This document shows, piece by piece, positions 1-64,000 of a stretch of 64,000 bases of DNA (the first letter of the stretch is position 1; each line of letters begins with the position of its first letter). Both the position numbers and the translations under genes were made by a program. The notes below the pieces were generated by a model, which was not told the DNA's origin, made no database searches, and was given only the letters and a program-made list of their open reading frames with translations. The DNA lies in the NCBI GenBank assembly GCA_965222225.1, contig CBDCTK010000002.1, positions 4,704,001 to 4,768,000 of the forward strand, read 5' to 3'. This DNA comes from Candidatus Poribacteria bacterium. Lineage in GTDB: Bacteria > Poribacteria > WGA-4E > JAJDTR01.

Positions 1-725
1 TTGTTCCAAGGTTCAAGAGTGGCGACAAGCTCAACTTGTTTGCGATCGCCCACCGCCGTTACGCCAAAAAGTGCGACAACATCAATAATTCCTATTCCCC
101 GAACTTCGATGTAGTGCTTGAATGGTCGAGGACGAATACCAAAGACGCGATGCTCCGACACTTTCTTCAGTAGCACGGTATCGTCAGCAATAACACGATG
201 ACCACTCTGCAGGAGTCCAAGTGTGCATTCGCTCTTGCCAATGCCACTCTGACCTAAAATCAACACGCCGACGCCGAAAACATCAACCAGATTCCCGTGT
301 ACATACTCCGAAGGCCCAAATTCGTCTTCAAAGAAAAGGAGCAGGCGCGTCGTGAACGTTGAGGACGCAAGGACTGTTGTCAAAACCGTAATCTGATTTC
401 GATTGGCAAGGTCAATCAACTCTTCTGGCGGACACAATCCGCTCGTAACAACAATACAAGGAAGGGGATATGAAAGTAATTGATTTAACACATCGAAACG
501 GGCTGTAGCGGAAAGACTTTCTAAATATCCGACTTCACCGTGTCCGAAAATCTGAACGCGATCGTGCCCGAAGTGTTCGTAATAACCACAAAGTGCCAAG
601 CCGGGGCGATTGGATTCTGCGGTCTTAATCTGCCTATCTAACCCTGCCTCACCAGCCACGACATCCGTTTGTAGTTCATGCCCTGCATATTTGATTAGAT
701 TGCGTACCGTTACATGCTGTTTCAT
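1..725 (-). CDS. hprK: HPr(Ser) kinase/phosphorylase, 3' end runs off the window
   Basis: Not in the ORF track. Manual translation from ATG at 725 gives MKQHVTVRNL...NRPGLALCGY...HGNLVDVFGVGVLILGQSGIGKSE (Walker A)...IADD...IEVRGIGII, the HprK signature. Confidence 0.93.
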   Translation of the reverse strand, partial: MKQHVTVRNLIKYAGHELQTDVVAGEAGLDRQIKTAESNRPGLALCGYYEHFGHDRVQIFGHGEVGYLESLSATARFDVLNQLLSYPLPCIVVTSGLCPPEELIDLANRNQITVLTTVLASSTFTTRLLLFFEDEFGPSEYVHGNLVDVFGVGVLILGQSGIGKSECTLGLLQSGHRVIADDTVLLKKVSEHRVFGIRPRPFKHYIEVRGIGIIDVVALFGVTAVGDRKQVELVATLEPWN

Positions 726-743
726 TGAAGCGATTCCAGGAGG

Positions 744-1313
744 TCATGAAAATTCGGGTTCCACCCACCCGTATTCCCCACCATCTGTTTCGTAGAGTAG
801 ATTCACTTGTGATGTTTCCGCGTTCACAAAAAGTAGCAGCGAATCTTCGGAAACCTGCAACTCCATTGCCGCGTCTTCAACCGTTAGCGGCTTGGATGCA
901 AATTTGTCCGTAACCTTTACAATCGGTGCAGATGCAGTAGGCGAATCGTCGCTTGCTGCCGCTGCAGACGATGTCGCCGCGTCTTCGTTCAATTGGGCCG
1001 CGACATCGCGATGTGATTGGCGATGTCGCCAATCCTTCATCCGTTCCTTATGACGTCTCACTTGCGATTCAACACGATTTAGGGCAGTGTCAAGCGATTC
1101 AAAAACGTCGTGCGTCTCAATCCGCGCATGAAATGTCGTTTTTCGGGCGAATAAAGTCAATTCCGTGCAATATCGAGATTTTTCCTGTTCAATGACGACC
1201 TGTAACTCATCAAGAAAGTTGAAAACCCCTTCGAGTTTACTCGCCCGTTTCTCTACAAAACTCCGCACGTCATCTGTGATTTGGACGTGACGGCCGGTAA
1301 AAGTTATCTGCAT
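744..1313 (-). CDS. hpf: Ribosome hibernation promoting factor (long HPF / sigma-54 modulation protein)
   Basis: MQITFTGRHVQIT N-terminus and C-terminal KPLTVEDAAMEL...FVNAETSQVNLLY; directly downstream of rpoN. Confidence 0.92.
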   Translation of the reverse strand: MQITFTGRHVQITDDVRSFVEKRASKLEGVFNFLDELQVVIEQEKSRYCTELTLFARKTTFHARIETHDVFESLDTALNRVESQVRRHKERMKDWRHRQSHRDVAAQLNEDAATSSAAAASDDSPTASAPIVKVTDKFASKPLTVEDAAMELQVSEDSLLLFVNAETSQVNLLYETDGGEYGWVEPEFS

Positions 1314-1388
1314 ACCAAGAACCTCGTTAACTGATTGTGATTCTAATTAAATAATTTGATGATGACTACAGTGTCAAAATCTATGCTG

Positions 1389-3116
1389 TTACCACGCCTG
1401 TTTTCTTTTGCTTGTCGAGAGTATATTAAGTTCCTCTCGGTACTTCTGGACCGTGCGTCTAGCAACATGAATTCCTTGTTTTCCTAGCGCATTGGCGATT
1501 GCTTGATCGCTGAGTGGCTTTGCCGTGTTTTCTCCATCGATCATTTCCTTAATTTTATCCTTGACTATTGTTGAGGAAACACTCTCTCCCGAGTCGGTCG
1601 GCAAGTACGTGCTAAAAAAGAATTTCAGTTTATATATTCCTTGTGGTGTCTCGACATATTTGTTTGATGTGACTCGGCTGACCGTGGATTCATGAACGCC
1701 TGCCATTGCCGCAATCTCCTTGAGCGTTAAGGGCTTTAATCCTGCAGTCCCCTGATCCAGAAAATCCGCCTGAATCTTAAAAATAGCTTCAGTCACACTT
1801 ACTATCGTCCTGCGACGTTGATTGATACTGCTAATAAAATCAATCGCCGAACTACGATGCTGTTCTAGCCACTTCTTTGTTTCGCCATTAACCTTCCCAT
1901 TTTGGCCGCGCAGCATATTTACATAAAACGGGTTCAGTCGTAGCCGAGGCATTCCATCGTCATTCGTAAGGAATTGGTATTCCCCACTGATTTTTTTGAT
2001 GGAAACCTCCGGGATGATGAGACGAGAGGGGTTATTACCGTTTCTTAGATACTTGCCCGTAGGGTCTGAAAAATAGCGACCCGGATATGGCGCAAGGTGG
2101 CCAATGAACTCCTTTGCTTTAATTACTTCCTTAATGTCCACCTCAAGCCGCTGCGCAATTCGTGGAATCTGGTTGTTCATGAAGTCTTCAAAGTGGTTCC
2201 TGAGGATTGCTTCGGCGACGGGATTGTGCGTTTCGTTCACCTTCATTTGGATCAGCATTGTTTCAGGGACTGTCCGAAACGCAATACCAATCGGTTCAAA
2301 ATTCTCTTGAATATACTCAAGCACTTCCTCTACATGTTCAACATCACAACCGATAGCACCGGCAATCTCCTCAAACGTGAGATTATAGACTTCTAGTCGG
2401 CCATTCTCATGTCTTACCGTGTATGTCTGTTTGTTCTCCTCATCGACTATCTTCCATTTGCCTTCCTCTTTTCCTAGTACAATTGTGGAGTTAGTAGACA
2501 GCGAAATTTCGTCACTTGACAACTCTTGGCGGAGGTGACGTTCGAGAACCTTACGTAAACCGTCGGAGAGGTACGCATCATCCAGGTCGTTCTTGTATTT
2601 GGAACTTATTACGAAGAGGGGCATCTTCAGCTGCCCGTCATCGTTCAAGTTGCCGATAATCTGCTCACCGATAGCTTTTTCAATGTCCGACATCAGTGTG
2701 ACGCTAAGTTGGGCAAGCAAGAATTCGTGCAACGATTGTGTCCCAGCAACATCGGATTGTGGTCCATCTTCATCGTCCGCCTGTTGGAATGAGGTTTGCT
2801 CGCTGACGTTCGCGATATCATCAAAGACGGCATCCCAGTCAATGTCCGGCTCCTTATCTTCCTGATCCAAACTTTTTTCCGGTTCGTTCCATTCGGTATC
2901 CGGATCCAACTCTGTTGTCCCAACAAGGTCTTCAATATCTAGTTCCTCGGTTTGAATTTCATCTTCTTCTAGCAGAGGGTTTTGTTCCAACTGTTGCGTC
3001 ATGAACTGGTTAAGTTCCAGTTGCGGCATAAGCAGCACTTTGATCGCCTGCTGCAACTTCGGTGTCATAATTAATTGCTGTTTCAGGGTTGCAACCTGTC
3101 GTAATCCAAGGTTCAT
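1389..3116 (-). CDS. rpoN: RNA polymerase sigma-54 factor
   Basis: Q/L-rich region I (QQLIMTPKLQQAIK), HTH VHESTVSR, RpoN box ARRTVQKYRE. Confidence 0.97.
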   Translation of the reverse strand: MNLGLRQVATLKQQLIMTPKLQQAIKVLLMPQLELNQFMTQQLEQNPLLEEDEIQTEELDIEDLVGTTELDPDTEWNEPEKSLDQEDKEPDIDWDAVFDDIANVSEQTSFQQADDEDGPQSDVAGTQSLHEFLLAQLSVTLMSDIEKAIGEQIIGNLNDDGQLKMPLFVISSKYKNDLDDAYLSDGLRKVLERHLRQELSSDEISLSTNSTIVLGKEEGKWKIVDEENKQTYTVRHENGRLEVYNLTFEEIAGAIGCDVEHVEEVLEYIQENFEPIGIAFRTVPETMLIQMKVNETHNPVAEAILRNHFEDFMNNQIPRIAQRLEVDIKEVIKAKEFIGHLAPYPGRYFSDPTGKYLRNGNNPSRLIIPEVSIKKISGEYQFLTNDDGMPRLRLNPFYVNMLRGQNGKVNGETKKWLEQHRSSAIDFISSINQRRRTIVSVTEAIFKIQADFLDQGTAGLKPLTLKEIAAMAGVHESTVSRVTSNKYVETPQGIYKLKFFFSTYLPTDSGESVSSTIVKDKIKEMIDGENTAKPLSDQAIANALGKQGIHVARRTVQKYREELNILSTSKRKQAW

Positions 3117-3132
3117 GATTCGCTCCTCAAGA

Positions 3133-3885
3133 TCATCGGTTCAAGGGGCCGCTTCTGAGTTCGAAATTATGTCCGAAGTATAAATCTCGCGCCAACTGGT
3201 TACCAACCAACTCCTCGGGAGTACCGGTCAGCGTGATTTTACCATCAGCAATCAAGTAAGCTCTATCGACAATTCCAAGTGTTTCTTCCGCATTGTGATC
3301 GGTAATCAAGATTCCAAGGTCCCGACTGCGCAGGTGCAAGATGAGTTGCTGAATATCTTGTACGGCAATCGGGTCGATTCCCGAAAACGGTTCGTCTAGC
3401 AAGATAAAGGACGGAGAAGCCGCCAAGGCTCGCGCAATTTCTGCCCGTCGACATTCTCCGCCTGAAAGCGTATACGCCTTGCGATTCGCCAAGTCAGAGA
3501 TGCCGAGTTCCTCCATAAGCTGTCCCGCACGTCGTTTGCGCTCGTCTTTGGGGATATCAAGCACCTCAAGAATTGACATTAGATTTTGTTCAATCGTCAA
3601 CTTGCGAAAGATGGATGTTTCCTGCGCGAGGTACCCTATTCCAAGCCTTGCTCTTTTGTACATGGGCAAGAAAGTGATATCTCGATCGTCGTAGATAACC
3701 TGTCCGGCGTTGGGACGAATCAGCCCGACCACCATATAGAATGTGGTGGATTTCCCGGCGCCGTTTGGTCCAAGCAAGCCAACTATCTCTCCGGTTTCAA
3801 CATCAAGATCCACCTGATTGACAACAATCGGTCCTGTACGCGAATATCTTTTTATAAGTCCCCGAGCTTGAAGTCGGCTCGACAT
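3133..3885 (-). CDS. lptB: LPS export ABC transporter ATP-binding protein
   Basis: GPNGAGKST, YLAQETSIF, LSGGE, LLDEPFSGIDP, LITDH; lptA-lptB-rpoN synteny. Confidence 0.96.
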   Translation of the reverse strand: MSSRLQARGLIKRYSRTGPIVVNQVDLDVETGEIVGLLGPNGAGKSTTFYMVVGLIRPNAGQVIYDDRDITFLPMYKRARLGIGYLAQETSIFRKLTIEQNLMSILEVLDIPKDERKRRAGQLMEELGISDLANRKAYTLSGGECRRAEIARALAASPSFILLDEPFSGIDPIAVQDIQQLILHLRSRDLGILITDHNAEETLGIVDRAYLIADGKITLTGTPEELVGNQLARDLYFGHNFELRSGPLNR

Positions 3886-3945
3886 ATATGTTTTACCCCA
3901 ATTCGTGTTGCGCCGATACGTTGAATCAAAACCGTGCTGCCGCAG

Positions 3946-4617
3946 CTAGTTTTGCTTTGGTAACTCTTCGTCTTTCGTCGTCGATTCCGCACTTTTCTTT
4001 TCTCGCTTCATTCTAACCTTGAATTTGACGCCACCGTCCGCTGTTTGCTTTCCGGTGCGTCTATTGAAGGTAAAATGTTTGGCTTCCAATCGATCGGCGT
4101 TTTGAAGAACGACGACATTGTCCCGGAGATCGACAGTATCATCAGTGTGGTTTATGATTGCGTGTTCGCATGTGGCAAAAATATCCTCGTCGCGGATTTC
4201 AACGTTTCGCTCTGCAACCGTTTTGGAATATTCGCCGGTCCCAATGTCTTCATGCATGGTTACCTTATCTGCGTTTAGAAAACCGTTAGGTCGCTTCATC
4301 CTAACGTTCCCAGTCCAGATGGAAATGCCTTTCTTCTCATCGCGATTAAAGTTTTCGGCGAATATCTCGATCATCTCCTCATCATCCGATGTGTCAACCG
4401 AATCAGACTCAACTTGCTCTTGTGCGGCGGTAGTCGTTTCGAGTTCCTCCGCGTATGCTTCGTGTGAGAATGCGAAGAGACTGAGGCAAAAACCAAGAGC
4501 CCAAACAAGTGCTATCATCCCTCCCGCGGTCCAAGCGCGAAAACCGAGACGGGCTCTGCACATGGTGGCTGATGTTGTTTTCCGTATTTCACCGATTTGA
4601 TTCATTGACCTTTTCAT
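3946..4617 (-). CDS. lptA: LptA/OstA-family LPS transport periplasmic protein
   Basis: Signal-like hydrophobic stretch, OstA-like beta-jellyroll pattern (WTGNVRM, LNADKV); lies between lptC and lptB. Confidence 0.75.
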   Translation of the reverse strand: MKRSMNQIGEIRKTTSATMCRARLGFRAWTAGGMIALVWALGFCLSLFAFSHEAYAEELETTTAAQEQVESDSVDTSDDEEMIEIFAENFNRDEKKGISIWTGNVRMKRPNGFLNADKVTMHEDIGTGEYSKTVAERNVEIRDEDIFATCEHAIINHTDDTVDLRDNVVVLQNADRLEAKHFTFNRRTGKQTADGGVKFKVRMKREKKSAESTTKDEELPKQN

Positions 4618-5215
4618 CCTTCGGATTAATCCTGAACAGCGTATTCTTCATCGTGAGTTTCTCTAGTGATGGACTAGCTTCCAGCTCATTCCCGGTTGCG
4701 GTTGAATCCCCACGCACGATTTTTGACATGTTAGGCGCATATAATTTGCCGTCTTGATCTCTCCAATGGAGTTCGTCCGTATATAGTTTCCCATCTTGGC
4801 TTTCACCAACAACTTGGCCGAACAGTTGGATATCATTCGACCTCTTGATGATTTCGCCACGATTACCTGTAAGTGTAATCTTCAGTTCACCGTCTTCAAA
4901 AATTTCGACAGTTGGCTCTTTTACTGCTATTATCTTCTTTAAGATTGTCGCCTCAGAGCCAACAAGCACCCATTTTACAACCCCCGCCTCGGTATGGCTT
5001 GTCGAAAACCCGTGGAGTGTTTGTTGGGGAATCTCCTCCGCGAATTGCGCGACATCCCCTTGTCCAGTGTCACACCCTAGCCCACAGAATGTGAGGGTGG
5101 TTATTAAAAGGGGCAAGAACCCCCAGCTCCAGTGTCTGGTTTCAGTTAAATGAGTTGAAATCAAGAAACGACTAGGAATCAATGAAATCTCCGAGCTGCC
5201 TTTTCCATCGCTCAT
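4589..5215 (-). CDS. lptC: LPS export protein LptC (start uncertain)
   Basis: N-terminal hydrophobic segment, LYTDELHW and ATGNELEAS motifs typical of LptC; synteny. Confidence 0.78.
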   Translation of the reverse strand: MSDGKGSSEISLIPSRFLISTHLTETRHWSWGFLPLLITTLTFCGLGCDTGQGDVAQFAEEIPQQTLHGFSTSHTEAGVVKWVLVGSEATILKKIIAVKEPTVEIFEDGELKITLTGNRGEIIKRSNDIQLFGQVVGESQDGKLYTDELHWRDQDGKLYAPNMSKIVRGDSTATGNELEASPSLEKLTMKNTLFRINPKDEKVNESNR

Positions 5216-6149
5216 GCATCCAGATCCACTGTTCGGGATAGCGCCTCACATAGGATTCGATTATCTTGGTGAACATCTGAGTGTTGATCAGGAAGTCTTG
5301 GTCTCGATTGCCGGTACTCTTTAGATCCAGCGGAGGCCCAACAATCACGCGATGTGTATCATCAGGTTGCCGAATAATGAAAGTTGGCAAAATCGCCGCG
5401 CCGGTTTTGAGAGCAATCGCTACGGGACTGTACGGTGTATGGGCGGAACGCCCGAAAAAATCAACAAAGACGCCGTTTACGCTTGTATCCACATCCGCCA
5501 GAACACCAATCAGTTCATTGCGTTTCAGGCAACGCAGAATGTCGCGGGCTGTGCTGTCGCGGTCAATGGTGGAGTAACCGGCGGCTTGCCGCCAACCACG
5601 AACCAGACCATCTAAGCGTTGTGACCTAAGTCGTCGAGCTATCGGCGTCAAAGGCGCTACTTGTTCCACGAGGCTAGCCGCCAAAAGTTCCCAATTACCG
5701 AAATGCCCGGTAAGGATTATTGCTCCCTTGCCTTGCGCCAATGCGCCGTCAATATGGGCTTTGCCCTCGAAAGTAACAATCTCTCGATTCTTCTTGCTCG
5801 AAGTATGCGGAAAACGGATAAACTCAATGAGATTCTTCCCCAGATTTTGGAAACTGCGGCGGACAATGCGTTTGGTGGAAGCTCCACCCTTTAACTTAAG
5901 GCTGAGATTGATGTGTTTCTCGGCGAGCGCTCTTTGTTTGGAGGCAAACCGATAAGCAACAGATCCGAGAAAAGCCCCGAAGGATAGCGCAATTTTGCGA
6001 GGAAACACGACAGCACATGCGCAAACCAGTTTCGCAGTGAACCTATAACTGGAATCCTTCAAAAAACGCCGCATACCCCGGTTGTGCGAGAATATGCATC
6101 GCACGCTGGCAATCAAATCTTGGTCTACGTTTTTCCAAAGCCCTAGCAA
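5172..6149 (-). CDS. Lipid A lauroyl/lysophospholipid acyltransferase (LpxL/HtrB family); true start may be ATG 6074
   Basis: LTGHFGNWEL, VFVDFFG, PEQWIWMHERWK. Confidence 0.9.
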   Translation of the reverse strand: MLGLWKNVDQDLIASVRCIFSHNRGMRRFLKDSSYRFTAKLVCACAVVFPRKIALSFGAFLGSVAYRFASKQRALAEKHINLSLKLKGGASTKRIVRRSFQNLGKNLIEFIRFPHTSSKKNREIVTFEGKAHIDGALAQGKGAIILTGHFGNWELLAASLVEQVAPLTPIARRLRSQRLDGLVRGWRQAAGYSTIDRDSTARDILRCLKRNELIGVLADVDTSVNGVFVDFFGRSAHTPYSPVAIALKTGAAILPTFIIRQPDDTHRVIVGPPLDLKSTGNRDQDFLINTQMFTKIIESYVRRYPEQWIWMHERWKRQLGDFIDS

Positions 6150-6173
6150 AAGCTATACCATATATCGGCGTGT

Positions 6174-6203
6174 ATTATAGCAGATAGTAAGATTGAATAA
6201 CAA
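6174..6203 (-). promoter_or_regulatory. Putative sigma-70 promoter for the lpxL-lpt-rpoN operon
   Basis: Minus strand TTGTTA-N18-TATAAT with TGn extension. Confidence 0.5.
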
Positions 6204-6414
6204 GCTGATTTGAGTCATCTACCATCAGGGCAATCGCATCTAACTTTGCGGCATAGGGGCATCGAAAACGAGAGAACGAGATACGTGAAAATGCCAAATC
6301 TAGGCGTGGAAAGGGTGAGATTGAATTAAATTAAAGAGATATAGAGAAGGGAAATCAGGGATTTAATGATTGAAGATTGTTGCGATAAACCAACCGTAGG
6401 AGATCGAGCGAACG

Positions 6415-6443
6415 ATCAACTGAGTGGATGGCGAAGGCGATAG
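6415..6443 (-). repeat. Degenerate copy of the 35-bp REP-inserted element
   Basis: Reverse complement ctatcgccttcgccatccactcagttgat matches 24/29 nt of CTATCGCACTCGCTATCCACTCGCTTGAT; GTAGGAG at 6396 and a short partial copy (atcgagcgaa, 6403-6412) lie just before it. Confidence 0.65.
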
Positions 6444-6526
6444 CTTTTCTCCGAAATTCACGCCATTGATACACTACCATTTTAGAGAAATGGTATTAGT
6501 TGCAATGACTATAAAATCGGGTGGGA

Positions 6527-7156
6527 TTAATTGGAATTGTGGGCGGAGTTGGAGTCCTCAAAAAGCAACTCCCGCCGTATCCACGACACAACGTCATGGA
6601 TACCGGCTCCATCACGCAAATTGGTAAAGACAAAGGGCTTGTCACCGCGCATCCGTTTCGTGTCTCTCTCCATGACGCCGAGATCCGCCCCCACGTATAT
6701 CGCCAGGTCAATCTTGTTGATAACCAGTAGATCGGAGCGTGTTAGGCCCGGACCGCCCTTTCGCGGAATTTTGTCTCCTCCGGCGACATCTATGACGTAA
6801 ATTGCGGCATCCACGAGTTCCGGGCTGAAAAAGGCGGCGAGATTATCCCCGCCGCTTTCGAGAAATAGAATATCCAGATTGGGAAAATCGCTACTCATCT
6901 GATCGACCGCCTCAAGATTGGCAGAAATGTCCTCGCGGATAGCCGTGTGCGGGCAGCCGCCGGTTTCTACGCCGAGAATTCGTTCCTTTGGCAACGCTTC
7001 AAGGCGTGTGAGTATCTCCGCGTCTTCGCGTGTGAAGATGTCATTCGTTATTGCCGCCAACTCATAGGTATCACGCATGGTCTTGCACAACTTTTCTATG
7101 AGCGCGGTCTTGCCCGATCCGACGGGGCCTCCGATGCCGATTTTCAGCGGTTTCAT
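6527..7156 (-). CDS. ureG: Urease accessory GTPase UreG
   Basis: [42 protein letters not shown]. Confidence 0.97.
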
Positions 7157-7217
7157 TACGGTTTTGCCTTTACGGTTTCAGTCTAGTGGTTCGCTTAACG
7201 TAGGTGTCAGGACTAAA

Positions 7218-7916
7218 TTAGGAAATGAAGAGCCTCGAATATAGACCTTCGTGCCGCATACTCTGAATATCAAGTCCGGGTGTAAAGCCGCCTAGATTAC
7301 CTATGTCCGCGGTCTGTGCGAACCGAGAAATCTCTAGGAGATTGGCGCGAAGGTGCTGGATGACCCGCTGTCCATCCGTTGGTTTGAGTGGAATCAACCG
7401 TACCGCAGCAGACACCTGGCTTACGACGAAAGCGTGAAGATAGCCAAGCAGTGTCGAGCGCAGGTCAATCTTCGCAGCGGACGCGACCAAGCCGTACGCG
7501 ATGGCATGGTGCCCGGCGCATTTTCCCGATTGAATCCGTTTCACATATTCGTCCAACATCTCACTCTCTGCAAGTGTTGCGGCGTTGCGGAGAAACTGTT
7601 TTCCAATTTTGACACTCGCCTCTCGCAATTCACGAGAAATCGTCATCGCCGTTAGGCGTTGGTCAAGGTCGACAATCTGCTCAATCTCAGTCGCGTTATA
7701 CGTTAACGAAACCGCAAGAGCATCGCCAGTTTGCATTCCCTGAAAGAGGATAGAGCGGAGAAAGCACTCAAGCGTTTCGCGATCGTGGACGTGCCCATCT
7801 TGGACATAGGTTTCCAACCCGAAGGAGTGGGCAAACGCGCCTATCGGGAAAAAACTGTCTGTGAACTGAAGGAGAGCCAACAGGGACTCGCTCGTTATCG
7901 ACGTATCAGTGGACAT
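7218..7916 (-). CDS. ureF: Urease accessory protein UreF (likely start ATG 7916)
   Basis: LQFTDSFFPIGAFAHSFGLE and C-terminal HEGLYSRLFIS. Confidence 0.95.
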   Translation of the reverse strand: MSTDTSITSESLLALLQFTDSFFPIGAFAHSFGLETYVQDGHVHDRETLECFLRSILFQGMQTGDALAVSLTYNATEIEQIVDLDQRLTAMTISRELREASVKIGKQFLRNAATLAESEMLDEYVKRIQSGKCAGHHAIAYGLVASAAKIDLRSTLLGYLHAFVVSQVSAAVRLIPLKPTDGQRVIQHLRANLLEISRFAQTADIGNLGGFTPGLDIQSMRHEGLYSRLFIS

Positions 7917-8355
7917 GGGCGTGGGGAGCGGATTGGCGGGCAACGTGTGTGAAGACACGCTCCTCAATAGTGTAATGGAATCCTAACCGGAGGAATTGAT
8001 TCTCAAGGACGGGTTCATAAGGAACGAGAATCGCGCCGTCATCGAATCCGACGGGACGATGCAGGTTTCCCATCTGGTAGCAGACAAGACCGTAATTCTC
8101 GGTCGTTTCAGGACGAAGAACAAACACTTTTTCGGGCAGCCCTTCAACGACAATTTCAACTTCGGCATCCCGATACAAGATATCTCCGGGAGATAATACC
8201 GTCCCGGTGGGAAGTGCGAGACCTACCTCTCGTCCGGCTTCGGTTCTGAGTCGCTGGCGGCATTTTTGCCGGGCTTCCCAATCCAACCTTACGACATCGC
8301 GCTCTGGCGACGGGAATTTGACAACTTGTGTGACAATCTTTTGGACGAGGAGCAT
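7906..8355 (-). CDS. ureE: Urease accessory nickel chaperone UreE
   Basis: RQRLRTEAGREVGLALP, YQMGNLH, His-rich tail HAHVH. Confidence 0.92.
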   Translation of the reverse strand: MLLVQKIVTQVVKFPSPERDVVRLDWEARQKCRQRLRTEAGREVGLALPTGTVLSPGDILYRDAEVEIVVEGLPEKVFVLRPETTENYGLVCYQMGNLHRPVGFDDGAILVPYEPVLENQFLRLGFHYTIEERVFTHVARQSAPHAHVH

Positions 8356-8367
8356 TGACCTTCTGGT

Positions 8368-8859
8368 TTATGATAATTCAAGGATTAGATTGTGAATTGA
8401 GAACCCGCGTTCTTCATCCACCGTTCGCTGCTCATAATCGATCCATACTTGGGTTGGATACCCCAACTCGGAGTGATATTCTGCCGAGATAGTATGGGAA
8501 TTTGCGTCGATTGCCGACTGTAGAAGATTGAACAGCCCATCCATCGTATGGTAGCGTTCAATAGCGACGTCAAGAGGTATTGGAACATCGTCTTCGACAA
8601 AAGCGGCGCTGTGAATCCGATTTTCGCGCACCGTGATATTGACTTGGGCGACAAAGTCAATACTGCAGAAGCAGAACCATTGGAAATTAAATTGATAGTT
8701 GGACGCCATTTCCGAGTCCCACTTCTTTCGATTGCTATCTAGCTGTGATTGGGTATCAACATGTCGGTCGTCGCCTAGTTTAAGAATATCACATCCACAC
8801 AGCGGCGCGAGCATAAAGTATAACACGATTATGCGAAACAACACGTGCCTATTCTTCAT
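8368..8859 (-). CDS. Putative lipoprotein, DUF6174-like
   Basis: Lipobox-like LCGC; YQF...CFC...YHSELGYP...DEE pattern. Confidence 0.65.
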   Translation of the reverse strand: MKNRHVLFRIIVLYFMLAPLCGCDILKLGDDRHVDTQSQLDSNRKKWDSEMASNYQFNFQWFCFCSIDFVAQVNITVRENRIHSAAFVEDDVPIPLDVAIERYHTMDGLFNLLQSAIDANSHTISAEYHSELGYPTQVWIDYEQRTVDEERGFSIHNLILELS

Positions 8860-9265
8860 TCCGGATTTCCTCCCTGCCTAGTCACGTTGGGGGGGGTAGA
8901 CTTTACCCTTTCCCGCAAGCTGTACCAATTCCCTTCAGGGTCCAAGAAGATGGCGAACTTGCCCCAAGGCATTTCTTTAGGTTCTTGAGAAAATTCTACT
9001 CCTCGCCCAGCCATTGACTCGTGGGTTACTGTAATATCTTCGCATTCAAACCCGAGAGACGGCTTCCGTTCATCCCAATCTTCCATCATGCTTTTCGCGT
9101 AGATGACGATGCAGGAATCGGCGCCCGGCGGAGCCATTTCAATCCATCGGGCTTCAGGACCCATAGGCAGATCTCTTCGGACTTCAATTCCCACCTGTTC
9201 TCCCAAAACTGGATGGCTGCCTCCTGATCTGTCACATAGACGGCAGTTGTAGCTATTTTTTCAAT
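8856..9265 (-). pseudogene. VOC/glyoxalase-family gene, frameshifted near 9200 and fused at its 5' end to the upstream gene
   Basis: VOC N-terminus IEKIATTAVYVTDQEAAIQFW is in the upstream ORF's frame; the rest (EQVGIEV...RWIEMAP...MPWGKFAIFLDPEGN) is in another frame. Confidence 0.75.
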
Positions 9266-9721
9266 TGGTGTACCATAATCCAAGTACGACATGGGTGTTT
9301 CGTTCAAGCGAAACGAAACTTCAAATGGAGATAGACCGCCTTCTGTTAGATAGAACTTCGCCTGCAATATGAAATCGTTTATTGAGCCGGTTACCGATCG
9401 GTTAAGCGCCTTCGAAAAACGGACGATATCCACTGATGGAACGATGAACTTCTCAAATATCGATTCATTTCCGGCCGAACGAATGACATCACTCATATAG
9501 TCTGTAACCCCCTCCAGGAACATACGATCGTCCCTCAGTCCTCGACCGAACATCACCATAGAATAGAGCGAGATTGTGTTGGTAATGGGCACGTATTGGG
9601 TACGGTCGGCGGTGAACAGATGTACGGACCAATCCGCAAATGGATTAAGATCAACCGGCAAAATCTGGTCAGGAGTCACGTGTATCTTCTTGCCCAGTTT
9701 GGTTGAAATTCGAAATATCAC
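9086..9721 (-). CDS. DUF6933-like hypothetical protein reading into the VOC remnant (GTG start ~9721)
   Basis: IFRISTKLGKKI...DWSVHLF...NRSVTGSIND...LNETPMS pattern. Confidence 0.55.
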   Translation of the reverse strand: MIFRISTKLGKKIHVTPDQILPVDLNPFADWSVHLFTADRTQYVPITNTISLYSMVMFGRGLRDDRMFLEGVTDYMSDVIRSAGNESIFEKFIVPSVDIVRFSKALNRSVTGSINDFILQAKFYLTEGGLSPFEVSFRLNETPMSYLDYGTPIEKIATTAVYVTDQEAAIQFWENRWELKSEEICLWVLKPDGLKWLRRAPIPASSSTRKA

Positions 9722-9993
9722 GCTCTCGTCCCTTCGCAATGTTCCGTCATTGGCATCGCTGATTGGCGTACATTTTCCAATGACGTTTCAGTGCCCTAAT
9801 GTTGCGCAAACAATATCGCCAAGCACTCCGCCTTAATGAAGCCCTTGATTTCCAAATATGTATAATCTATGTATTTACAGGATTTCATTCTGTCTAGACC
9901 GCATATTATCCACTGTTAAACCCCTCGCGAAACGTAAATTCGGTCAAGCTAATGTTGCCGATACTGCACGGTTCTGTGTTCACCACTGTCCGA

Positions 9994-10572
9994 TTATGAG
10001 GCATCCTGAACCATGTTGGCAAGCTCTGCGGCGAGTGATGACCACCACGACTCACCGGCTTGAATACGCAACAGATGTGTGTTGCCCGGTACGTCGTTTG
10101 CTCCCAACCCGCGCTCGATAATCTGCGTGTGTGAATCCAGCTCCAGCCACTTGGCAAGGCTACCTTCCAATCGTTCAGGCGAGCGAATGATGTAAAGACC
10201 CACAATCTCCGCCGCATCCAAGTCCAAGAGGAAATCAATATTCCAGAACAAGGTCTTGCCCTGTTTCGGGAGCAGATTCCCATGTCCCAAACTGCACTTG
10301 GCAAACTGTTCCAACATTATTCCTCGGATCCGGTGCGGCTGGCTGTCGCCACTGCGCGTTGCGTGCCGAATAAGCCGCCTAGCCAATGAAGTCGCGCCTT
10401 TCTCCGAGAGTGCGGAGCCGACGTAGGCATAGTCCCCGGCGGGCAGTGAAATTAGTTTCCCTTTCTTGAAGCGTCCGAATTGTAATGAGGTGTCTTCTTT
10501 GAGGTGAATCCGCAGGACATACGTTCCTGCCTGTGATTCATCGCCGATGAGAACGATAGGAGGGATTTTCAT
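9994..10572 (-). CDS. GIY-YIG nuclease family protein (DUF123-like)
   Basis: GTYVL...YAYVGSA...RLIRH...WNIDFLL...E. Confidence 0.8.
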   Translation of the reverse strand: MKIPPIVLIGDESQAGTYVLRIHLKEDTSLQFGRFKKGKLISLPAGDYAYVGSALSEKGATSLARRLIRHATRSGDSQPHRIRGIMLEQFAKCSLGHGNLLPKQGKTLFWNIDFLLDLDAAEIVGLYIIRSPERLEGSLAKWLELDSHTQIIERGLGANDVPGNTHLLRIQAGESWWSSLAAELANMVQDAS

Positions 10573-10596
10573 TGAATCACCGAATCCGTGATAGAT

Positions 10597-11426
10597 TCAT
10601 TTTCTTCTATGCACCTCAATCCAATCCACAGCAAAATCTACCACCTCACGCTGTGGCATGAGTTGGCAATCTGCTAGACCAACCCTCCCTTGGTGAACCA
10701 CGTTTCCTGCATCGGAATTCACAAAGGCGTCGCCGATGCGCTCAAAATCAGAAGCGTCCAAGTCTACATTGTCGAAGGTGGTCCAAGTCCTCACACCCGA
10801 CGTGAAAATTGGCGCGCCTTCCTGCACGATGTGTTTGGTTGGATAAGTCGCCCGATATTCTGCGAGGTGCAGAGACGAATTGCGTTCATGGCCGACGCCG
10901 AGGAGAAGCACATGGCCGCCCAAATCGTAGACTCTGGCAAGTGGTGATCCTTCGCCCATGCCAAATGTCAGGGAATGATTGTCCGTGATTTCCTTCGCGT
11001 TGGCTCCAAACGCACAGAACGAAACATGCGGGTGCGCGCTGCGGAGGACTCCGCTTTGCTTTCGGAAGGTTTCAGCAATAATCCCCATTGAGCGAGTCGG
11101 GGTCAAATCCGGACGGTAGGCTGGCATCGTCTCACGTATGATGCGCCACCATGACTCGGAGACTGGCGGGCTCTCCCATCGTCCCGGATCGCTTAGGCCT
11201 GTTGAGTGGGCAGGCATCACAAGCGTTCCGGCGGAGCCCACAAAACGTGCTGAAGGGCAATGATGACGGCTACTGGTCCGCCACACACCCACCCCATGGC
11301 GCTCAGGGAGGAATGAACCAACAGCACCATCCCCGCTTCAACGCCAAGGGCGCTGAAATCCGTCTGCAGCGAATCGGCCGTCGCGGGCACCTCTGTTTTC
11401 TGGATAGCCGCATGTTCAGTTGTCAC
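10597..11426 (-). pseudogene. AAC(3)/YokD-family N-acetyltransferase split by a frameshift near 11240
   Basis: 5' part LVHSSLSAMGWVCGG; 3' part GTLVMP, MGIIAETFR, RSAHPHVSF, NSSLHLAE, in different frames. Confidence 0.85.
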
Positions 11427-12439
11427 GGCGTTCGGAACACATAACTCACAATCATTACAGCGAGATAAGTGGCAATCAGCACAACTCCGAAAGGTCGTTT
11501 CAGTGTATCACCGGAGGTGAAGATACCGACCCGAAAGACGACCAAGATAAACAACATTGCTGGGAAAAGGATGCGGAAGAAGTGACCTGAAGCTACCAGG
11601 CCTCCACTCGTCACAGCGGCTGATGCCCCGGCGACAAAGAGCACATTGAGAATGTCGGCACCGATGACATTTCCGACTGCCAATTCACCGTGCCCACTTC
11701 TGGCGGCAGTAACCGCAGTAACGAGCTCGGGAAGTGAGGTCCCAAACGCCACAATCGTCGCCGCGATAATACTTGGGGGAACGTGAAGTTGTATGGCAGT
11801 TTCTTTCGCGGTGGGTATAAGAATCCATGAGGACGCCACGACGACTGCAATGGCAAACACCAGCTTGGCGAGCACGAAAAACGCGTTGGAATTGCTTTCG
11901 GCTGATTCTACCTCCTCGGCGACCGAATCTTGATTCGCATTGCGAGCCCATCGAATCGACTGCCACAGGTAGGCGACTAGGAGTATCAAAAACGCGAAAC
12001 CCATGAATTGCGGGAGATGCCTTCCGTCTGTGCCGACAAAAAGGCAGGAAACAACCAGAAGAACACCTGCACTGAGTTGCAGCCAACCTTGACGGTTCAC
12101 AATCGTTCGGTTAAGCGTCAGGGGAGCGATTAAGGCGGCGGTACCAAGTATCAGTCCCGTGTCGCAGATGATTGAACCAACCGCGTTTCCCAAGGCGAGA
12201 TCTGGCGTACCCTTGATTGCCGCAAGAACCGAGACAGAGGCTTCGGGAGTTGTTGTTCCCAAACTGACGATAGTCGCACCAATCAGTACTTTGGGAATTC
12301 CCCAGCGCACGGACAAGATTACGGCTTCCTCAACGAGCCAGTCCGCCCCTTTGCTTAGAGTGTAGAGGGTAACGGCGATGACAATGAAGAGAGCGTACAA
12401 AGGCAGGTTTTCTATGATGCGGTGAATCATCTCTTCCAT
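11423..12439 (-). CDS. Calcium/sodium antiporter (YrbG-like); start probably ATG 12439
   Basis: Two alpha repeats: IGATIVSLGTTTPE...GNAVGS and AFGTSLPE...GNVIGAD. Confidence 0.92.
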   Translation of the reverse strand: MEEMIHRIIENLPLYALFIVIAVTLYTLSKGADWLVEEAVILSVRWGIPKVLIGATIVSLGTTTPEASVSVLAAIKGTPDLALGNAVGSIICDTGLILGTAALIAPLTLNRTIVNRQGWLQLSAGVLLVVSCLFVGTDGRHLPQFMGFAFLILLVAYLWQSIRWARNANQDSVAEEVESAESNSNAFFVLAKLVFAIAVVVASSWILIPTAKETAIQLHVPPSIIAATIVAFGTSLPELVTAVTAARSGHGELAVGNVIGADILNVLFVAGASAAVTSGGLVASGHFFRILFPAMLFILVVFRVGIFTSGDTLKRPFGVVLIATYLAVMIVSYVFRTP

Positions 12440-13941
12440 CACGCACCTCCATTCACATGACAAATCGCACGGTCTAGTCTATGCAACACCTTGTCTCTGC
12501 CTAGTAAGGCGATAATTTCAAATAGACCTGGCCCATAAGAAACCCCGGTAAGAGCGATTCGCAAAGGCTGCATGGCTTGGACACGCTTGACGCCGTTATT
12601 GTCTGTATATTTCCAGATTGCGGATTCAACCTCTTCAAGGTTGAGCGTCTTGAGGGACTCCATCACATCGCGCAAGCCTTGCAGTATGCCAAGCACCGAA
12701 TCCTTCTTCCACCATTTCTTAACCGCCTTCGGGTCATACTCAAAGCTGTCGACAAAGAAATAACTCGTCTGCGCAACGATGTCTGCTAATGTCGTGAGCC
12801 GATCCCCTACCGATTCAACAATGTTCTCTAGCCAAGCCCTGCGGGTTGGCGTAAGGTCAGTCTTCAATAATAATCCCTCCTGTTGTAAGAAAGGAATCAC
12901 GGCATCGGTCCGTGTCGCTATATCCATGTCCATAATGTAGTGTCCATTTAACCATTGTAATTTCTGGATGTCGAAGACACTGTTGGTCTTTCCAACCCGT
13001 CCCAAGTCAAACTTCTCTATTAGCCCATCAATTGAGAAGATTTCCGTCTTATCATCATAAGACCAGCCTAGCCGCACCAAAAAATTGATTACTGCCTCCG
13101 GAAGATATCCATCCTGCCGGTACTTTCCCACAGAGACAAGATCTCCGTGACGCCGCTTGCTGAGTTTTTCACCCTTTGCGCTATTGAGCACAAGCGGGAC
13201 ATGCGCGAATTGAGGCGGCTTCATACCCAGCGCCCGAAAGATTAAAACCTGCTTCGGCATATTGTTGACGTGATCCGCGCCTCGGATAACATGCGTAATC
13301 CCCATTTCCAGATCATCAACCGTCGATGTCAGATTGTATAGCGGTGATCCGTTCGATTTCACAATCACTTCATCTTGGAGTGCGTCCGCTTCAACTCTAA
13401 TATCGCCAAGAATCAAGTCTTCCACCGTAATCGGCTCAGGGGGAACTTTGAGTCGTACAACCGGTCTGCGTCCCTCTGCTTCCAATCTCTGACAATCTGC
13501 GGGCGTCAAGTTGCGGCATTTGCCCGTATAGGTCTGATCTCGCTTTTCAGCCCTTGCCTGTTCGCGCATCTCCGCCAATTCTTCCGGCGAACAGTAACAA
13601 CGATAGGCGTTGCCGTTATCCAGCAGTTGTCTCACATATTCCTGGTAAATCACATTTCGCTCAGATTGAACGTAAGGCGCATGCGATCCTCCGACAGTTG
13701 CACCTTCATCCCACTCAAGGCCAAGCCACTTTAGCGATTCGTAGATTTCTTGCATCGATTCTTTGGTCGATCGCTGTTCGTCCGTATCATCGATTCTAAG
13801 GACGAACGTGCCTCCATGATGCCTTGCAAAAAGCCAGTTGAATAGCGCTGTTCTCGCCGAGCCAATGTGGAGAAATCCTGTTGGCGAGGGTGCGAATCGC
13901 ACCCGGACTGGTGAATCTTCCATCATAGTAATCGAAATCAA
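12439..13941 (-). CDS. gltX: Glutamate--tRNA ligase
   Basis: RFAPSPTGFLHIG, CYC...C zinc region, KLSKR. Confidence 0.97.
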   Translation of the reverse strand: MISITMMEDSPVRVRFAPSPTGFLHIGSARTALFNWLFARHHGGTFVLRIDDTDEQRSTKESMQEIYESLKWLGLEWDEGATVGGSHAPYVQSERNVIYQEYVRQLLDNGNAYRCYCSPEELAEMREQARAEKRDQTYTGKCRNLTPADCQRLEAEGRRPVVRLKVPPEPITVEDLILGDIRVEADALQDEVIVKSNGSPLYNLTSTVDDLEMGITHVIRGADHVNNMPKQVLIFRALGMKPPQFAHVPLVLNSAKGEKLSKRRHGDLVSVGKYRQDGYLPEAVINFLVRLGWSYDDKTEIFSIDGLIEKFDLGRVGKTNSVFDIQKLQWLNGHYIMDMDIATRTDAVIPFLQQEGLLLKTDLTPTRRAWLENIVESVGDRLTTLADIVAQTSYFFVDSFEYDPKAVKKWWKKDSVLGILQGLRDVMESLKTLNLEEVESAIWKYTDNNGVKRVQAMQPLRIALTGVSYGPGLFEIIALLGRDKVLHRLDRAICHVNGGA

Positions 13942-13989
13942 CTCCCTTTGTATTGTATGTACGTATCCTAAACCACCAGAATTTTAATT

Positions 13990-15744
13990 TTATGAAGTGT
14001 GCTTCTGTGTTTTCTGAATCTTCGCCCACGTATCTCGAAGTGTTACCGTCCGATTGAACACCGGCTTGTTGTCAGAAGAGTCGAGATCTACACAGAAATA
14101 ACCCCTCCGAAGGAATTGGTAGTAGCTGCCAAGTTTTGCGTCAGCAAGGCTTGGCTCAACTCTAGCTGAATCCAGTATCTGCAACGAATTGAGGTTGAGA
14201 TAATCAGTAAAATCGCGTCCCTCCTCAACGTCGTTAGGATTTTCCTTGCTGAATAGGTGTTCATACAGGCGCACTTCAGCCTCAATAGCGTGGGGAGCAG
14301 AGACCCAATGTAACGTGCCGCGGACTTTACGGCCGTCTTCAGACCAACCCCCGTGAGTCGTCGGATCGTAGGTGCAGTGGACTTCGACGATCTCACCGGT
14401 ATTTTCATCCTTAACGACACGCTCGCATTTGACGTAATAGGCGTGTTTGAGACGCACCTCACGTCCCGGCGCCAGACGAAAATACTTCTTTGGCGGATCT
14501 TCCATAAAGTCCTCGCGTTCAATATAGAGTTCCCGCGAGAAAGGGATTTTACGCGATCCCATCGTCGCATCTTCCGGATTGTTTTCAGCCTCTAGAAATT
14601 CGACCTCTCCTTCCGGGTAGTTGTCAATAACGACTTTAAGCGGATCTAACACTGCCATGACACGCAGTGCACGCTTGTTGAGATCTTGACGGAGGCAATA
14701 TTCGAGTAATGAAATTTCGACTAGATTATCGGCTTTTGCAATTCCAATCCGTCTGCAAAAGTCTCGGATAGCCTCCGCGGTGTAGCCACCTCGGCGTAAG
14801 CCCGCTAACGTAGGCATCCGGGGATCATCCCACCCGTTAACATACCCATCTTCCACTAATTGAATCAGTTTTCGTTTACCGAGTACGGTATGGGTAAGAT
14901 ATAATTTCGCAAACTCAATCTGTTGCGGGTGATAGATATCCAACTGATTGAGGAACCAGTCGTATAGAGGACGATTGATTTCAAATTCAAGAGAGCACAA
15001 AGAATGCGTAATACCCTCAATAGAGTCTGAAATACAGTGCGTAAAGTCGTACATGGGGTAAATGCACCACTCATCGCCTGTATTGTGATGCGTCGCGTAA
15101 AGAATTCGATACATCACGGGATCACGCATGACCAAATTGGGGGATGCCATGTTAATTTTTGCTCTGAGAGTGCGAGTCCCCTCTTCAAATTCTCCTTTTC
15201 TCATGCGCTCAAACAGGTCAAGGTTTTCTTCTACGGAGCGGTTACGAAACGGACTATCCACTCCCGGCTCGGTCAATGTCCCCCGATATTTGCCGTAGCT
15301 AATCTCTACTGCCGTTAGGTCACAAACATAAGCTACGCCCTTTTTGATTAACTGCACGGCATACTGGTAGAGTTGCTTGAAGTAATCTGACGCATAGAAC
15401 TCGCGATCTGCCCAATCGAAGCCAAGCCACCGAATGTCCTCTTTGATCGACTCCACGTACTCAACATCTTCCTTGGTGGGATTCGTGTCATCGAATCGTA
15501 GGTTGTAGAGTCCACTGTAGTCTTCTGCGATTCCGAAGTTGATGCAAATGGCTTTTGCGCTTCCAAGGTGTATATAGCCGTTCGGCTCGGGCGGGAACCG
15601 CGTATGCACTTGACCGCCGTGTTTATCCGTCTTTAGATCTTCCTTAATTATTTGTCGGATAAAGTCAGTGGGCGCCGCAGAAGAACCAACAGAGTTGTCT
15701 TTGTTGTCAACCCCGCCTTCTTTTGCGGTCGTTTCATGTGTCAT
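13990..15744 (-). CDS. glnS: Glutamine--tRNA ligase
   Basis: [45 protein letters not shown]. Confidence 0.96.
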
Positions 15745-15881
15745 TGATTCTCTCCTCTAGATGGCGAAAAGCGTTCCGTTCAAGCCTTTCAATTGACCAA
15801 GCCGCTGTCAAGAGATTGATTGGGATTCATACAGCCCGGTCTGTTTTTTATACGTTTGTTGGTGACACTAGGTGATATAAC

Positions 15882-15910
15882 ATTATACCACAGGCATTGC
15901 GGGAAGTCAC
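15882..15910 (-). promoter_or_regulatory. Putative sigma-70 promoter for glnS-gltX
   Basis: Minus strand GTGACT-N17-TATAAT with TGn extension. Confidence 0.6.
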
Positions 15911-15997
15911 GCAAGACCTTTGGGGAATCCCAAGTAGAGCTATCGGGAGGATACGAATCGTACCTGTACAGAGATTCATTTGCACCAAACACAGCGC

Positions 15998-16026
15998 TTG
16001 ATAGATTGGGGCGGGTGTGTTATAAT
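15998..16026 (+). promoter_or_regulatory. Putative sigma-70 promoter for the S8 protease
   Basis: TTGATA-N17-TATAAT with TGn extension, ~80 nt upstream of ATG 16109. Confidence 0.7.
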
Positions 16027-16108
16027 CCGCGGCGATTACCTCGCCTAGTCTAATCACATGATGTCATCGCGCGTCTAACAGAAACCTTTTTGCGGAGAAA
16101 CATTCCTT

Positions 16109-19100
16109 ATGTCACGAAAATTAATTATTGTATTTTTCATCATCATAGGCACAATCTGCAGTTTTGAGAGTATTGCCCAGTTTTTTCCGGACGCGGCAGT
16201 CCAAACCTCGCTTCACAAACTAGACTCCGTATTAAAACCGCTTGTCATGAGACACCCAAGCACTCCTCAGAAAGGGTATGCCTCCCCGTTCATACATTAC
16301 TCTGAATGGTATGGTACGGATGTAATCAAAGTGATGCTATTAATGTCGGACTCGCCGCACACACTTCGCACTCTCGGTGTGGAGTTGCAATCGGTTATTC
16401 GATTGAACTATCATTCGCACGGTTTCTTGGTCACAGCGGATCTCCCTGTTGATTTACTACCCGAAGTTGCAAATATGCGGAATGTAACCTATATTCACGC
16501 TGCCCGGCAGGCTAAATTGGCTGCTCCTACCTTAGATATAAGTGCTCTCGCTACCGGCGCGAATCAGGTATGGGAAAGCAATCCCACCTATACCGGGAAG
16601 AATGTCGTCGTCGGCATCATTGATACGGGCATTGATTGGTCCCACGAAGATTTTAAGAATCCGGACGGTAGTTCGAGAATCTTGTGGATCTGGGATCAGA
16701 CCCAGACAGCAACAGGTCAAGTCCCTCAAGATTTTGGATATGGGACAGAATGGACGCAAATGCAGATTAACGAGGGAACACCGAATCAGAACGACTATGA
16801 TGGACACGGCACTCACATCGCTTCGATTGCCGCCGGTAACGGCAGAGGTACGGGCGTGCAACGCTCCGCTCCGAGATTTGTGGGGATGGCGCCCGAGGCA
16901 GACATCATCGTGGTGAAATCCTACCTATTCGAGAATGAGGTGTTGGATGCAGCGCGCTATATCTTTGAAAAAGCGGATTCGCTTGGAAAACCGGCGGTGG
17001 TAAACATGAGTTTCGCATACCAGATAGGACCGCACGATGGGCGGACGCTTTTGGAACAGGGGTTGAATCAACTTGTTGAAGAAACGTCCGGCAGGGCAAT
17101 TGTTGCGAGCGCGGGGAACAGAGGGGAGAGTACAATCCATGCCGGAGCAGTTCTATTGCCTCCGGATGGAGAAAACTATCCAAAGCTAATTCCGGTGCCA
17201 GATTTTAATGACTCTAGCACGTATGTGAACATCTGGTATTCATCCAAGGATTCCATTTCCGTGCGGGTGAAAGTCCCGGGAACCAATCGGGGAGAAACAG
17301 TCGATTTTGAGTGGGTGCCGCCCGGACAGGTGGATACTTTTGATATCCCGAAAGGCCCGTGGGAAGGCGCGACGTTGATTGTCGATTCTCAACAGCAACA
17401 TCCCCTCTATCCGGATCTCTCCTTCATCGTCATTTGGCTTTGGAATGGCGGTGACATAAGCCTGCCACTCGATCGGTACGAAATGACGATCGAGCTTGAT
17501 GGACCAGAAGTCGCATTCGACGCTTACTATTTTTCCGGCCAAATCGACGGCGGGTTCAGAACAGACAGTCCTGACACATGGCTAATCCCGGGCGATGCCA
17601 ATAAAACCATCGCCATGCCGTCCACGGCAAGAGGTGTCATCAGTGTCACCTCCTTTGTCACACGAAACGACTGGGTGGACAGATTTGGCTTCAGTAGGGT
17701 GGTTGATGCAACTGTGGGCGAAATTTCTAGCATATCCAGTATCGGACCAAGTCGTGATGAGGAAAAAAAGCCCAATCTCGCTGCACCGGGAGAGATGATT
17801 GTTGGAGCTCTCGCCGGACGGAGTTGGGGATATCCGCCATTGGTTATTGAAGATCAAAGTCATATCGCGCTCCGCGGATCAAGCGTTGCTGCTGCACATG
17901 TCACAGGTGCGGTGGCACTCATGCTGCAGCAAGAACCGGGGAGAACGGTGGGAGAGTTACAACGGCTTCTGATTGAACGTGCTGTCGATCGCGGCGATCC
18001 GGGCTGGGACAGACATTGGGGGGCGGGGCAACTGAATATCCTGGCATCATTGGACGTTCCTGCAGTCCCACAGGGCTTTACCGCTGTTGCTGAAGATGGA
18101 TCGGTGCGTTTAAGTTGGATGGCAAATTTTGAATCCAACATCGCCGGGTATAGGCTTTACATCTCTGACCAGATACTTGACCTTGGTAATGTCGAGACCT
18201 TTAGGTTAACAGACCTCCAGAACGGTGTACCAATCGTAGTTTCGTTAAGCGTATTTAACACTGCTGGGAATGAGAGCGCCAAGACCAGGGCTCTGATTGT
18301 TATCCCAACAGCGAATCCGTCCGGAGAAGACACCACTTCTCCAACTCCCCCCACGGGTTTGATTGCGACACCTGCGGATGGAGTGGTTGGACTAAGCTGG
18401 ACAGCGAACCCGGAGCCGGACGTTGCCGGTTATATAGTTTTGTTTGGTGGTACTCCCGGAGAGTATTTTGCGCTCTTTGAGGCGCAAGATCAAACCTTTA
18501 TTCAAGTAACGGGAGCAGACAATGATGTGCCCCTCTATGCTGCCGTTGCTGCTTTTGATTCGGCCGGAAATTTGAGCGAACCCTCTGAAGAAGTAGAAGT
18601 CACTCCCACGGCGCAAGATTTCACATTTATTCCCGACCAAGAAGGATGGCCGCTTCAAACAGAGAGCGAGGTGTTTTCCTCACCGGTGCTCGTCGACCTT
18701 GATGGAGACGGCACGCTTGAGATTATTGTAGGTTCTAAGGATGGCTTGCTCCAAGTTTGGAATCATGACGGCTCACCAGTTGCCGGTTGGCCGCAAGATA
18801 CCGATGGCGAACTGATAGCCACTCCATCGGTGGGCGACCTAGACGCAGATGGCAGTCTCGAAATTGTGCTACCGGTCGAGCAACGAGTTTATATCTTTCG
18901 CGCCGATGGCACACCTTTCAACGCGGAATGGCCAAAACGCTTCAGGAGTCGCATTGTCGCCGCGGCTACCCTCACTGATCTCGACAAAGATTTTGACAAA
19001 GAAATAATTATTGTTACCAAAACGGATGGCGTGCATGTACTTCATCATGACGGAGACGACCTTGACGGGTGGCCACAGGAAATAGAGGATTACGGCTTAT

Positions 19101-20560
19101 CCCCGGCGGCAGTAGGCGATCTAAACCGAGACGCTTCGCTAGAGCTTGTTGTCACGACGAGTGGTGCCAATGTATACGCATGGGAAGCCGATGGTACCGC
19201 ATTGGAGGGATGGCCAATTGAACCACGGCCAGGAACCGGAGCTAACGCGCCGCCGGTTCTGGCAGACATGAACTCCGATGGACTTTTGGAAATTATCGTG
19301 ATGTTCAGGAACGGGAGTATCTATGTTCTTTCTCAGAAAGGTGAAGTCCGAGACGGATGGCCCCAGCGGATAGGATATACACCATATGCGGCACCGGCGG
19401 TCGGCGATTTGAACAGTGATGGGCAGCTTGAGATCATCGCTGGCGATTTGGGTACTTCAAGCATAGTCGCTTTTAATGAAGACGGTACATTGGCGCCGGG
19501 ATGGCCAATTTCAATTTTCGGATCGACGGTTACATCGATTCCTGTACTAGGAGACATAAACGGTGATGACGAAATTGAGGTCGTCGTTGCAACCAACTGG
19601 GGAAGTTTCTTTGGACAATTACACGCCTTCAGTTCCGGCGGTGTCGAACTGGACGGTTGGCCCCTGATTACCACGGGAAATCTGCAATCGTCACCAGCCA
19701 TCGGCGACCTTGACAATGACGGTGATATCGAACTATGCATCGGCTCTCTGCGCGCGCCCGACGAGGATGCATTTATTCCTGGCGCGGTGTACATCTGGGA
19801 TTTGGAAGGGCAATCCGCGGATGCGCCGATTGAGTGGGGCATGTTTCAGGCAAATCCGGAACACACCGGTGTTTACGTCAACAACCTCCCGCCGCCAAAC
19901 GTGTTCGCGGCGTTTACGGGTAAGCGTGAATTCAATCAGATTCGTCTGAACTGGACAACTCAGGGAGAATACGGCAATCTGGGCTGGCGAATCTACCGCG
20001 GCGAGATGCCGGACGGGGAGTTTAAACCCCTCATTGACGCATACCGGTCAACAATTGACCGCCCGGTTGAGGTGTTGGTAAAAGGCAGAGGATACAGTAA
20101 CTCCGAACGCGATTATGTCTTCTTTGACGAGGACACATCTCCGCTTAAATCCTATTCCTATTATCTGGAGAACAGAGGGCTATTGGGCAGAATCAGCCTT
20201 TCACCGATTGTCACAATTGAGGGCTTGAAAGCCGTCACCATTGGTGGACTCAAGACCGAACTTTATCAGAGTTTCCCCAATCCCGGCAACCCCGAAACGT
20301 GGCTTCCCTTTGCACTTGGAGCCACCGCGAACGTTTCGGTTGCCATACGCAGCACTTCAGGCGAGTTAGTAAGGAAACTGGATTTGGGAGAGAGGCCCGC
20401 AGGACTGTATTCCACCAAGTCAAACGCGGGGCATTGGGACGGTCAAAACGAGCTAGGTGAAACAGTCGCCAGTGGTATCTACTACTACACATTTACGATT
20501 TCCGACCGCGACGCCTCCCACGCGCAGGAGATGACGCGGCGGTTAGTAATTCTGAAATAG
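16109..20560 (+). CDS. Secreted S8 subtilase with two FN3 domains, FG-GAP repeats and a FlgD-Ig/T9SS-like C-terminal domain
   Basis: Signal peptide; catalytic IIDTG, GHGTH, GSSVAA; FN3 (WTANPEPDVAGY); repeated GWP...P.VGDLxxDGxLEI; FPNPGNPETW...WDGQNELGETVASGIY...RLVILK. Confidence 0.92.
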   Translation: MSRKLIIVFFIIIGTICSFESIAQFFPDAAVQTSLHKLDSVLKPLVMRHPSTPQKGYASPFIHYSEWYGTDVIKVMLLMSDSPHTLRTLGVELQSVIRLNYHSHGFLVTADLPVDLLPEVANMRNVTYIHAARQAKLAAPTLDISALATGANQVWESNPTYTGKNVVVGIIDTGIDWSHEDFKNPDGSSRILWIWDQTQTATGQVPQDFGYGTEWTQMQINEGTPNQNDYDGHGTHIASIAAGNGRGTGVQRSAPRFVGMAPEADIIVVKSYLFENEVLDAARYIFEKADSLGKPAVVNMSFAYQIGPHDGRTLLEQGLNQLVEETSGRAIVASAGNRGESTIHAGAVLLPPDGENYPKLIPVPDFNDSSTYVNIWYSSKDSISVRVKVPGTNRGETVDFEWVPPGQVDTFDIPKGPWEGATLIVDSQQQHPLYPDLSFIVIWLWNGGDISLPLDRYEMTIELDGPEVAFDAYYFSGQIDGGFRTDSPDTWLIPGDANKTIAMPSTARGVISVTSFVTRNDWVDRFGFSRVVDATVGEISSISSIGPSRDEEKKPNLAAPGEMIVGALAGRSWGYPPLVIEDQSHIALRGSSVAAAHVTGAVALMLQQEPGRTVGELQRLLIERAVDRGDPGWDRHWGAGQLNILASLDVPAVPQGFTAVAEDGSVRLSWMANFESNIAGYRLYISDQILDLGNVETFRLTDLQNGVPIVVSLSVFNTAGNESAKTRALIVIPTANPSGEDTTSPTPPTGLIATPADGVVGLSWTANPEPDVAGYIVLFGGTPGEYFALFEAQDQTFIQVTGADNDVPLYAAVAAFDSAGNLSEPSEEVEVTPTAQDFTFIPDQEGWPLQTESEVFSSPVLVDLDGDGTLEIIVGSKDGLLQVWNHDGSPVAGWPQDTDGELIATPSVGDLDADGSLEIVLPVEQRVYIFRADGTPFNAEWPKRFRSRIVAAATLTDLDKDFDKEIIIVTKTDGVHVLHHDGDDLDGWPQEIEDYGLSPAAVGDLNRDASLELVVTTSGANVYAWEADGTALEGWPIEPRPGTGANAPPVLADMNSDGLLEIIVMFRNGSIYVLSQKGEVRDGWPQRIGYTPYAAPAVGDLNSDGQLEIIAGDLGTSSIVAFNEDGTLAPGWPISIFGSTVTSIPVLGDINGDDEIEVVVATNWGSFFGQLHAFSSGGVELDGWPLITTGNLQSSPAIGDLDNDGDIELCIGSLRAPDEDAFIPGAVYIWDLEGQSADAPIEWGMFQANPEHTGVYVNNLPPPNVFAAFTGKREFNQIRLNWTTQGEYGNLGWRIYRGEMPDGEFKPLIDAYRSTIDRPVEVLVKGRGYSNSERDYVFFDEDTSPLKSYSYYLENRGLLGRISLSPIVTIEGLKAVTIGGLKTELYQSFPNPGNPETWLPFALGATANVSVAIRSTSGELVRKLDLGERPAGLYSTKSNAGHWDGQNELGETVASGIYYYTFTISDRDASHAQEMTRRLVILK

Positions 20561-20606
20561 TCTAATGGTCAGGCAGATGGAAGACACTCATAGCTGTTTC
20601 CCGATC

Positions 20607-20630
20607 GGCTTGGATTGCCACATCCAAGCC
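20607..20630. terminator. Stem-loop between convergent genes
   Basis: GGCTTGGAT-tgccac-ATCCAAGCC, perfect 9-bp stem, weak U-tail. Confidence 0.4.
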
Positions 20631-20834
20631 TTGACCGATGAACTCCTCAATCCGCGGGAGCGGTACGTCGTGCACACTATCTCGTTGACTAATACAGTAA
20701 TTCTGAACTAGTGAGTTGAGGACGCAGATATTCTGGGATACAGCACCATCTAGAGAACCAAGTTCAGAGAAACACTCACTTTCTTTGCACGCGTAGCCAA
20801 GTCACACTGTCGGACGACTCTCACGGCTCGTCAG

Positions 20835-21701
20835 CTAATGGTCGTTGCGCAATCTGGACGGTTCCCCATAGTTCCCGTCAGGCAGGCGAGAGGGGAAGTT
20901 GTATTGGGGATTCGTCAACAATGCGTAAATCTGCGGATCTCGCTCCCGCACCAATTCCGTCGTGTACAGACGCCATTCATCGCCAATTTCACCTGCCCGT
21001 CCAGGGAAATTCTGTCCACCCAAAATTGATGTTAACGCCCAATAAATATACTCGGTAATTTGACAACCGTAGTCGCATGTTTCGTCGTAATAGGTAAACC
21101 ACGCACTTTTGGGATAGGAACGGGGGACTTGCCTGAAATGTCCGCCTCTAGCGATGTCCATCGCCTCGCCAACGGCTGTATTTGCCCTCTCGCCGAAGAC
21201 AGTGGGATAGACATCGGCGTAACCCGCGCTAGTAATTAAGTGCAGTATTTCCTCCAAAGCGGCATCGAATCTCCCCTCTGAGGCCCCGTTGGGGTGTGTT
21301 TCCTCGCCGTACAAATCCTGTAAACTCATCGCGTCCAGCACATGCTCCGGAATGTAAGCTTCTAGCTCCGTTTCCTCCCGGTCACGCTCGGTAGCAAACA
21401 TGATAATTGAGGCGCGGTTTCGCCGCATCTGTGCTACCACTATTGGATTGTCGGGCACACCATCTTCGTCGTTATCCAGATATTGAGCTAACACATGCGC
21501 CGCGTGCAGCACTTTCTCATTGGGAGTCTCCGCCGTGGCATACACCCTAATCCCAAACACGGATACTTGTATCTTGAAAACGTGTAAAAACCCGCTGGGC
21601 GCATCATTACTAAGAGGCAGAATTTTCAAAGGCGTGGTCATCTTGTCTTGGGGGCCATTACTCATGTAGATCAGAGCGCTAACTAGAAACATGTATCTCA
21701 T
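20835..21701 (-). CDS. Hypothetical protein, possibly zincin-like
   Basis: 288-aa ORF with DAALEEILHLI (EExxH) and a downstream TEYIYW; YLDNDEDG Ca-binding-like loop. Confidence 0.65.
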   Translation of the reverse strand: MRYMFLVSALIYMSNGPQDKMTTPLKILPLSNDAPSGFLHVFKIQVSVFGIRVYATAETPNEKVLHAAHVLAQYLDNDEDGVPDNPIVVAQMRRNRASIIMFATERDREETELEAYIPEHVLDAMSLQDLYGEETHPNGASEGRFDAALEEILHLITSAGYADVYPTVFGERANTAVGEAMDIARGGHFRQVPRSYPKSAWFTYYDETCDYGCQITEYIYWALTSILGGQNFPGRAGEIGDEWRLYTTELVRERDPQIYALLTNPQYNFPSRLPDGNYGEPSRLRNDH

Positions 21702-21828
21702 ACGATTGTTAATGGACAGGATTTAGAAGGTGGGTACAATTCAGCCGAATAGAGGTATCTCTGCTTCATCCACGTTTTCTTGTTAACAGTCGGAGAACGA
21801 TTTCGCTCTCACCACATATGCTCCCGAC

Positions 21829-21849
21829 GGTGGGCAGTGCCCACCCTAC
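21829..21849 (-). repeat. GTAG-type REP palindrome, uninterrupted
   Basis: GGTGGGCA-g-TGCCCACC followed by CTAC (GTAG on the minus strand). Confidence 0.8.
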
Positions 21850-21897
21850 AAGAGTGATAGAACAAAAGCCACGATCCATGGCTCCACGAAAATATCG

Positions 21898-21927
21898 TTG
21901 AAAGTTTTCTCCAAAGCGGTTTATAAT
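21898..21927 (+). promoter_or_regulatory. Putative sigma-70 promoter
   Basis: TTGAAA-N18-TATAAT ~40 nt before ATG 21969. Confidence 0.5.
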
Positions 21928-21968
21928 GGTCGAATTAAGCAAAACAGGCAAATGAAGAAAGGATAGCC

Positions 21969-22994
21969 ATGTCTGGCACATCTGCTACACCAGCTTACCA
22001 GGTCGGTATCGTGGGGACAGGCGGAATCGCAAAGGCACACGGCAGAGCATGTAAGGAACTCGAATGCGCGGAACTCTCTGCCATTTGTGACATTTCCGAG
22101 GAGGCCTTGCATCGTTACGCCGAAGCATTTGGCGTGACGCGTCTTTATCCCGACCTCGATCAAATGCTGACTAGCGAAGAACTCGATGTCGTAATCATCG
22201 CCAACTGGGGAGCTTTTCATGCAGAAACCGGCATTCAGATTGCCAAGTCACGCCATGTCAAAGCCATACTATGTGAAAAGCCGTTTACATCAACGGCAGC
22301 GGAGGCGGAGCAGTTCGTAAAAGCGGCGAAAGCAAATGGCGTGCTCGTTGCCGAAGCTTTCAAGTTCCGTCATCATCCGATGCATCTAAAAGCGAAGGAA
22401 CTCATTGATGCAGGGGAAATTGGAGAAGTAAAGACAATGCGCAGTACGTTCTGCACCGGCGGCAAGGGCGGGGGACCTGAAACTCGCCGTCCGGAAATGA
22501 ACTGGCGCTTCAACAAGGCAAAGGGCGGTGGTAGCATCTATGACCTGGGTTGCTACTGTATTCATCATGCACGCTTTATTTTCGACGCGGATCCTGTTAC
22601 GGTCTTTGCGATTCAGCAGCCGGGAATTGAGGTTGATGATGCTATGTATATATTACTCGCCTTCCCGGGTGAACGAACCGCACAGATTTCCGTCGGATTC
22701 AATTCGTCAGGGGCACAATACGCCGAAATATGCGGAACAAAGGGAATGTTGCGGCTTGACAGAATCTGGAACAACGAGAAACGACCCGTGTCAATCGAGA
22801 AACAGACAGTTGATGGATCAGAATCCATTGAATTTGCCCCGGTGTTTCAGTTCACGAATCAACTCCGACACCTCTGCGACTGTTTGACAACGGGACAGCC
22901 GCATCGTATTTCACCCGAAAACAGCATTCATCAGATGAAAGTGATTGATGCGGTTCTCGAATCAGTAGAGACCGGGAACGTGGTGGCGATTTGA
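21969..22994 (+). CDS. Gfo/Idh/MocA-family oxidoreductase
   Basis: GIVGTGGIA, CEKP, GGGSIYDLGCY. Confidence 0.93.
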   Translation: MSGTSATPAYQVGIVGTGGIAKAHGRACKELECAELSAICDISEEALHRYAEAFGVTRLYPDLDQMLTSEELDVVIIANWGAFHAETGIQIAKSRHVKAILCEKPFTSTAAEAEQFVKAAKANGVLVAEAFKFRHHPMHLKAKELIDAGEIGEVKTMRSTFCTGGKGGGPETRRPEMNWRFNKAKGGGSIYDLGCYCIHHARFIFDADPVTVFAIQQPGIEVDDAMYILLAFPGERTAQISVGFNSSGAQYAEICGTKGMLRLDRIWNNEKRPVSIEKQTVDGSESIEFAPVFQFTNQLRHLCDCLTTGQPHRISPENSIHQMKVIDAVLESVETGNVVAI

Positions 22995-23057
22995 GAAACC
23001 GGTGGACAGCGCCACTCTGGCTAAGGTTCTTCAATAGGTACACCCCGTGATTGGTCC

Positions 23058-24920
23058 CTACCGGGTCGCATGTGCCATAATCTCGGTCATGCGTGCGACA
23101 AACTCGGTCGGAGAGTCCATATTCCCGTCAATCAATAGCGCCCCTTCATAAACCTGCAGAATACAACTCTTGAGGAGCGACTCATCACCATTGTTTTCGT
23201 GAATGTGAGCCAGGTTCTTAATCAGCGGGTGAGAGGGATTAATCTCAAGAATCTTCTTGGAGCCGGGGATATCTTGGTTCATCATTTTCATCATCCGTTC
23301 CATTTCTCGATCCATTCCGCTGGCTCCGACCACGAGGGTTGCCGCCGAATCGACAAGCCGCTTAGACTCGACCACATCCTCTACCTTATCACCAAGTGTT
23401 TCTTTGAATAGCGAAAAAAGCGACTTGGATTCATCCTCGGTTAAGCTATCCGCCTTGCTCTCTTCATCGGACTTAAGGTCAAGATCTGCGGTCTCGATTC
23501 CTTTTATCGGTTTTTCGTCGTAATCATGCAACTGCGGAATATTAAAGATATCGGCTGGGTCAATGAAGAACAAGACTTCAATTCCCCTTTTCCTGAAATA
23601 TTCCAGATTTGGATTTAGTTCCACCGCCGCTCTGCTCTCGCCAGTCAGGTAGTAAATCTCCGTCTGATCTTCCTGCATGCCAGCCACATAGTCCTTGAGC
23701 GAAGTGAGTTTCCCTTTTTCGGTTTTTGTGGATTCAAATCGCAAGAGGTCGATCAGTCGATCCCGGTTTCCAAAATCTGTGCTGAGTCCGGTTTTGAACA
23801 GCAACCCAAAGTTGGTGAAAAATTTGTCATACTTCTCTTGGTCATTCTTTGCCCAATCCTCCAGAAGCGACAAAATTCTTCCGGTAAGCACATTTTTGAT
23901 TTTCCCCATTATCGGGCTGACTTGGGTAACTTCACGAGAAACGTTTAACGGCAAATCTTCTGTATCCACTACCCCCGCGACGAAGCGCAAATACTCAGGC
24001 AGTAATTCCTTGCAGTCGTCTTGGATGAAGATTCTATTTGCATAAAGTTGCAATGACTTCAGTTCCTCTCCCCTCAAAAAATCGAACGGGGCGGTTTCGG
24101 GCACGAAAACCATCGCCTTGAAATTAACCTGCCCCTCAATCGACAAATGCAGATGTCCGAGTATCGGGTTGAAGTCGTTGGATATGAACTTATAAAATTC
24201 TTCTAAGTCTTCATCGGTCACTTCGTTTTTGTTTTTCTGCCACAGTGCGCTTATGGTGTTTACCTGCTCGCCGTTGACATGAATTGAGAAGTCTGCGAAG
24301 TTGGAGTATTTCTTAATAATCTCGTTTACCCGGTATTCTTCACTGAACTCCTTCGCATCGTCCTTTAGTTTGAACGAGATTTTCGTTCCTCGCTCCTCAC
24401 GCGGGAATTCTTCAACGGTGAATTTGCTCGCTCCCGTCGATTCCCACCGATACCCCTTTGACCCTGGATCCGCATGTCGGGTTTCGATGACCACCTGATC
24501 AGTCACCATGAACACGGAATAAAAACCTATGCCGAATTGACCTATCATGTTCGCGTCGAAGGGTTTGCCCTCCTCTTTCAATCTCTCCAAAAATGCCACT
24601 GTGCCGGAACTTGCAATGGTGCCGATTCTGGAGACGAGATCTTCTTTCGTCATGCCGATGCCGGTGTCGGCAATCGAAAAGGTTTGTGTCTTCGAGTCAA
24701 CACTGATGCTGATTCGCAAAGGGGCATTGGGACTTACAATGTTTTTATCCGTTAACTGTCTGAAACGCACCAGATTTAGAGCATCGGAAGCGTTGGAAAT
24801 CACTTCGCGGAGAAAGACTTCGCTATGGCTGTAGAGAGAATGAACGATCAGATGAAGAAGTTGCTTCATCTCCGCTTGGTATTCAAATTCCTCTAACGCT
24901 TCAAGTTTGTCACTGGACAT
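23058..24920 (-). CDS. htpG: Molecular chaperone HtpG (Hsp90); start ATG 24920
   Basis: YQAEMKQLL, FLREVISNASDA, DTGIGMT, IGQFGIGFYS, LPLNVSRE. Confidence 0.97.
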   Translation of the reverse strand: MSSDKLEALEEFEYQAEMKQLLHLIVHSLYSHSEVFLREVISNASDALNLVRFRQLTDKNIVSPNAPLRISISVDSKTQTFSIADTGIGMTKEDLVSRIGTIASSGTVAFLERLKEEGKPFDANMIGQFGIGFYSVFMVTDQVVIETRHADPGSKGYRWESTGASKFTVEEFPREERGTKISFKLKDDAKEFSEEYRVNEIIKKYSNFADFSIHVNGEQVNTISALWQKNKNEVTDEDLEEFYKFISNDFNPILGHLHLSIEGQVNFKAMVFVPETAPFDFLRGEELKSLQLYANRIFIQDDCKELLPEYLRFVAGVVDTEDLPLNVSREVTQVSPIMGKIKNVLTGRILSLLEDWAKNDQEKYDKFFTNFGLLFKTGLSTDFGNRDRLIDLLRFESTKTEKGKLTSLKDYVAGMQEDQTEIYYLTGESRAAVELNPNLEYFRKRGIEVLFFIDPADIFNIPQLHDYDEKPIKGIETADLDLKSDEESKADSLTEDESKSLFSLFKETLGDKVEDVVESKRLVDSAATLVVGASGMDREMERMMKMMNQDIPGSKKILEINPSHPLIKNLAHIHENNGDESLLKSCILQVYEGALLIDGNMDSPTEFVARMTEIMAHATR

Positions 24921-25266
24921 AATCGGAAAGATCCTCCTATTGTTGATGAAGTTATAGTTTATGCATGATTGTTGATTTTGAACACATACAATATACTGCC
25001 TTGGAAGCAGAATCGGCAATCAAATTGTTGGCGTCGGAAGGTAATTTAAAAGAATTGGCATCTACCCCACCGCAATCACAGAACATGAATCCTCGTAGAA
25101 GGCTTATCGTTACTCGACACTCACGGTCAGCGCGGAAAACCGTATCGTGAAGAAGCGTCCGCCTTCTGTTTCCTCTATGTGAATAGGACTTCCGTAGGGT
25201 ACACCGTCAGTCTATCGTGTTCCGTCCGTGAGGACACATCATTGGCAGCAGGTCGAACGCTTCGCA

Positions 25267-25413
25267 TCAATCCTGGCAGGAATGTGGCGAACCAGGCGTT
25301 GTCAGACCAATTTCAGATAACTCGGACAAATCATCCCAGTCACAGTCCAAGCAGAATAACTGGTTGTCGCCAATGGATTTAATTGAATTGCGTTCACAAT
25401 TTGGACATAGCAT
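25267..25413 (-). CDS. Small zinc-ribbon protein (48 aa)
   Basis: MLCPNC...FCLDC (2x CxxC) preceded by a GGAGG RBS. Confidence 0.55.
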   Translation of the reverse strand: MLCPNCERNSIKSIGDNQLFCLDCDWDDLSELSEIGLTTPGSPHSCQD

Positions 25414-25547
25414 TTTTTGACCTCCCGCCCAAGAAACGATGCGAATCTTATTGAGGTTGCAAGAGTTGAACTTGCAACGGCAGCAAGCAATTGAATCCAC
25501 CCCGGCGCGAAATGGGGCATTGGGTGTAATGGAACGCCGTCAGTGAA

Positions 25548-27068
25548 TCATAGACTATCGAGTTCTTTAACAGCCTGGATGCCGCTATCTAACGCTTCAA
25601 AAAGCAGTGGTAATCGGCTATTGTCTACCCCGGCGTAGACTAGATTAGGTTCAGATCGACGCGGGTTCTTATCCCTGAATAGGTAATGAGGTTTAGGAAC
25701 CGGCATTGCGTGTCCAAGCACCTTTATGAAAACCCGATCCACCAAACTGCTAACCTTTCGATTAAAAAATAGGTCGATCGTCTCTACCGTCTTATGGACA
25801 ATCTCCTGAGCGTTGTGCCGAATATTCGTAAGATACGGTCTCTGGTTGGGCTGGAAGCAGTAGTATGCCGTAAACACCCGTGAATCACCTACGCGAAGTT
25901 GAGAGGCGCTATCCACGAATCCCATGAAGGTCGCATCTTGGCTCAAGAACTCGTTCTGCCAAAACGCCTCCGCCCGGAGATTCTCCTTAAGAACGATGTT
26001 AAGCACCAACCAAGGCGCATATATGTTATCTTGAAAAAGATGGGCGTCGGGCGGAAACACATATTTTAGCGCATGTTTCCCTCCGGCGTAGATTACATTT
26101 CGTGCAAGGTAACGGTCAATCCGAGAGTTCTCAATATTTATTACGGTAACTTCGAAGCCGTTCTCAACTCTCTGAATACGCCGCACCAAGCGATTTGTCT
26201 TGATATTATCGCTGGGCAACACCGCCGCCATCTTGTTGACAAAGTAAGTGTTCCCCGCCGCCGGCGAAAACAGTTCCACGGATTGCGTGTAGTAAGGTCT
26301 ACAAGCATAGTAGTGGATTCCGGCGAGTGCAGAGACCGTCTCCGCGCCGGCGCCGTAGTCGTCCCTCATCTGGTAGTCAACCCCCTGTTTGAAGGATGGA
26401 GTTAATCTCAAAGTACGCTCAAGAAAGTCAAGAAAGCTTATTTCATCAAGCGACCATAAATCCTCCCGAATGATTCGCGTCGGCAGCTTCATCTCGCCCA
26501 GATAGGGAAGCACTAACTCCAAGAAATCAGTTTTGAGTTGCCCCGGTTCAAGGAGTTCCTCTCTTAATCCATTTGAGGTAAGGGTTTGGCCCTCCCGCTC
26601 GGCATTAATCAGATACTGTCGGTCGACAAAATTCCACGCCTCAACCAATTTATTGTAACGAATTACTCCCAGTTCTTCAAGGAAGTTTAAGGTTTCGCTG
26701 CCGTAATAGTTTGGGTAGGCTAACTCGTAATGCGCACCTTGTGAAAACACTTCACCGGCGTGAGATTCGCTCGCCGAAGTGCCGCCGAGTTGCGTGGATA
26801 ATTCGCAGAGGACGAAGTCCCTGTCCCGGAGTTGGCATGCCGCCGATAGCCCGGAGATGCCGCCGCCCACGATAAGATAATCCGTAGAGAACGTGTTCCC
26901 TGTTGGCAACGCGGCGCTATCCAAGATTAAATGTCCCGCCCGCATGTCCGATTTGATGGATATCTCATACGCTTGCCGATTGGGCTTATCGGATGTTGAA
27001 TCGCATGATTGACTGAGGATTCCTGCGAGGGCGAGTGAGGAAAGCTTAATGAACGTTCGACGGTTCAT
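25548..27068 (-). CDS. Tat-exported FAD-dependent oxidoreductase (amine oxidase-like), probable lipoprotein
   Basis: MNRRTFIK twin-arginine signal then SQSC; IVGGGISGLSAA; GAHY; GHAMPVP. Confidence 0.85.
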   Translation of the reverse strand: MNRRTFIKLSSLALAGILSQSCDSTSDKPNRQAYEISIKSDMRAGHLILDSAALPTGNTFSTDYLIVGGGISGLSAACQLRDRDFVLCELSTQLGGTSASESHAGEVFSQGAHYELAYPNYYGSETLNFLEELGVIRYNKLVEAWNFVDRQYLINAEREGQTLTSNGLREELLEPGQLKTDFLELVLPYLGEMKLPTRIIREDLWSLDEISFLDFLERTLRLTPSFKQGVDYQMRDDYGAGAETVSALAGIHYYACRPYYTQSVELFSPAAGNTYFVNKMAAVLPSDNIKTNRLVRRIQRVENGFEVTVINIENSRIDRYLARNVIYAGGKHALKYVFPPDAHLFQDNIYAPWLVLNIVLKENLRAEAFWQNEFLSQDATFMGFVDSASQLRVGDSRVFTAYYCFQPNQRPYLTNIRHNAQEIVHKTVETIDLFFNRKVSSLVDRVFIKVLGHAMPVPKPHYLFRDKNPRRSEPNLVYAGVDNSRLPLLFEALDSGIQAVKELDSL

Positions 27069-27178
27069 GGTAGGAGCGACATGCTTGTCGGGATTGTCAA
27101 AGTAGGACTAATACATCGGAGATTGTAGGGAAACAAGAACAATGGAACGATTTTTCTCACCGTAACCGGACTAGCACC

Positions 27179-30100
27179 TTATGCTGCCCAACGCTCCGAC
27201 AAAACTTCGGCTTGCTCCAAGACGGTTTCAGCGGCTTTAGCTTGTTTATCGGGTGGATAGCCGTATTTCCGCAGAATTCGCTTCACCAATCGGCGCAGGT
27301 TGGCGCGGACGCTCTCCTTCATCGTCCAGTCGATGGTCACGTTGTTTCGGACAGTTTTCACAAGTTCAGCCGCAATAGTGCACAAGGTCTCATCTCCCAA
27401 CACTTGCACGGCGCTGTCGTTGGTCTCAAGTGCGTCGTAGAACGCCAATTCATCGCTCGAAAGCCCCAACTCCTCGCCGCGCTCTACCGCCTCACGCAAC
27501 TCCCTTGCTGTTTGGATAAGCTCCTCAATCACCTGCGCGGCTTCTATTGTCCGGTTTTGATAAGCGCGAATTGATTGTTCCAACATCTCCGCGAATGACC
27601 GCGATCTTACGACATTCTGCCGTGAATGCGTCTTGATTTCATCGTTGAGCAACTTATCCAAGAGTTCGACTGCCAGGTTCCTTTGCGGTAAGTCCCGCAC
27701 CTCCGCGAGGAATTCGTCGGAAAGAACTGAGATATCGGGCTTCTCCAATCCGGCGGCGGCAAAGATGTCAACCACCCCTTCGGGAACGACAGCTCTTGAT
27801 ACCAACTGCTTGATTGCCAGGTCCGCCGCCTCGGACTGCGTTTCTTCTCTAGCCGTCAGCTTTTCCAAGACACCGCGCACCGCTTGGAAAAAGGCGACAT
27901 CGTCGCGGATTTCAATTGCCCTTTCGTGCGGCACTACTAGCGAAAAGGCTTTGGAGAGCGCAGTGACCTCATTCAGTAGGCGGGTTTTGCCATCTTCCAA
28001 GCCCAAGATATGCTCTTGAGCGGCGGGCAGTAGCCTGAGGCGTTCCTCGGTGTTTCCGTCATCCCACGACGACCAATCTAATCCGTGGAACAGCCCACAG
28101 CAGATTTCGTGTTTTTCCATCATTACGGCAATGGCTTCGGCTTTATCAATGGATGGCTCCCCTTTTCCTCCGCTGTCAGTGTAGTCCGCCAATGCTCGCT
28201 TGAGATGGTAGCCAATCCCGATATAGTCCACAATAAGACCACCGGGCTTTTCGCCGAAGACGCGATTGACGCGCGCGATGGCTTGCATAAGGGTGTGACC
28301 TCGCATCGGCTTGTCAACATACATCGTGTGAAGGCTAGGCGCATCAAATCCGGTCAGCCACATGTCGCGGACAATCACAAACTTCAACGCATCATCGGGA
28401 TTCTTGAACCGAACCGCCAGCTCTTCGCGCCGCGCTTTGTTGCGGATATGCGGTTGCCACGACTCGTCCTCCGACGCTTCGCCCGTCATTACAACCTTAA
28501 TAATCCCCTGCGTGTCCTCCTCATCATGCCAACCCGGACGCCTTTCCACAATGGCGTTGTAGAGATCGACGCAGATACGGCGGCTCATGCAGACCACCAT
28601 CGCTTTGCCGTCCATCGCATCCAACCGCTCCTCGAAATGCGTGATGATGTCATCGGCAACCAGAGCCAGACGCTTCTCCGTTCCGACCAGTGCCTCAAGT
28701 TGAGCCCATTTGGATTTGAGTCGCTCCTTGTGCCTTTCCTCCTCCCCTTCGGTCACCTCCTCAAATTCCGGGTCAACATGGGGCTTCTCGTTCTCGTCCA
28801 GCTCAATTTTGGCGAGTCGGCTCTCGTAGTAGATTCGGACAGTGGCACCGTCATCAACCGCTTGTTGGATATCATAGATGCTGATGTAGTCTCCGAATAC
28901 GTTTCGGGTGTTGCGGTCCGTTCCCTCAATCGGGGTGCCGGTAAAACCGATAAATGAGGCGTTCGGAAGCGCGTCGCGCATGTGACGGGCAAATCCGTCA
29001 ATAAAATCATACTGGCTGCGGTGGGCTTCGTCCGCAATGACCACAATGTTCCGTCGATCGGGCAGTTCAGGCAAGCGGAGTTCTTCATCTTCGGGAAAGA
29101 ACTTCTGCACCGTGGTAAAAACTACACCGCCCGAAGCAACTCTCAAGAGTTCGCGCAAATGTCCCCTGTCTCGCGCTTGTTCCGGCGTTTGTCGCAAGAG
29201 TTGGCTGCACCGAGCGAACGTACCGAACAGTTGATCGTCCAAATCGTTGCGGTCGGTAATGACGACCAGTGTCGGGTTTCGCATCTCCGGGCGCCGGATG
29301 ATACCCCCGGCGTAGAATGCCATAGTCAGGCTTTTGCCCGAACCTTGCGTGTGCCAGATAACGCCGCAGCGTTTGTCCCCGTCTGGGCGCGACGCCTTCA
29401 CGGTAGCATCGACCGCCGCTCTAACGGCGTGGAATTGGTGATAACCGGCAATCTTCTTGGCAATCGTATCGCCTCCCGTTTCCTCAAAGACAATGAAATG
29501 ACTAAGATAGTTTAGGAACCGCTCCTTGTCAAAGAGGCCCTTGATTGTTACCTCAATTTCCGGATCTGTTGATGCGGCTTCCGTTTCTCCCTCAATTGTT
29601 CGCCACGGCATGAACCGCTCCCGATCCGCCGTCAAAGAGCCGACGCGGGCCTCCACCCCGTCGGAAACAACAAGCGCCTCGTTATACGTGAACAGCCGCG
29701 GAATTTCCCGCTTGTAGGTCTGAAGTTGGCGAAAAGCGGACCACACGGTGGCGTTCTCGTCGGTCGGATTTTTGAGTTCAATCACGCCTAACGGGAGTCC
29801 GTTTACAAACAACACGATATCCGGTCGGCGTTCACTATTTTCCACGACGGTGAACTGGTTAACCGCCAGCCAGTCGTTGTTTTCGGGACTATCGAAATCC
29901 AACAACTGCACACGGTCACCGTGCATTGTGCCGTCGGAATCCCGATATTCGACCTCTATGCCATCAACCAACATGAGGTGAAATGTCCGATTGTTTTGAA
30001 ACAATGAGGGGGAGTTTGGAGAATGGACTTTTTGAACGGCTTCCTCTTGCGATACGGCGGGGATGTTCGGATTCAGGCGGCCAACCGCATCGCGCAAACG

Positions 30101-30247
30101 ACGCTCTAGCACCACGTCCTCGTATCTTGAGCGTTCAGCATCGGAAGTGTCCGGGCCGATGTCGGGACCGTGCAAGACGGAATAACCCATACCAGCGAGC
30201 CAATTCAGTGCGGCTGTTTCGATGTCGGATTCGGTGATGCTATTCAT
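27179..30247 (-). CDS. hsdR: Type I restriction endonuclease subunit R
   Basis: [18 protein letters not shown] nuclease motif, [37 protein letters not shown]. Confidence 0.97.
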
Positions 30248-30297
30248 TGATTCTTGACGTTCAGTATTATTGCTAACGGTTTATTTTTGTAAGAGGG

Positions 30298-31535
30298 TTA
30301 ATGTGACGAGTTAACATGAAGGCTTTCACCCTGTATTGGACCACCTGAATTGGTCAACGGATCCCCAACCTCAAAGAAACCCTCCATCCAGAGGTGTCCT
30401 AACTTCCCTCCTGTCTCCATGAATTGATGAATTCCGCGCATGTCCACCGTGCGTTTGCAAACCGTAAACCCCTCCTCATCTCGATACAGTACCCACACCT
30501 CGTCGGCGTGGAGCTCGTTGATAAAATAAGGAAATGGGTAGTAATCATGAGTTGAGACGAGGCTGACGCCCCACGGCACTCGTCTGTCAAACTAGGCAAC
30601 AACCGTGGATGTAAGTGATTTTCAGGTTCTCCAATACCGATAAAGGGGGCAGGCTCTGGATCATGTAGCAGCGTGAGATACGAAAGCAACTTTAACGTGC
30701 CCTCCGAGGTAAACTTCGCCAAGATGGATTGCTCAAACGGTGCATCTTTTATCTGCAACAACAAGCGACCATCCGCCATCAGTTCTGCGTCTACCTTTTC
30801 TAGTCGTGGCACCTGATTTGACATAATTGAGAGAATCTTTCGCAAACGGCTTGGGTGCTGTTCTTTCAAATACTGGATAACGTTCGCCAGATTGTCTCCT
30901 GTTTCTGAAAGCTGCTCTCGCGGCCCCGTTGCTTCAACTCCGCGTGTGGCATCAATGGAAAGATGGGAGAGATGCCAGCCAGTAATGAAACGACGAAGGG
31001 GCCCAAGACGTGGGTAGCGCGACAATTGGCCAAGAGTGCTCGCAGCAAGTGTTGACGAATCATCAAACTGTTCATCGGTTTGCTCCGCTTCCTCATCTGG
31101 CATTTCACCCGCGATGACTCGTCCTGCGCCGTGACGAAAATCAAGAAAACGAAACGGCTTCCCCCGATTGCCGCGCCGCCAACTCATCCATTCGGATTCC
31201 ACAAAGGGGCCCTGTACTCCTTCATCAATGGCTAGATGATAGGTGATAATTGGCATTCCCGGTTTCTCACGATATTTCAAATCAAATTCAATTGCTCCAT
31301 CACTTCCCCGTGTTCGCAGATGCTTAAACCGCCCTCTTTTATCCCAGGCACGGCGCAATCCGATTGTGAAACATTCGGAGAGAAACGCAAATACATCAAG
31401 TAGCGTGGACTTTCCACTGCCATTGGGACCCGAGAAGACTGAAAGCGGCGTTATTTTTCGTAATTGCACATCCCGCAGAGAGCGGTAATCTTTCACGCGT
31501 AATGACTCAATGCGGGGAACGGTTTGTTGCAGCAT
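30298..31535 (-). pseudogene. ABC-type (AAA_21-like) ATPase with a frameshift near 30530 and a degenerate Walker B
   Basis: GPNGSGKST, SEGTLK, IGIGEPENHLHP; ITTH continues as PYFINELHADEVWVL...LWMEG in the 30298..30579 frame. Confidence 0.8.
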
Positions 31536-31578
31536 CTGAATTGCCTCTATGGCTACCCTGACATGGCGACTATTTGTT

Positions 31579-32694
31579 TTACCCCTGTTGCGGCGTAGTA
31601 TAGCGAGCAACAAATTTGCTACTGTCAATATCCGGCTGTCCTTGTCGGGCATAGAAGGAGGAGAAGCGCGCGACAATATCCTTTACAAAGAAAGGCGAAA
31701 TCTGGATTGAGGGTTTTTCAAACTTTTCGTCGAATTCGTTTTTAGTCAGCGCGTTCATTTTTCTGAAATTAAGAAACCCACCGTCAAAAAAATCTGTTTT
31801 CGGCAACCAGTGGTAGTAAAATGTGTAATTGTTGTTGAATACCGCCTTGAGTGTTTCTTTCGTCTTCTCCCTTTTCCTCTTCTCGTCGCGCATCCTCTTA
31901 ACACTAACCAATGCCTTGTCTACAATATGATTTTCTTTTTCAATCTCAACGAGGAGAATACGATCTGTCCTGAATTCACCGTTACTTTTGAAAACGAGAT
32001 CGCACGCCGGACTCAACACCACGAAAGGCTGATCGCTCGTCTCGTCTTTCACAATACTCCCGGTTGTGATATTGCTCGACAACGGTGGATGGAGGTAGAC
32101 CTCTTCTGGAAAACACCGTTCGTCACCTTCCTCAAGCAGTTGAAATAAGTGATTCAAGGTGTATCGGAGAAGAGCCTTTTCGGTTCGCTCTGAATCTTCT
32201 TTTCCATAAGAAATCCAGGTTTGTATCTGTGACCGAAGGTTTTTGAGAAAAACTTCATTTAGTCGCTGTTCGATTAGTCCTCTGCCACCCATGATGTGGG
32301 TTAATCCCGTATCAAAAATCTCCCAAAATCGGTCTAGAAGTTCGTCATACCGAGTTTTCCCTTTTTGGAAAACGCTAAGGAGCATGATTTTTTTATTCAA
32401 AGTGTAATCTGAATTGCCCGGGTTTGCCGTAAATATGGCAATTGGAATGCGGAAAAACGACTCTTCGATCTTTTTGATAACCTGATTCCCCTCATCACCT
32501 TCATTCGCTAGTTTTAAATCGATAATCGCACCATCAAAAGAGTTGTCCAACAGTTCTAATGCTTTATCAAGAGTTTTGCATCCAACCGGTTCAATATCTC
32601 GATTCTTTTCATCAACGTATCTTTCCACAGAATCCTTGCACGCCTCAAGATCTTGTTCGTCGTCTTCCACGATTAGCAACCGTAACTTGCTCAT
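31579..32694 (-). CDS. Response regulator: receiver domain plus uncharacterised C-terminal domain
   Basis: LLIVEDD, AIIDLKL (phospho-Asp), IFTA, FQK; C-terminal VVLSPACDL...YARQGQPD; overlaps the kinase stop codon. Confidence 0.85.
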   Translation of the reverse strand: MSKLRLLIVEDDEQDLEACKDSVERYVDEKNRDIEPVGCKTLDKALELLDNSFDGAIIDLKLANEGDEGNQVIKKIEESFFRIPIAIFTANPGNSDYTLNKKIMLLSVFQKGKTRYDELLDRFWEIFDTGLTHIMGGRGLIEQRLNEVFLKNLRSQIQTWISYGKEDSERTEKALLRYTLNHLFQLLEEGDERCFPEEVYLHPPLSSNITTGSIVKDETSDQPFVVLSPACDLVFKSNGEFRTDRILLVEIEKENHIVDKALVSVKRMRDEKRKREKTKETLKAVFNNNYTFYYHWLPKTDFFDGGFLNFRKMNALTKNEFDEKFEKPSIQISPFFVKDIVARFSSFYARQGQPDIDSSKFVARYTTPQQG

Positions 32695-34868
32695 TTACCA
32701 TTCTCCATCTTGGGCTGAAGTCTGAAATAGGCGCCTTCATCGGACTCAAAGGCTTTCAACTCAAGACCGTTTCGCTCTGCGGCTTCAGAGGCTATCGCCA
32801 GCCCAAGCCCCGTTCCGTCCGGTTTGGTGGAAAACTCAGGTTCAAAGATGACTTCATTTTCGATGAGGCTCGGTTCAATTCCCGGTCCGCTATCTCGATA
32901 GTCAATATGGGACAGAGAGTTACCATCGGTCACGAGTTCGATTTTAATTTGCCGTTTGGTTCCTTTCTTTTGGCTCATCCAATAAAGACTGTTGTCGATA
33001 AGATTTGTGAAAACCACGTAGATGTCTTGAGACCAAGCGGAGAATTTAAAGCTGTCAGTACCTCTGATTTCGGTAGATACATCTTCGGATTTCATCTCGT
33101 TTTCAAAAACTGAGAGAGTATTCTCTATTGTCTTCTTCAACTCCAGTGGTTTTTTGGCGGCACGTTTTCCCGCGGCTAGTGGATTAAGTCTTCCGAAGAG
33201 TTTCACGAAAATCTCCATATTTTCCTCAACACCATCGGCAATCGACAGCATTTTTTCAAGTTTTCCCAGATCCCCGGTTTCCTGAAATCTTTCTCTCCAG
33301 TATCTGAGATTCGGTATTTGGTTCCGAAAGTAGCTGAGCGGTTGGCTGCCTTCATGGACTATGACATTAAGGATTTTCCCTAGAGTGGCTTGCCCTTGGT
33401 AAACCCTAAGAGCTTGCCTGATTTCATTAGCATCCCTGCCCTTATCTTTTTCTACCTGGCCAACGATTTCAATAATTCGATCGATGGTTGGTTGATTGCA
33501 CCCATCTTCGGTGAGTTGCCTCCGTATGTTCCGTTTCAACGCATCAAAGGAGAAAAGCCGTCCCAGCTCCCGTTCCACCTTGATAGCAGGCCGACTCAAT
33601 CCTGCTTTTCTTCTGTACTCATAACGCCGCCTTTCCAGTTGCCTGATGACCGCCAGTGTGACTTCCTTCAGCCGATTGAACGCCTCATTCTCTTTAAGCC
33701 CGTCCCGAGCGCTTTTTTCCTCCAAGCCGGACCACTCGACCGAATCAATGTGCACATATCCTATGACTTGATTGTTAGCAATACAGAGTGACGGATTCTG
33801 TACGCGTCTCGCGTTCAGTTTCAACCAGTCAAAATCGGCATCGCCAAGCGGTCGGATGCGGAAGCCGTTCCGATAAACGCCGATACCGTTGTATGCATTC
33901 AGAAGCTGTCTCGCCTGATTTTTCCCGACATAGTTGCCCGATTCCTCCTTTAGTCCTCGTCCAATCAAAGATTCAATGGCATCGTTGTCGCGGTCATACA
34001 CACAGATTTCAATTTGAAACTCGCCGCAGCCAGTAGAATTTTCAAAATCAAATGACACTTCCTCCCTTATATCAAAGTCGATCTGTACGTCGGGAACGTT
34101 ACGGGCTTTCTGTGATGAGTACGTCAGAAAACCTTTACCATTTTTTCCGATGTTCCCCGAGATCCTGTAGTCATAGAGATCGAAAAGTAAATAGGGTTCG
34201 ATCTCTTTCTCAAAGTCCTCCACGCCCGGAAAACCCCGAACTTTCAAGTTTATACGAAATTCATCATCCTTAAAGACGCTACTCACAGGTGATTTTAGTT
34301 TCTTCAACTCAAACTGGAGCTCCTCAAACCGTTTCTGATCCCATTCGGCGAGAAGCTGATTATTTCCATTGATGGTCAGTCGTGTGCCTGGTGACTCCGA
34401 TACCTTCGTTGTTTCAATGGGAATTCCCACGTCATCTAGATATTCAGCAGACTCGAATTTGTTCCATTCAAAAGATGCCGTAGTTTTCTCTCCTTCTGGA
34501 GTCACAGTTTCGAAAAACAAATCTGTGCCGAGAATGGATGCCGCATACCGTCCCACACCCTTATTTCCTTGCATTACCCTTCCCCCACGACTGATGCGTT
34601 TGTCAAATTTGTCCCGCGTTGACGGCACCATCCATTTGTCGATGACATCGTCCCTCGACATCCCGTGACCGTGATCTGAGATAATGATAGAATATCCACT
34701 GCGAGTAGGAGATTTCTTGAATTCCACCTGCACATCCGGAGAGTCTGCATCATACGCGTTTTTTACGAGTTCGACAACAGCCGCAGAATTGTCGTGAATT
34801 AGGTCTTTTCCGATAGTCAGAACGTGCCGCCCCGCGGGCCTAATTTTATGAGTTGTATTGGCGTTCAT
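32691..34868 (-). CDS. GHKL (MORC/MutL-like) ATPase fused to a C-terminal histidine kinase; start ATG 34868
   Basis: N-terminal ELVKNAYDA, DHGHGM, GNKGVGR; C-terminal H-box IVHE, NLIDNS, DSGPGI, FSTK, GTGLGL; GAGGAGG RBS. Confidence 0.88.
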   Translation of the reverse strand: MNANTTHKIRPAGRHVLTIGKDLIHDNSAAVVELVKNAYDADSPDVQVEFKKSPTRSGYSIIISDHGHGMSRDDVIDKWMVPSTRDKFDKRISRGGRVMQGNKGVGRYAASILGTDLFFETVTPEGEKTTASFEWNKFESAEYLDDVGIPIETTKVSESPGTRLTINGNNQLLAEWDQKRFEELQFELKKLKSPVSSVFKDDEFRINLKVRGFPGVEDFEKEIEPYLLFDLYDYRISGNIGKNGKGFLTYSSQKARNVPDVQIDFDIREEVSFDFENSTGCGEFQIEICVYDRDNDAIESLIGRGLKEESGNYVGKNQARQLLNAYNGIGVYRNGFRIRPLGDADFDWLKLNARRVQNPSLCIANNQVIGYVHIDSVEWSGLEEKSARDGLKENEAFNRLKEVTLAVIRQLERRRYEYRRKAGLSRPAIKVERELGRLFSFDALKRNIRRQLTEDGCNQPTIDRIIEIVGQVEKDKGRDANEIRQALRVYQGQATLGKILNVIVHEGSQPLSYFRNQIPNLRYWRERFQETGDLGKLEKMLSIADGVEENMEIFVKLFGRLNPLAAGKRAAKKPLELKKTIENTLSVFENEMKSEDVSTEIRGTDSFKFSAWSQDIYVVFTNLIDNSLYWMSQKKGTKRQIKIELVTDGNSLSHIDYRDSGPGIEPSLIENEVIFEPEFSTKPDGTGLGLAIASEAAERNGLELKAFESDEGAYFRLQPKMENGK

Positions 34869-35031
34869 AACTGATTGCCTCCTCTTTTCCGCGGTGTTTA
34901 ATCCCATGAGGTTTAGTCCGTAGCACAAACGATTGAAAAGTCAATTTGCTTGAATGCCGGCTGAATCATACCGTGAACGTATCTAGAGATTAAGAAATGA
35001 TGCAGGGACTAGATACACCAAACAGCGGAGA

Positions 35032-36045
35032 TTATATCAAGTCAAAGAGATGCTGATGCGTAATTTCCGTATGGAACCAAGCTCCATAGGCACTGCGCAA
35101 CCAGATTTCGGACGTACGAATCCAATCTCTCCAAGCATGCTCCATTTGTGCACGTTCCACATTCAAGACGCTCCAGAGCATCGGCAGCGACTGCGGCTTC
35201 TGAATTAGTAGAGAAATCGCACGTTGGTTTACTTCGGTGCCCTCAGACACAAATGTCAACGGAATCTCCAAGTAGGGATTGAAATTTGAGGGTAGACTTT
35301 CCTCATTGCCTGAAGCAATGTTTGCCGCTAGTTCATGAATATGCAGTGCCAGATAATACGCAACTAGTGAAGCACGGTATTCAAATTCATCGCCGAATAT
35401 GTGTGATAACCACTCCCATCCTGGCCTTTCATACGCTCCGGCCAAATATTTCCAACCTTTTACGCAATTTCCACCAGAATTACCACTAATCGACTCGGCG
35501 TACCCCCTTAATTCACTTCTTTGCCATAGATAAAGGTGCTTTGATGCATCTGCAACAGGAATCTTCGTTCGTGCAAGATCTAGGGCAAGGTCGAGTTGAC
35601 CTGTTAACAGGCTAAGCCCTCCGTGGAGACTGTGGTAGACATACCCTAGTACATCAGGAATGTTAGACCATGTTGTGTTACTAGTACGGTTCCATCCCGG
35701 GATGTTCATCAAATCATAAATCAAAGACTTTTGATCCTTAAGTTCCTCTTTGCAGGATTCAACTCCCATTAAGGCAACAGAAATTAAGGGGGAGATGACA
35801 TTGACGCCACCGTCTACAATCTGAAACAACTTCTCGAAATCCGGTTCTTGTCCATCCAACTCCCTTTCTCGCCATTTTACCAAGGCTTTGAGCACACTTG
35901 GTTTAATTCGTTTCATGAGTTGACGCCACCCAAGCACATCTCCCGCACGAGCAAGTTCAAATGCTACTGAATAAGCGTCGGATGCCGATTCAACGCACTC
36001 CGGGATTTCAGGTAATTGGGCGAAGATTTTAGGATATTCATCCAT
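35032..36045 (-). CDS. Hypothetical protein within the R-M locus
   Basis: 337-aa ORF, GGAG RBS, co-oriented with the hsd genes; no recognisable motif. Confidence 0.7.
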   Translation of the reverse strand: MDEYPKIFAQLPEIPECVESASDAYSVAFELARAGDVLGWRQLMKRIKPSVLKALVKWRERELDGQEPDFEKLFQIVDGGVNVISPLISVALMGVESCKEELKDQKSLIYDLMNIPGWNRTSNTTWSNIPDVLGYVYHSLHGGLSLLTGQLDLALDLARTKIPVADASKHLYLWQRSELRGYAESISGNSGGNCVKGWKYLAGAYERPGWEWLSHIFGDEFEYRASLVAYYLALHIHELAANIASGNEESLPSNFNPYLEIPLTFVSEGTEVNQRAISLLIQKPQSLPMLWSVLNVERAQMEHAWRDWIRTSEIWLRSAYGAWFHTEITHQHLFDLI

Positions 36046-36112
36046 TTTTTGTCTCCAATGTCATACGGATATAAACCGCCTAAGTTTAAACGTCATGCAA
36101 AAGCCGAAAAAG

Positions 36113-37773
36113 TCAATCAACGTGAATCTCCCCTGACAAAAGTTTCGGCAGCAGTGCCTCTCGAATTTGGGAAAGAGTGTGTGATTGATGAATGTTTTCG
36201 ATAATTCTCCCAATGAGTGGTCGTATTAAATCGCTGTATTTTTGAGCGATTTCAAGTTGGGGCAGCACGAATTCATACTTTGACATGTCTCTCCAATTGG
36301 TTCGTGGCATTCTTGTACCCGTGGAATGAGCGTCAGTATAAGCAACGAATTCGTCACAGGACACAATCCCCAAAACAACATCGAACCATTCTGATTTAAT
36401 CGGCTGGACAACTAGAATGTCGGTTGAGCAAACCCCATCGGTCGGCGCAACGCCGACCTTGTGAAAATAAGGTCGAAGTTTCCCAAAGAGGATTTCACCC
36501 TTTCTGAATCGAGATTTATTGCTGCCGATTCCGTCGGCAGTTTGCCATTCAGAGAGAGCTATACTCCGCTTGACATATGCTCTAATCCGATATAAACGTC
36601 GCTTGAGTCGATTTGGTTAACGTTTGCACTACGTCGAACATTTTGTGCAATTTCTCCGAGTGTTCCAACCTCCCACCCCTCCGGAATCTTCCCCAACGGC
36701 GAATCTTGAAAAGCAGAAGGGAATATGGTGGCGGTTTCCGCGTCCATGCCAACGGGCTCCCGCCCCTCCATCTTTGCCCGCACGGGATCTAAATCCACAA
36801 ACCACGACTTGAAGATTGCCTTTGCCATCGCCTCCAGCGTCTCGTTCATCTGCCGATTAAGTTCGATCTTGTCGTCAAGTGAGCCTAGGATGTTGGCAAT
36901 CCGGCGTTGCTCAGGAAGAGGTGGTAATGCAACAAGAAAAGATTCAATGTGCGCTTTGGTAAGCGCTTTTCTTGTCCCTCCAGAATCGTGACCTAGCACG
37001 TAGGCTTTAACCCGCGGAGCACTCAAGTATTTTTGAAGGAAAGTGCTATTTAACCTATCAGAAGTTCGTATAACGGCAACATGTTGATTCACTCTCGCTG
37101 GTAGGGTCCATTTTGGAACAACGCAGCAACGAGCAACTGAATCTCCTGTGATGTTCAAAAGCACATCATCTTCTTGTATATCTACCCGCCGTAATTTATA
37201 TGCTGCAGATTCATCAATGTGGGCTAATCCATCTCTACTGAATTCATGATCGTAGACGTTTTGGCTACGGATCAAACTCACTCCTTCCGATTTATAGACG
37301 TTCTTCCCGCCTCTAGGCGTCGCGCCAGTGCTTATAAATGACGTTACGTCCGCTAAACGAACAACCTCCCAACCGGTAGGCGGCGCTCCTAGGGGTAGTG
37401 ATTTTAACAATAGCTCATTTATTTTGGCACTTTGATTCTGGGTATTTTTTGAATTCGTGCATTCACCTGCAGTCTTCGCTTGGCGTATTACCTCATATTC
37501 CTCAGCAATCACGTGCTTGAACCCATCTGATAGCACATGCCAATCTAACACATCAACCCGAATTGGAAGGTCGGATTCCTCGAATGCCTCTTTCAACTGA
37601 CGCATGCGCCTTAGGCTGAACGGCTCACTACCGACAACTGCAAGATCTAGGTCTGAATAATCCTTTGCTGTCCATGTCATCCGTGATCCATAGGCGCGAA
37701 CCTCGCATTCGGGGGCATGTTCCGTCAGTATGCGTTGAACTGTTTCAAGATATTTGGGATTAAGGTCAATCAT
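36113..37773 (-). pseudogene. hsdS: Type I specificity subunit with an N-terminal nucleotidyltransferase (MNT) domain; single frameshift at ~36570
   Basis: YGSR...SDLDLAV (MNT); TRD1; PPLPEQRRIANILGSLDDKIELN; IPEGWEV; after the shift KRSIALSEW...GKLRPYFHKV...LLPKLLSGEI. Confidence 0.88.
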
Positions 37774-39380
37774 TGTGTGCTTTTATGCCCGAACATTCTC
37801 AGACTATGCCCAATTGCCTCGTCCTGTCGTCTTGCCTCTGCCATCTGATCCGCCAGTCGTTCCGTCAAGAGGGCTATTTTCTCCTCAAACGGCTCGTCAT
37901 CGTCCTCCTGAGCCTCGGCGCCGACGTAACGTCCGGGGGTCAACACATTTCCGTGCTCGTGTATCTCTTCCAAGCTGGTGCTCTTGCAGAAACCCGGGAT
38001 GTCCGAATATTCACCCGCTCCCTCGTCGCTGCGCCAAGCGTGATAGGTGCTGGCAATGCGGGTTACGTCTTCTTCACTGAGTTCCCGGTGCACACGGTCA
38101 ATCATGGCGCCGAGTTTCCGGGCGTCAATGAACAGCGTTTCCTTCCTCCGCTTTCGAAAACGAGAATCCTCTTTATTTCGAGCGAGAAACCAAAGGCACA
38201 CGGGTATCTGCGTCGAATAGAACAGTTGCCCCGGCATCGCGACCATGCAATCGACCAAGTCGGCTTCAATGATATTCTTGCGGATTTCGCCCTCGCTGGT
38301 AGTGTTGGAACTCATCGAACCGTTTGCCAGCACGAATCCGGCGATGCCATCGGGCGCGAGGTGATGGATGAAGTGTTGTACCCACGCAAAGTTGGCGTTT
38401 CCTGTTGGAGGCACCCCGTAAACCCAGCGCCTGTCCTCACGCAGTCGCTCGCCTCCCCAGTCGCTGCTATTGAACGGCGGATTGGCGAGGATGTAATCAA
38501 CTTTCAGGTCGGGATGAAGTTCGCGGTGAAAACTATCGGCGTGCTCAACCCCAAGATTGGCGTCAATGCCGCGAATGGCGAGGTTCATCTGCGCCAGTTG
38601 CCAAGTGGTCGGGTTGGACTCCTGTCCGAAGATTGAGATATCGTCGCGTCCTCCGCCGTGCGCTTCAACAAAGGCTTCACTTTGGACGAACATGCCGCCC
38701 GACCCACAGCACGGGTCGTGCACTCGTCCTTTGTAGGGCGCAAGCATCTCCACCAGCACCCCCACCACGCAGCGTGGCGTGTAGAACTGGCCGCCTCTCT
38801 TGCCTTCTGCGCTGGCAAATTGTGAGAGAAAGTATTCGTAAACCCTACCCAAGATGTCCTTCGATCGATTCTCCTCCTCTCCCAAACCGATTGTGCCAAT
38901 CAGGTCAACTAGCTCGCCAAAGCGACGTTTGTCAAGCATCGGGCGGGCGAAGTTCTTTGGCAGAACACCTTTAAGACGAGGGTTCTCTCCTTCAATGGCA
39001 CCCATGGCTTTGTCAACTAGCGTGCCTATTTCCGGTGTTTTGGCGCGGGCTTGCAGATAGGACCAGCGTGCTTCTGTCGGGACGTAGAAGATGTTTTCCG
39101 CAAGGTATTCATCTCGGTCTTCCACAAACTCGTAACGAAAGGATTCTTCTTCAAGATAATATTCACTCTCAGAATTAGCGGATTGTTTAAGTAGAAAAGC
39201 GTGTCGTTCCTCAAAACGGTCCGAGATGTACTTGAGGAAAATCAACCCCAATACGACGTGTTTGTATTCCGCGGCATCAAGATTGTTGCGGAGCTTGTCG
39301 GCGGCTTGCCACAAGGTGGCTTCAAAACCGAGCGTCGCCCCGTTTCCGTTTGGTTTTGACTTTCTCTTGTTTCTTGCCAT
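37770..39380 (-). CDS. hsdM: Type I R-M methyltransferase subunit M
   Basis: [37 protein letters not shown]. Confidence 0.97.
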
Positions 39381-39510
39381 TCAGTTATCCTCGTGCACAA
39401 TTTGTGACGCCGGACGGGTGTCTCCCGTTGAAGTCATGCTACCGCCAACTCTACCCTTTCACCGTACCACGACACCTTCCTAGAAATGGAGGCACACTTC
39501 ACAACACTTA

Positions 39511-39523
39511 GAGCCTGTTTGAA
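39511..39523 (+). mobile_element. Extra IS5-type terminal inverted repeat
   Basis: GAGCCTGTTTGAA preceded by TTA; perfect reverse complement of TTCAAACAGGCTC at 40740-40752. Confidence 0.7.
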
Positions 39524-39600
39524 TAATCGGTGGCAAAGCCATTTTGGTCATTTGTAGAAAGTTTCTTCATGTTTTCATTGTTGGCTGCTACATACCTATG

Positions 39601-39738
39601 GGATCCCTATCGCACTCGCTATCCACTCGCTTGAGCGCTGCTGGCGCTTTCAAAGGCTGGTAGGATTTCTATCGCGCTCATTATTCATTCGCTTGATCGC
39701 AGGGGATCTCTATCGCAGTCATTATTCATTCCTTTGAT
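39601..39738 (+). repeat. Three copies of the 35-bp element (39601-39635, 39663-39697, 39704-39738) inside two REP-like hairpins
   Basis: ggatccctatcgcactcgctatccactcgcttgag / ggatttctatcgcgctcattattcattcgcttgat / ggatctctatcgcagtcattattcattcctttgat. Confidence 0.88.
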
Positions 39739-39865
39739 CGCACCCTACAAACTATGTCATCGTCCGCGGCGGTTAGAAACCAGCAATCTTTACGCTTCCA
39801 TTGCCATATTTCCTCACATAATGTCACATAATGTCACAATTTTTTAATTTATCTTATCGCGCTAA

Positions 39866-40752
39866 GATCCTGTTTGAAAAAGAAGAAAGTTGTCTGAAGG
39901 GTTGATGATTACGTTTACTCATTGGAGCAGTTCATTCTGAACCAATGAAAGGAGTAAACATCAACCGCACGAGTTATCCCAGTGATTTGACCGATACACA
40001 GTGGGAGAAACTGTTACCATTTCTGCCAACACCTCAACCCTTAGGCAGACCTCTCAAGTGGGAGATGTGTTTAATCATCAACGCCATCTTTTATGTCGTC
40101 AAGTCCGGTTGTCAGTGGCGAATGCTACCCCATGATATGCCACCGTGGCAAACCGTCTACTACCGTTTCAGAAAGTGGAAAGCCGACGATACATGGCTCT
40201 TGATTCATCAGGCACTTCACGAACAAACACGTTGCGATGCTGGCAAAGAACCATCACCGACAGCAGCTATCATCGACAGCCAATCCGTTAAGACGACGGA
40301 ATTAGCGGCGACTAGAGGATTTGATGGTCACAAGAGAGTCAAAGGACGCAAACGACATCTAGTAACTGATACGATAGGTGTTCCATTGATAGTCAAAGTC
40401 ACTGACGCCAATGTCAGTGACAATCAGATAGCTATTGAATTACTAACAGAAGTGTTTAGCTGGTACATAACAATTCAGTTGGTGTGTGCCGATGCTGCCT
40501 ATCGCGGAGAATTAGAAGACTGGTTATATCTAGCTCATCAGTGTCAACTGGAGATTGCATCTACGCTAGGGCAGCAGGGGTTTGAAGTTGTCCCGTTACG
40601 ATGGATTGTTGAACGCACATTTTCTTGGCTTGGCTGGTTTCGTCCATTGACTTTGGATTATGAACGCTATCCTAAGACTGCTCAGACCATGGTGTACATC
40701 GCTTCCATTTACTTGATGCGAAACCGAGTCAAATGACTTTTCAAACAGGCTC
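39866..40752 (+). mobile_element. IS5-family insertion sequence (IS1031-like)
   Basis: Terminal IRs GATCCTGTTTGAAAA and TTTTCAAACAGGCTC (14/15 match), TAA/TTA flanks, one transposase ORF. Confidence 0.9.
39945..40736 (+). CDS. IS5-family DDE transposase
   Basis: YPSDLTDTQW, GCQWRMLP, IIDSQSVK, KGRKRH, ADAAY, RWIVERTFSW. Confidence 0.95.
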   Translation: MKGVNINRTSYPSDLTDTQWEKLLPFLPTPQPLGRPLKWEMCLIINAIFYVVKSGCQWRMLPHDMPPWQTVYYRFRKWKADDTWLLIHQALHEQTRCDAGKEPSPTAAIIDSQSVKTTELAATRGFDGHKRVKGRKRHLVTDTIGVPLIVKVTDANVSDNQIAIELLTEVFSWYITIQLVCADAAYRGELEDWLYLAHQCQLEIASTLGQQGFEVVPLRWIVERTFSWLGWFRPLTLDYERYPKTAQTMVYIASIYLMRNRVK

Positions 40753-40781
40753 TTAACAAAATAATCGAGAAATGATATAAT
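40753..40781 (+). promoter_or_regulatory. Putative sigma-70 promoter for the aldolase gene, abutting the IS end
   Basis: TTAACA-N17-TATAAT with TGn extension; the -35 includes the TTA target triplet. Confidence 0.55.
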
Positions 40782-40917
40782 GCCTTGCACACCTGAAAAT
40801 ATACATCGGAGGAGGTTTTCTGTCAACGATATTCGCTGTCGGATAGTTTGTGTCCTTTTGCGAAAACCATCTTTGGTTTTCAGGAAATTCCGAAATTCAA
40901 CTTAGGAGACCACTGAT

Positions 40918-41727
40918 ATGAGATATAATCGTGTGAGGGAAATTTTTAACTCGGATGAACTTCTGCTTGACACCCGCATGCACAGTCCATGGGGCAACGA
41001 AATTGACATGATTGGCTGTACCGCTCTGAACACCGTCCAGGTTGTCGCGGAGTACGGCGCGCTCGAAACCTTGGATTTTGAGAACCTGTGCCGTGCGGCA
41101 GAAGCCAACAACCTCGGCAAAATCATCAAGCTTGATAGCGCTGGCCAGGAACTCCGCGTTCAGAGGGCAATCGGCGCCGGATTTGAAGCCGTGGTTTTTG
41201 TGGACGTGCACGATCGCGCCGAGACTGAAGAGTGCGTGCGTATTATTCGCGCTTCAACGCCGGAGGATGATGGATTGAATCCGGTTCGACTGGTTCGGGC
41301 GTTCTATCCCGGGTATGGGGGCACGCAAGCCTATATCGACCAGCTGAGAGACATCGTGGTCATCCTCATGATTGAGAAGGCTGAAGCCGTCGAGAATCTG
41401 GATTCGATTCTAGAGGTTGAAGGCGTCGATGGAATAATATGGGGTCCCGGCGATTATTGGCAGAGCATGGGGCAGCCGGAAAAGAGGGGCACGGACGAAG
41501 ATATCGCCATACAGACGCAGGTACACCGTGCCGCGTTGGACCGGGGAGTCGAGCCAATCGTTGAAATCAACACGTTCGACCAAGCGGCACCGTGGCTCAA
41601 TATGGGAATCCGCATGTTCTCGTTGGGAACGACCGTAAGCATTCTTCACAAGTATTGGCGTGAACACGGCGACGGTGTGCGAGAACTACACGCTCAACGC
41701 AAGCAAACCGCCGCTGCTGCCGATTGA
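40918..41727 (+). CDS. HpcH/HpaI aldolase/citrate lyase family protein
   Basis: LMIEKAEAVENLDSILEVEGVDGIIWGPGDY. Confidence 0.85.
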   Translation: MRYNRVREIFNSDELLLDTRMHSPWGNEIDMIGCTALNTVQVVAEYGALETLDFENLCRAAEANNLGKIIKLDSAGQELRVQRAIGAGFEAVVFVDVHDRAETEECVRIIRASTPEDDGLNPVRLVRAFYPGYGGTQAYIDQLRDIVVILMIEKAEAVENLDSILEVEGVDGIIWGPGDYWQSMGQPEKRGTDEDIAIQTQVHRAALDRGVEPIVEINTFDQAAPWLNMGIRMFSLGTTVSILHKYWREHGDGVRELHAQRKQTAAAAD

Positions 41728-41756
41728 TGCTAGGATGATTCCTACCAGCGGTCTGG

Positions 41757-42617
41757 TCAGTCTTCCACCGGTTCGTCTGTCACGTTCTTGGCGCTTTGAC
41801 GGTACTTCCGCCACGTTTCCCACGACTCGACCGAGTGCGGGTCGCTCCTGCTTCTAGCGATAAAGCCGGGGTATCGTTCGAATAGCCAATCCATGTCATG
41901 CCCTGTCGGGCTGTAGCGGAGATCAATACTCCAACGCACCTCTTCGGTCGAGTTTTCCCCGGAGGCGTGGAACGTATACTGTCCAAACGCCAAGATGTCT
42001 CCAGCGCGCATCGGGAGCGACCGAGGTACGCCGCGCGCTTCGACATCCTCTGTCGGCTCAAGGTGCATTCCGTTTGATTCGCTTGGAAGCAGCCCCCACT
42101 TGTTGCTTCCCGGAATGACCTTGAGACAGCCGTTCCGTTCATCAACATCAACCAGAGGAATCCATAGGCTAAGGATTGGAACGGCAAGCGATGCTGGCCC
42201 ATAGTACCCGCTATCTTGATGCCAAGGGAGGGTTGTGCGTCGTCCGCCGGGAAGCTTTGGACGCACCCAATAATCCCCATTGACCGTCAATTCGGGACCG
42301 AGCAGTGATTCCGCCACGTCAAGAACCGCGGACGACATCAATAGGTCGTATATCCCACGGCTGAAGACCTCGTTGTTCCACGAAAAATCCTCGGTCCCCG
42401 CATCTTCTAAAATTCTCGCCAAGCGACGTGTGAAAGACGCTTGCTCATGGAGGTCTGCGATTGCTTTTTCCGCGCGGAGTTGGCGCGCCTTACGATCAAC
42501 AGCCTCGGAGACTGCGGCGCGTACCGGCTCCAGTTCCGTTTCTCCAATCGCACCCGGCACCACGACATAGCCCCAATCTTCAAAGTGGCGAATCTGTTCC
42601 TCGCTCAGCAACATCAA
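41757..42617 (-). CDS. Phytanoyl-CoA dioxygenase (PhyH) family
   Basis: PWHQDSGY, WIPLVD, NGCLKVIPGS, FHASGEN, RWSIDLRY. Confidence 0.92.
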   Translation of the reverse strand: MMLLSEEQIRHFEDWGYVVVPGAIGETELEPVRAAVSEAVDRKARQLRAEKAIADLHEQASFTRRLARILEDAGTEDFSWNNEVFSRGIYDLLMSSAVLDVAESLLGPELTVNGDYWVRPKLPGGRRTTLPWHQDSGYYGPASLAVPILSLWIPLVDVDERNGCLKVIPGSNKWGLLPSESNGMHLEPTEDVEARGVPRSLPMRAGDILAFGQYTFHASGENSTEEVRWSIDLRYSPTGHDMDWLFERYPGFIARSRSDPHSVESWETWRKYRQSAKNVTDEPVED

Positions 42618-42719
42618 ATCTTGTCTCCTCGGTTACACGGCAAAACAGGGGAACTACCAGAGAGTATCGCTACGAAAACGCGTTACGCCTCATGCCCCTT
42701 AAGACGTGCTTAGACTGTT

Positions 42720-43580
42720 CTATAGGCTAAGTTCTTTGCACAGCATCGCGCAGGCCTCTTCGGGAGGCGCGTTTATTAACCGAATCGCTCCGAAGTCCCC
42801 GGATTCTTCGCCGACACCAATATCTCCGAACCCCGGATCTACGTGGATACATTGAAGTGCGGGATTTTGCCAGACGAGAAAACCGTGTTTCCATCCGTAG
42901 ACGATCGACCACTCGCCGCCACGCGATGAACGGCAGATTACGGGCTTGTCGACCGGATCCTCTGTTGCTTCACGTGCGTTATAAAAATCCAGTAACGACG
43001 CCGGTGCGTGACTGCCTTTTACAACCCACTTGGGAGGACTTTGGATTCGCATAGAATTCGCAGGAACCACCGTCCCGCCTGCATGAATCCATGTCTGGCT
43101 GGAATCGCAGTCTTGAAATGAAACACCACCCCACGCTGGCTCAAGTTCTTGTTTGAACAAACTCGGGTTCAAGAACGGGTATATCGGAAAGGCATGGTTG
43201 ATTAGGCAAAAATCGGCGGTCACGCTTCTCAACACCGTGCGCCCGATATTTCGAATTGTAAATTCGATGTCTATACCATTGCTTCGAGGGGTCAGACGGA
43301 TATCATATTCCATCGCACCCGCCCGATCTATGAACGTGCGAGTTTCAAGCATGATTGCCAGTTGCGTTTCATTGGTTGCCCAACGATGCTCAATTGAACC
43401 ATCAGGATTTGGTTCATCCCATTCGACATCAAAGTTATCGACCATGAGAAAACCATCGTCCGAACACACATTCTCAGGCGCAAGGTACCACCATTCAGCC
43501 GCAATTCGGGACGCGACAAGCTGACACCGTCGCGTCACATCCAGCGCACCGACATTTATGGCGAATCGATTCATCAGCAT
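42720..43580 (-). CDS. Hypothetical protein (beta-rich, mutarotase-like fold possible)
   Basis: Long co-oriented ORF; GGAG RBS before ATG ~43580; CIHVDP motif. Confidence 0.6.
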   Translation of the reverse strand: MLMNRFAINVGALDVTRRCQLVASRIAAEWWYLAPENVCSDDGFLMVDNFDVEWDEPNPDGSIEHRWATNETQLAIMLETRTFIDRAGAMEYDIRLTPRSNGIDIEFTIRNIGRTVLRSVTADFCLINHAFPIYPFLNPSLFKQELEPAWGGVSFQDCDSSQTWIHAGGTVVPANSMRIQSPPKWVVKGSHAPASLLDFYNAREATEDPVDKPVICRSSRGGEWSIVYGWKHGFLVWQNPALQCIHVDPGFGDIGVGEESGDFGAIRLINAPPEEACAMLCKELSL

Positions 43581-43752
43581 GTCTCCTTGCAACTCCAGAA
43601 GTTGATAGCAAATAAAACCGGGCAAAAATCAAGGGCAAAGATAAGGGCCAAAACCTCTCACAATCGTCAATCCGTCGGCGAACTACCCAACCAACAGATG
43701 TTTCAACGCTAAAATTAAAATCATCGCCACTCGTAATTTCTTTGTGACATTC

Positions 43753-44517
43753 TTAAATCGTCCAGTATTTCCAGAGGTTCTCAGGAACTTCGTACCGTAT
43801 CCTCTCCTTCTCTTGATATGACCACCGGGCAAAAAGCCCGAATCGTGGAATATCGTGAACATTTGCGGATCCGGTGTGGCAGAGGAAACAGTGCCAAAAA
43901 ATAACATCGCCCGATTTGGCGATGAACTCACGAGGCGGCTCCGGCGATTGGTCGGAGAAGATTTCCCAGCCCCAACCTTCAGTATCTCGGAAGCTGCCGT
44001 CAATGTGGGTTGGATGCTCCAAGAAATAGGTGTGTGTTGTCAGATGGCTCTTTGGCCAATAGGTGAACGCCCCGCCACCCGGTTGGACATCGTACATATA
44101 CGTCGTTGCTCCGAGCATAAAACCGCCGCTCCATCCGTTCGGTCCATATCCGTCAATATGGCCGATGGTCGGCATCTGCCACGGTTCTTTTTCCTTTCTG
44201 GGCCACTGAGCGAGCACCTGTCCGCCGCCGCCGTTGAACATGCCACCGCCAATTTGATCCACAACGGCGCGAACTTGCGGGAGTTGACCGAAAACCTGTG
44301 ACTCTGGTTCAATCTTCAATCCATCGGCAACATACTGATCCGGCCAACCACTTGGGTCGGATAACTCGGAATTAAGATGATCCCAAATCTGGTTGCGCCA
44401 ACTTTGGACAACATCGCTTTCGACGAAATTTTCCAGAATCAAGTAACCGTTGGTCTTAAAGTAATCAATCTGTTCGGGTGTAAGTATTTCGTTATTGGTC
44501 GGCGTTCGAGCAGTCAT
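43753..44517 (-). CDS. PhyH-family dioxygenase
   Basis: FKTNGYL, GHIDGY, WPKSH, GDVIFWHCFLCHTGS. Confidence 0.88.
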   Translation of the reverse strand: MTARTPTNNEILTPEQIDYFKTNGYLILENFVESDVVQSWRNQIWDHLNSELSDPSGWPDQYVADGLKIEPESQVFGQLPQVRAVVDQIGGGMFNGGGGQVLAQWPRKEKEPWQMPTIGHIDGYGPNGWSGGFMLGATTYMYDVQPGGGAFTYWPKSHLTTHTYFLEHPTHIDGSFRDTEGWGWEIFSDQSPEPPREFIAKSGDVIFWHCFLCHTGSANVHDIPRFGLFARWSYQEKERIRYEVPENLWKYWTI

Positions 44518-44578
44518 GATGATTCACCCGTGCTCCCATTCAAAACGGCAATGAAGTTTGACTCAACTTCCTTCTCTT

Positions 44579-44911
44579 TCAAAGTTCGAAAACCCGCTCC
44601 ATAGTTGCCCACCATTCGTCCGGTTTAGCTTCCGGTACCCGTTCCTGAAAATCTCGCATGAGCACATCCCATTCACGGCAGCGTGGATGCAATTCCAAGT
44701 GACGTGGAAAGTCGTGTGCGGGGTCGAAATCATCAACGGTTTCTATCGCCATGAACAGCCGGTTCCCGAGCAGATAGATATCCATCCTCGTGATTCCAAC
44801 CTCCCGCAGACTATTTAGCACTTCGGGCCAGACATTCCTATGATATGTCTTGTATTGCTCAATGACCTGCGGATCGTCTTTCAGATTCAAGGTTAAACCA
44901 AAACGTCGCAT
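44579..44911 (-). CDS. L-rhamnose mutarotase family; start ATG 44911
   Basis: YKTYHRNVWPEV...GNRLFM...WATMERVFEL; GGAG RBS. Confidence 0.88.
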   Translation of the reverse strand: MRRFGLTLNLKDDPQVIEQYKTYHRNVWPEVLNSLREVGITRMDIYLLGNRLFMAIETVDDFDPAHDFPRHLELHPRCREWDVLMRDFQERVPEAKPDEWWATMERVFEL

Positions 44912-44926
44912 AGATTCTCCTTCCTT

Positions 44927-44949
44927 GTAGGGTCGGATTGGCAATCGAC
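44927..44949 (+). repeat. GTAG-type REP
   Basis: GTAG-GGTCGGATTG-G-CAATC-GAC imperfect palindrome. Confidence 0.65.
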
Positions 44950-45003
44950 AGATCGCCCATACGAAGAGACCGATACTAGCCATTGCCCTGCACACCAACC
45001 TGG

Positions 45004-45057
45004 GTAGGCGGGGATCAAGCAAGCGAATAGCACGTCGATAGAAATCCCCTTGCCCCG
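45004..45057. repeat. REP interrupted by a minus-strand copy of the element (45014-45047, 34 nt)
   Basis: GTAGGCGGGG [atcaagcaagcgaatagcacgtcgatagaaatcc] CCTTGCCCCG; excision gives CGGGGC-ctt-GCCCCG. Confidence 0.82.
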
Positions 45058-45112
45058 GATTGGAAAGATTTGATTGACGCTAGTAGTGGACTGCAAATAT
45101 AGGGAAATAGAA

Positions 45113-45844
45113 TTAGTTAGGACCGTCTAGCATCACACGCAAGAGCGGCAATTTGTCCCTGTGTTCGTTTACAATCGGGTTGTCGGCGGTGTTGTCCTCG
45201 GGATGCGGGGTTGGGTTGCTCCATCCCTGATAGTGTCCACCCCAGATGTGACGCCGCGTCCCGCCAGTCCCGCGCCGGGAGCAATGCCAAACAGCGGTGT
45301 CAAAGATAACCGCTGATCCGGGCGACATAACCACTTCCTCTTCGCCTTCCCATACTGCCTCTCCATCGCCCTTTGCGTCAACTGAGTCGTTCAACCGCCG
45401 TGGAAGCACAATGAGAGGACCGATTTCGCGGTCGGATCCGTCTACATAGATACCGCAAAGGATCCGCTCGGGATTCTCGCGTTGCAAACCGGTTGGCGGA
45501 ATCTCCCAGGCGTAGTGGACGTGCCATGAAGTCAAGATAGGTTGAGTAGGGGCGTTTCCGAAGACTGCCGCGCCAGTGTGCGCAAGTCGAACATCGTCTT
45601 GAAGAACTTCCTCCATCGCATCGACTAGAATGGATTTCACGAAGAAAGGCGCCATTTCCGGACCTAACTCCAACAGCGGGTGAAATCCTATTGTGGACTG
45701 TTCCGCAGAGAACCCTCCCCTTTTGTCGCACAGTCCCTTAAAAATCGTGCGAATCTGGTCGCACTCCTTTTCATCGCATACTGACTCAATCAAACAATAG
45801 CCGCGTTCTGCCACCTCGCGAGCCTTTGACTTTAGGTCAATCAT
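45113..45844 (-). CDS. PhyH-like dioxygenase, paralog B; start ATG 45844
   Basis: ERGYCLIE, SWHVHY, PGSAVIFDTAVWHCS. Confidence 0.8.
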   Translation of the reverse strand: MIDLKSKAREVAERGYCLIESVCDEKECDQIRTIFKGLCDKRGGFSAEQSTIGFHPLLELGPEMAPFFVKSILVDAMEEVLQDDVRLAHTGAAVFGNAPTQPILTSWHVHYAWEIPPTGLQRENPERILCGIYVDGSDREIGPLIVLPRRLNDSVDAKGDGEAVWEGEEEVVMSPGSAVIFDTAVWHCSRRGTGGTRRHIWGGHYQGWSNPTPHPEDNTADNPIVNEHRDKLPLLRVMLDGPN

Positions 45845-45948
45845 CCGTACCACCTTTCTAACGAAGTGTGTAGACGCAAATAGCGATGATTCACCCCTAC
45901 CTGCGCCCGAAATTAATAACAGGTCTTGAGACAAGGATTTATGGCGGA

Positions 45949-46680
45949 TTACTCAGGACCGTGCAACAGCGAGCGAAGGAGCGGCAACTCGTTCCTGAAT
46001 CCGGTTAGGGTTGGATTGTCGGAGGTGTTGTCCTCGGGATGGGGCGTCGGATTATTCCATCCCTGATAATGCCCACCCCAGATGCGGCGTATGCCTTTAG
46101 CGCTCCCACGACGCGAGCAGTGCCATACAGCGGTGTCAAAGATTACTGCTGCCCCGGGAGGCACTTCCACCACGTCTTGCCCCTCCCAATCAACCGACAC
46201 ATCGTCTTTCCCGTCAACTGATTCGTTCAACTGCCGCGGAAGTACAATGAGGGGACCGACATCAAGGCTGGAACCGTCCACATAGATGTTACAAAGGATC
46301 CGCTCCGAATTCTCGCGCTGCAACCCTCCGTCGGGAATGTCCCAAGCGTAGTGGACATGCCAGTTAGTCAAAATCGGGTTAGTATGCGCGTTGTTGAAAA
46401 CGGCTGCGCCGCTGTGCGAGAGCCGAACATCGTCCTGAAGCACCTCTTCCATCGCGTCCACGAGAACCGATTTCGCGAAATAGGGCGACATCTCGGGCCC
46501 CCATTCGAGGAGCGGATGAAAGCCGACGGATGGCTGTTCGGCAGAAAGTCCCCCCTTTTTCACACACAGTGCGTCGAAGATAGCACGCATCCCCTCGCAT
46601 TCTTGGTCGTCGTAAGCCGATTCGATAACACAGTAGCCGTGGTCATGAACCTCTTGTGCCTTCGATTTTAGATTAATCAT
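45949..46680 (-). CDS. PhyH-like dioxygenase, paralog A; start ATG 46680
   Basis: DHGYCVIE, NWHVHY, PGAAVIFDTAVWHCS; collinear with the neighbouring paralog. Confidence 0.8.
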   Translation of the reverse strand: MINLKSKAQEVHDHGYCVIESAYDDQECEGMRAIFDALCVKKGGLSAEQPSVGFHPLLEWGPEMSPYFAKSVLVDAMEEVLQDDVRLSHSGAAVFNNAHTNPILTNWHVHYAWDIPDGGLQRENSERILCNIYVDGSSLDVGPLIVLPRQLNESVDGKDDVSVDWEGQDVVEVPPGAAVIFDTAVWHCSRRGSAKGIRRIWGGHYQGWNNPTPHPEDNTSDNPTLTGFRNELPLLRSLLHGPE

Positions 46681-46944
46681 ATATGCCACCTTTCTGGCGA
46701 TATTGTGGTCAAGATTCTGCCACAAAACCTATGTGGATGTCCATCAGTTTCGACTCGGATCGAAAAATACCATGCTACGTACACTAACCCAATAACTTGT
46801 ACGAAAATCTATTTGGATTCGGTAATGCTTCTCACCCCAGCGGAGTGCCATGTCTGTACTATGGAGATGTCTTTCCCTCCGTTCCAGAGGAGCGGAATGT
46901 CTGTGTCTTGGAAGAAAGACAAGTGCGATTACGGTGCAATACCC

Positions 46945-49098
46945 CTACAACTCAATGATTAGAACTTCGTGAATCTGCGAAGTCTGAAGCGTCACGGTAT
47001 CGCCTGACACGGAGACCGTGGAATCCGCACTTTCGCCATTAGCCTTCGAAAACGGTCTCTTGACCGTGACTTTCGCCGTGTAGCCAAAAGTCTCTTCCAT
47101 CAGCGGTGGCAACACCATTCGTCCCTGCCCCTGTCTTCCCATGGCGGAAGTTGTCGTGCCCCAGAACGCAATGAAATGCACCAGTAGACGTTGCTGATTC
47201 TTGTCCTCTGCCACGACGGTTTCAACATTCAGCGGTGCCTGAATGAGTACATCCGGCTCTGGATTCAGATATCGCACCAAGTTTCGAATCGCATCACGAT
47301 GCTCCGGCATTCGATACGACTCGCCCCAAGCAGCATCCACGCAACAGGCGACAAAGGCGGCTTTGCCTTTCCCGTATTCGTTGACGGTTATCGCCGGACC
47401 AATCACGCGACCGGCGGACATGTGGTCACGCCAAGGATTATCGGCACCTTCAACGGAACGGTGAGCGGCAAGCACTTCGCCGTAACCCTGCGCCGAACTC
47501 GTCTCCACCTCGACAATCGGTCCCCATGTCAAAATAGGGTGATCGGTTGGCAGACCGTCTACAAGTGATGCGGATTCGCCATTACACAGGCTTGATGGGA
47601 AACGCAGATAGTTGTCTCGGTGGTCGGTTAAAGCCTTGACGGATCGTATCCCGAGAAGTTCGGCAAGGTTACAAGTGTCGCCCAGTTCGCCGCGAGAGTC
47701 GCACATCCCCGTCATCGCAGTTGCAATCAGATTTCCCCCTTCCGCCACATAGTCTTGGAATAGACCAACCTCCCGCTCCGTCAAGATGGCGGCATTGGGA
47801 AGAAACACCACGGGAAACCGGCGTAGTCGCTCCGCCGAGACATTTTCGTCCATGATCATGCCCATGGGGATGTGTGACTGAAGAAAGGCTTTGTGTGCCC
47901 CCACGAACGCGGAAAAATACTTGGAACCATCCTCGCGGCCATACCAATCGCGACTGCGGCAGGAATAATAGAGACCTACCTCCGGTAATGCGGGATAACC
48001 AAAATACGCGTGCTTGCGTCGTCCTTCTCCGAAGGCTTCACCGATTCGTTCGAAGGCGACCGGCGCCAAGCAACCGTCATAGTCGGCTTTATCTACGATA
48101 GTGCATTGACACCCGTGGGAAAGATAGGTCAAGACCTCCCACGTCATGTCCGCGGCTGGCCTTACAGTGTAGTCATGGTAGTTGTAAACGAAGCGTGAGG
48201 TGACCCCTTGCACAGGGCAGCCCGGCTTGACTGCAAGCATGAACAATGAAAGCAGACTGGGATTTGTGTTGCCGAACGCCCACGGCAATCCTTCGGCGGT
48301 CACGAAATCACCGCTCTGCGCGTGCTGCACCGGCTGTTCACCCACCTCCCACGAGAAGGGAGGATAACCGTGGTAATTGAAATCGACGCTCAACTCAGGG
48401 TTGTGACTCTTGACGTAAGCATCCAATTCCCGGCAGAAATTTGCGTTTGAGTTGCAACGAAATTCGAGCATCTTGTCCCAAGCGTCGTCCCAGGTGACGC
48501 CATTGGGCATCTCAATACCGTAAGCCTCTCTGAATTGTCCCCGGCAGCACTCGCACCAGCACCCGATGGGTGGGCCGAAGCCGAAATCAAGCATATCGAA
48601 ATGGAAACCGACAATCTCGTATTCCATCATCTCCGCGGCGAACCGCTTGCGCTCTTCCAGATATCCCGAGTTATAGCAGAGGCGGCTTGGAATATCCTGC
48701 CCCTTACTGTCCTTCATACGCCATTCGGGGTGAGCGCGCCACGAAGAGCCATCGTACTGAATCTGACAATACGCCACCACCGCAATCCCGTGCTCCTTGG
48801 CTTCGTCGATACACTCTCGAAGTAAATCTCGATCCCCGAGGTTCGGCGCTTTTCTTCCCATCTTGGAGTTGTAATACGCGAAGTCATGGTCTTTCATGAA
48901 AACGATGATATATTCGGCATTGGCTCTCCTCACATTTTCAATGATTTCCCGACCGGTAATGCCAGCCATATAGACATCATCGCCATCATTTCCGCCAGTG
49001 GGCCCGTACTCCAAGCCAACCAACATCCGCCGGTACCACGGCTGTTCACCCATTTCGGCTGATGATTCGGTTACATTGTCTGTGGTGCTCACGGTCAA
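46945..49098 (-). CDS. Putative glycoside hydrolase (GHL6-like TIM barrel plus beta-galactosidase trimerisation domain)
   Basis: DLLRECIDEAKEHGI, HPEWR, LCYNSGY, GFHFD; VVFLPNAAILT...YVAEGGNLIA. Confidence 0.72.
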   Translation of the reverse strand: MTVSTTDNVTESSAEMGEQPWYRRMLVGLEYGPTGGNDGDDVYMAGITGREIIENVRRANAEYIIVFMKDHDFAYYNSKMGRKAPNLGDRDLLRECIDEAKEHGIAVVAYCQIQYDGSSWRAHPEWRMKDSKGQDIPSRLCYNSGYLEERKRFAAEMMEYEIVGFHFDMLDFGFGPPIGCWCECCRGQFREAYGIEMPNGVTWDDAWDKMLEFRCNSNANFCRELDAYVKSHNPELSVDFNYHGYPPFSWEVGEQPVQHAQSGDFVTAEGLPWAFGNTNPSLLSLFMLAVKPGCPVQGVTSRFVYNYHDYTVRPAADMTWEVLTYLSHGCQCTIVDKADYDGCLAPVAFERIGEAFGEGRRKHAYFGYPALPEVGLYYSCRSRDWYGREDGSKYFSAFVGAHKAFLQSHIPMGMIMDENVSAERLRRFPVVFLPNAAILTEREVGLFQDYVAEGGNLIATAMTGMCDSRGELGDTCNLAELLGIRSVKALTDHRDNYLRFPSSLCNGESASLVDGLPTDHPILTWGPIVEVETSSAQGYGEVLAAHRSVEGADNPWRDHMSAGRVIGPAITVNEYGKGKAAFVACCVDAAWGESYRMPEHRDAIRNLVRYLNPEPDVLIQAPLNVETVVAEDKNQQRLLVHFIAFWGTTTSAMGRQGQGRMVLPPLMEETFGYTAKVTVKRPFSKANGESADSTVSVSGDTVTLQTSQIHEVLIIEL

Positions 49099-49168
49099 TT
49101 CCTCCTCTTGCGATTAACTCCATACGTACAGCAGTGTGCTGTGGTGGGTTCTAGTGTGACAAGATGCT

Positions 49169-49894
49169 CTAACATTTGCGAGCCGCTGGTGGTCTTGCTG
49201 GCGTTCGGATGTGGATTTTGTTGATCTTGTCGGTTGAAAGACGACCTCTCAACTTCCGTTTCACCGTGTATTTGTCGAGGTGTTCCAGTTGGATCAACAT
49301 ACATTGAGTTCGAGACGGGAGTTGCCATAGGCGCTCAAAATCGGACTCAGTCTTTCTGTTTGTGTGGCCCCCCCGCGGATCTTCCAAAATGATGTATCCG
49401 GATTCGTCATAGCCAACGACCAGCCATGGTGTTGACTCCAATAGAACCAGCGACCACCACCCTACGTCGATGAACGCTTTCAATACCTCTATGTCGCAAT
49501 GGGTTATAACAGCGACGTTGTAGTTCTTTGGAATAAGTGCGGTATCAGGTTGTTCTGTGTTTTGTTGCTTCCGCAGGCCGCCGCTCAGGCGAGGGTACTC
49601 TGGTACTAGGACAGCTTCAAGTTCATTCAAACTCTTCAACTCACGTAGCGGCTTCGTCTTGAAAAGCCGATCTAGCCACATGCGCTCGCGTACGTCCGCG
49701 TAGACTCTCTTGGCTTGAACTGATGTCGGCGACGCGTTCGCAGCCGTTGTAGAAGCTGACAAAGACCCTGCAGTTTCCGACGACGATGGCAATTCTGCAA
49801 TATAAAACTTCTGGTTTTGCGGCGATGGCGCACAACCAAGCACGATCAAACACAACAGCACAGCTAAAGCGATTCGCGAAAAATGTCTCTGCAT
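49169..49894 (-). CDS. Hypothetical lipoprotein; start ATG 49894
   Basis: Lipobox VLGC; LVVGYD...IILEDP C39-like segment. Confidence 0.65.
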   Translation of the reverse strand: MQRHFSRIALAVLLCLIVLGCAPSPQNQKFYIAELPSSSETAGSLSASTTAANASPTSVQAKRVYADVRERMWLDRLFKTKPLRELKSLNELEAVLVPEYPRLSGGLRKQQNTEQPDTALIPKNYNVAVITHCDIEVLKAFIDVGWWSLVLLESTPWLVVGYDESGYIILEDPRGGHTNRKTESDFERLWQLPSRTQCMLIQLEHLDKYTVKRKLRGRLSTDKINKIHIRTPARPPAARKC

Positions 49895-49986
49895 GATTCT
49901 CTCCTTTTCAGTCACGCTAGTCAAGGGGAATTTGATGGTGTCCGATATTATCATTTTAATTGGTTAGGCAGTCAACCGGAAAATAC

Positions 49987-52479
49987 TCATTGACGCTGCT
50001 GACGTGATACATTGACGAGTCGCACGTCATCCACCCAAGCGCTGCCAGTTGTTCCCTCCTTGTGGAACCTTATCTGTGCATGTGAGGTACCTGGCGGGGC
50101 AATGCTTCCACAAGTCGCAAATTGCCAGCCGCTGGAGGAAGCTGTTTCGATTACTGACGCGGTTTCCACAATATTACCCTCGTCATCCAGGTATTCAATT
50201 GCGGCTTGTATTCGTTCAGTCGTGTTAATTTCGGTGAACTTGACATAGAACTCTAATCTACACGTTACACCGGCTGGTATGTCGACCAGAAGTGAATACT
50301 GTCTACGTTCTACTACGCGAAGCGAATAGTCTCCGCTCCGTTTCTCTTGTTTATCCGGGTGACTTATTCTAGGCCATGCTCCCTCCTCCCGCCAGTCGGC
50401 TAGGTCCCTACCGTCTCCAATTTCACATCCGGATTCCAGCAGGATCCCCCGCTCCCTAAGGTTCAAGCGTTTGCGATTCAGATCCGCTCTTTCGGCTTTG
50501 AGCGCTGCACTCAGCCGCTCTGTTCGCTGGCGGGCAAGGTCTTGCAGCTCCCTGAAACGTCTACTGAGTTCTCTGCCGACCCCGGAGTCCCCAATCACAA
50601 TCAATTCTGCTGTATTCAATTCTGGAAGATAGAGAGTTTTTGTGTTGCTGTCGCCATTAGTCGAGAGTTCAAGTTCTCCAATCCGGTTACCATCCGCGGC
50701 TAACGCTGCTTCATGATGTCCCCACGGCGGCAAATGAAGTTCAAGCCGAACATCCTTCAGTGGTGTATTTGAAAACCCTTCTACGTCAGAGGTGAAGTCA
50801 TGATTGACTAGGATAAGTATCACCGTTCCATCCGCACATAAGAGCGTCTGTTGCCACAATGTATCAGAGTTGGTTGCCGTGTCCACGCTGTGTTGCGAAA
50901 CTATATTATCACACGGATACGCACCCAAGAGCAACGGGATTAGCGTCTGAACAGTTAGATTAATCTGCCCTATCGCTTCGAGTAGCGTTGGATTCGCCTC
51001 GACACCGTGGTCTCCCGTCCCTCCCGGTTTTGAATCATCATAAGTATAGTAACATAGCCCCTTACCGCCGGAAGCCACGCAGTAATACGCCATCATCTTT
51101 TCTTCCTGAGGTGAGGGGAAGCGTGGTACGCCGATACTCTTTTCCCACGCCGCATAGATGAGTGTATTGAATGCTCCCGGCATGGCTGCCCAGCGCAAGG
51201 CGTTCACCGCATCGTAAACGGCAATGGGTTGCTTGGCGCCTTGACCCGCATAATCCCCGCTCGATGGGATATCTGCTCCTCTGGCGTGGATAAAGTAATT
51301 TGCGGGGTGCCCCCAACCGTCAAGTTGAAGCCAGCCGAGCGCCGCCGCGTCATCACTTAACTTGCCTCTCATGAACTCAATGACATCAGTCTGAGCCATG
51401 CAGCCCAGGCGTTTAGATTCAGGGAAGGATTTGAGATGAACACCCTCCCAGATGTCTATTTCGTCTCGCACGTACCAATGTTTGTCATCTGCGTCGAGTA
51501 ACATGATATCGTTGCGTCTAGCCAGCTCTCGTCCCTCTGCTGAATTTCGAATGGCGCTATCTTTGGGCCAGATGAAGATGAGATCGGTGTTGAAGTGGTA
51601 TGCCTTTAACGAGCGGTAGAAGTCATACATGCGTTCAACGGCTGTCGCCCCCTTGGAACTCCAGCCGTAGACCCCAACCGGAAAGAAGTCCTTCTTTGCC
51701 CTGACCATGTCCACAATCTCGACGCCCTGTTTTGTGATGAGCCGCAACAGATGATGTGACCCCTCTTTGAGCGGCGTGTCTAGGGCAACTGTCAGAATTC
51801 CTAAATCATGCCAGAAATCTGGTGATGCAAACCTACACTGAGCAGTGATATCAATTTCGTCGAGGTATACGCTGTCGAAAGTTAAATCCTCGGGCGTCAG
51901 CTTCCTGGCGAAGATAACCATTTGCTCGCAGTTCGCTCCAAAACCTACATATGCTATCCGAACCTTCGGTTCTTGTGGCTTAACAACTGCAGTACATAAG
52001 TTGCCTCGATTATCGGCGATTCTGACTTCAACAGGATGACTTGGAGAAAGTCTTGTCCTAATCAGGAGGAATCCCAACCCGCCAGGGGCAACCGAAGTCG
52101 GTCTAATTTTGTACCAGATTGGTTCGCCGGCATCCATCAACGTTCGTGTTGGCGCTGATGGTTTGGTTAGGTGTTCTCCATGCCAAATACTAGTCGCCTT
52201 GAGGTCGCCGTGTGTCGTTAATCTATTGACTACCGACACCTCGTCAAGGAGGATGTCCGTTACCTCCATAGGCGTTTTCCCGGTATTGCGGATGACAATT
52301 AGATAGTGGCCGCCGGGAGGCCATCTCCACTCCCTCAATTCGGGCATCGTATCCGGAATGAATTGCGCTGTCACCACGGAGATATCCTTACTCCTTCCTG
52401 GATCGTATGCATTTTTCATACCGATGTTGGCAGCTCCCAGAATGACAATCGCGGCAATCGCTACTGAAATTTGAACCAT
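49987..52479 (-). CDS. Large secreted hypothetical protein, glycoside-hydrolase-like with a C-terminal CBM-like domain
   Basis: N-terminal hydrophobic segment; FFPVGVY, WYVRDE, GGKGLCYY; C-terminal SGDYSL...AWVDDVRL. Confidence 0.62.
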   Translation of the reverse strand: MVQISVAIAAIVILGAANIGMKNAYDPGRSKDISVVTAQFIPDTMPELREWRWPPGGHYLIVIRNTGKTPMEVTDILLDEVSVVNRLTTHGDLKATSIWHGEHLTKPSAPTRTLMDAGEPIWYKIRPTSVAPGGLGFLLIRTRLSPSHPVEVRIADNRGNLCTAVVKPQEPKVRIAYVGFGANCEQMVIFARKLTPEDLTFDSVYLDEIDITAQCRFASPDFWHDLGILTVALDTPLKEGSHHLLRLITKQGVEIVDMVRAKKDFFPVGVYGWSSKGATAVERMYDFYRSLKAYHFNTDLIFIWPKDSAIRNSAEGRELARRNDIMLLDADDKHWYVRDEIDIWEGVHLKSFPESKRLGCMAQTDVIEFMRGKLSDDAAALGWLQLDGWGHPANYFIHARGADIPSSGDYAGQGAKQPIAVYDAVNALRWAAMPGAFNTLIYAAWEKSIGVPRFPSPQEEKMMAYYCVASGGKGLCYYTYDDSKPGGTGDHGVEANPTLLEAIGQINLTVQTLIPLLLGAYPCDNIVSQHSVDTATNSDTLWQQTLLCADGTVILILVNHDFTSDVEGFSNTPLKDVRLELHLPPWGHHEAALAADGNRIGELELSTNGDSNTKTLYLPELNTAELIVIGDSGVGRELSRRFRELQDLARQRTERLSAALKAERADLNRKRLNLRERGILLESGCEIGDGRDLADWREEGAWPRISHPDKQEKRSGDYSLRVVERRQYSLLVDIPAGVTCRLEFYVKFTEINTTERIQAAIEYLDDEGNIVETASVIETASSSGWQFATCGSIAPPGTSHAQIRFHKEGTTGSAWVDDVRLVNVSRQQRQ

Positions 52480-52491
52480 TTTCGCGCGTAC

Positions 52492-53409
52492 TTAGCGCTC
52501 CAAACGCCACTGAGCTTCGTCAACGTACAATGCCGTTGCGTGTTTGTTGGCATCAAATGCTTGTTCCATTTCGGAAAGATCTTCAAACCAACCGACGAGA
52601 TGTACCGCCCCAAAACTCTCACCGGCTTCCACTCGCGCGCCGCCAATCTCTTGAATCATGCACACGTAATCCCGTTGATGGCACCACGCTTCATACACTT
52701 CGGACGATTCCAGCGTCATCCCCGCCAACCAAAGTCCGGTACGTAACTGATACGCTCGGATGAACCGCTGTGGCAAATTGCCTACCCTCCTCTGATACAG
52801 GAAGCGAGCGTCGGGTGGGAAGTTCTCAAGAAAGGTCCGCGATGGGATGCAGCCGTGATAGCTCAGATAAATCTGCTCGAAAGTGTCCCCGCTATTGTGT
52901 CTGATGTGTCCCGGCATGTCGATCCGCAGCATGAGGGCGTTTACTGTGTTGACGCTGGTCACCCTGTCGTAGGCGAGGAACCAGCGAACGCCATCGGGAA
53001 AAACGAGCCACTGCTCCCAGCGAGACCCCGGTTTGTAGGGCGGGCGGGCAATCATCCAAGTAAATTCTTGCCGCACAGCGATAAAGCCGTTGCCTTCAAC
53101 GATCTCGGTAGGCAACTGCTTCGCTTGCGTGCATATTTGTGGCAACTCCACATAGCGCTTCGGAATCTGACCATGGACAAGATTGCCTCCGTGATAACGA
53201 AGCGCTGAGGGCGTCGAATCATCATCATGACCCGGTTCCAGCAAAAAATCGACAATGCACAGCCCAAACCCTTGGTCACACGCACCGGTGGATTTGTCTA
53301 CGAAACTACTCCCCTTTACACCACTGACGTAGCCCTCGGTTTGCACAGACGCATAGTAGCTATCCGTTTCAACACGCAATAATGAACCGTCTCGTTGTAC
53401 TGTTGCCAT
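52492..53409 (-). CDS. Hypothetical protein
   Basis: 305-aa ORF in operon spacing; no recognisable motif. Confidence 0.7.
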   Translation of the reverse strand: MATVQRDGSLLRVETDSYYASVQTEGYVSGVKGSSFVDKSTGACDQGFGLCIVDFLLEPGHDDDSTPSALRYHGGNLVHGQIPKRYVELPQICTQAKQLPTEIVEGNGFIAVRQEFTWMIARPPYKPGSRWEQWLVFPDGVRWFLAYDRVTSVNTVNALMLRIDMPGHIRHNSGDTFEQIYLSYHGCIPSRTFLENFPPDARFLYQRRVGNLPQRFIRAYQLRTGLWLAGMTLESSEVYEAWCHQRDYVCMIQEIGGARVEAGESFGAVHLVGWFEDLSEMEQAFDANKHATALYVDEAQWRLER

Positions 53410-53413
53410 TATC

Positions 53414-54307
53414 TCAATCCGTCACTGAATCGTCTGCCGGCAATGTTACGTTGTAATCCCGATCTTTGAGCCACCCCCAAGTCACAAATTGCTTGCTCGC
53501 GGGAGAAACCGACAACGCTGAGGGGGACCAGTCGGGGCTGTAATCGCTCTCGGCATCTCTTGTTAGCCTTTGAAGATTGCCACCATCAGCATCCATCATG
53601 TAGACGTCAAATTTTGCCTTATTTCTTCTAGATGAGAAGGCAATGCGTTTGCCGCTGGGTGACCACGACGGGCTAGAGTCAAATCCGTCACTGTTTGTTA
53701 GGTTCTGAGGATTGTCGCCATCCGCGTCCATCAAGTAGATTTCCCAGTTCCCGCGATCTCTATCAGCCCCAAAGGCAATGCGTTCAGCGCTAGGTGACCA
53801 CGATGCGCAACAGTCAAACGCGATATGTCGGGTTAACCTCTGAGGATTGCCGCCATCTGCGTCCATCACATAGATTTCATTGGTCCATCTCTTAGGTCCA
53901 TCTCTATTGGATGCGAACGCAATGTGTTCACCGTTAGGAGACCATGAAGGAGAATCATCCGTTGATGGATTCTTCGTTAAGTTTCGAAGATTCCGCCCCT
54001 TAGCATTCATCACGGAGATTTCGAAGTTCTCATCTCTATCGGACGTGAAGCCAATGCGCCCGCAATCAGGGGACCACACCGGTTTCCAATCCAGCGCCGA
54101 ATTTCTGGTTAGATTGCGAGGATCACTACCGTCCGCATTCATTACGTAAATCTCGCGGTTTCCATCTCTCATGGACGTGAACGCAATTTGCGCACGCGCC
54201 TGAACACCAGCCATGAACAGGACCATGCCCAAGATGAGAACCCTTGGTAGAATGAAATATCTCAGGTTATATCGCTGTCGCATCCTCCGTCCTCCGTTGC
54301 CGCCCAC
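53414..54307 (-). CDS. Secreted TolB-like (PD40/WD40-like) beta-propeller protein
   Basis: Repeats IAFxSxRDG..EIYVMxADG..PxWSP; tail VSPASKQFVTWGWLK. Confidence 0.9.
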   Translation of the reverse strand: MGGNGGRRMRQRYNLRYFILPRVLILGMVLFMAGVQARAQIAFTSMRDGNREIYVMNADGSDPRNLTRNSALDWKPVWSPDCGRIGFTSDRDENFEISVMNAKGRNLRNLTKNPSTDDSPSWSPNGEHIAFASNRDGPKRWTNEIYVMDADGGNPQRLTRHIAFDCCASWSPSAERIAFGADRDRGNWEIYLMDADGDNPQNLTNSDGFDSSPSWSPSGKRIAFSSRRNKAKFDVYMMDADGGNLQRLTRDAESDYSPDWSPSALSVSPASKQFVTWGWLKDRDYNVTLPADDSVTD

Positions 54308-54343
54308 AAGCCGCGGCCTTCTCTTTGGACTATTGCGATTGTC

Positions 54344-55348
54344 TCAGTCCTTTGTTGCCGGATTGGCTATAGCTGGTAGCACATCATGGTCTTCACTCTT
54401 GAGCCACCCCCACGTCGTAAATTGCTTACTTGCGGTAGAAACCGCTAGAGCTGCGCGGGACCAGTCCGGGCCGTCGTCGCTCTCGGCATGTCTAGTGAGA
54501 TTTCTAACATTGCCGCCATCAAGATCCATCACGTAGACTTCATGATTCCAATTCCTAGTTGATCCGAAGGCGATTCGATTACCTCTTGGTGACCATGAGG
54601 GCGCCCAGTCCAGCGCAAAATCCCTTGTTAGGTTTCGCTGATTATTACCGTCAGCACGCATCATGTATATTTCTGAGTTCCCATCTCTACGGGACGTGAA
54701 CGCAATGTGTTCTCCATTCGGCGACCATGAGGGGGTCCAGTCTCCCGAACGATTTTGTGTCAATCTTCGCACGTCCGAACCATCAGATCTCATCACGTAA
54801 ATTTCACCCCTGGGCGCGTCTCTATCGGACACGAATACAATGTGTTCACCGCTAGGGGACCATGAGGGACTCCAATCATCCGCTCGATTCTTCGTTAGGT
54901 TTCGCTGATTCCGACCATCAACATCCATTACGTAGATTTCATCGTTCCCGAGTCGCGCAGTATTAGACGCAATGTGCTCGCCGATAGGGGACCATGAAGG
55001 AGACCCGTCACTCCAAGGATGTATCGTTAACCTTTGAGGGTTTCCACCGTCGGCGTCCATCACGTAAATCTCATTGTTCTTATCTCTATTGGACATGAAA
55101 GCAATGCGCTCACCATTAGGCGACCATGAGGGCGTCCAATCGTCTGCGGGATGTTTTGTTAAATTGCGAAGATTCCGGCCGTCGGTGTCCATTACGTAAA
55201 TCTCTTTATTCCCATCCCTTTCAGACGTAAAGGTAATCTGCGCGTGCGCCTGAAAACTTGGCACGGTCGAAATCAGGCCGAATATAAGAACCCTACTTAG
55301 AATGAAATATGCGATACTATGCCCAGTTTGCATCTTTGATTTCCTCAT
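54344..55348 (-). CDS. Secreted TolB-like beta-propeller protein
   Basis: Six PD40-type repeats; tail AVSTASKQFTTWGWLK. Confidence 0.9.
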   Translation of the reverse strand: MRKSKMQTGHSIAYFILSRVLIFGLISTVPSFQAHAQITFTSERDGNKEIYVMDTDGRNLRNLTKHPADDWTPSWSPNGERIAFMSNRDKNNEIYVMDADGGNPQRLTIHPWSDGSPSWSPIGEHIASNTARLGNDEIYVMDVDGRNQRNLTKNRADDWSPSWSPSGEHIVFVSDRDAPRGEIYVMRSDGSDVRRLTQNRSGDWTPSWSPNGEHIAFTSRRDGNSEIYMMRADGNNQRNLTRDFALDWAPSWSPRGNRIAFGSTRNWNHEVYVMDLDGGNVRNLTRHAESDDGPDWSRAALAVSTASKQFTTWGWLKSEDHDVLPAIANPATKD

Positions 55349-55388
55349 CTTTACCCTAATAATCTTTCAGCGCCAAAAAACCCGCGAC

Positions 55389-56966
55389 CTACCGCGTGAG
55401 TTGCCTTAGCATCCGCTGAGCGGCCCGGTTGTTCGGGTCTAATTGCAGGACTGTCTGAAATTCAGCGATGGCGGCGGCGCGATTTCCGAGCTTGAGGTAA
55501 ACAGTTCCCAATGCGCCGTGCGCGAACGGGTCATCCGGCTGAATCTCCAAAACACGTTTGAACTTTGCCTGCGCTTCGGGATACATGCGCTTGCCCATGT
55601 AGATGACCCCAAGTTGATGAAGCGCTCTCTTATCGTCGGGATTGAGGCGGAGGATGTAGTCGTACACCTCGGCGGCGCTGCTGTACAATTTCCCCTGCCA
55701 ATAGACCGTCGCCAAGCTGTGTTGCAATTTGATGTCATCAGGTGCTAACTGAATCGCTTTCTCGCACCGCGCAATGCCTTCACGAATCCTCCCTGTCTGT
55801 GCATAAAGCACGCCAAGCCCCGAATATGCGTTCGCCAAATCGGGTTTCAGTTCAATGGCTCGCTTGTATGCGGCAATTGCCTTAACTCTTTGTCCCGTTC
55901 GCTGATAAACGTAGCCTAGATTGTAATTGCTGTGGATCTCCAAGAATGCTATCTCTTTTGGCGTTTTTGGCGACATGCCTCCCTCCAGGTCGTTTTCGTC
56001 AATGATTAACAGTGCGTGTTCGAGTGCTTTCCGAGCCTTGCTGTATCGGTTGGTGCGGAGCAGCACGATGCCGTAATTGAACCAGATTTCGGCATCCTTT
56101 GGTTTGCTTGAAGCAGCTATGGCAAGTTCGGTTGCGGCAGTCGCAAAATCCCCAATCTCCATATATCGGGTGCCGCGCTCGGCATACCGTTTCGCCGTCA
56201 CGCCAACCTTCACCACCTCCCACCAGAGTGGGTCATCCATTTCAGTGTGCTTTGAGGTTTTGCGTGCCGCTTGGGCGTGACGATTGGATGCTTCCCTATT
56301 TCCCAATGCCAAAGCCACTTGTGCCATGGCGGCGTGGGCTTCGCTCTGAGCTGGATTTAACTTTAACGCCCGCTTTAGGTGTATCTGAGCAACTTTGAAT
56401 TGCTTGGAAGCAAGGGAAAGTTCACCGAGCGCTAATTCTGCGAACGGATTTTCTGGGTCTAATTCAATAACATTCGCGAGCTGCTGCCGGGCTTCTTCGA
56501 AACGTCCTAAACGTCTAAGTGCGTGGGCGTGGTTCACATAAACGGCAGGGTAATCAGAATCAAGCGCTATCGCCTTCGTAAAGGCATCTACGGCGGTCTG
56601 AGCGTCGGTCTTGTAAGTACTCAAGCCGAGATAGTAGAACCAGCGGAATTCGGTGGGATTAATGTTGACGGCGCGTTGGTAGCATCGTGCAGCTTCAGTT
56701 TCCCAACCGTGCACGAGATAGACATTTCCCAAATCGCCCCAGGTTTCGGCTCTATCCGGCGCATCCGCCACCGCTTTTTGGGCAGACTCGGCGGCTTGTA
56801 GAAGTCGGGGCTCCGATACCAAGGCTAGGTCAACGGGTTGGGGAATCCATTCGGGGAGTGCCGCAGGTTTGGACTGTCGATTGGTAGCAAAGGAATAATC
56901 CTGAATTGTGCCTGTGAGGATGAGAGTTACAATGACTAGGAGTGGTATCCGGTATACTCTGCTCAT
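55389..56966 (-). CDS. Secreted tetratricopeptide repeat protein
   Basis: Signal peptide and many TPRs (AIAAYKRAIELKPD, LQLDPNN). Confidence 0.9.
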   Translation of the reverse strand: MSRVYRIPLLVIVTLILTGTIQDYSFATNRQSKPAALPEWIPQPVDLALVSEPRLLQAAESAQKAVADAPDRAETWGDLGNVYLVHGWETEAARCYQRAVNINPTEFRWFYYLGLSTYKTDAQTAVDAFTKAIALDSDYPAVYVNHAHALRRLGRFEEARQQLANVIELDPENPFAELALGELSLASKQFKVAQIHLKRALKLNPAQSEAHAAMAQVALALGNREASNRHAQAARKTSKHTEMDDPLWWEVVKVGVTAKRYAERGTRYMEIGDFATAATELAIAASSKPKDAEIWFNYGIVLLRTNRYSKARKALEHALLIIDENDLEGGMSPKTPKEIAFLEIHSNYNLGYVYQRTGQRVKAIAAYKRAIELKPDLANAYSGLGVLYAQTGRIREGIARCEKAIQLAPDDIKLQHSLATVYWQGKLYSSAAEVYDYILRLNPDDKRALHQLGVIYMGKRMYPEAQAKFKRVLEIQPDDPFAHGALGTVYLKLGNRAAAIAEFQTVLQLDPNNRAAQRMLRQLTR

Positions 56967-57117
56967 CGGGAGGGCTCACATCGGACAGCCTAGAGGAGGT
57001 TCGACGATTAGGAACACTTGACACCCGATTCAGTGCGCCACGGTATTCCGAAACGGGTACTCATACCATTTCTCTATATTTACAGTGCATTAATAGCGTC
57101 AATCAAGTCTCTCCGAA

Positions 57118-57172
57118 GCGGGGCAAGAAATCTCTATCGCACTCGCTGTCCACTCGCTTGATTCCCGCCTAC
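57118..57172. repeat. REP interrupted by the 35-bp element (57128-57162)
   Basis: GCGGGGCAAG [aaatctctatcgcactcgctgtccactcgcttgat] TCCCGC-CTAC. Confidence 0.85.
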
Positions 57173-57282
57173 GGGGTTTGGTGTGCAGGATAATGGTTGG
57201 TATCGATCTTTTCACAATAGTATAATTTTGGACATCAAATGCCACATTATTCAATCGAAATGGTATCACAGGGGAGACGCCC

Positions 57283-58314
57283 CTACATTCCTTGTTTAAT
57301 CCGCCCCCAGAATGTCACGACTTTACCAGTCAGTGCAACAGAAAGCGCATAGGCGGGATCGAACCAGTCAAAGTCACCGTGCGGATGTCCGCCGAACGTA
57401 ATTTGTTTCAATTCCGCCTTGGCTCTGGTTATGTCCGCAACGAACACTTCGTATTCCTTGCAATCGTCGCCGCAATTTCTGTTGGCTTGGAAAACAACGA
57501 ACTTTCCGTCGGGTGACACGGCAGCATCGCGATCATTGCCGTCTTTGGGGATAATCTGCTTGCGGTTCTTACCGTCCGCGTCCATAATCCAGACACGATT
57601 GCTATTTACACTGCTGAAGACAATCTTCTTACCATCGGCCGTCCATGACGGGAGGGAGTCGCGCGCATTAGCCAGTCTTAGTCCTTCTGGTCCGTCGATG
57701 TCCTTCTCTGTTAGGTTTCTTGGGCGGTTGCCACTCGCCTGCATCACGAAAATGTCATCATTCCCGCCCCTGTTGGAGGTAAAAGCGATACTAGCTCCAT
57801 CGGGTGACCACGCCGGGTATTGGTCGCGGGAGTTGGGTTTGTTTGTTAGGTTGCGATTATCTTTGCCGTTGGCACTCACGATCAAGATATCATAGTGCCC
57901 GGTGTCCTTCGATTGATAGGCGATGCTGTCCCCGTCAGGAGACCAGTCAGGCTCACGGTCATGCGCGTCGGGACTGTTTGTTAGGTTGATTTGATTGTTT
58001 CCATTCGCGTCCATGACAAAGATGTCATAATTTCCGCCCCTATTCGAGTGAAAGGCAATTTTCTTCCCGCGAGGCCCCCATGACGGTCCCGCATCTATCG
58101 CAGGATTGATTGTCAACCGTAGAGGATTGTTGCCATCAACATCCATCACGTAGATTTCGAAATTCCCATCCCTATTGGAATAGAAGGCAATCTGTTGCTT
58201 CTTCGGGGCTTCTGCTTGAACGCCACTTGCAAGCAGCAATGTGCCCACTGCAGACGTTATACTTAGGATAAGCACCTGGGAGAGATTTGAAAGCGCGCGG
58301 TGTCCGAAGATCAT
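57283..58314 (-). CDS. Secreted TolB-like beta-propeller protein
   Basis: PD40-type repeats; tail SVALTGKVVTFWGRIK. Confidence 0.9.
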   Translation of the reverse strand: MIFGHRALSNLSQVLILSITSAVGTLLLASGVQAEAPKKQQIAFYSNRDGNFEIYVMDVDGNNPLRLTINPAIDAGPSWGPRGKKIAFHSNRGGNYDIFVMDANGNNQINLTNSPDAHDREPDWSPDGDSIAYQSKDTGHYDILIVSANGKDNRNLTNKPNSRDQYPAWSPDGASIAFTSNRGGNDDIFVMQASGNRPRNLTEKDIDGPEGLRLANARDSLPSWTADGKKIVFSSVNSNRVWIMDADGKNRKQIIPKDGNDRDAAVSPDGKFVVFQANRNCGDDCKEYEVFVADITRAKAELKQITFGGHPHGDFDWFDPAYALSVALTGKVVTFWGRIKQGM

Positions 58315-58416
58315 CTGTTCTCCATTTCAATCACAGAGACTCCGATTGAAGGCATGTGCGCGCGGGGTGAGAAAAACCGGTATAGAACTTTAGAGGCTTG
58401 GCACGCGATGATCCCC

Positions 58417-59604
58417 CTAGAGGTCCCAGCGCTCATTGATGGGCTTTTGGTAAGCATCAATCTCGCCATTAACGACATCGTCATAGTTGACCGCCTGACC
58501 GCAGACGTTAGATTCGTAGATGGCTTCGCAAATCGCCTTTGCGCGAAGCCCGAGTTCGCCATCCACTTCGACGGGACGATTGTTCTCAATGGCATCGACA
58601 AAATCGTAGCACTCAAGCAACACGCCGTCTGTGATGCCGTGCGGGAAGAGGCTATCTCGCTCAGCCTCGGTCAAACCCGCCATGTATTCTTTGACCAGGT
58701 CTTCCATGGAATGCCGCGTCCCGTTCTTAAGTATGACCTCGGCGCCGTCATGAGGTCCGTGGAAGATGTCGCCACTATCCACCAAACAACCTTCGGTGCC
58801 GTAATACACAATGTGGGTAAAGTCGTGAGCGGGGGCTGCCCTGCTCCATGTCCAAAGCCCCGTTGTGCCGGACTTGAAATTTATGGTTGCAACCCACGTG
58901 TCCTCGTTATCATCGCTCACTATCTCCCCCGCTTTTGTAATCTTGTGCTCTGCCACTTGGCGAACGCGGGCATAAACAGTGTCGGGATCGCCGAACAGAT
59001 AACGAAGAGTGTCGCAATAATGCGCGCCGGAATCCATCACCATGCCGCCTCCTCCCAACATCAGATCGAGGCGCCAATGCCAGGGGCTCTGCGGGGCGGC
59101 AATTTGGTGGCTTGCGTGCTGGGAGAAGAACATGGTGATGTCGCCGAGCATCTTTTTGTCGTTTATTAGCCACCAAGCTGTTCGACGACTTGGCGCGCGA
59201 CGAATATTTTCCGCGGTTGCGGCGATCCTCCCGTTTGCATTTGCTGCTTCAATAATCGCGCGCGTGGCTTTAATCGTGATGCCAATGGGCTTTTCTACAA
59301 TGACATTGACTCCGGCGTTTAGGCACTTAATGGCGTTGATGTGATGATAGCAGTGTGGCGTGCAAATATCCGCACCGTCAAGATCTTCTGCGCCAAGCAT
59401 GGCATCCGTGTCCTCATACACCACTGGCATTCTGCCGGTGGCGTCCTTTACGCGACTGGCAAAATTTTCTGCGTTTCCCCGCACCGGATCGCACATCGCG
59501 ACGAGCTCCACCTTGCCCGGCACAACTTCTTGGATTCCGAGATAGGCATTCAGGTGTCCGCGAGCCATGCCGCCGCATCCGATAATCGCAACACGAATTG
59601 CCAT
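58417..59604 (-). CDS. Gfo/Idh/MocA-family oxidoreductase; start ATG 59604
   Basis: IIGCGGMA, ICTPH, VEKP, MDSGAH. Confidence 0.92.
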   Translation of the reverse strand: MAIRVAIIGCGGMARGHLNAYLGIQEVVPGKVELVAMCDPVRGNAENFASRVKDATGRMPVVYEDTDAMLGAEDLDGADICTPHCYHHINAIKCLNAGVNVIVEKPIGITIKATRAIIEAANANGRIAATAENIRRAPSRRTAWWLINDKKMLGDITMFFSQHASHQIAAPQSPWHWRLDLMLGGGGMVMDSGAHYCDTLRYLFGDPDTVYARVRQVAEHKITKAGEIVSDDNEDTWVATINFKSGTTGLWTWSRAAPAHDFTHIVYYGTEGCLVDSGDIFHGPHDGAEVILKNGTRHSMEDLVKEYMAGLTEAERDSLFPHGITDGVLLECYDFVDAIENNRPVEVDGELGLRAKAICEAIYESNVCGQAVNYDDVVNGEIDAYQKPINERWDL

Positions 59605-59860
59605 AAATGGACTTCCTTTCACTTACTCGGTTCCGCTGTCTCTTTTCTTCCACAAGTCACAAGTGTTGAATAATGTCAACAACCAGCATCAAAATGGGAT
59701 TTCTTAATCGCACCGTCAGTTACGGTACAGTTTGAGTGGACGTACAACGGCCATCCTTTAACCGTTTAATTCACTTAAATAACCCAAGTTGCCACTTACA
59801 AGATTTTAGACATGCACCGCCGTTTTTAATTGAGAACAGTTCATTAATTGCGGAGATTTC

Positions 59861-59950
59861 GTAGCGCAAGGGATCTCTATCGCGCCCGTTATCCACTCGC
59901 TTGATCTGTCAGTTTGCGCATCACAAACACAATCTAATAGACTGTGCTAC
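59861..59950. repeat. Inverted REP pair; the first REP is interrupted by the 35-bp element (59871-59905)
   Basis: GTAG-CGCAAG [ggatctctatcgcgcccgttatccactcgcttgat] CTGTCAGTTTGCGC ... CACAATCTA-a-TAGACTGTG-CTAC. Confidence 0.88.
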
Positions 59951-60015
59951 AAAGGTGGCAACTTGGGTTAAATATATCCCCTCCACATTTTGTCGCACAT
60001 GCGGTAGACCGCTAT

Positions 60016-60831
60016 CTACCGGGCACGTTTCAACTCGCCCCAAGTGAAGGCAAGTTTCTCCAAAGAATTTTCGACCGCCAGAGCCTGCGCTTTTTCGTAG
60101 TTTCGCACAATCTCAGCTTGAGTCAAGGCTCTATTGTAGATCTTGACTTCATCGATCACTCCCTCAAAGCCTTCTGGGCCGCCCCCGCCCGTCATAGCCC
60201 CGATGGTGAGATCTGTCGGATCAACTATAGGGGTACCCGCCCAAGTTCGCTTGTTTCGCAACTCGGTGTCCACGTAGATGAGCATTTCTCTGCCGTTGTA
60301 AGTACCGACAAGGTTGTACCAGACATCCGCCTCAAGGGGGTTTTTCCTAGTGCTTGACGAAATGAAAAATCCTCCCGTCATCTGCGCGGAAACGCTTTGG
60401 CTGAACTTTTTCCAGTCTGTATGGTGCCAGGTTAGAGCGTAGTTGGCGCCACTGACGCCCTTCGTCAAAATTCGGCTATTCTTTTGTTCGTTCGCCACCT
60501 CATCAGCTTTGATCCAGGCATCAACCGTAAAGTCTTTGAGTTCCAATTCCTTGGCGCCGAATATTTCAATATATTCGCTGCCGTCAAATTGCATAGCATT
60601 GCGGATTATGCCTTCAACCATTTTTGGATTTCCTTTTATGGATCCATCGTTTGTGCGGACAGCATCTTTAATCTTCCCTTGGGTGATGGCATCAAATGCC
60701 CATCGCCCGACAAGACCTTCCGATATAAACTGCGCCTCTGCTACCGTTCCACCGCAAATGGAACCCGCAACAATCGCCACGGCGAGAAGTAGCATTAATG
60801 ATTTTTCGTTCAACATTTGCTCTCCTTTCAT
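60016..60831 (-). CDS. Secreted LamG/concanavalin-like domain protein
   Basis: GLVGRWAFD, FTVDAWIK, FEGVIDEVKIYNRALT; tail KLAFTWGELK. Confidence 0.9.
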   Translation of the reverse strand: MKGEQMLNEKSLMLLLAVAIVAGSICGGTVAEAQFISEGLVGRWAFDAITQGKIKDAVRTNDGSIKGNPKMVEGIIRNAMQFDGSEYIEIFGAKELELKDFTVDAWIKADEVANEQKNSRILTKGVSGANYALTWHHTDWKKFSQSVSAQMTGGFFISSSTRKNPLEADVWYNLVGTYNGREMLIYVDTELRNKRTWAGTPIVDPTDLTIGAMTGGGGPEGFEGVIDEVKIYNRALTQAEIVRNYEKAQALAVENSLEKLAFTWGELKRAR

Positions 60832-60997
60832 GTAATTCTGAGATGATTCAACATCTACGGCAATTCCGATGGACTTTGGTGAGATTAAACAATCGAATGA
60901 ATTTTTGCCTACTCGTTTATTGGAATGGGGTAACAGCAGAACGCGGAACTAGATAGACTGTTGACTACGGAATTTTCGCCGGATAGAGGTATCCCAT

Positions 60998-61774
60998 CTA
61001 TCGCGCACGCTTTATGCTTCCCCACGTGACAGCGAGTTTTGAAGCCGCTTCGACGGCCTGACCGCCCCTAGATCTGAAGTTTTGCTGAACCTCCTTGTCG
61101 TTCAATTCTCGGCTATAGAGGAGGACTTCGTCGATTGCACCCGGAAACGTGCACACTGGGCCACAGGGAATATCATCGCCGATGATGAGGGTGTTATTGG
61201 ACTGCGTCGGTACGGCGTTGCCGAATTCAAATCGTCTTCCGTCTTTATAAAAGATGACCAGATTCGGCGTATAAATCACTACCGTATGTTGCCACACATT
61301 GAAGTCTGCTCTTGGTCCCGGCTGCCAATCGCCTCCTTTACCAACCTGAACCTCCCATTTGTCGTGGCGGTAGCCGTATCCCCGGTCCCAACCGCCGTCG
61401 TCGCCATTCATGACCGACCCCCAAGCGACATGCCTCTTGTAGGGTTTCGCCCAAGCCATCATGGTAAGATTTTCATATTGCCTCGAAGTAATTTGCAAGC
61501 CGGTGTCAACAAAATGTCCGTTTTGGTTTCCAAATTCTAGCGCATCCCCAAATTTTCCTTTTACGCTCTTGATTGACGCGCCGTTTATGGTGGCATCGTT
61601 GTTTCCGGCAAGGTCTTCAACCTTGTCGCCTTTGATGGTGTCATCGTCAAAGGACCAGTAACCGATCAGACCCTTCCGGACATTTTGAGCGTCTGCCGAT
61701 ACAATTGCCAACAGCGTCACTGAGATTGACACTGCAAACAGCACACTAATGGTTTTGGTTGTAATTTCAATCAT
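60998..61774 (-). CDS. Secreted LamG domain protein
   Basis: GLIGYWSFD, GAIDEVLLYSREL; tail AVEAASKLAVTWGSIK. Confidence 0.9.
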   Translation of the reverse strand: MIEITTKTISVLFAVSISVTLLAIVSADAQNVRKGLIGYWSFDDDTIKGDKVEDLAGNNDATINGASIKSVKGKFGDALEFGNQNGHFVDTGLQITSRQYENLTMMAWAKPYKRHVAWGSVMNGDDGGWDRGYGYRHDKWEVQVGKGGDWQPGPRADFNVWQHTVVIYTPNLVIFYKDGRRFEFGNAVPTQSNNTLIIGDDIPCGPVCTFPGAIDEVLLYSRELNDKEVQQNFRSRGGQAVEAASKLAVTWGSIKRAR

Positions 61775-62023
61775 TGGTTCTGAATCGTCATCAAATTCAT
61801 GATAAAAAAACTCTTGCTCTTACACAGTCGAATATCAAGGTCTCGTCCGAGCAATAAACTGCGCTTCAACGGAGATGTACCGTTACAAAACACATTCTAT
61901 CACAAGGCAACCGGATAGATACGCAGATTTGGAACGCCGCAAATAAAGAAACTCCACGTCGCAAGAAAGGTGAGACCTCTCTCGCAACGTGAAGCAAAAG
62001 GATAAAGACTTGATGGCTCGATC

Positions 62024-62800
62024 TTACCGTAAGGTTTTAATCTCACCCCAAGAAACAGCAATTTTACCGGTACTCTCCACGGCGGTGCCACCTTGGTAGT
62101 TCTGCTGCACCTCGGCGTCAGTCAACTCACGCCCGTAGACACGAACCTCATCAACAGCGCCCGGGAAGGTACAATTCGGACCGCAAGGAATGTCGTCGCC
62201 GATCATGAAAGGCTGAATCGATTCGGTCGGATCTGCTTCGTCGAATTCATAGCGATCGCCATTCCAATAGAAGATGACGAGATCCGGCGTATAAATGACA
62301 ACCGTGTGCTGCCATGTATTCAACACGGCTTCAGGACCTGGCTGCCATTCGCCGCCCTTGCCAACCTGAATTTCCCACAAGACATTTCGATAACCGTAGC
62401 CTCTATCCCAACCGCCATCGTCTCCGCCCATCATGGCTCCAAAGGCTTCGTGCTCCATATACGGATTCGCCCAAGCTTCCATGGTGAGGGACTCGAACTC
62501 GTTCGAGTTAATGAGAAGGTCGGTCAAGGCAAAATGCCCATTTTCGCTATTAAACTCCACCGCTTCATTCACTTGCCCCGGTACATGCTTGATGGGAAAG
62601 TTGAACACGGCGTCGTGATTACCGGCGAGGTCATCGCACGTGTCGCCCGCGCAGGTATCTGCATCGAAAGGAATATAGAGCTCCAGTCCATCCGTAACGT
62701 GTTGAGCAGATGCCAATGAGGTGTAACCGGCAAAAGCAACTGTTACTGACACGATAAAGAGTAGTGTGAAACTCTTGTGAAACACTGCATGTCTAGCCAC
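62024..62800 (-). CDS. Secreted LamG domain protein, paralog of 60998..61774
   Basis: Shared GDDGGWDRGYGYR, QVGKGGxWQPGP, IGDDIPCGPxCTFPGA; tail AVESTGKIAVSWGEIK. Confidence 0.9.
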   Translation of the reverse strand: MARHAVFHKSFTLLFIVSVTVAFAGYTSLASAQHVTDGLELYIPFDADTCAGDTCDDLAGNHDAVFNFPIKHVPGQVNEAVEFNSENGHFALTDLLINSNEFESLTMEAWANPYMEHEAFGAMMGGDDGGWDRGYGYRNVLWEIQVGKGGEWQPGPEAVLNTWQHTVVIYTPDLVIFYWNGDRYEFDEADPTESIQPFMIGDDIPCGPNCTFPGAVDEVRVYGRELTDAEVQQNYQGGTAVESTGKIAVSWGEIKTLR

Positions 62801-62920
62801 TATTTGTTCTCCTTAGTAAACTTGCGTTGTGAAGGGAAGATTCCCCATTTAAGTGTCTGCCTGAATCGCCTACCTGTGCATACAACACCACACAAAGAGG
62901 CTTCAAGCATAACAAGAATC

Positions 62921-62973
62921 GACTATCACTACATGTGATAGTCTGTTATAGGAAGGGCCACAGACCCTCCTAC
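62921..62973. repeat. Hairpin followed by a GTAG-type REP
   Basis: GACTATCAC-tacat-GTGATAGTC (62921-62943), then GGAAGGGCC-aca-GACCCTCC-TAC (62951-62973). Confidence 0.6.
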
Positions 62974-63080
62974 ACCGGTAAAACAAGTCGTCCAGGTTTT
63001 TGTAGCCCCAAATACCCAATCTTGTCCGAAATCCTCGTGAGAGTGGCGCTACTCCACCAACGGGATACGCATGGACTCCG

Positions 63081-63842
63081 TTACAAAACATCCAAGACAC
63101 ATTTCGCCGCGTCGCTTAATCGATCGCGTGTTTCCGTCCTGAGGTATTGGCGTTGATTGGTTTGTGGATTCTGGTCCCGACGACAGAAAGCCGAATGAAT
63201 GACACGACGCGGAGCCGTGGTTTTATTCAGCGCTCCGCCGTGCCAAAGATGTGAGTTGAAAACCAGTACAGAACCGGCAGGTGCCACAACCTGAATCTCG
63301 TCAGGTTGTGTGGAAACGGGATCTGCTAATTCATCTTGCGGTCTTTTCTCACTGCGATGAGACCCGGGAACGATTCGCGTTGCGCCATTCTCCACAGTGA
63401 AATCGTCTAGCAACCATCCGGAGTTACAGACGTAATAATCTCCCGGCACAACGGGACTGTCCCAATCCGAGTGCAATCCCTGTAATCCGGCGTTTGGCAA
63501 CGCGGCTCGACTATTCAGCGAATTCAACTTCAGTTCTGGTCCGAGGACATTAACTATAGCCGCAAGCAAGCATGGATGCGTAAAACAGATTTCGAAGATC
63601 GGGTCTTTGTTGACCAGATTTGCCAGTCTTGCGGTGCCCTCCTCCTGGTGCACCTCAAGGCCCGCCTTATCTCCCTCCTCTTCCAGGAGTCCATCCAAGC
63701 AGTCGGCAAGCGCGCGGATTTTGGCATCCGAGAGCATGTTCGAAAGTATCAGGTATCCGTCCTCGTCAAGGCGGTGCTTTTCCTCACCCGATAAGGTATC
63801 ATCTCTCACACCTAACGATTGAAGGGCATCTTTGATATTCAT
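63081..63842 (-). CDS. PhyH-family dioxygenase
   Basis: LHSDW, LDDFTVENGATRIVPGSH, NSHLWHGG. Confidence 0.92.
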   Translation of the reverse strand: MNIKDALQSLGVRDDTLSGEEKHRLDEDGYLILSNMLSDAKIRALADCLDGLLEEEGDKAGLEVHQEEGTARLANLVNKDPIFEICFTHPCLLAAIVNVLGPELKLNSLNSRAALPNAGLQGLHSDWDSPVVPGDYYVCNSGWLLDDFTVENGATRIVPGSHRSEKRPQDELADPVSTQPDEIQVVAPAGSVLVFNSHLWHGGALNKTTAPRRVIHSAFCRRDQNPQTNQRQYLRTETRDRLSDAAKCVLDVL

Positions 63843-64000
63843 GGTTCCTCACTATTCACTAACTGATTGTAGTAACAGGAATACCTAGCAATCTCCTATT
63901 TTCGTCGGACGTGAAGCGCCAACTACACAAGACAGTTGTCCGCACTCAATTCTACTGCTTGGACACTGTGAGCGGTAAATGGCGTATCTTCTACTACACG

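Follow-up and report, generated by a model that had tools for sequence, protein, structure and literature searches.

A 36-nt gene-less repeat inserted in hairpins of diverse, unrelated repeats in a Candidatus Poribacteria genome

The DNA considered here is a 64,000-nt stretch (the window) of a Candidatus Poribacteria genome (assembly GCA_965222225.1, contig CBDCTK010000002.1), in which one short sequence recurs inside hairpin-forming repeats. We name this family E and refer to the sponge-symbiont-like genome under study as G000. The initial annotation, made from the sequence alone, listed seven copies, and an nhmmer profile built from the five plus-strand copies indeed gave 7 matches at those seven places. 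Five were strong (E-values of 1.6e-8 to 1.5e-6) and two were weak, namely 6415-6443 on the minus strand (E-value 0.48) and 45014-45047 on the minus strand (E-value 8.7). Searching with the annotation's own consensus at ≤3 mismatches recovered exactly the five plus-strand copies (39601, 39663, 39704, 57128 and 59871), and shuffled sequences gave 0. The unit is 36 nt and carries no gene of its own, which agrees with the statement that the insert contains no ORF. The features concerned are as follows.

6407-6443, minus strand: E copy 7, degenerate at its 5′ end (nhmmer match over profile positions 7-35)
21829-21849, plus strand: empty REP GGTGGGCAGTGCCCACCCTAC, of a type that is filled by E at other places in the genome
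39600-39635, plus strand: E copy 1, a position-0 G plus the 35-nt core ending in TTGAG, at the 5′ foot of a REP1-type hairpin (between CTACATACCTAT and GCGCTGCTGGCGC)
39655-39748, plus strand: host CTAC-type REP (GGTGCGCAGTGCGCACCCTAC family), cut in three pieces by E copies 2 and 3; its uninterrupted relative is at 21829-21849
39662-39697, plus strand: E copy 2, whose 35-nt core follows an A at position 0; it interrupts the 5′ arm of the CTAC-type REP, GGCTGGT-A[E]CGCAG; the empty form has G
39703-39738, plus strand: E copy 3, at the loop/3′-arm boundary of the same REP as copy 2, GCGCAG-G[E]CGCACCCTAC; the empty form has TG
45014-45048, minus strand: E copy 4, diverged, inside GTAGGCGGGG[E′]CCTTGCCCCG
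57055-57269, plus strand: repeat A, a dispersed repeat of ~210 nt that carries E copy 5 and is itself a present/absent insertion at the locus
57127-57162, plus strand: E copy 5, lying within the repeat A hairpin, GCGGGGCAAG[E]TCCCGCCTAC
59775-59974, plus strand: MITE-B, a repeat of ~165 nt whose terminal inverted repeats read AACCCAAGTTGC...GCAACTTGGGTT; it hosts E copy 6
59870-59905, plus strand: E copy 6, which interrupts the 5′ arm of MITE-B's central hairpin, GCGCAA-G[E]CTGTCAGTTTGCGC; the empty form has A

Unfilled counterparts were found for these hosts. The empty form for copy 1 is ACCTGTCG-CCCYGCTGGGGC, i.e. the ACCTGTCGCCCCGCTGGGGC type, and the contexts of copies 2 (AGGCTGGT / CGCAG...) and 3 (GTGCGCAG / CGCACCCT) have 304 and 371 empty matches, respectively. 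The type standing empty at 21829 (context GTGGGCAG / CCCACCCT) is represented by 4 filled copies, along with empty matches bearing TG (39) or CG (2). Empty copies likewise exist for the host type of copy 4, GCGGGGCAAG-ATG-CCCCGCCTAC, the empty hairpin GCGGGGCAAGATGCCCCGCCTAC being the unfilled form for the copies at 57128 and 45014. Six MITE-B paralogues in G000 lack E and read GCGCAA-A-CTGTCAGTTTGCGC. Uninterrupted hairpins within the window also lie where they had been annotated, with GGTGGGCAGTGCCCACCCTAC at 21829, another hairpin followed by CTAC at 62951, and a hairpin plus CTAC within the 165-nt MITE at 59928.

Two of the loci were compared with other genomes or with public runs. At 57128, repeat A together with E is present in G000 and in G005 and absent in 7 congeners, and repeat A with an empty hairpin was seen in G006; this E copy arrived inside the ~210-nt repeat and was carried passively. 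With respect to MITE-B, contigs of 4 of the 24 listed public runs over 44000-61000 all (4/4) skip 36 nt at 59869-59906, with an A between. As the matching sides are only 20-30 nt, this skip probably corresponds to the empty MITE-B paralogues rather than to polymorphism at the locus.

Some of the annotated properties held only in part. Excision had been said to restore a hairpin, and real empty copies do match the excised form, but the host halves are not intact, E having replaced 0-3 host bases. Adjacency to GTAG/CTAC is true within the window but fails as a general rule, given that CTAC lies ≤40 nt downstream in 182 of 398 isolated copies; where present beside E, the tetranucleotide is part of the host REP. 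The intergenic location of the copies, by contrast, extends beyond the window, with 631 of 732 main-contig copies outside ORFs on a contig that is ~18% non-coding by crude ORF calls.

Genome-wide, nhmmer gave 735 matches at an E-value of ≤0.01 in the 5.7-Mb genome (575 near full length), and an IUPAC pattern of E at ≤2 mismatches gave 936 (reversed control, 0); we state the copy number as ~700-900. The consensus reads [G/A]GGATYTCTATCGC-xy-TC-nn-TATYC-n′n′-TC-x′y′-TTGAT, and its edges are sharp, information content dropping to background directly outside positions 0-36. Neither strand of the consensus contains a GTAG/CGTC tetranucleotide at positions 0-36, an Rfam gathering search of the 64-kb window returned 0 matches, and an exact-pattern scan of viral contigs for E also returned 0. 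The copies form 535 clusters, of which 398 are single copies and 137 are multi-copy (115 in one orientation, 22 mixed), and neither a dominant spacing nor REPIN-like inverted doublets were seen within them. A survey of 176 genomes from the phylum found E in abundance in just two genera (g1 and g4) and one further genome (G066).

Sequence variation within E reveals a hairpin of its own. Specifically, the column pairs with the highest mutual information are 18-26, 15-29, 19-25 and 14-30, and across 428 distinct sequences the four variable pairs are Watson-Crick in 80.5% of cases, versus 41.6% in column shuffles (sd 1.1, maximum 44.5, 500 shuffles) and 12-31% with slid partners. These data show that E keeps an interrupted hairpin by compensatory changes. 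A direct-repeat model of the internal symmetry was rejected, as direct pairs reach a mutual information of only 0.16 (15-26) and 0.14 (18-29), far below the 0.47-1.08 of the inverted pairs. The unpaired bases (TC/TC, the TATYC loop and the ends) are invariant while the stems covary, a combination that is expected if a protein reads the folded single strand. Thermodynamic folding of E alone gave, for both strands, minimum free energies (MFE) of -0.2 to -1.8 kcal/mol (z -0.97 to +1.2), no better than shuffles. Mismatches at the variable pairs are A.C in 244 cases versus G.T in 21 on the consensus strand; the A.C mismatches would be G.U wobbles on the complementary strand. Most of this excess comes from one common state (AC...GC) that may be ancestral, so that it offers only a hint as to the strand that folds.

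That E is an insertion is shown by comparison with both paralogous and orthologous empty sites. Among 546 full copies used for flank and empty-site work, 185 have well-anchored empty paralogous sites, representing 122 junction contexts, and 350 have unique flank pairs; altogether, E occupies hundreds of intergenic settings that are unrelated to each other. An orthologous comparison was provided by the ten congeneric genomes (G000-G009), several of which are in one to three contigs: at the REP downstream of a RAYT gene, G005 carries E whereas G002, G009 and G004 have the empty form, the downstream gene being the same in all. The annotation's suggestion to look for filled versus empty orthologous sites thus yielded one case, filled in one congener and empty in three. 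E also inserts into itself, and for 50 of the 546 copies excision restores an outer E. This self-nesting gives the insertion target at single-base resolution.

The empty sites also define a junction rule. No target duplication is present, in line with the annotated absence of a consistent one; instead, 0-3 nt are replaced just 5′ of a C(G/C)C arm, the bases lost among the 122 contexts being CG (35), G (13), T (13), none (12), TG (8) and others. The left context is variable, and 89% of copies are followed directly by C, most often as the start of CGC or CCC. Predicted hairpins enclose 51 of the 52 non-nested empty sites (mean MFE -9.2 kcal/mol), versus 445 of 600 random intergenic 60-mers (mean MFE -4.5), and in 29 of 45 contexts the junction is ≤2 nt from the predicted loop (35% expected). 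E was shown to land by a hairpin apex or foot, immediately 5′ of a C(G/C)C arm. The earlier proposal that it targets structure rather than sequence is not established, in view of the 89% preference for C and of loop-proximal junctions that make up no more than 29 of 45 contexts (35% expected). Sticky-end insertion between GATC sites was rejected, as junctions inspected by eye were incompatible with it.

The hosts found in this way are hairpin-forming repeats of at least 3 REP families, two larger repeats (the 165-nt MITE and the ~210-nt repeat A), CRISPR repeats and E itself. E had been called a parasite of REPs, and REP hairpins are indeed invaded, but the additional presence of E in a MITE stem, in CRISPR repeats and in its own copies makes that description too narrow. 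The largest E cluster is a true type I CRISPR array adjoined by cas3, cas7 and cas1, in which 4 of 12 repeats are interrupted by E, and these interruptions may disable the units concerned. E is not itself a CRISPR repeat, since 398 of its 535 clusters are single copies and the sole large cluster consists of a different, 37-nt repeat broken by E. Taken together, the 122 empty contexts, the orthologous site, the self-nesting and the 51 of 52 sites in hairpins uphold the core of the initial annotation, namely that of a fixed-sequence, gene-less mini-element located in hairpins of several unrelated repeat families.

In terms of orientation, E tracks local GC skew. For 513 single-orientation clusters, orientation versus the sign of GC skew gave counts of 152/75/86/200 (odds ratio 4.7, p 6e-17), and the bias persists in 216 isolated copies without a nearby CTAC (odds ratio 3.1, p 6e-5). 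This skew-tracking suggests that single-stranded DNA is involved. The orientation of E is fixed relative to its host REPs, and empty REPs have a stronger skew bias than E (odds ratio 9.4), so part of the bias of E may come from its hosts. Relative to neighbouring genes there is no orientation bias (200 same versus 225 opposite), and no link was seen between E and the type of intergenic region.

Candidate enzymes were sought among the five Y1_Tnp loci of G000. RAYT-1 (C2:3080258-3080728, 157 aa) has, among 41 relatives, orthologues at 70-77% identity in genera without E and is missing from 2 of 4 E-bearing g4 genomes; the RAYT-3 clade, in the same 41 relatives, similarly occurs in E-free genera and is absent from some E-bearing genomes, and thus does not match the distribution of E. 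The RAYT clades tested are far more widely spread than E. In all genera the repeat flanking RAYT-1 is ACCTGTCGCCCCGCTGGGGC, with E as an optional insert, and at close RAYT-1 loci the first downstream REP is E-filled in 3 of 7 and empty in 4 of 7. E therefore adjoins RAYT genes solely by occupying the REPs that flank them, and E itself is not the inverted RAYT-flanking repeat of a REPtron. Neither TnpB (PF07282) nor an IS110 transposase (PF02371) was found in the genome, which has one weak RVT_1 match (E-value 6e-6) with no E nearby. Of 4352 ORFs in G000, 78 have E on both sides, and these are heterogeneous, with no recurrent gene family.

Our preferred reading, to which we give about an even chance, is that E is a non-autonomous 36-nt mobile micro-element moved in trans via single-stranded DNA, most likely by an HUH Y1 (RAYT/IS200-like) transposase. 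The moving form of E, or its target, would be single-stranded DNA at the replication fork, and the host-encoded enzyme acting in trans would most likely be a Y1 transposase that also serves the invaded REPs. Y1 transposases work on single-stranded hairpins at the lagging-strand template, as described in the available portion of PMC6006769. The nested target within E (CTAT^CG^C) would then mimic the REP1 target by the RAYT gene (CTGT^CG^C). Several observations count against a Y1 enzyme. The distribution of E is matched by none of the Y1 clades. With its variable replacement of 0-3 nt, E also departs from known Y1 transposition, in which elements are placed precisely 3′ of a fixed tetra- or pentanucleotide. 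Moreover, a 36-nt, one-hairpin unit cannot supply the two end-hairpins of IS200/IS605, and E has no GTAG/CGTC tag and no predicted stable fold on its own.

It is possible, albeit doubtful, that E is mobile but moved by a non-Y1/RAYT enzyme restricted to the E-bearing lineages, such as a recombinase or nuclease that recognises single strands in folded form, as in integron attC recombination, or an unrecognised mobility protein. The confinement of E to two genera and one genome of 176, against the far wider RAYT clades, would fit such an enzyme, as would the imprecise junctions and the invariance of ends and unpaired bases while the stems covary. The survey of E-flanked ORFs in G000, which gave no candidate gene, argues against it. 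The annotation's alternative of a recombinase scar may also apply.

We regard as improbable a route in which E spreads by RNA copying and target-primed reverse transcription. Small target deletions without duplication are compatible with this route, and the G.U wobbles on the complementary strand as well as the preponderance of right-hand partial copies (347 versus 102 left-hand at an E-value of ≤10) could be read in its favor. However, most partial copies are outer halves of nested insertions, the A.C excess may be a founder effect of the AC...GC state, and the single weak RVT_1 match has no E nearby. The RNA route is also at odds with an orientation that follows GC skew and is indifferent to genes.

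Similarly little probability attaches to the idea that E was never self-mobile and is a module of BIME-like mosaic repeats, spread by recombination or gene conversion and as a passenger. Passenger transport is real: recurrent composite contexts exist (one flank pair occurs 14 times, another 15 times), three IS-adjacent copies have one flank common to all, and the 57128 copy came with its 210-nt repeat. Many copies have indeed spread further as passengers of host repeats after insertion, some of them carried passively. A purely mosaic origin, however, does not account for 122 junction contexts with empty counterparts, for E edges that are always identical, for hosts (REP1, CTAC-type REPs, MITE-B and CRISPR repeats) that share no sequence, or for an orthologous REP differing by E only.

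Cas1-Cas2 may prefer palindromic off-target sites. Very improbable, finally, are retention of E for a cell function (a protein-binding site or structured RNA motif), for which the strong covariation speaks, and the related idea of off-target, spacer-like integration by Cas1-Cas2, for which the 35-36-nt length resembles that of the array's spacers (~35-38 nt from repeat spacing); E inserts into its own copies and disrupts CRISPR repeats, one fixed sequence recurs hundreds of times without the repeat-length target duplication that spacer integration would make, Rfam gives no match in the window, and there is no link to gene orientation or intergenic-region type.

It is usually assumed that mobile DNA requires a minimum of two protein-binding ends and about 100 nt, and E is among the smallest mobile elements known. 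To our knowledge, filamentous cyanobacteria provided the one previous description of 20-40-nt repeats that demonstrably insert in other sequences; E, from a distant phylum, adds an independent second case. The material is rich, comprising hundreds of filled/empty pairs and ten congeneric genomes for dating gains, and the covarying hairpin indicates the bases that a protein has to recognise. As E illustrates, REPs, MITEs and even CRISPR repeats are in turn open to parasitism. In practical terms, such elements enlarge intergenic regions, break short-read assemblies and invite confusion with CRISPR or REP variants. We tentatively raise a further reading, in which E would represent a class of its own, a 36-nt 'hairpin parasite' with a dedicated, unrecognised enzyme that reads single-stranded DNA folds, accepts any stable hairpin with a ...^C(G/C)C arm at the fork and was transferred horizontally between two sponge-associated genera. 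If this were true, the long-standing question of how sub-50-nt repeats move could be tested directly, given the 200-1400 copies present in each of dozens of complete related genomes.

Compared with REPs and REPINs, E is likewise a short, intergenic, high-copy imperfect hairpin with compensatory pairing and replication orientation, in a genome with Y1 genes; it differs in having no GTAG/CGTC tag, in not being a RAYT-flanking repeat, in lacking inverted doublets and in inserting into REPs. Insertion sequences (ISs) that target REPs are full-length elements of ~1-1.5 kb with their own transposase. According to the available text of PMC3116915 and PMC3733652, IS1397/ISKpn1 and IS110-family elements insert into REPs. 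E shares with them the entry into REP hairpins but is only 36 nt long and resides in a genome without an IS110-type transposase. PATEs are gene-less IS200/IS605 derivatives. IS200/IS605 elements themselves act on single-stranded hairpins, leave the target unduplicated and are biased with respect to replication strand, as far as the available part of PMC6006769 describes them. E resembles IS200/IS605 and PATEs in the absence of target duplication and in strand bias, whereas it has one interrupted hairpin instead of two end-hairpins, imprecise junctions instead of a fixed short target, and no TnpB. E does not qualify as an IS200/IS605-derived element, given the single hairpin, the variable left context and the variable bases lost. 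Nor does it qualify as a MITE, having no target-site duplication and no terminal inverted repeats of the usual ~15-30 bp; its ends share only the palindrome GATC.

The initial annotation knew of no described element with this size and behavior, a view that does not hold given the short repeats of Nostocaceae and the GTAG REPs found inside other palindromes. SDR1-8 of Nostocaceae, reportedly described in 2008 by Elhai and colleagues in Genome Research (18:1484), are said to be 21-27 nt long. In the available text of PMC4390886, SDR5 inserts precisely into HIP1, between GCG and ATCGC; the E junction on the complementary strand similarly reads GCG^ATCAA. SDRs have a patchy, lineage-restricted distribution, and the accessible portion of PMC5861425 reports no SDR-like repeats outside Nostocaceae among HIP1-rich cyanobacteria. 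Compared by description and not by sequence, E and the SDRs, as far as the latter are covered there, are both very small, gene-less, lineage-restricted repeats that insert, with nesting, in conserved or palindromic sequences, but they differ in size (36 versus 21-27 nt) and in lineage (Poribacteria versus Nostocaceae). The gene neighbouring E matches Candidatus Poribacteria MAGs best. The E genome, moreover, is not HIP1-rich (117 HIP1 sites versus 86 expected), and on the E side the hosts are REPs, MITEs and CRISPR repeats. The titles and opening abstract lines of the literature on Poribacteria repeats and on REP/RAYT insertions in CRISPR repeats mention no such element.

A second parallel comes from Thermomicrobium roseum, where GTAG-23 lies inside palindromes CCGSSCC(n3,4)GGSSCGG that also occur empty by the hundreds (Di Nocera et al. 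2013, PMC3733652, available text). Like GTAG-23 as presented there, E is a short repeat lodged within hairpin targets of which empty copies also exist. GTAG-23, according to the same portion, has one target type and is itself a GTAG REP, whereas E has many target types; self-nesting and CRISPR hosts are features of E that this portion of PMC3733652 does not report for GTAG-23. The closest precedents of E are therefore the cyanobacterial SDRs and the REPs nested in palindromes.

The repeat analyzed here, a 36-nt gene-less sequence that we designate E, is a discrete unit, as its information content is high over positions 0-36 and drops to background directly outside them. The consensus drawn up in the initial annotation recurs, at three or fewer mismatches, at five plus-strand sites in the window and nowhere in shuffled sequence, and a profile built from five copies returned the seven copies claimed there, at the same places (five strong matches and two weak). 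Across the whole genome (5.70 Mb in two contigs, GC 0.50), which is not HIP1-rich (117 HIP1 sites versus 86 expected), the E profile gave 1309 matches at an E-value ≤10 and 735 at ≤0.01, 575 of the latter being near full length. Position-wise counts rest on the 546 of these that are free of indels, the other 29 having been dropped, and the consensus reads [G/A]GGATYTCTATCGC-xy-TC-nn-TATYC-n'n'-TC-x'y'-TTGAT.

When E was excised in silico and the joined flanks were searched in the genome, a junction-spanning match was found for 335 of the 546 copies. Well-anchored empty counterparts exist for 185 of these 335, in 122 different 8+8-nt junction contexts, which bears out the core proposal of the initial annotation, namely a gene-less mini-element inserted in hairpins. 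At window copy 59871, for example, GCGCAA-G[35 nt]-CTGTCAG corresponds to GCGCAA-A-CTGTCAG in six paralogues from the same genome. An orthologous site, the first REP downstream of a RAYT-like gene, is empty in three congeners (G002, G009 and G004; CACCTGT-CG-CCCCTCTGGGGC) and filled in a fourth (G005; CACCTGT-GG[E]-CCCTCTCTGGGGC), with a downstream gene common to all four and an outer flank that is near-identical in G002 and G005. The first REP by this gene is also filled in the source genome (G000) and in one copy from the congener G001, and it is empty in the second G001 copy and in all orthologues from other genera. E occurs nested within itself as well, since removal rebuilds an outer E in 50 of 546 copies (≤3 mismatches at fixed positions), with breakpoints clustered after outer positions 10/11, 15-17 and 34.

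Because the empty forms hold bases that are missing when filled, E entails a small, variable replacement instead of a target duplication. The bases lost across the 122 contexts were CG (35), G (13), T (13), nothing (12), TG (8), C (7), TTG (7) and A (5), with rarer strings making up the rest, and could fall at either side of E. Flank pairs are unique in 350 of 546 copies; composites nonetheless recur, two contexts having 15 and 13 filled copies, and not all copies are independent insertion events. Two genes neighbor E in the window:

39945-40736 (within 39739-40800), IS4/IS5-type transposase gene (DUF4096 + DDE_Tnp_1, 263 aa)
within 36559-39380, minus strand, HsdM gene (536 aa) of a type I restriction-modification system

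Three of six genomic copies of the former share an upstream flank consisting of a REP+E composite and 124 nt. The best matches of HsdM, at 92, 80, 78 and 74% identity, lie in Candidatus Poribacteria MAGs, and the HsdS-like protein beside it gives matches in its N-terminal part to the nucleotidyltransferase domains Polbeta and NTP_transf_2.

We conclude that E is a genuine mobile element, very small and without genes, and that it parasitizes hairpin repeats. Its hosts are as follows, where bases between hyphens occur in the empty form and are missing in the filled form:

REP on the flanks of a RAYT gene, seen in all genera examined: ACCTGT-CG-CCCCGCTGGGGC
CTAC-tagged REP: GGTGCGCAG-TG-CGCACCCTAC
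CTAC-tagged REP: GCGGGGCAAG-ATG-CCCCGCCTAC
CTAC-tagged REP: GGAGA-T-CGCTCCTAC
CTAC-tagged REP: GGGAATAACAA-T-CGTTATTCCC (there are others besides these)
MITE-B, a repeat of ~165 nt: window 59775-59974
dispersed repeat of ~210 nt: window 57055-57269
CRISPR repeat of 37 nt: GTAGCAACCATTGCCGCGATGAAAAGCGGACTGAAAG
E itself: TCTAT-CG-C and CGCAC-T-CG

MITE-B, the host of window copy 59871, is a MITE-like repeat bounded by terminal inverted repeats (AACCCAAGTTGC...GCAACTTGGGTT) and also contains two internal hairpins; each of the ten genomes in the genus holds many copies of it. The ~210-nt repeat carrying window copy 57128 occupies its locus in G000 and G005 and is absent from it in seven congeners; since the whole repeat is present or absent, E is a passenger at this position. 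Elsewhere, in the congener G006, the hairpin of this repeat is empty. In G007, the intergenic spacer in which the ~210-nt repeat lies in G000 holds a different insertion ~90 nt upstream, also with an E copy.

The CRISPR repeat belongs to a locus outside the window:

G000:C2:2705500-2707790 (L133:9501-11791 in our locus numbering; C2 is the main contig), type I CRISPR-Cas locus with Cas3, Cas7/DevR-like and Cas1 by NCBIfam

In this array, which has cas3, cas7 and cas1 alongside, E interrupts 4 of 12 recognizable repeats, entering after AAAAGCG or AAAAGG, and nested copies lengthen the array by ~1.6 kb.

With respect to the landing site, 70 of the 122 contexts resemble nests in E and were set aside. 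In 51 of the 52 contexts kept, the junction is enclosed by a predicted hairpin (mean MFE -9.2 kcal/mol), as compared with 445 of 600 random intergenic 60-mers (-4.5 kcal/mol), a weak control in that three-quarters of random sites pass. Among 45 distinct 60-mers, 29 have the junction no more than 2 nt from a hairpin loop, versus 35% for any position in them. Two groups of junctions can be told apart, one where the 3' arm begins and the other in the 5' arm a few bases ahead of the loop. A cruder test of flank pairing, applied to the 358 copies without nested-looking flanks, found stems of ≥6 bp in 87 (24%) versus 14% for flanks re-paired between copies, an effect that is modest because foot-type insertions go uncounted in that test. 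Target choice also includes a sequence component, as the first host base after E is C in 89% of copies and usually opens a CGC or CCC.

E itself contains a conserved, interrupted hairpin. The highest mutual information was observed for column pairs 18-26 (1.08 bits), 15-29 (0.90), 19-25 (0.49) and 14-30 (0.47), the remaining pairs giving ≤0.16. Among 428 distinct sequences, these four variable pairs are Watson-Crick in 80.5% of cases, as against 41.6% after column shuffling (sd 1.1; maximum 44.5%, n=500) and 12-31% when the partner column is slid by one or two, and the four variable dinucleotides occur in 151 different combinations. Constant positions contribute fixed pairs at 9-35, 10-34 and 11-33, and positions 12-32 form a G.T. 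Mismatches are fixed at 13-31, 16-28 and 17-27, the last two of which would be tandem G.A on the complementary strand. This pairing is visible through covariation only, because the predicted folding of E alone, on both strands, was no better than that of shuffles (MFE -0.2 to -1.8 kcal/mol, z -0.97 to +1.2). The covarying hairpin fits either recognition of the structure by a protein or its clamping by the host stem. Mismatched variable pairs on the consensus strand are A.C in 244 cases versus G.T in 21, a hint, and just that because one common state (AC...GC) supplies most of the excess, that the complementary strand folds.

In terms of genomic placement, 631 of 732 main-contig copies are intergenic by crude ORF calls, versus ~18% non-coding sequence. 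E showed no preference among convergent, divergent and tandem spacers beyond that expected from spacer lengths, and no orientation bias relative to the neighboring gene (200 same, 225 opposite). The copies form 535 clusters, with mixed orientation in 22 of 137 multi-copy clusters. Orientation does follow the sign of local GC skew (152/75/86/200 in 513 single-orientation clusters, 100-kb windows; odds ratio 4.7, p 6e-17), the G-rich strand carrying the E consensus strand. Part of this bias may be inherited from the hosts, because empty CTAC-type REPs (GGTGSGCAGTGCSCACCCTAC) on C2 are more biased (67/24/27/91, odds ratio 9.4) and the orientation of E inside them is fixed; the bias remains, at an odds ratio of 3.1 (p 6e-5), in 216 isolated copies that lack a CTAC up to 40 nt away. 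The skew sign flips about eight times along C2, which points to many inversions or to assembly joins, and replichores cannot be drawn from it.

At ≤2 mismatches, the E pattern has 936 matches in G000, 614-1367 per genome in nine congeners, about 200 per genome in four members of a genus from another family, 3 in a sister genus and 0 in 26 other searched genomes of the order; the reversed pattern gave 0 in all genomes searched. At ≤1 mismatch, 20 of 176 genomes of the phylum are positive, comprising 10/10 of the genus of G000 (g1), 4/4 of a second genus (g4), where E occupies the same kind of REP foot, 1/20 of a third (g6), in which 18 copies were counted, and another five genomes at 1-4 copies apiece. 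This distribution suggests transfer or repeated loss. The viral contigs scanned held no exact match.

As for the enzyme responsible, five loci in G000 match Y1_Tnp (PF01797) and a single weak match is to RVT_1, and neither TnpB nor an IS110 transposase was found in this genome. We regard it as an even call whether a Y1 transposase moves E. Y1 transposases are described as acting on single-stranded hairpins at the lagging-strand template (PMC6006769). The single-strand hairpin substrate, the absent target duplication and the strand bias of E all favor this reading indirectly, as does the self-target CTAT^CG^C, which mimics the target CTGT^CG^C in the RAYT-flanking REP. Against it, the E junction is imprecise, E has a single hairpin, and E and the Y1 clades are not co-distributed. 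Specifically, orthologues of RAYT-1 (a 157-aa Y1 transposase, C2:3080258-3080728) at 70-77% identity are present in genera without E, RAYT-1 is missing from 2 of 4 E-bearing g4 genomes, and co-distribution is equally lacking for a second RAYT clade. E adjoins three of the five Y1 loci because it sits in the REPs flanking them, and of the seven RAYT-1 loci closest within the genus, 3 carry E in the REP that comes first downstream and 4 have that REP empty. That a lineage-restricted enzyme of another kind moves E seems to us rather unlikely.

The RAYT-1 gene (loci L091-L120) is bordered by the same REP in all genera, reading ACCTGTCGCCCCGCTGGGGC downstream and as the complement of this upstream, and 2-4 units are often arrayed in tandem. 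Such a layout is that of a textbook REPtron, for which the literature searched on Poribacteria yielded no earlier account. A RAYT-like Y1 ORF (G000:C2:3088793-3089350, plus strand) contains an in-frame TAG, has intact relatives in congeners and is probably a pseudogene.

E was found undescribed in the literature searched, which covered Poribacteria REPs and miniature inverted repeats as well as REP-RAYT-CRISPR insertions, most subscription journals being outside its scope. E differs from a REP in that it lacks the tag, is not the RAYT flank and forms no doublets, and the tests that define a MITE, an IS200/IS605 derivative or a CRISPR repeat each exclude it. GTAG REPs are described inside other palindromes that also occur empty (Di Nocera et al. 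2013, PMC3733652), and the REP-targeting insertion sequences cited in PMC3116915 and PMC3733652 are full-length elements. Judged by behavior, the nearest known system to E is the small dispersed repeats (SDRs) of Nostocaceae.
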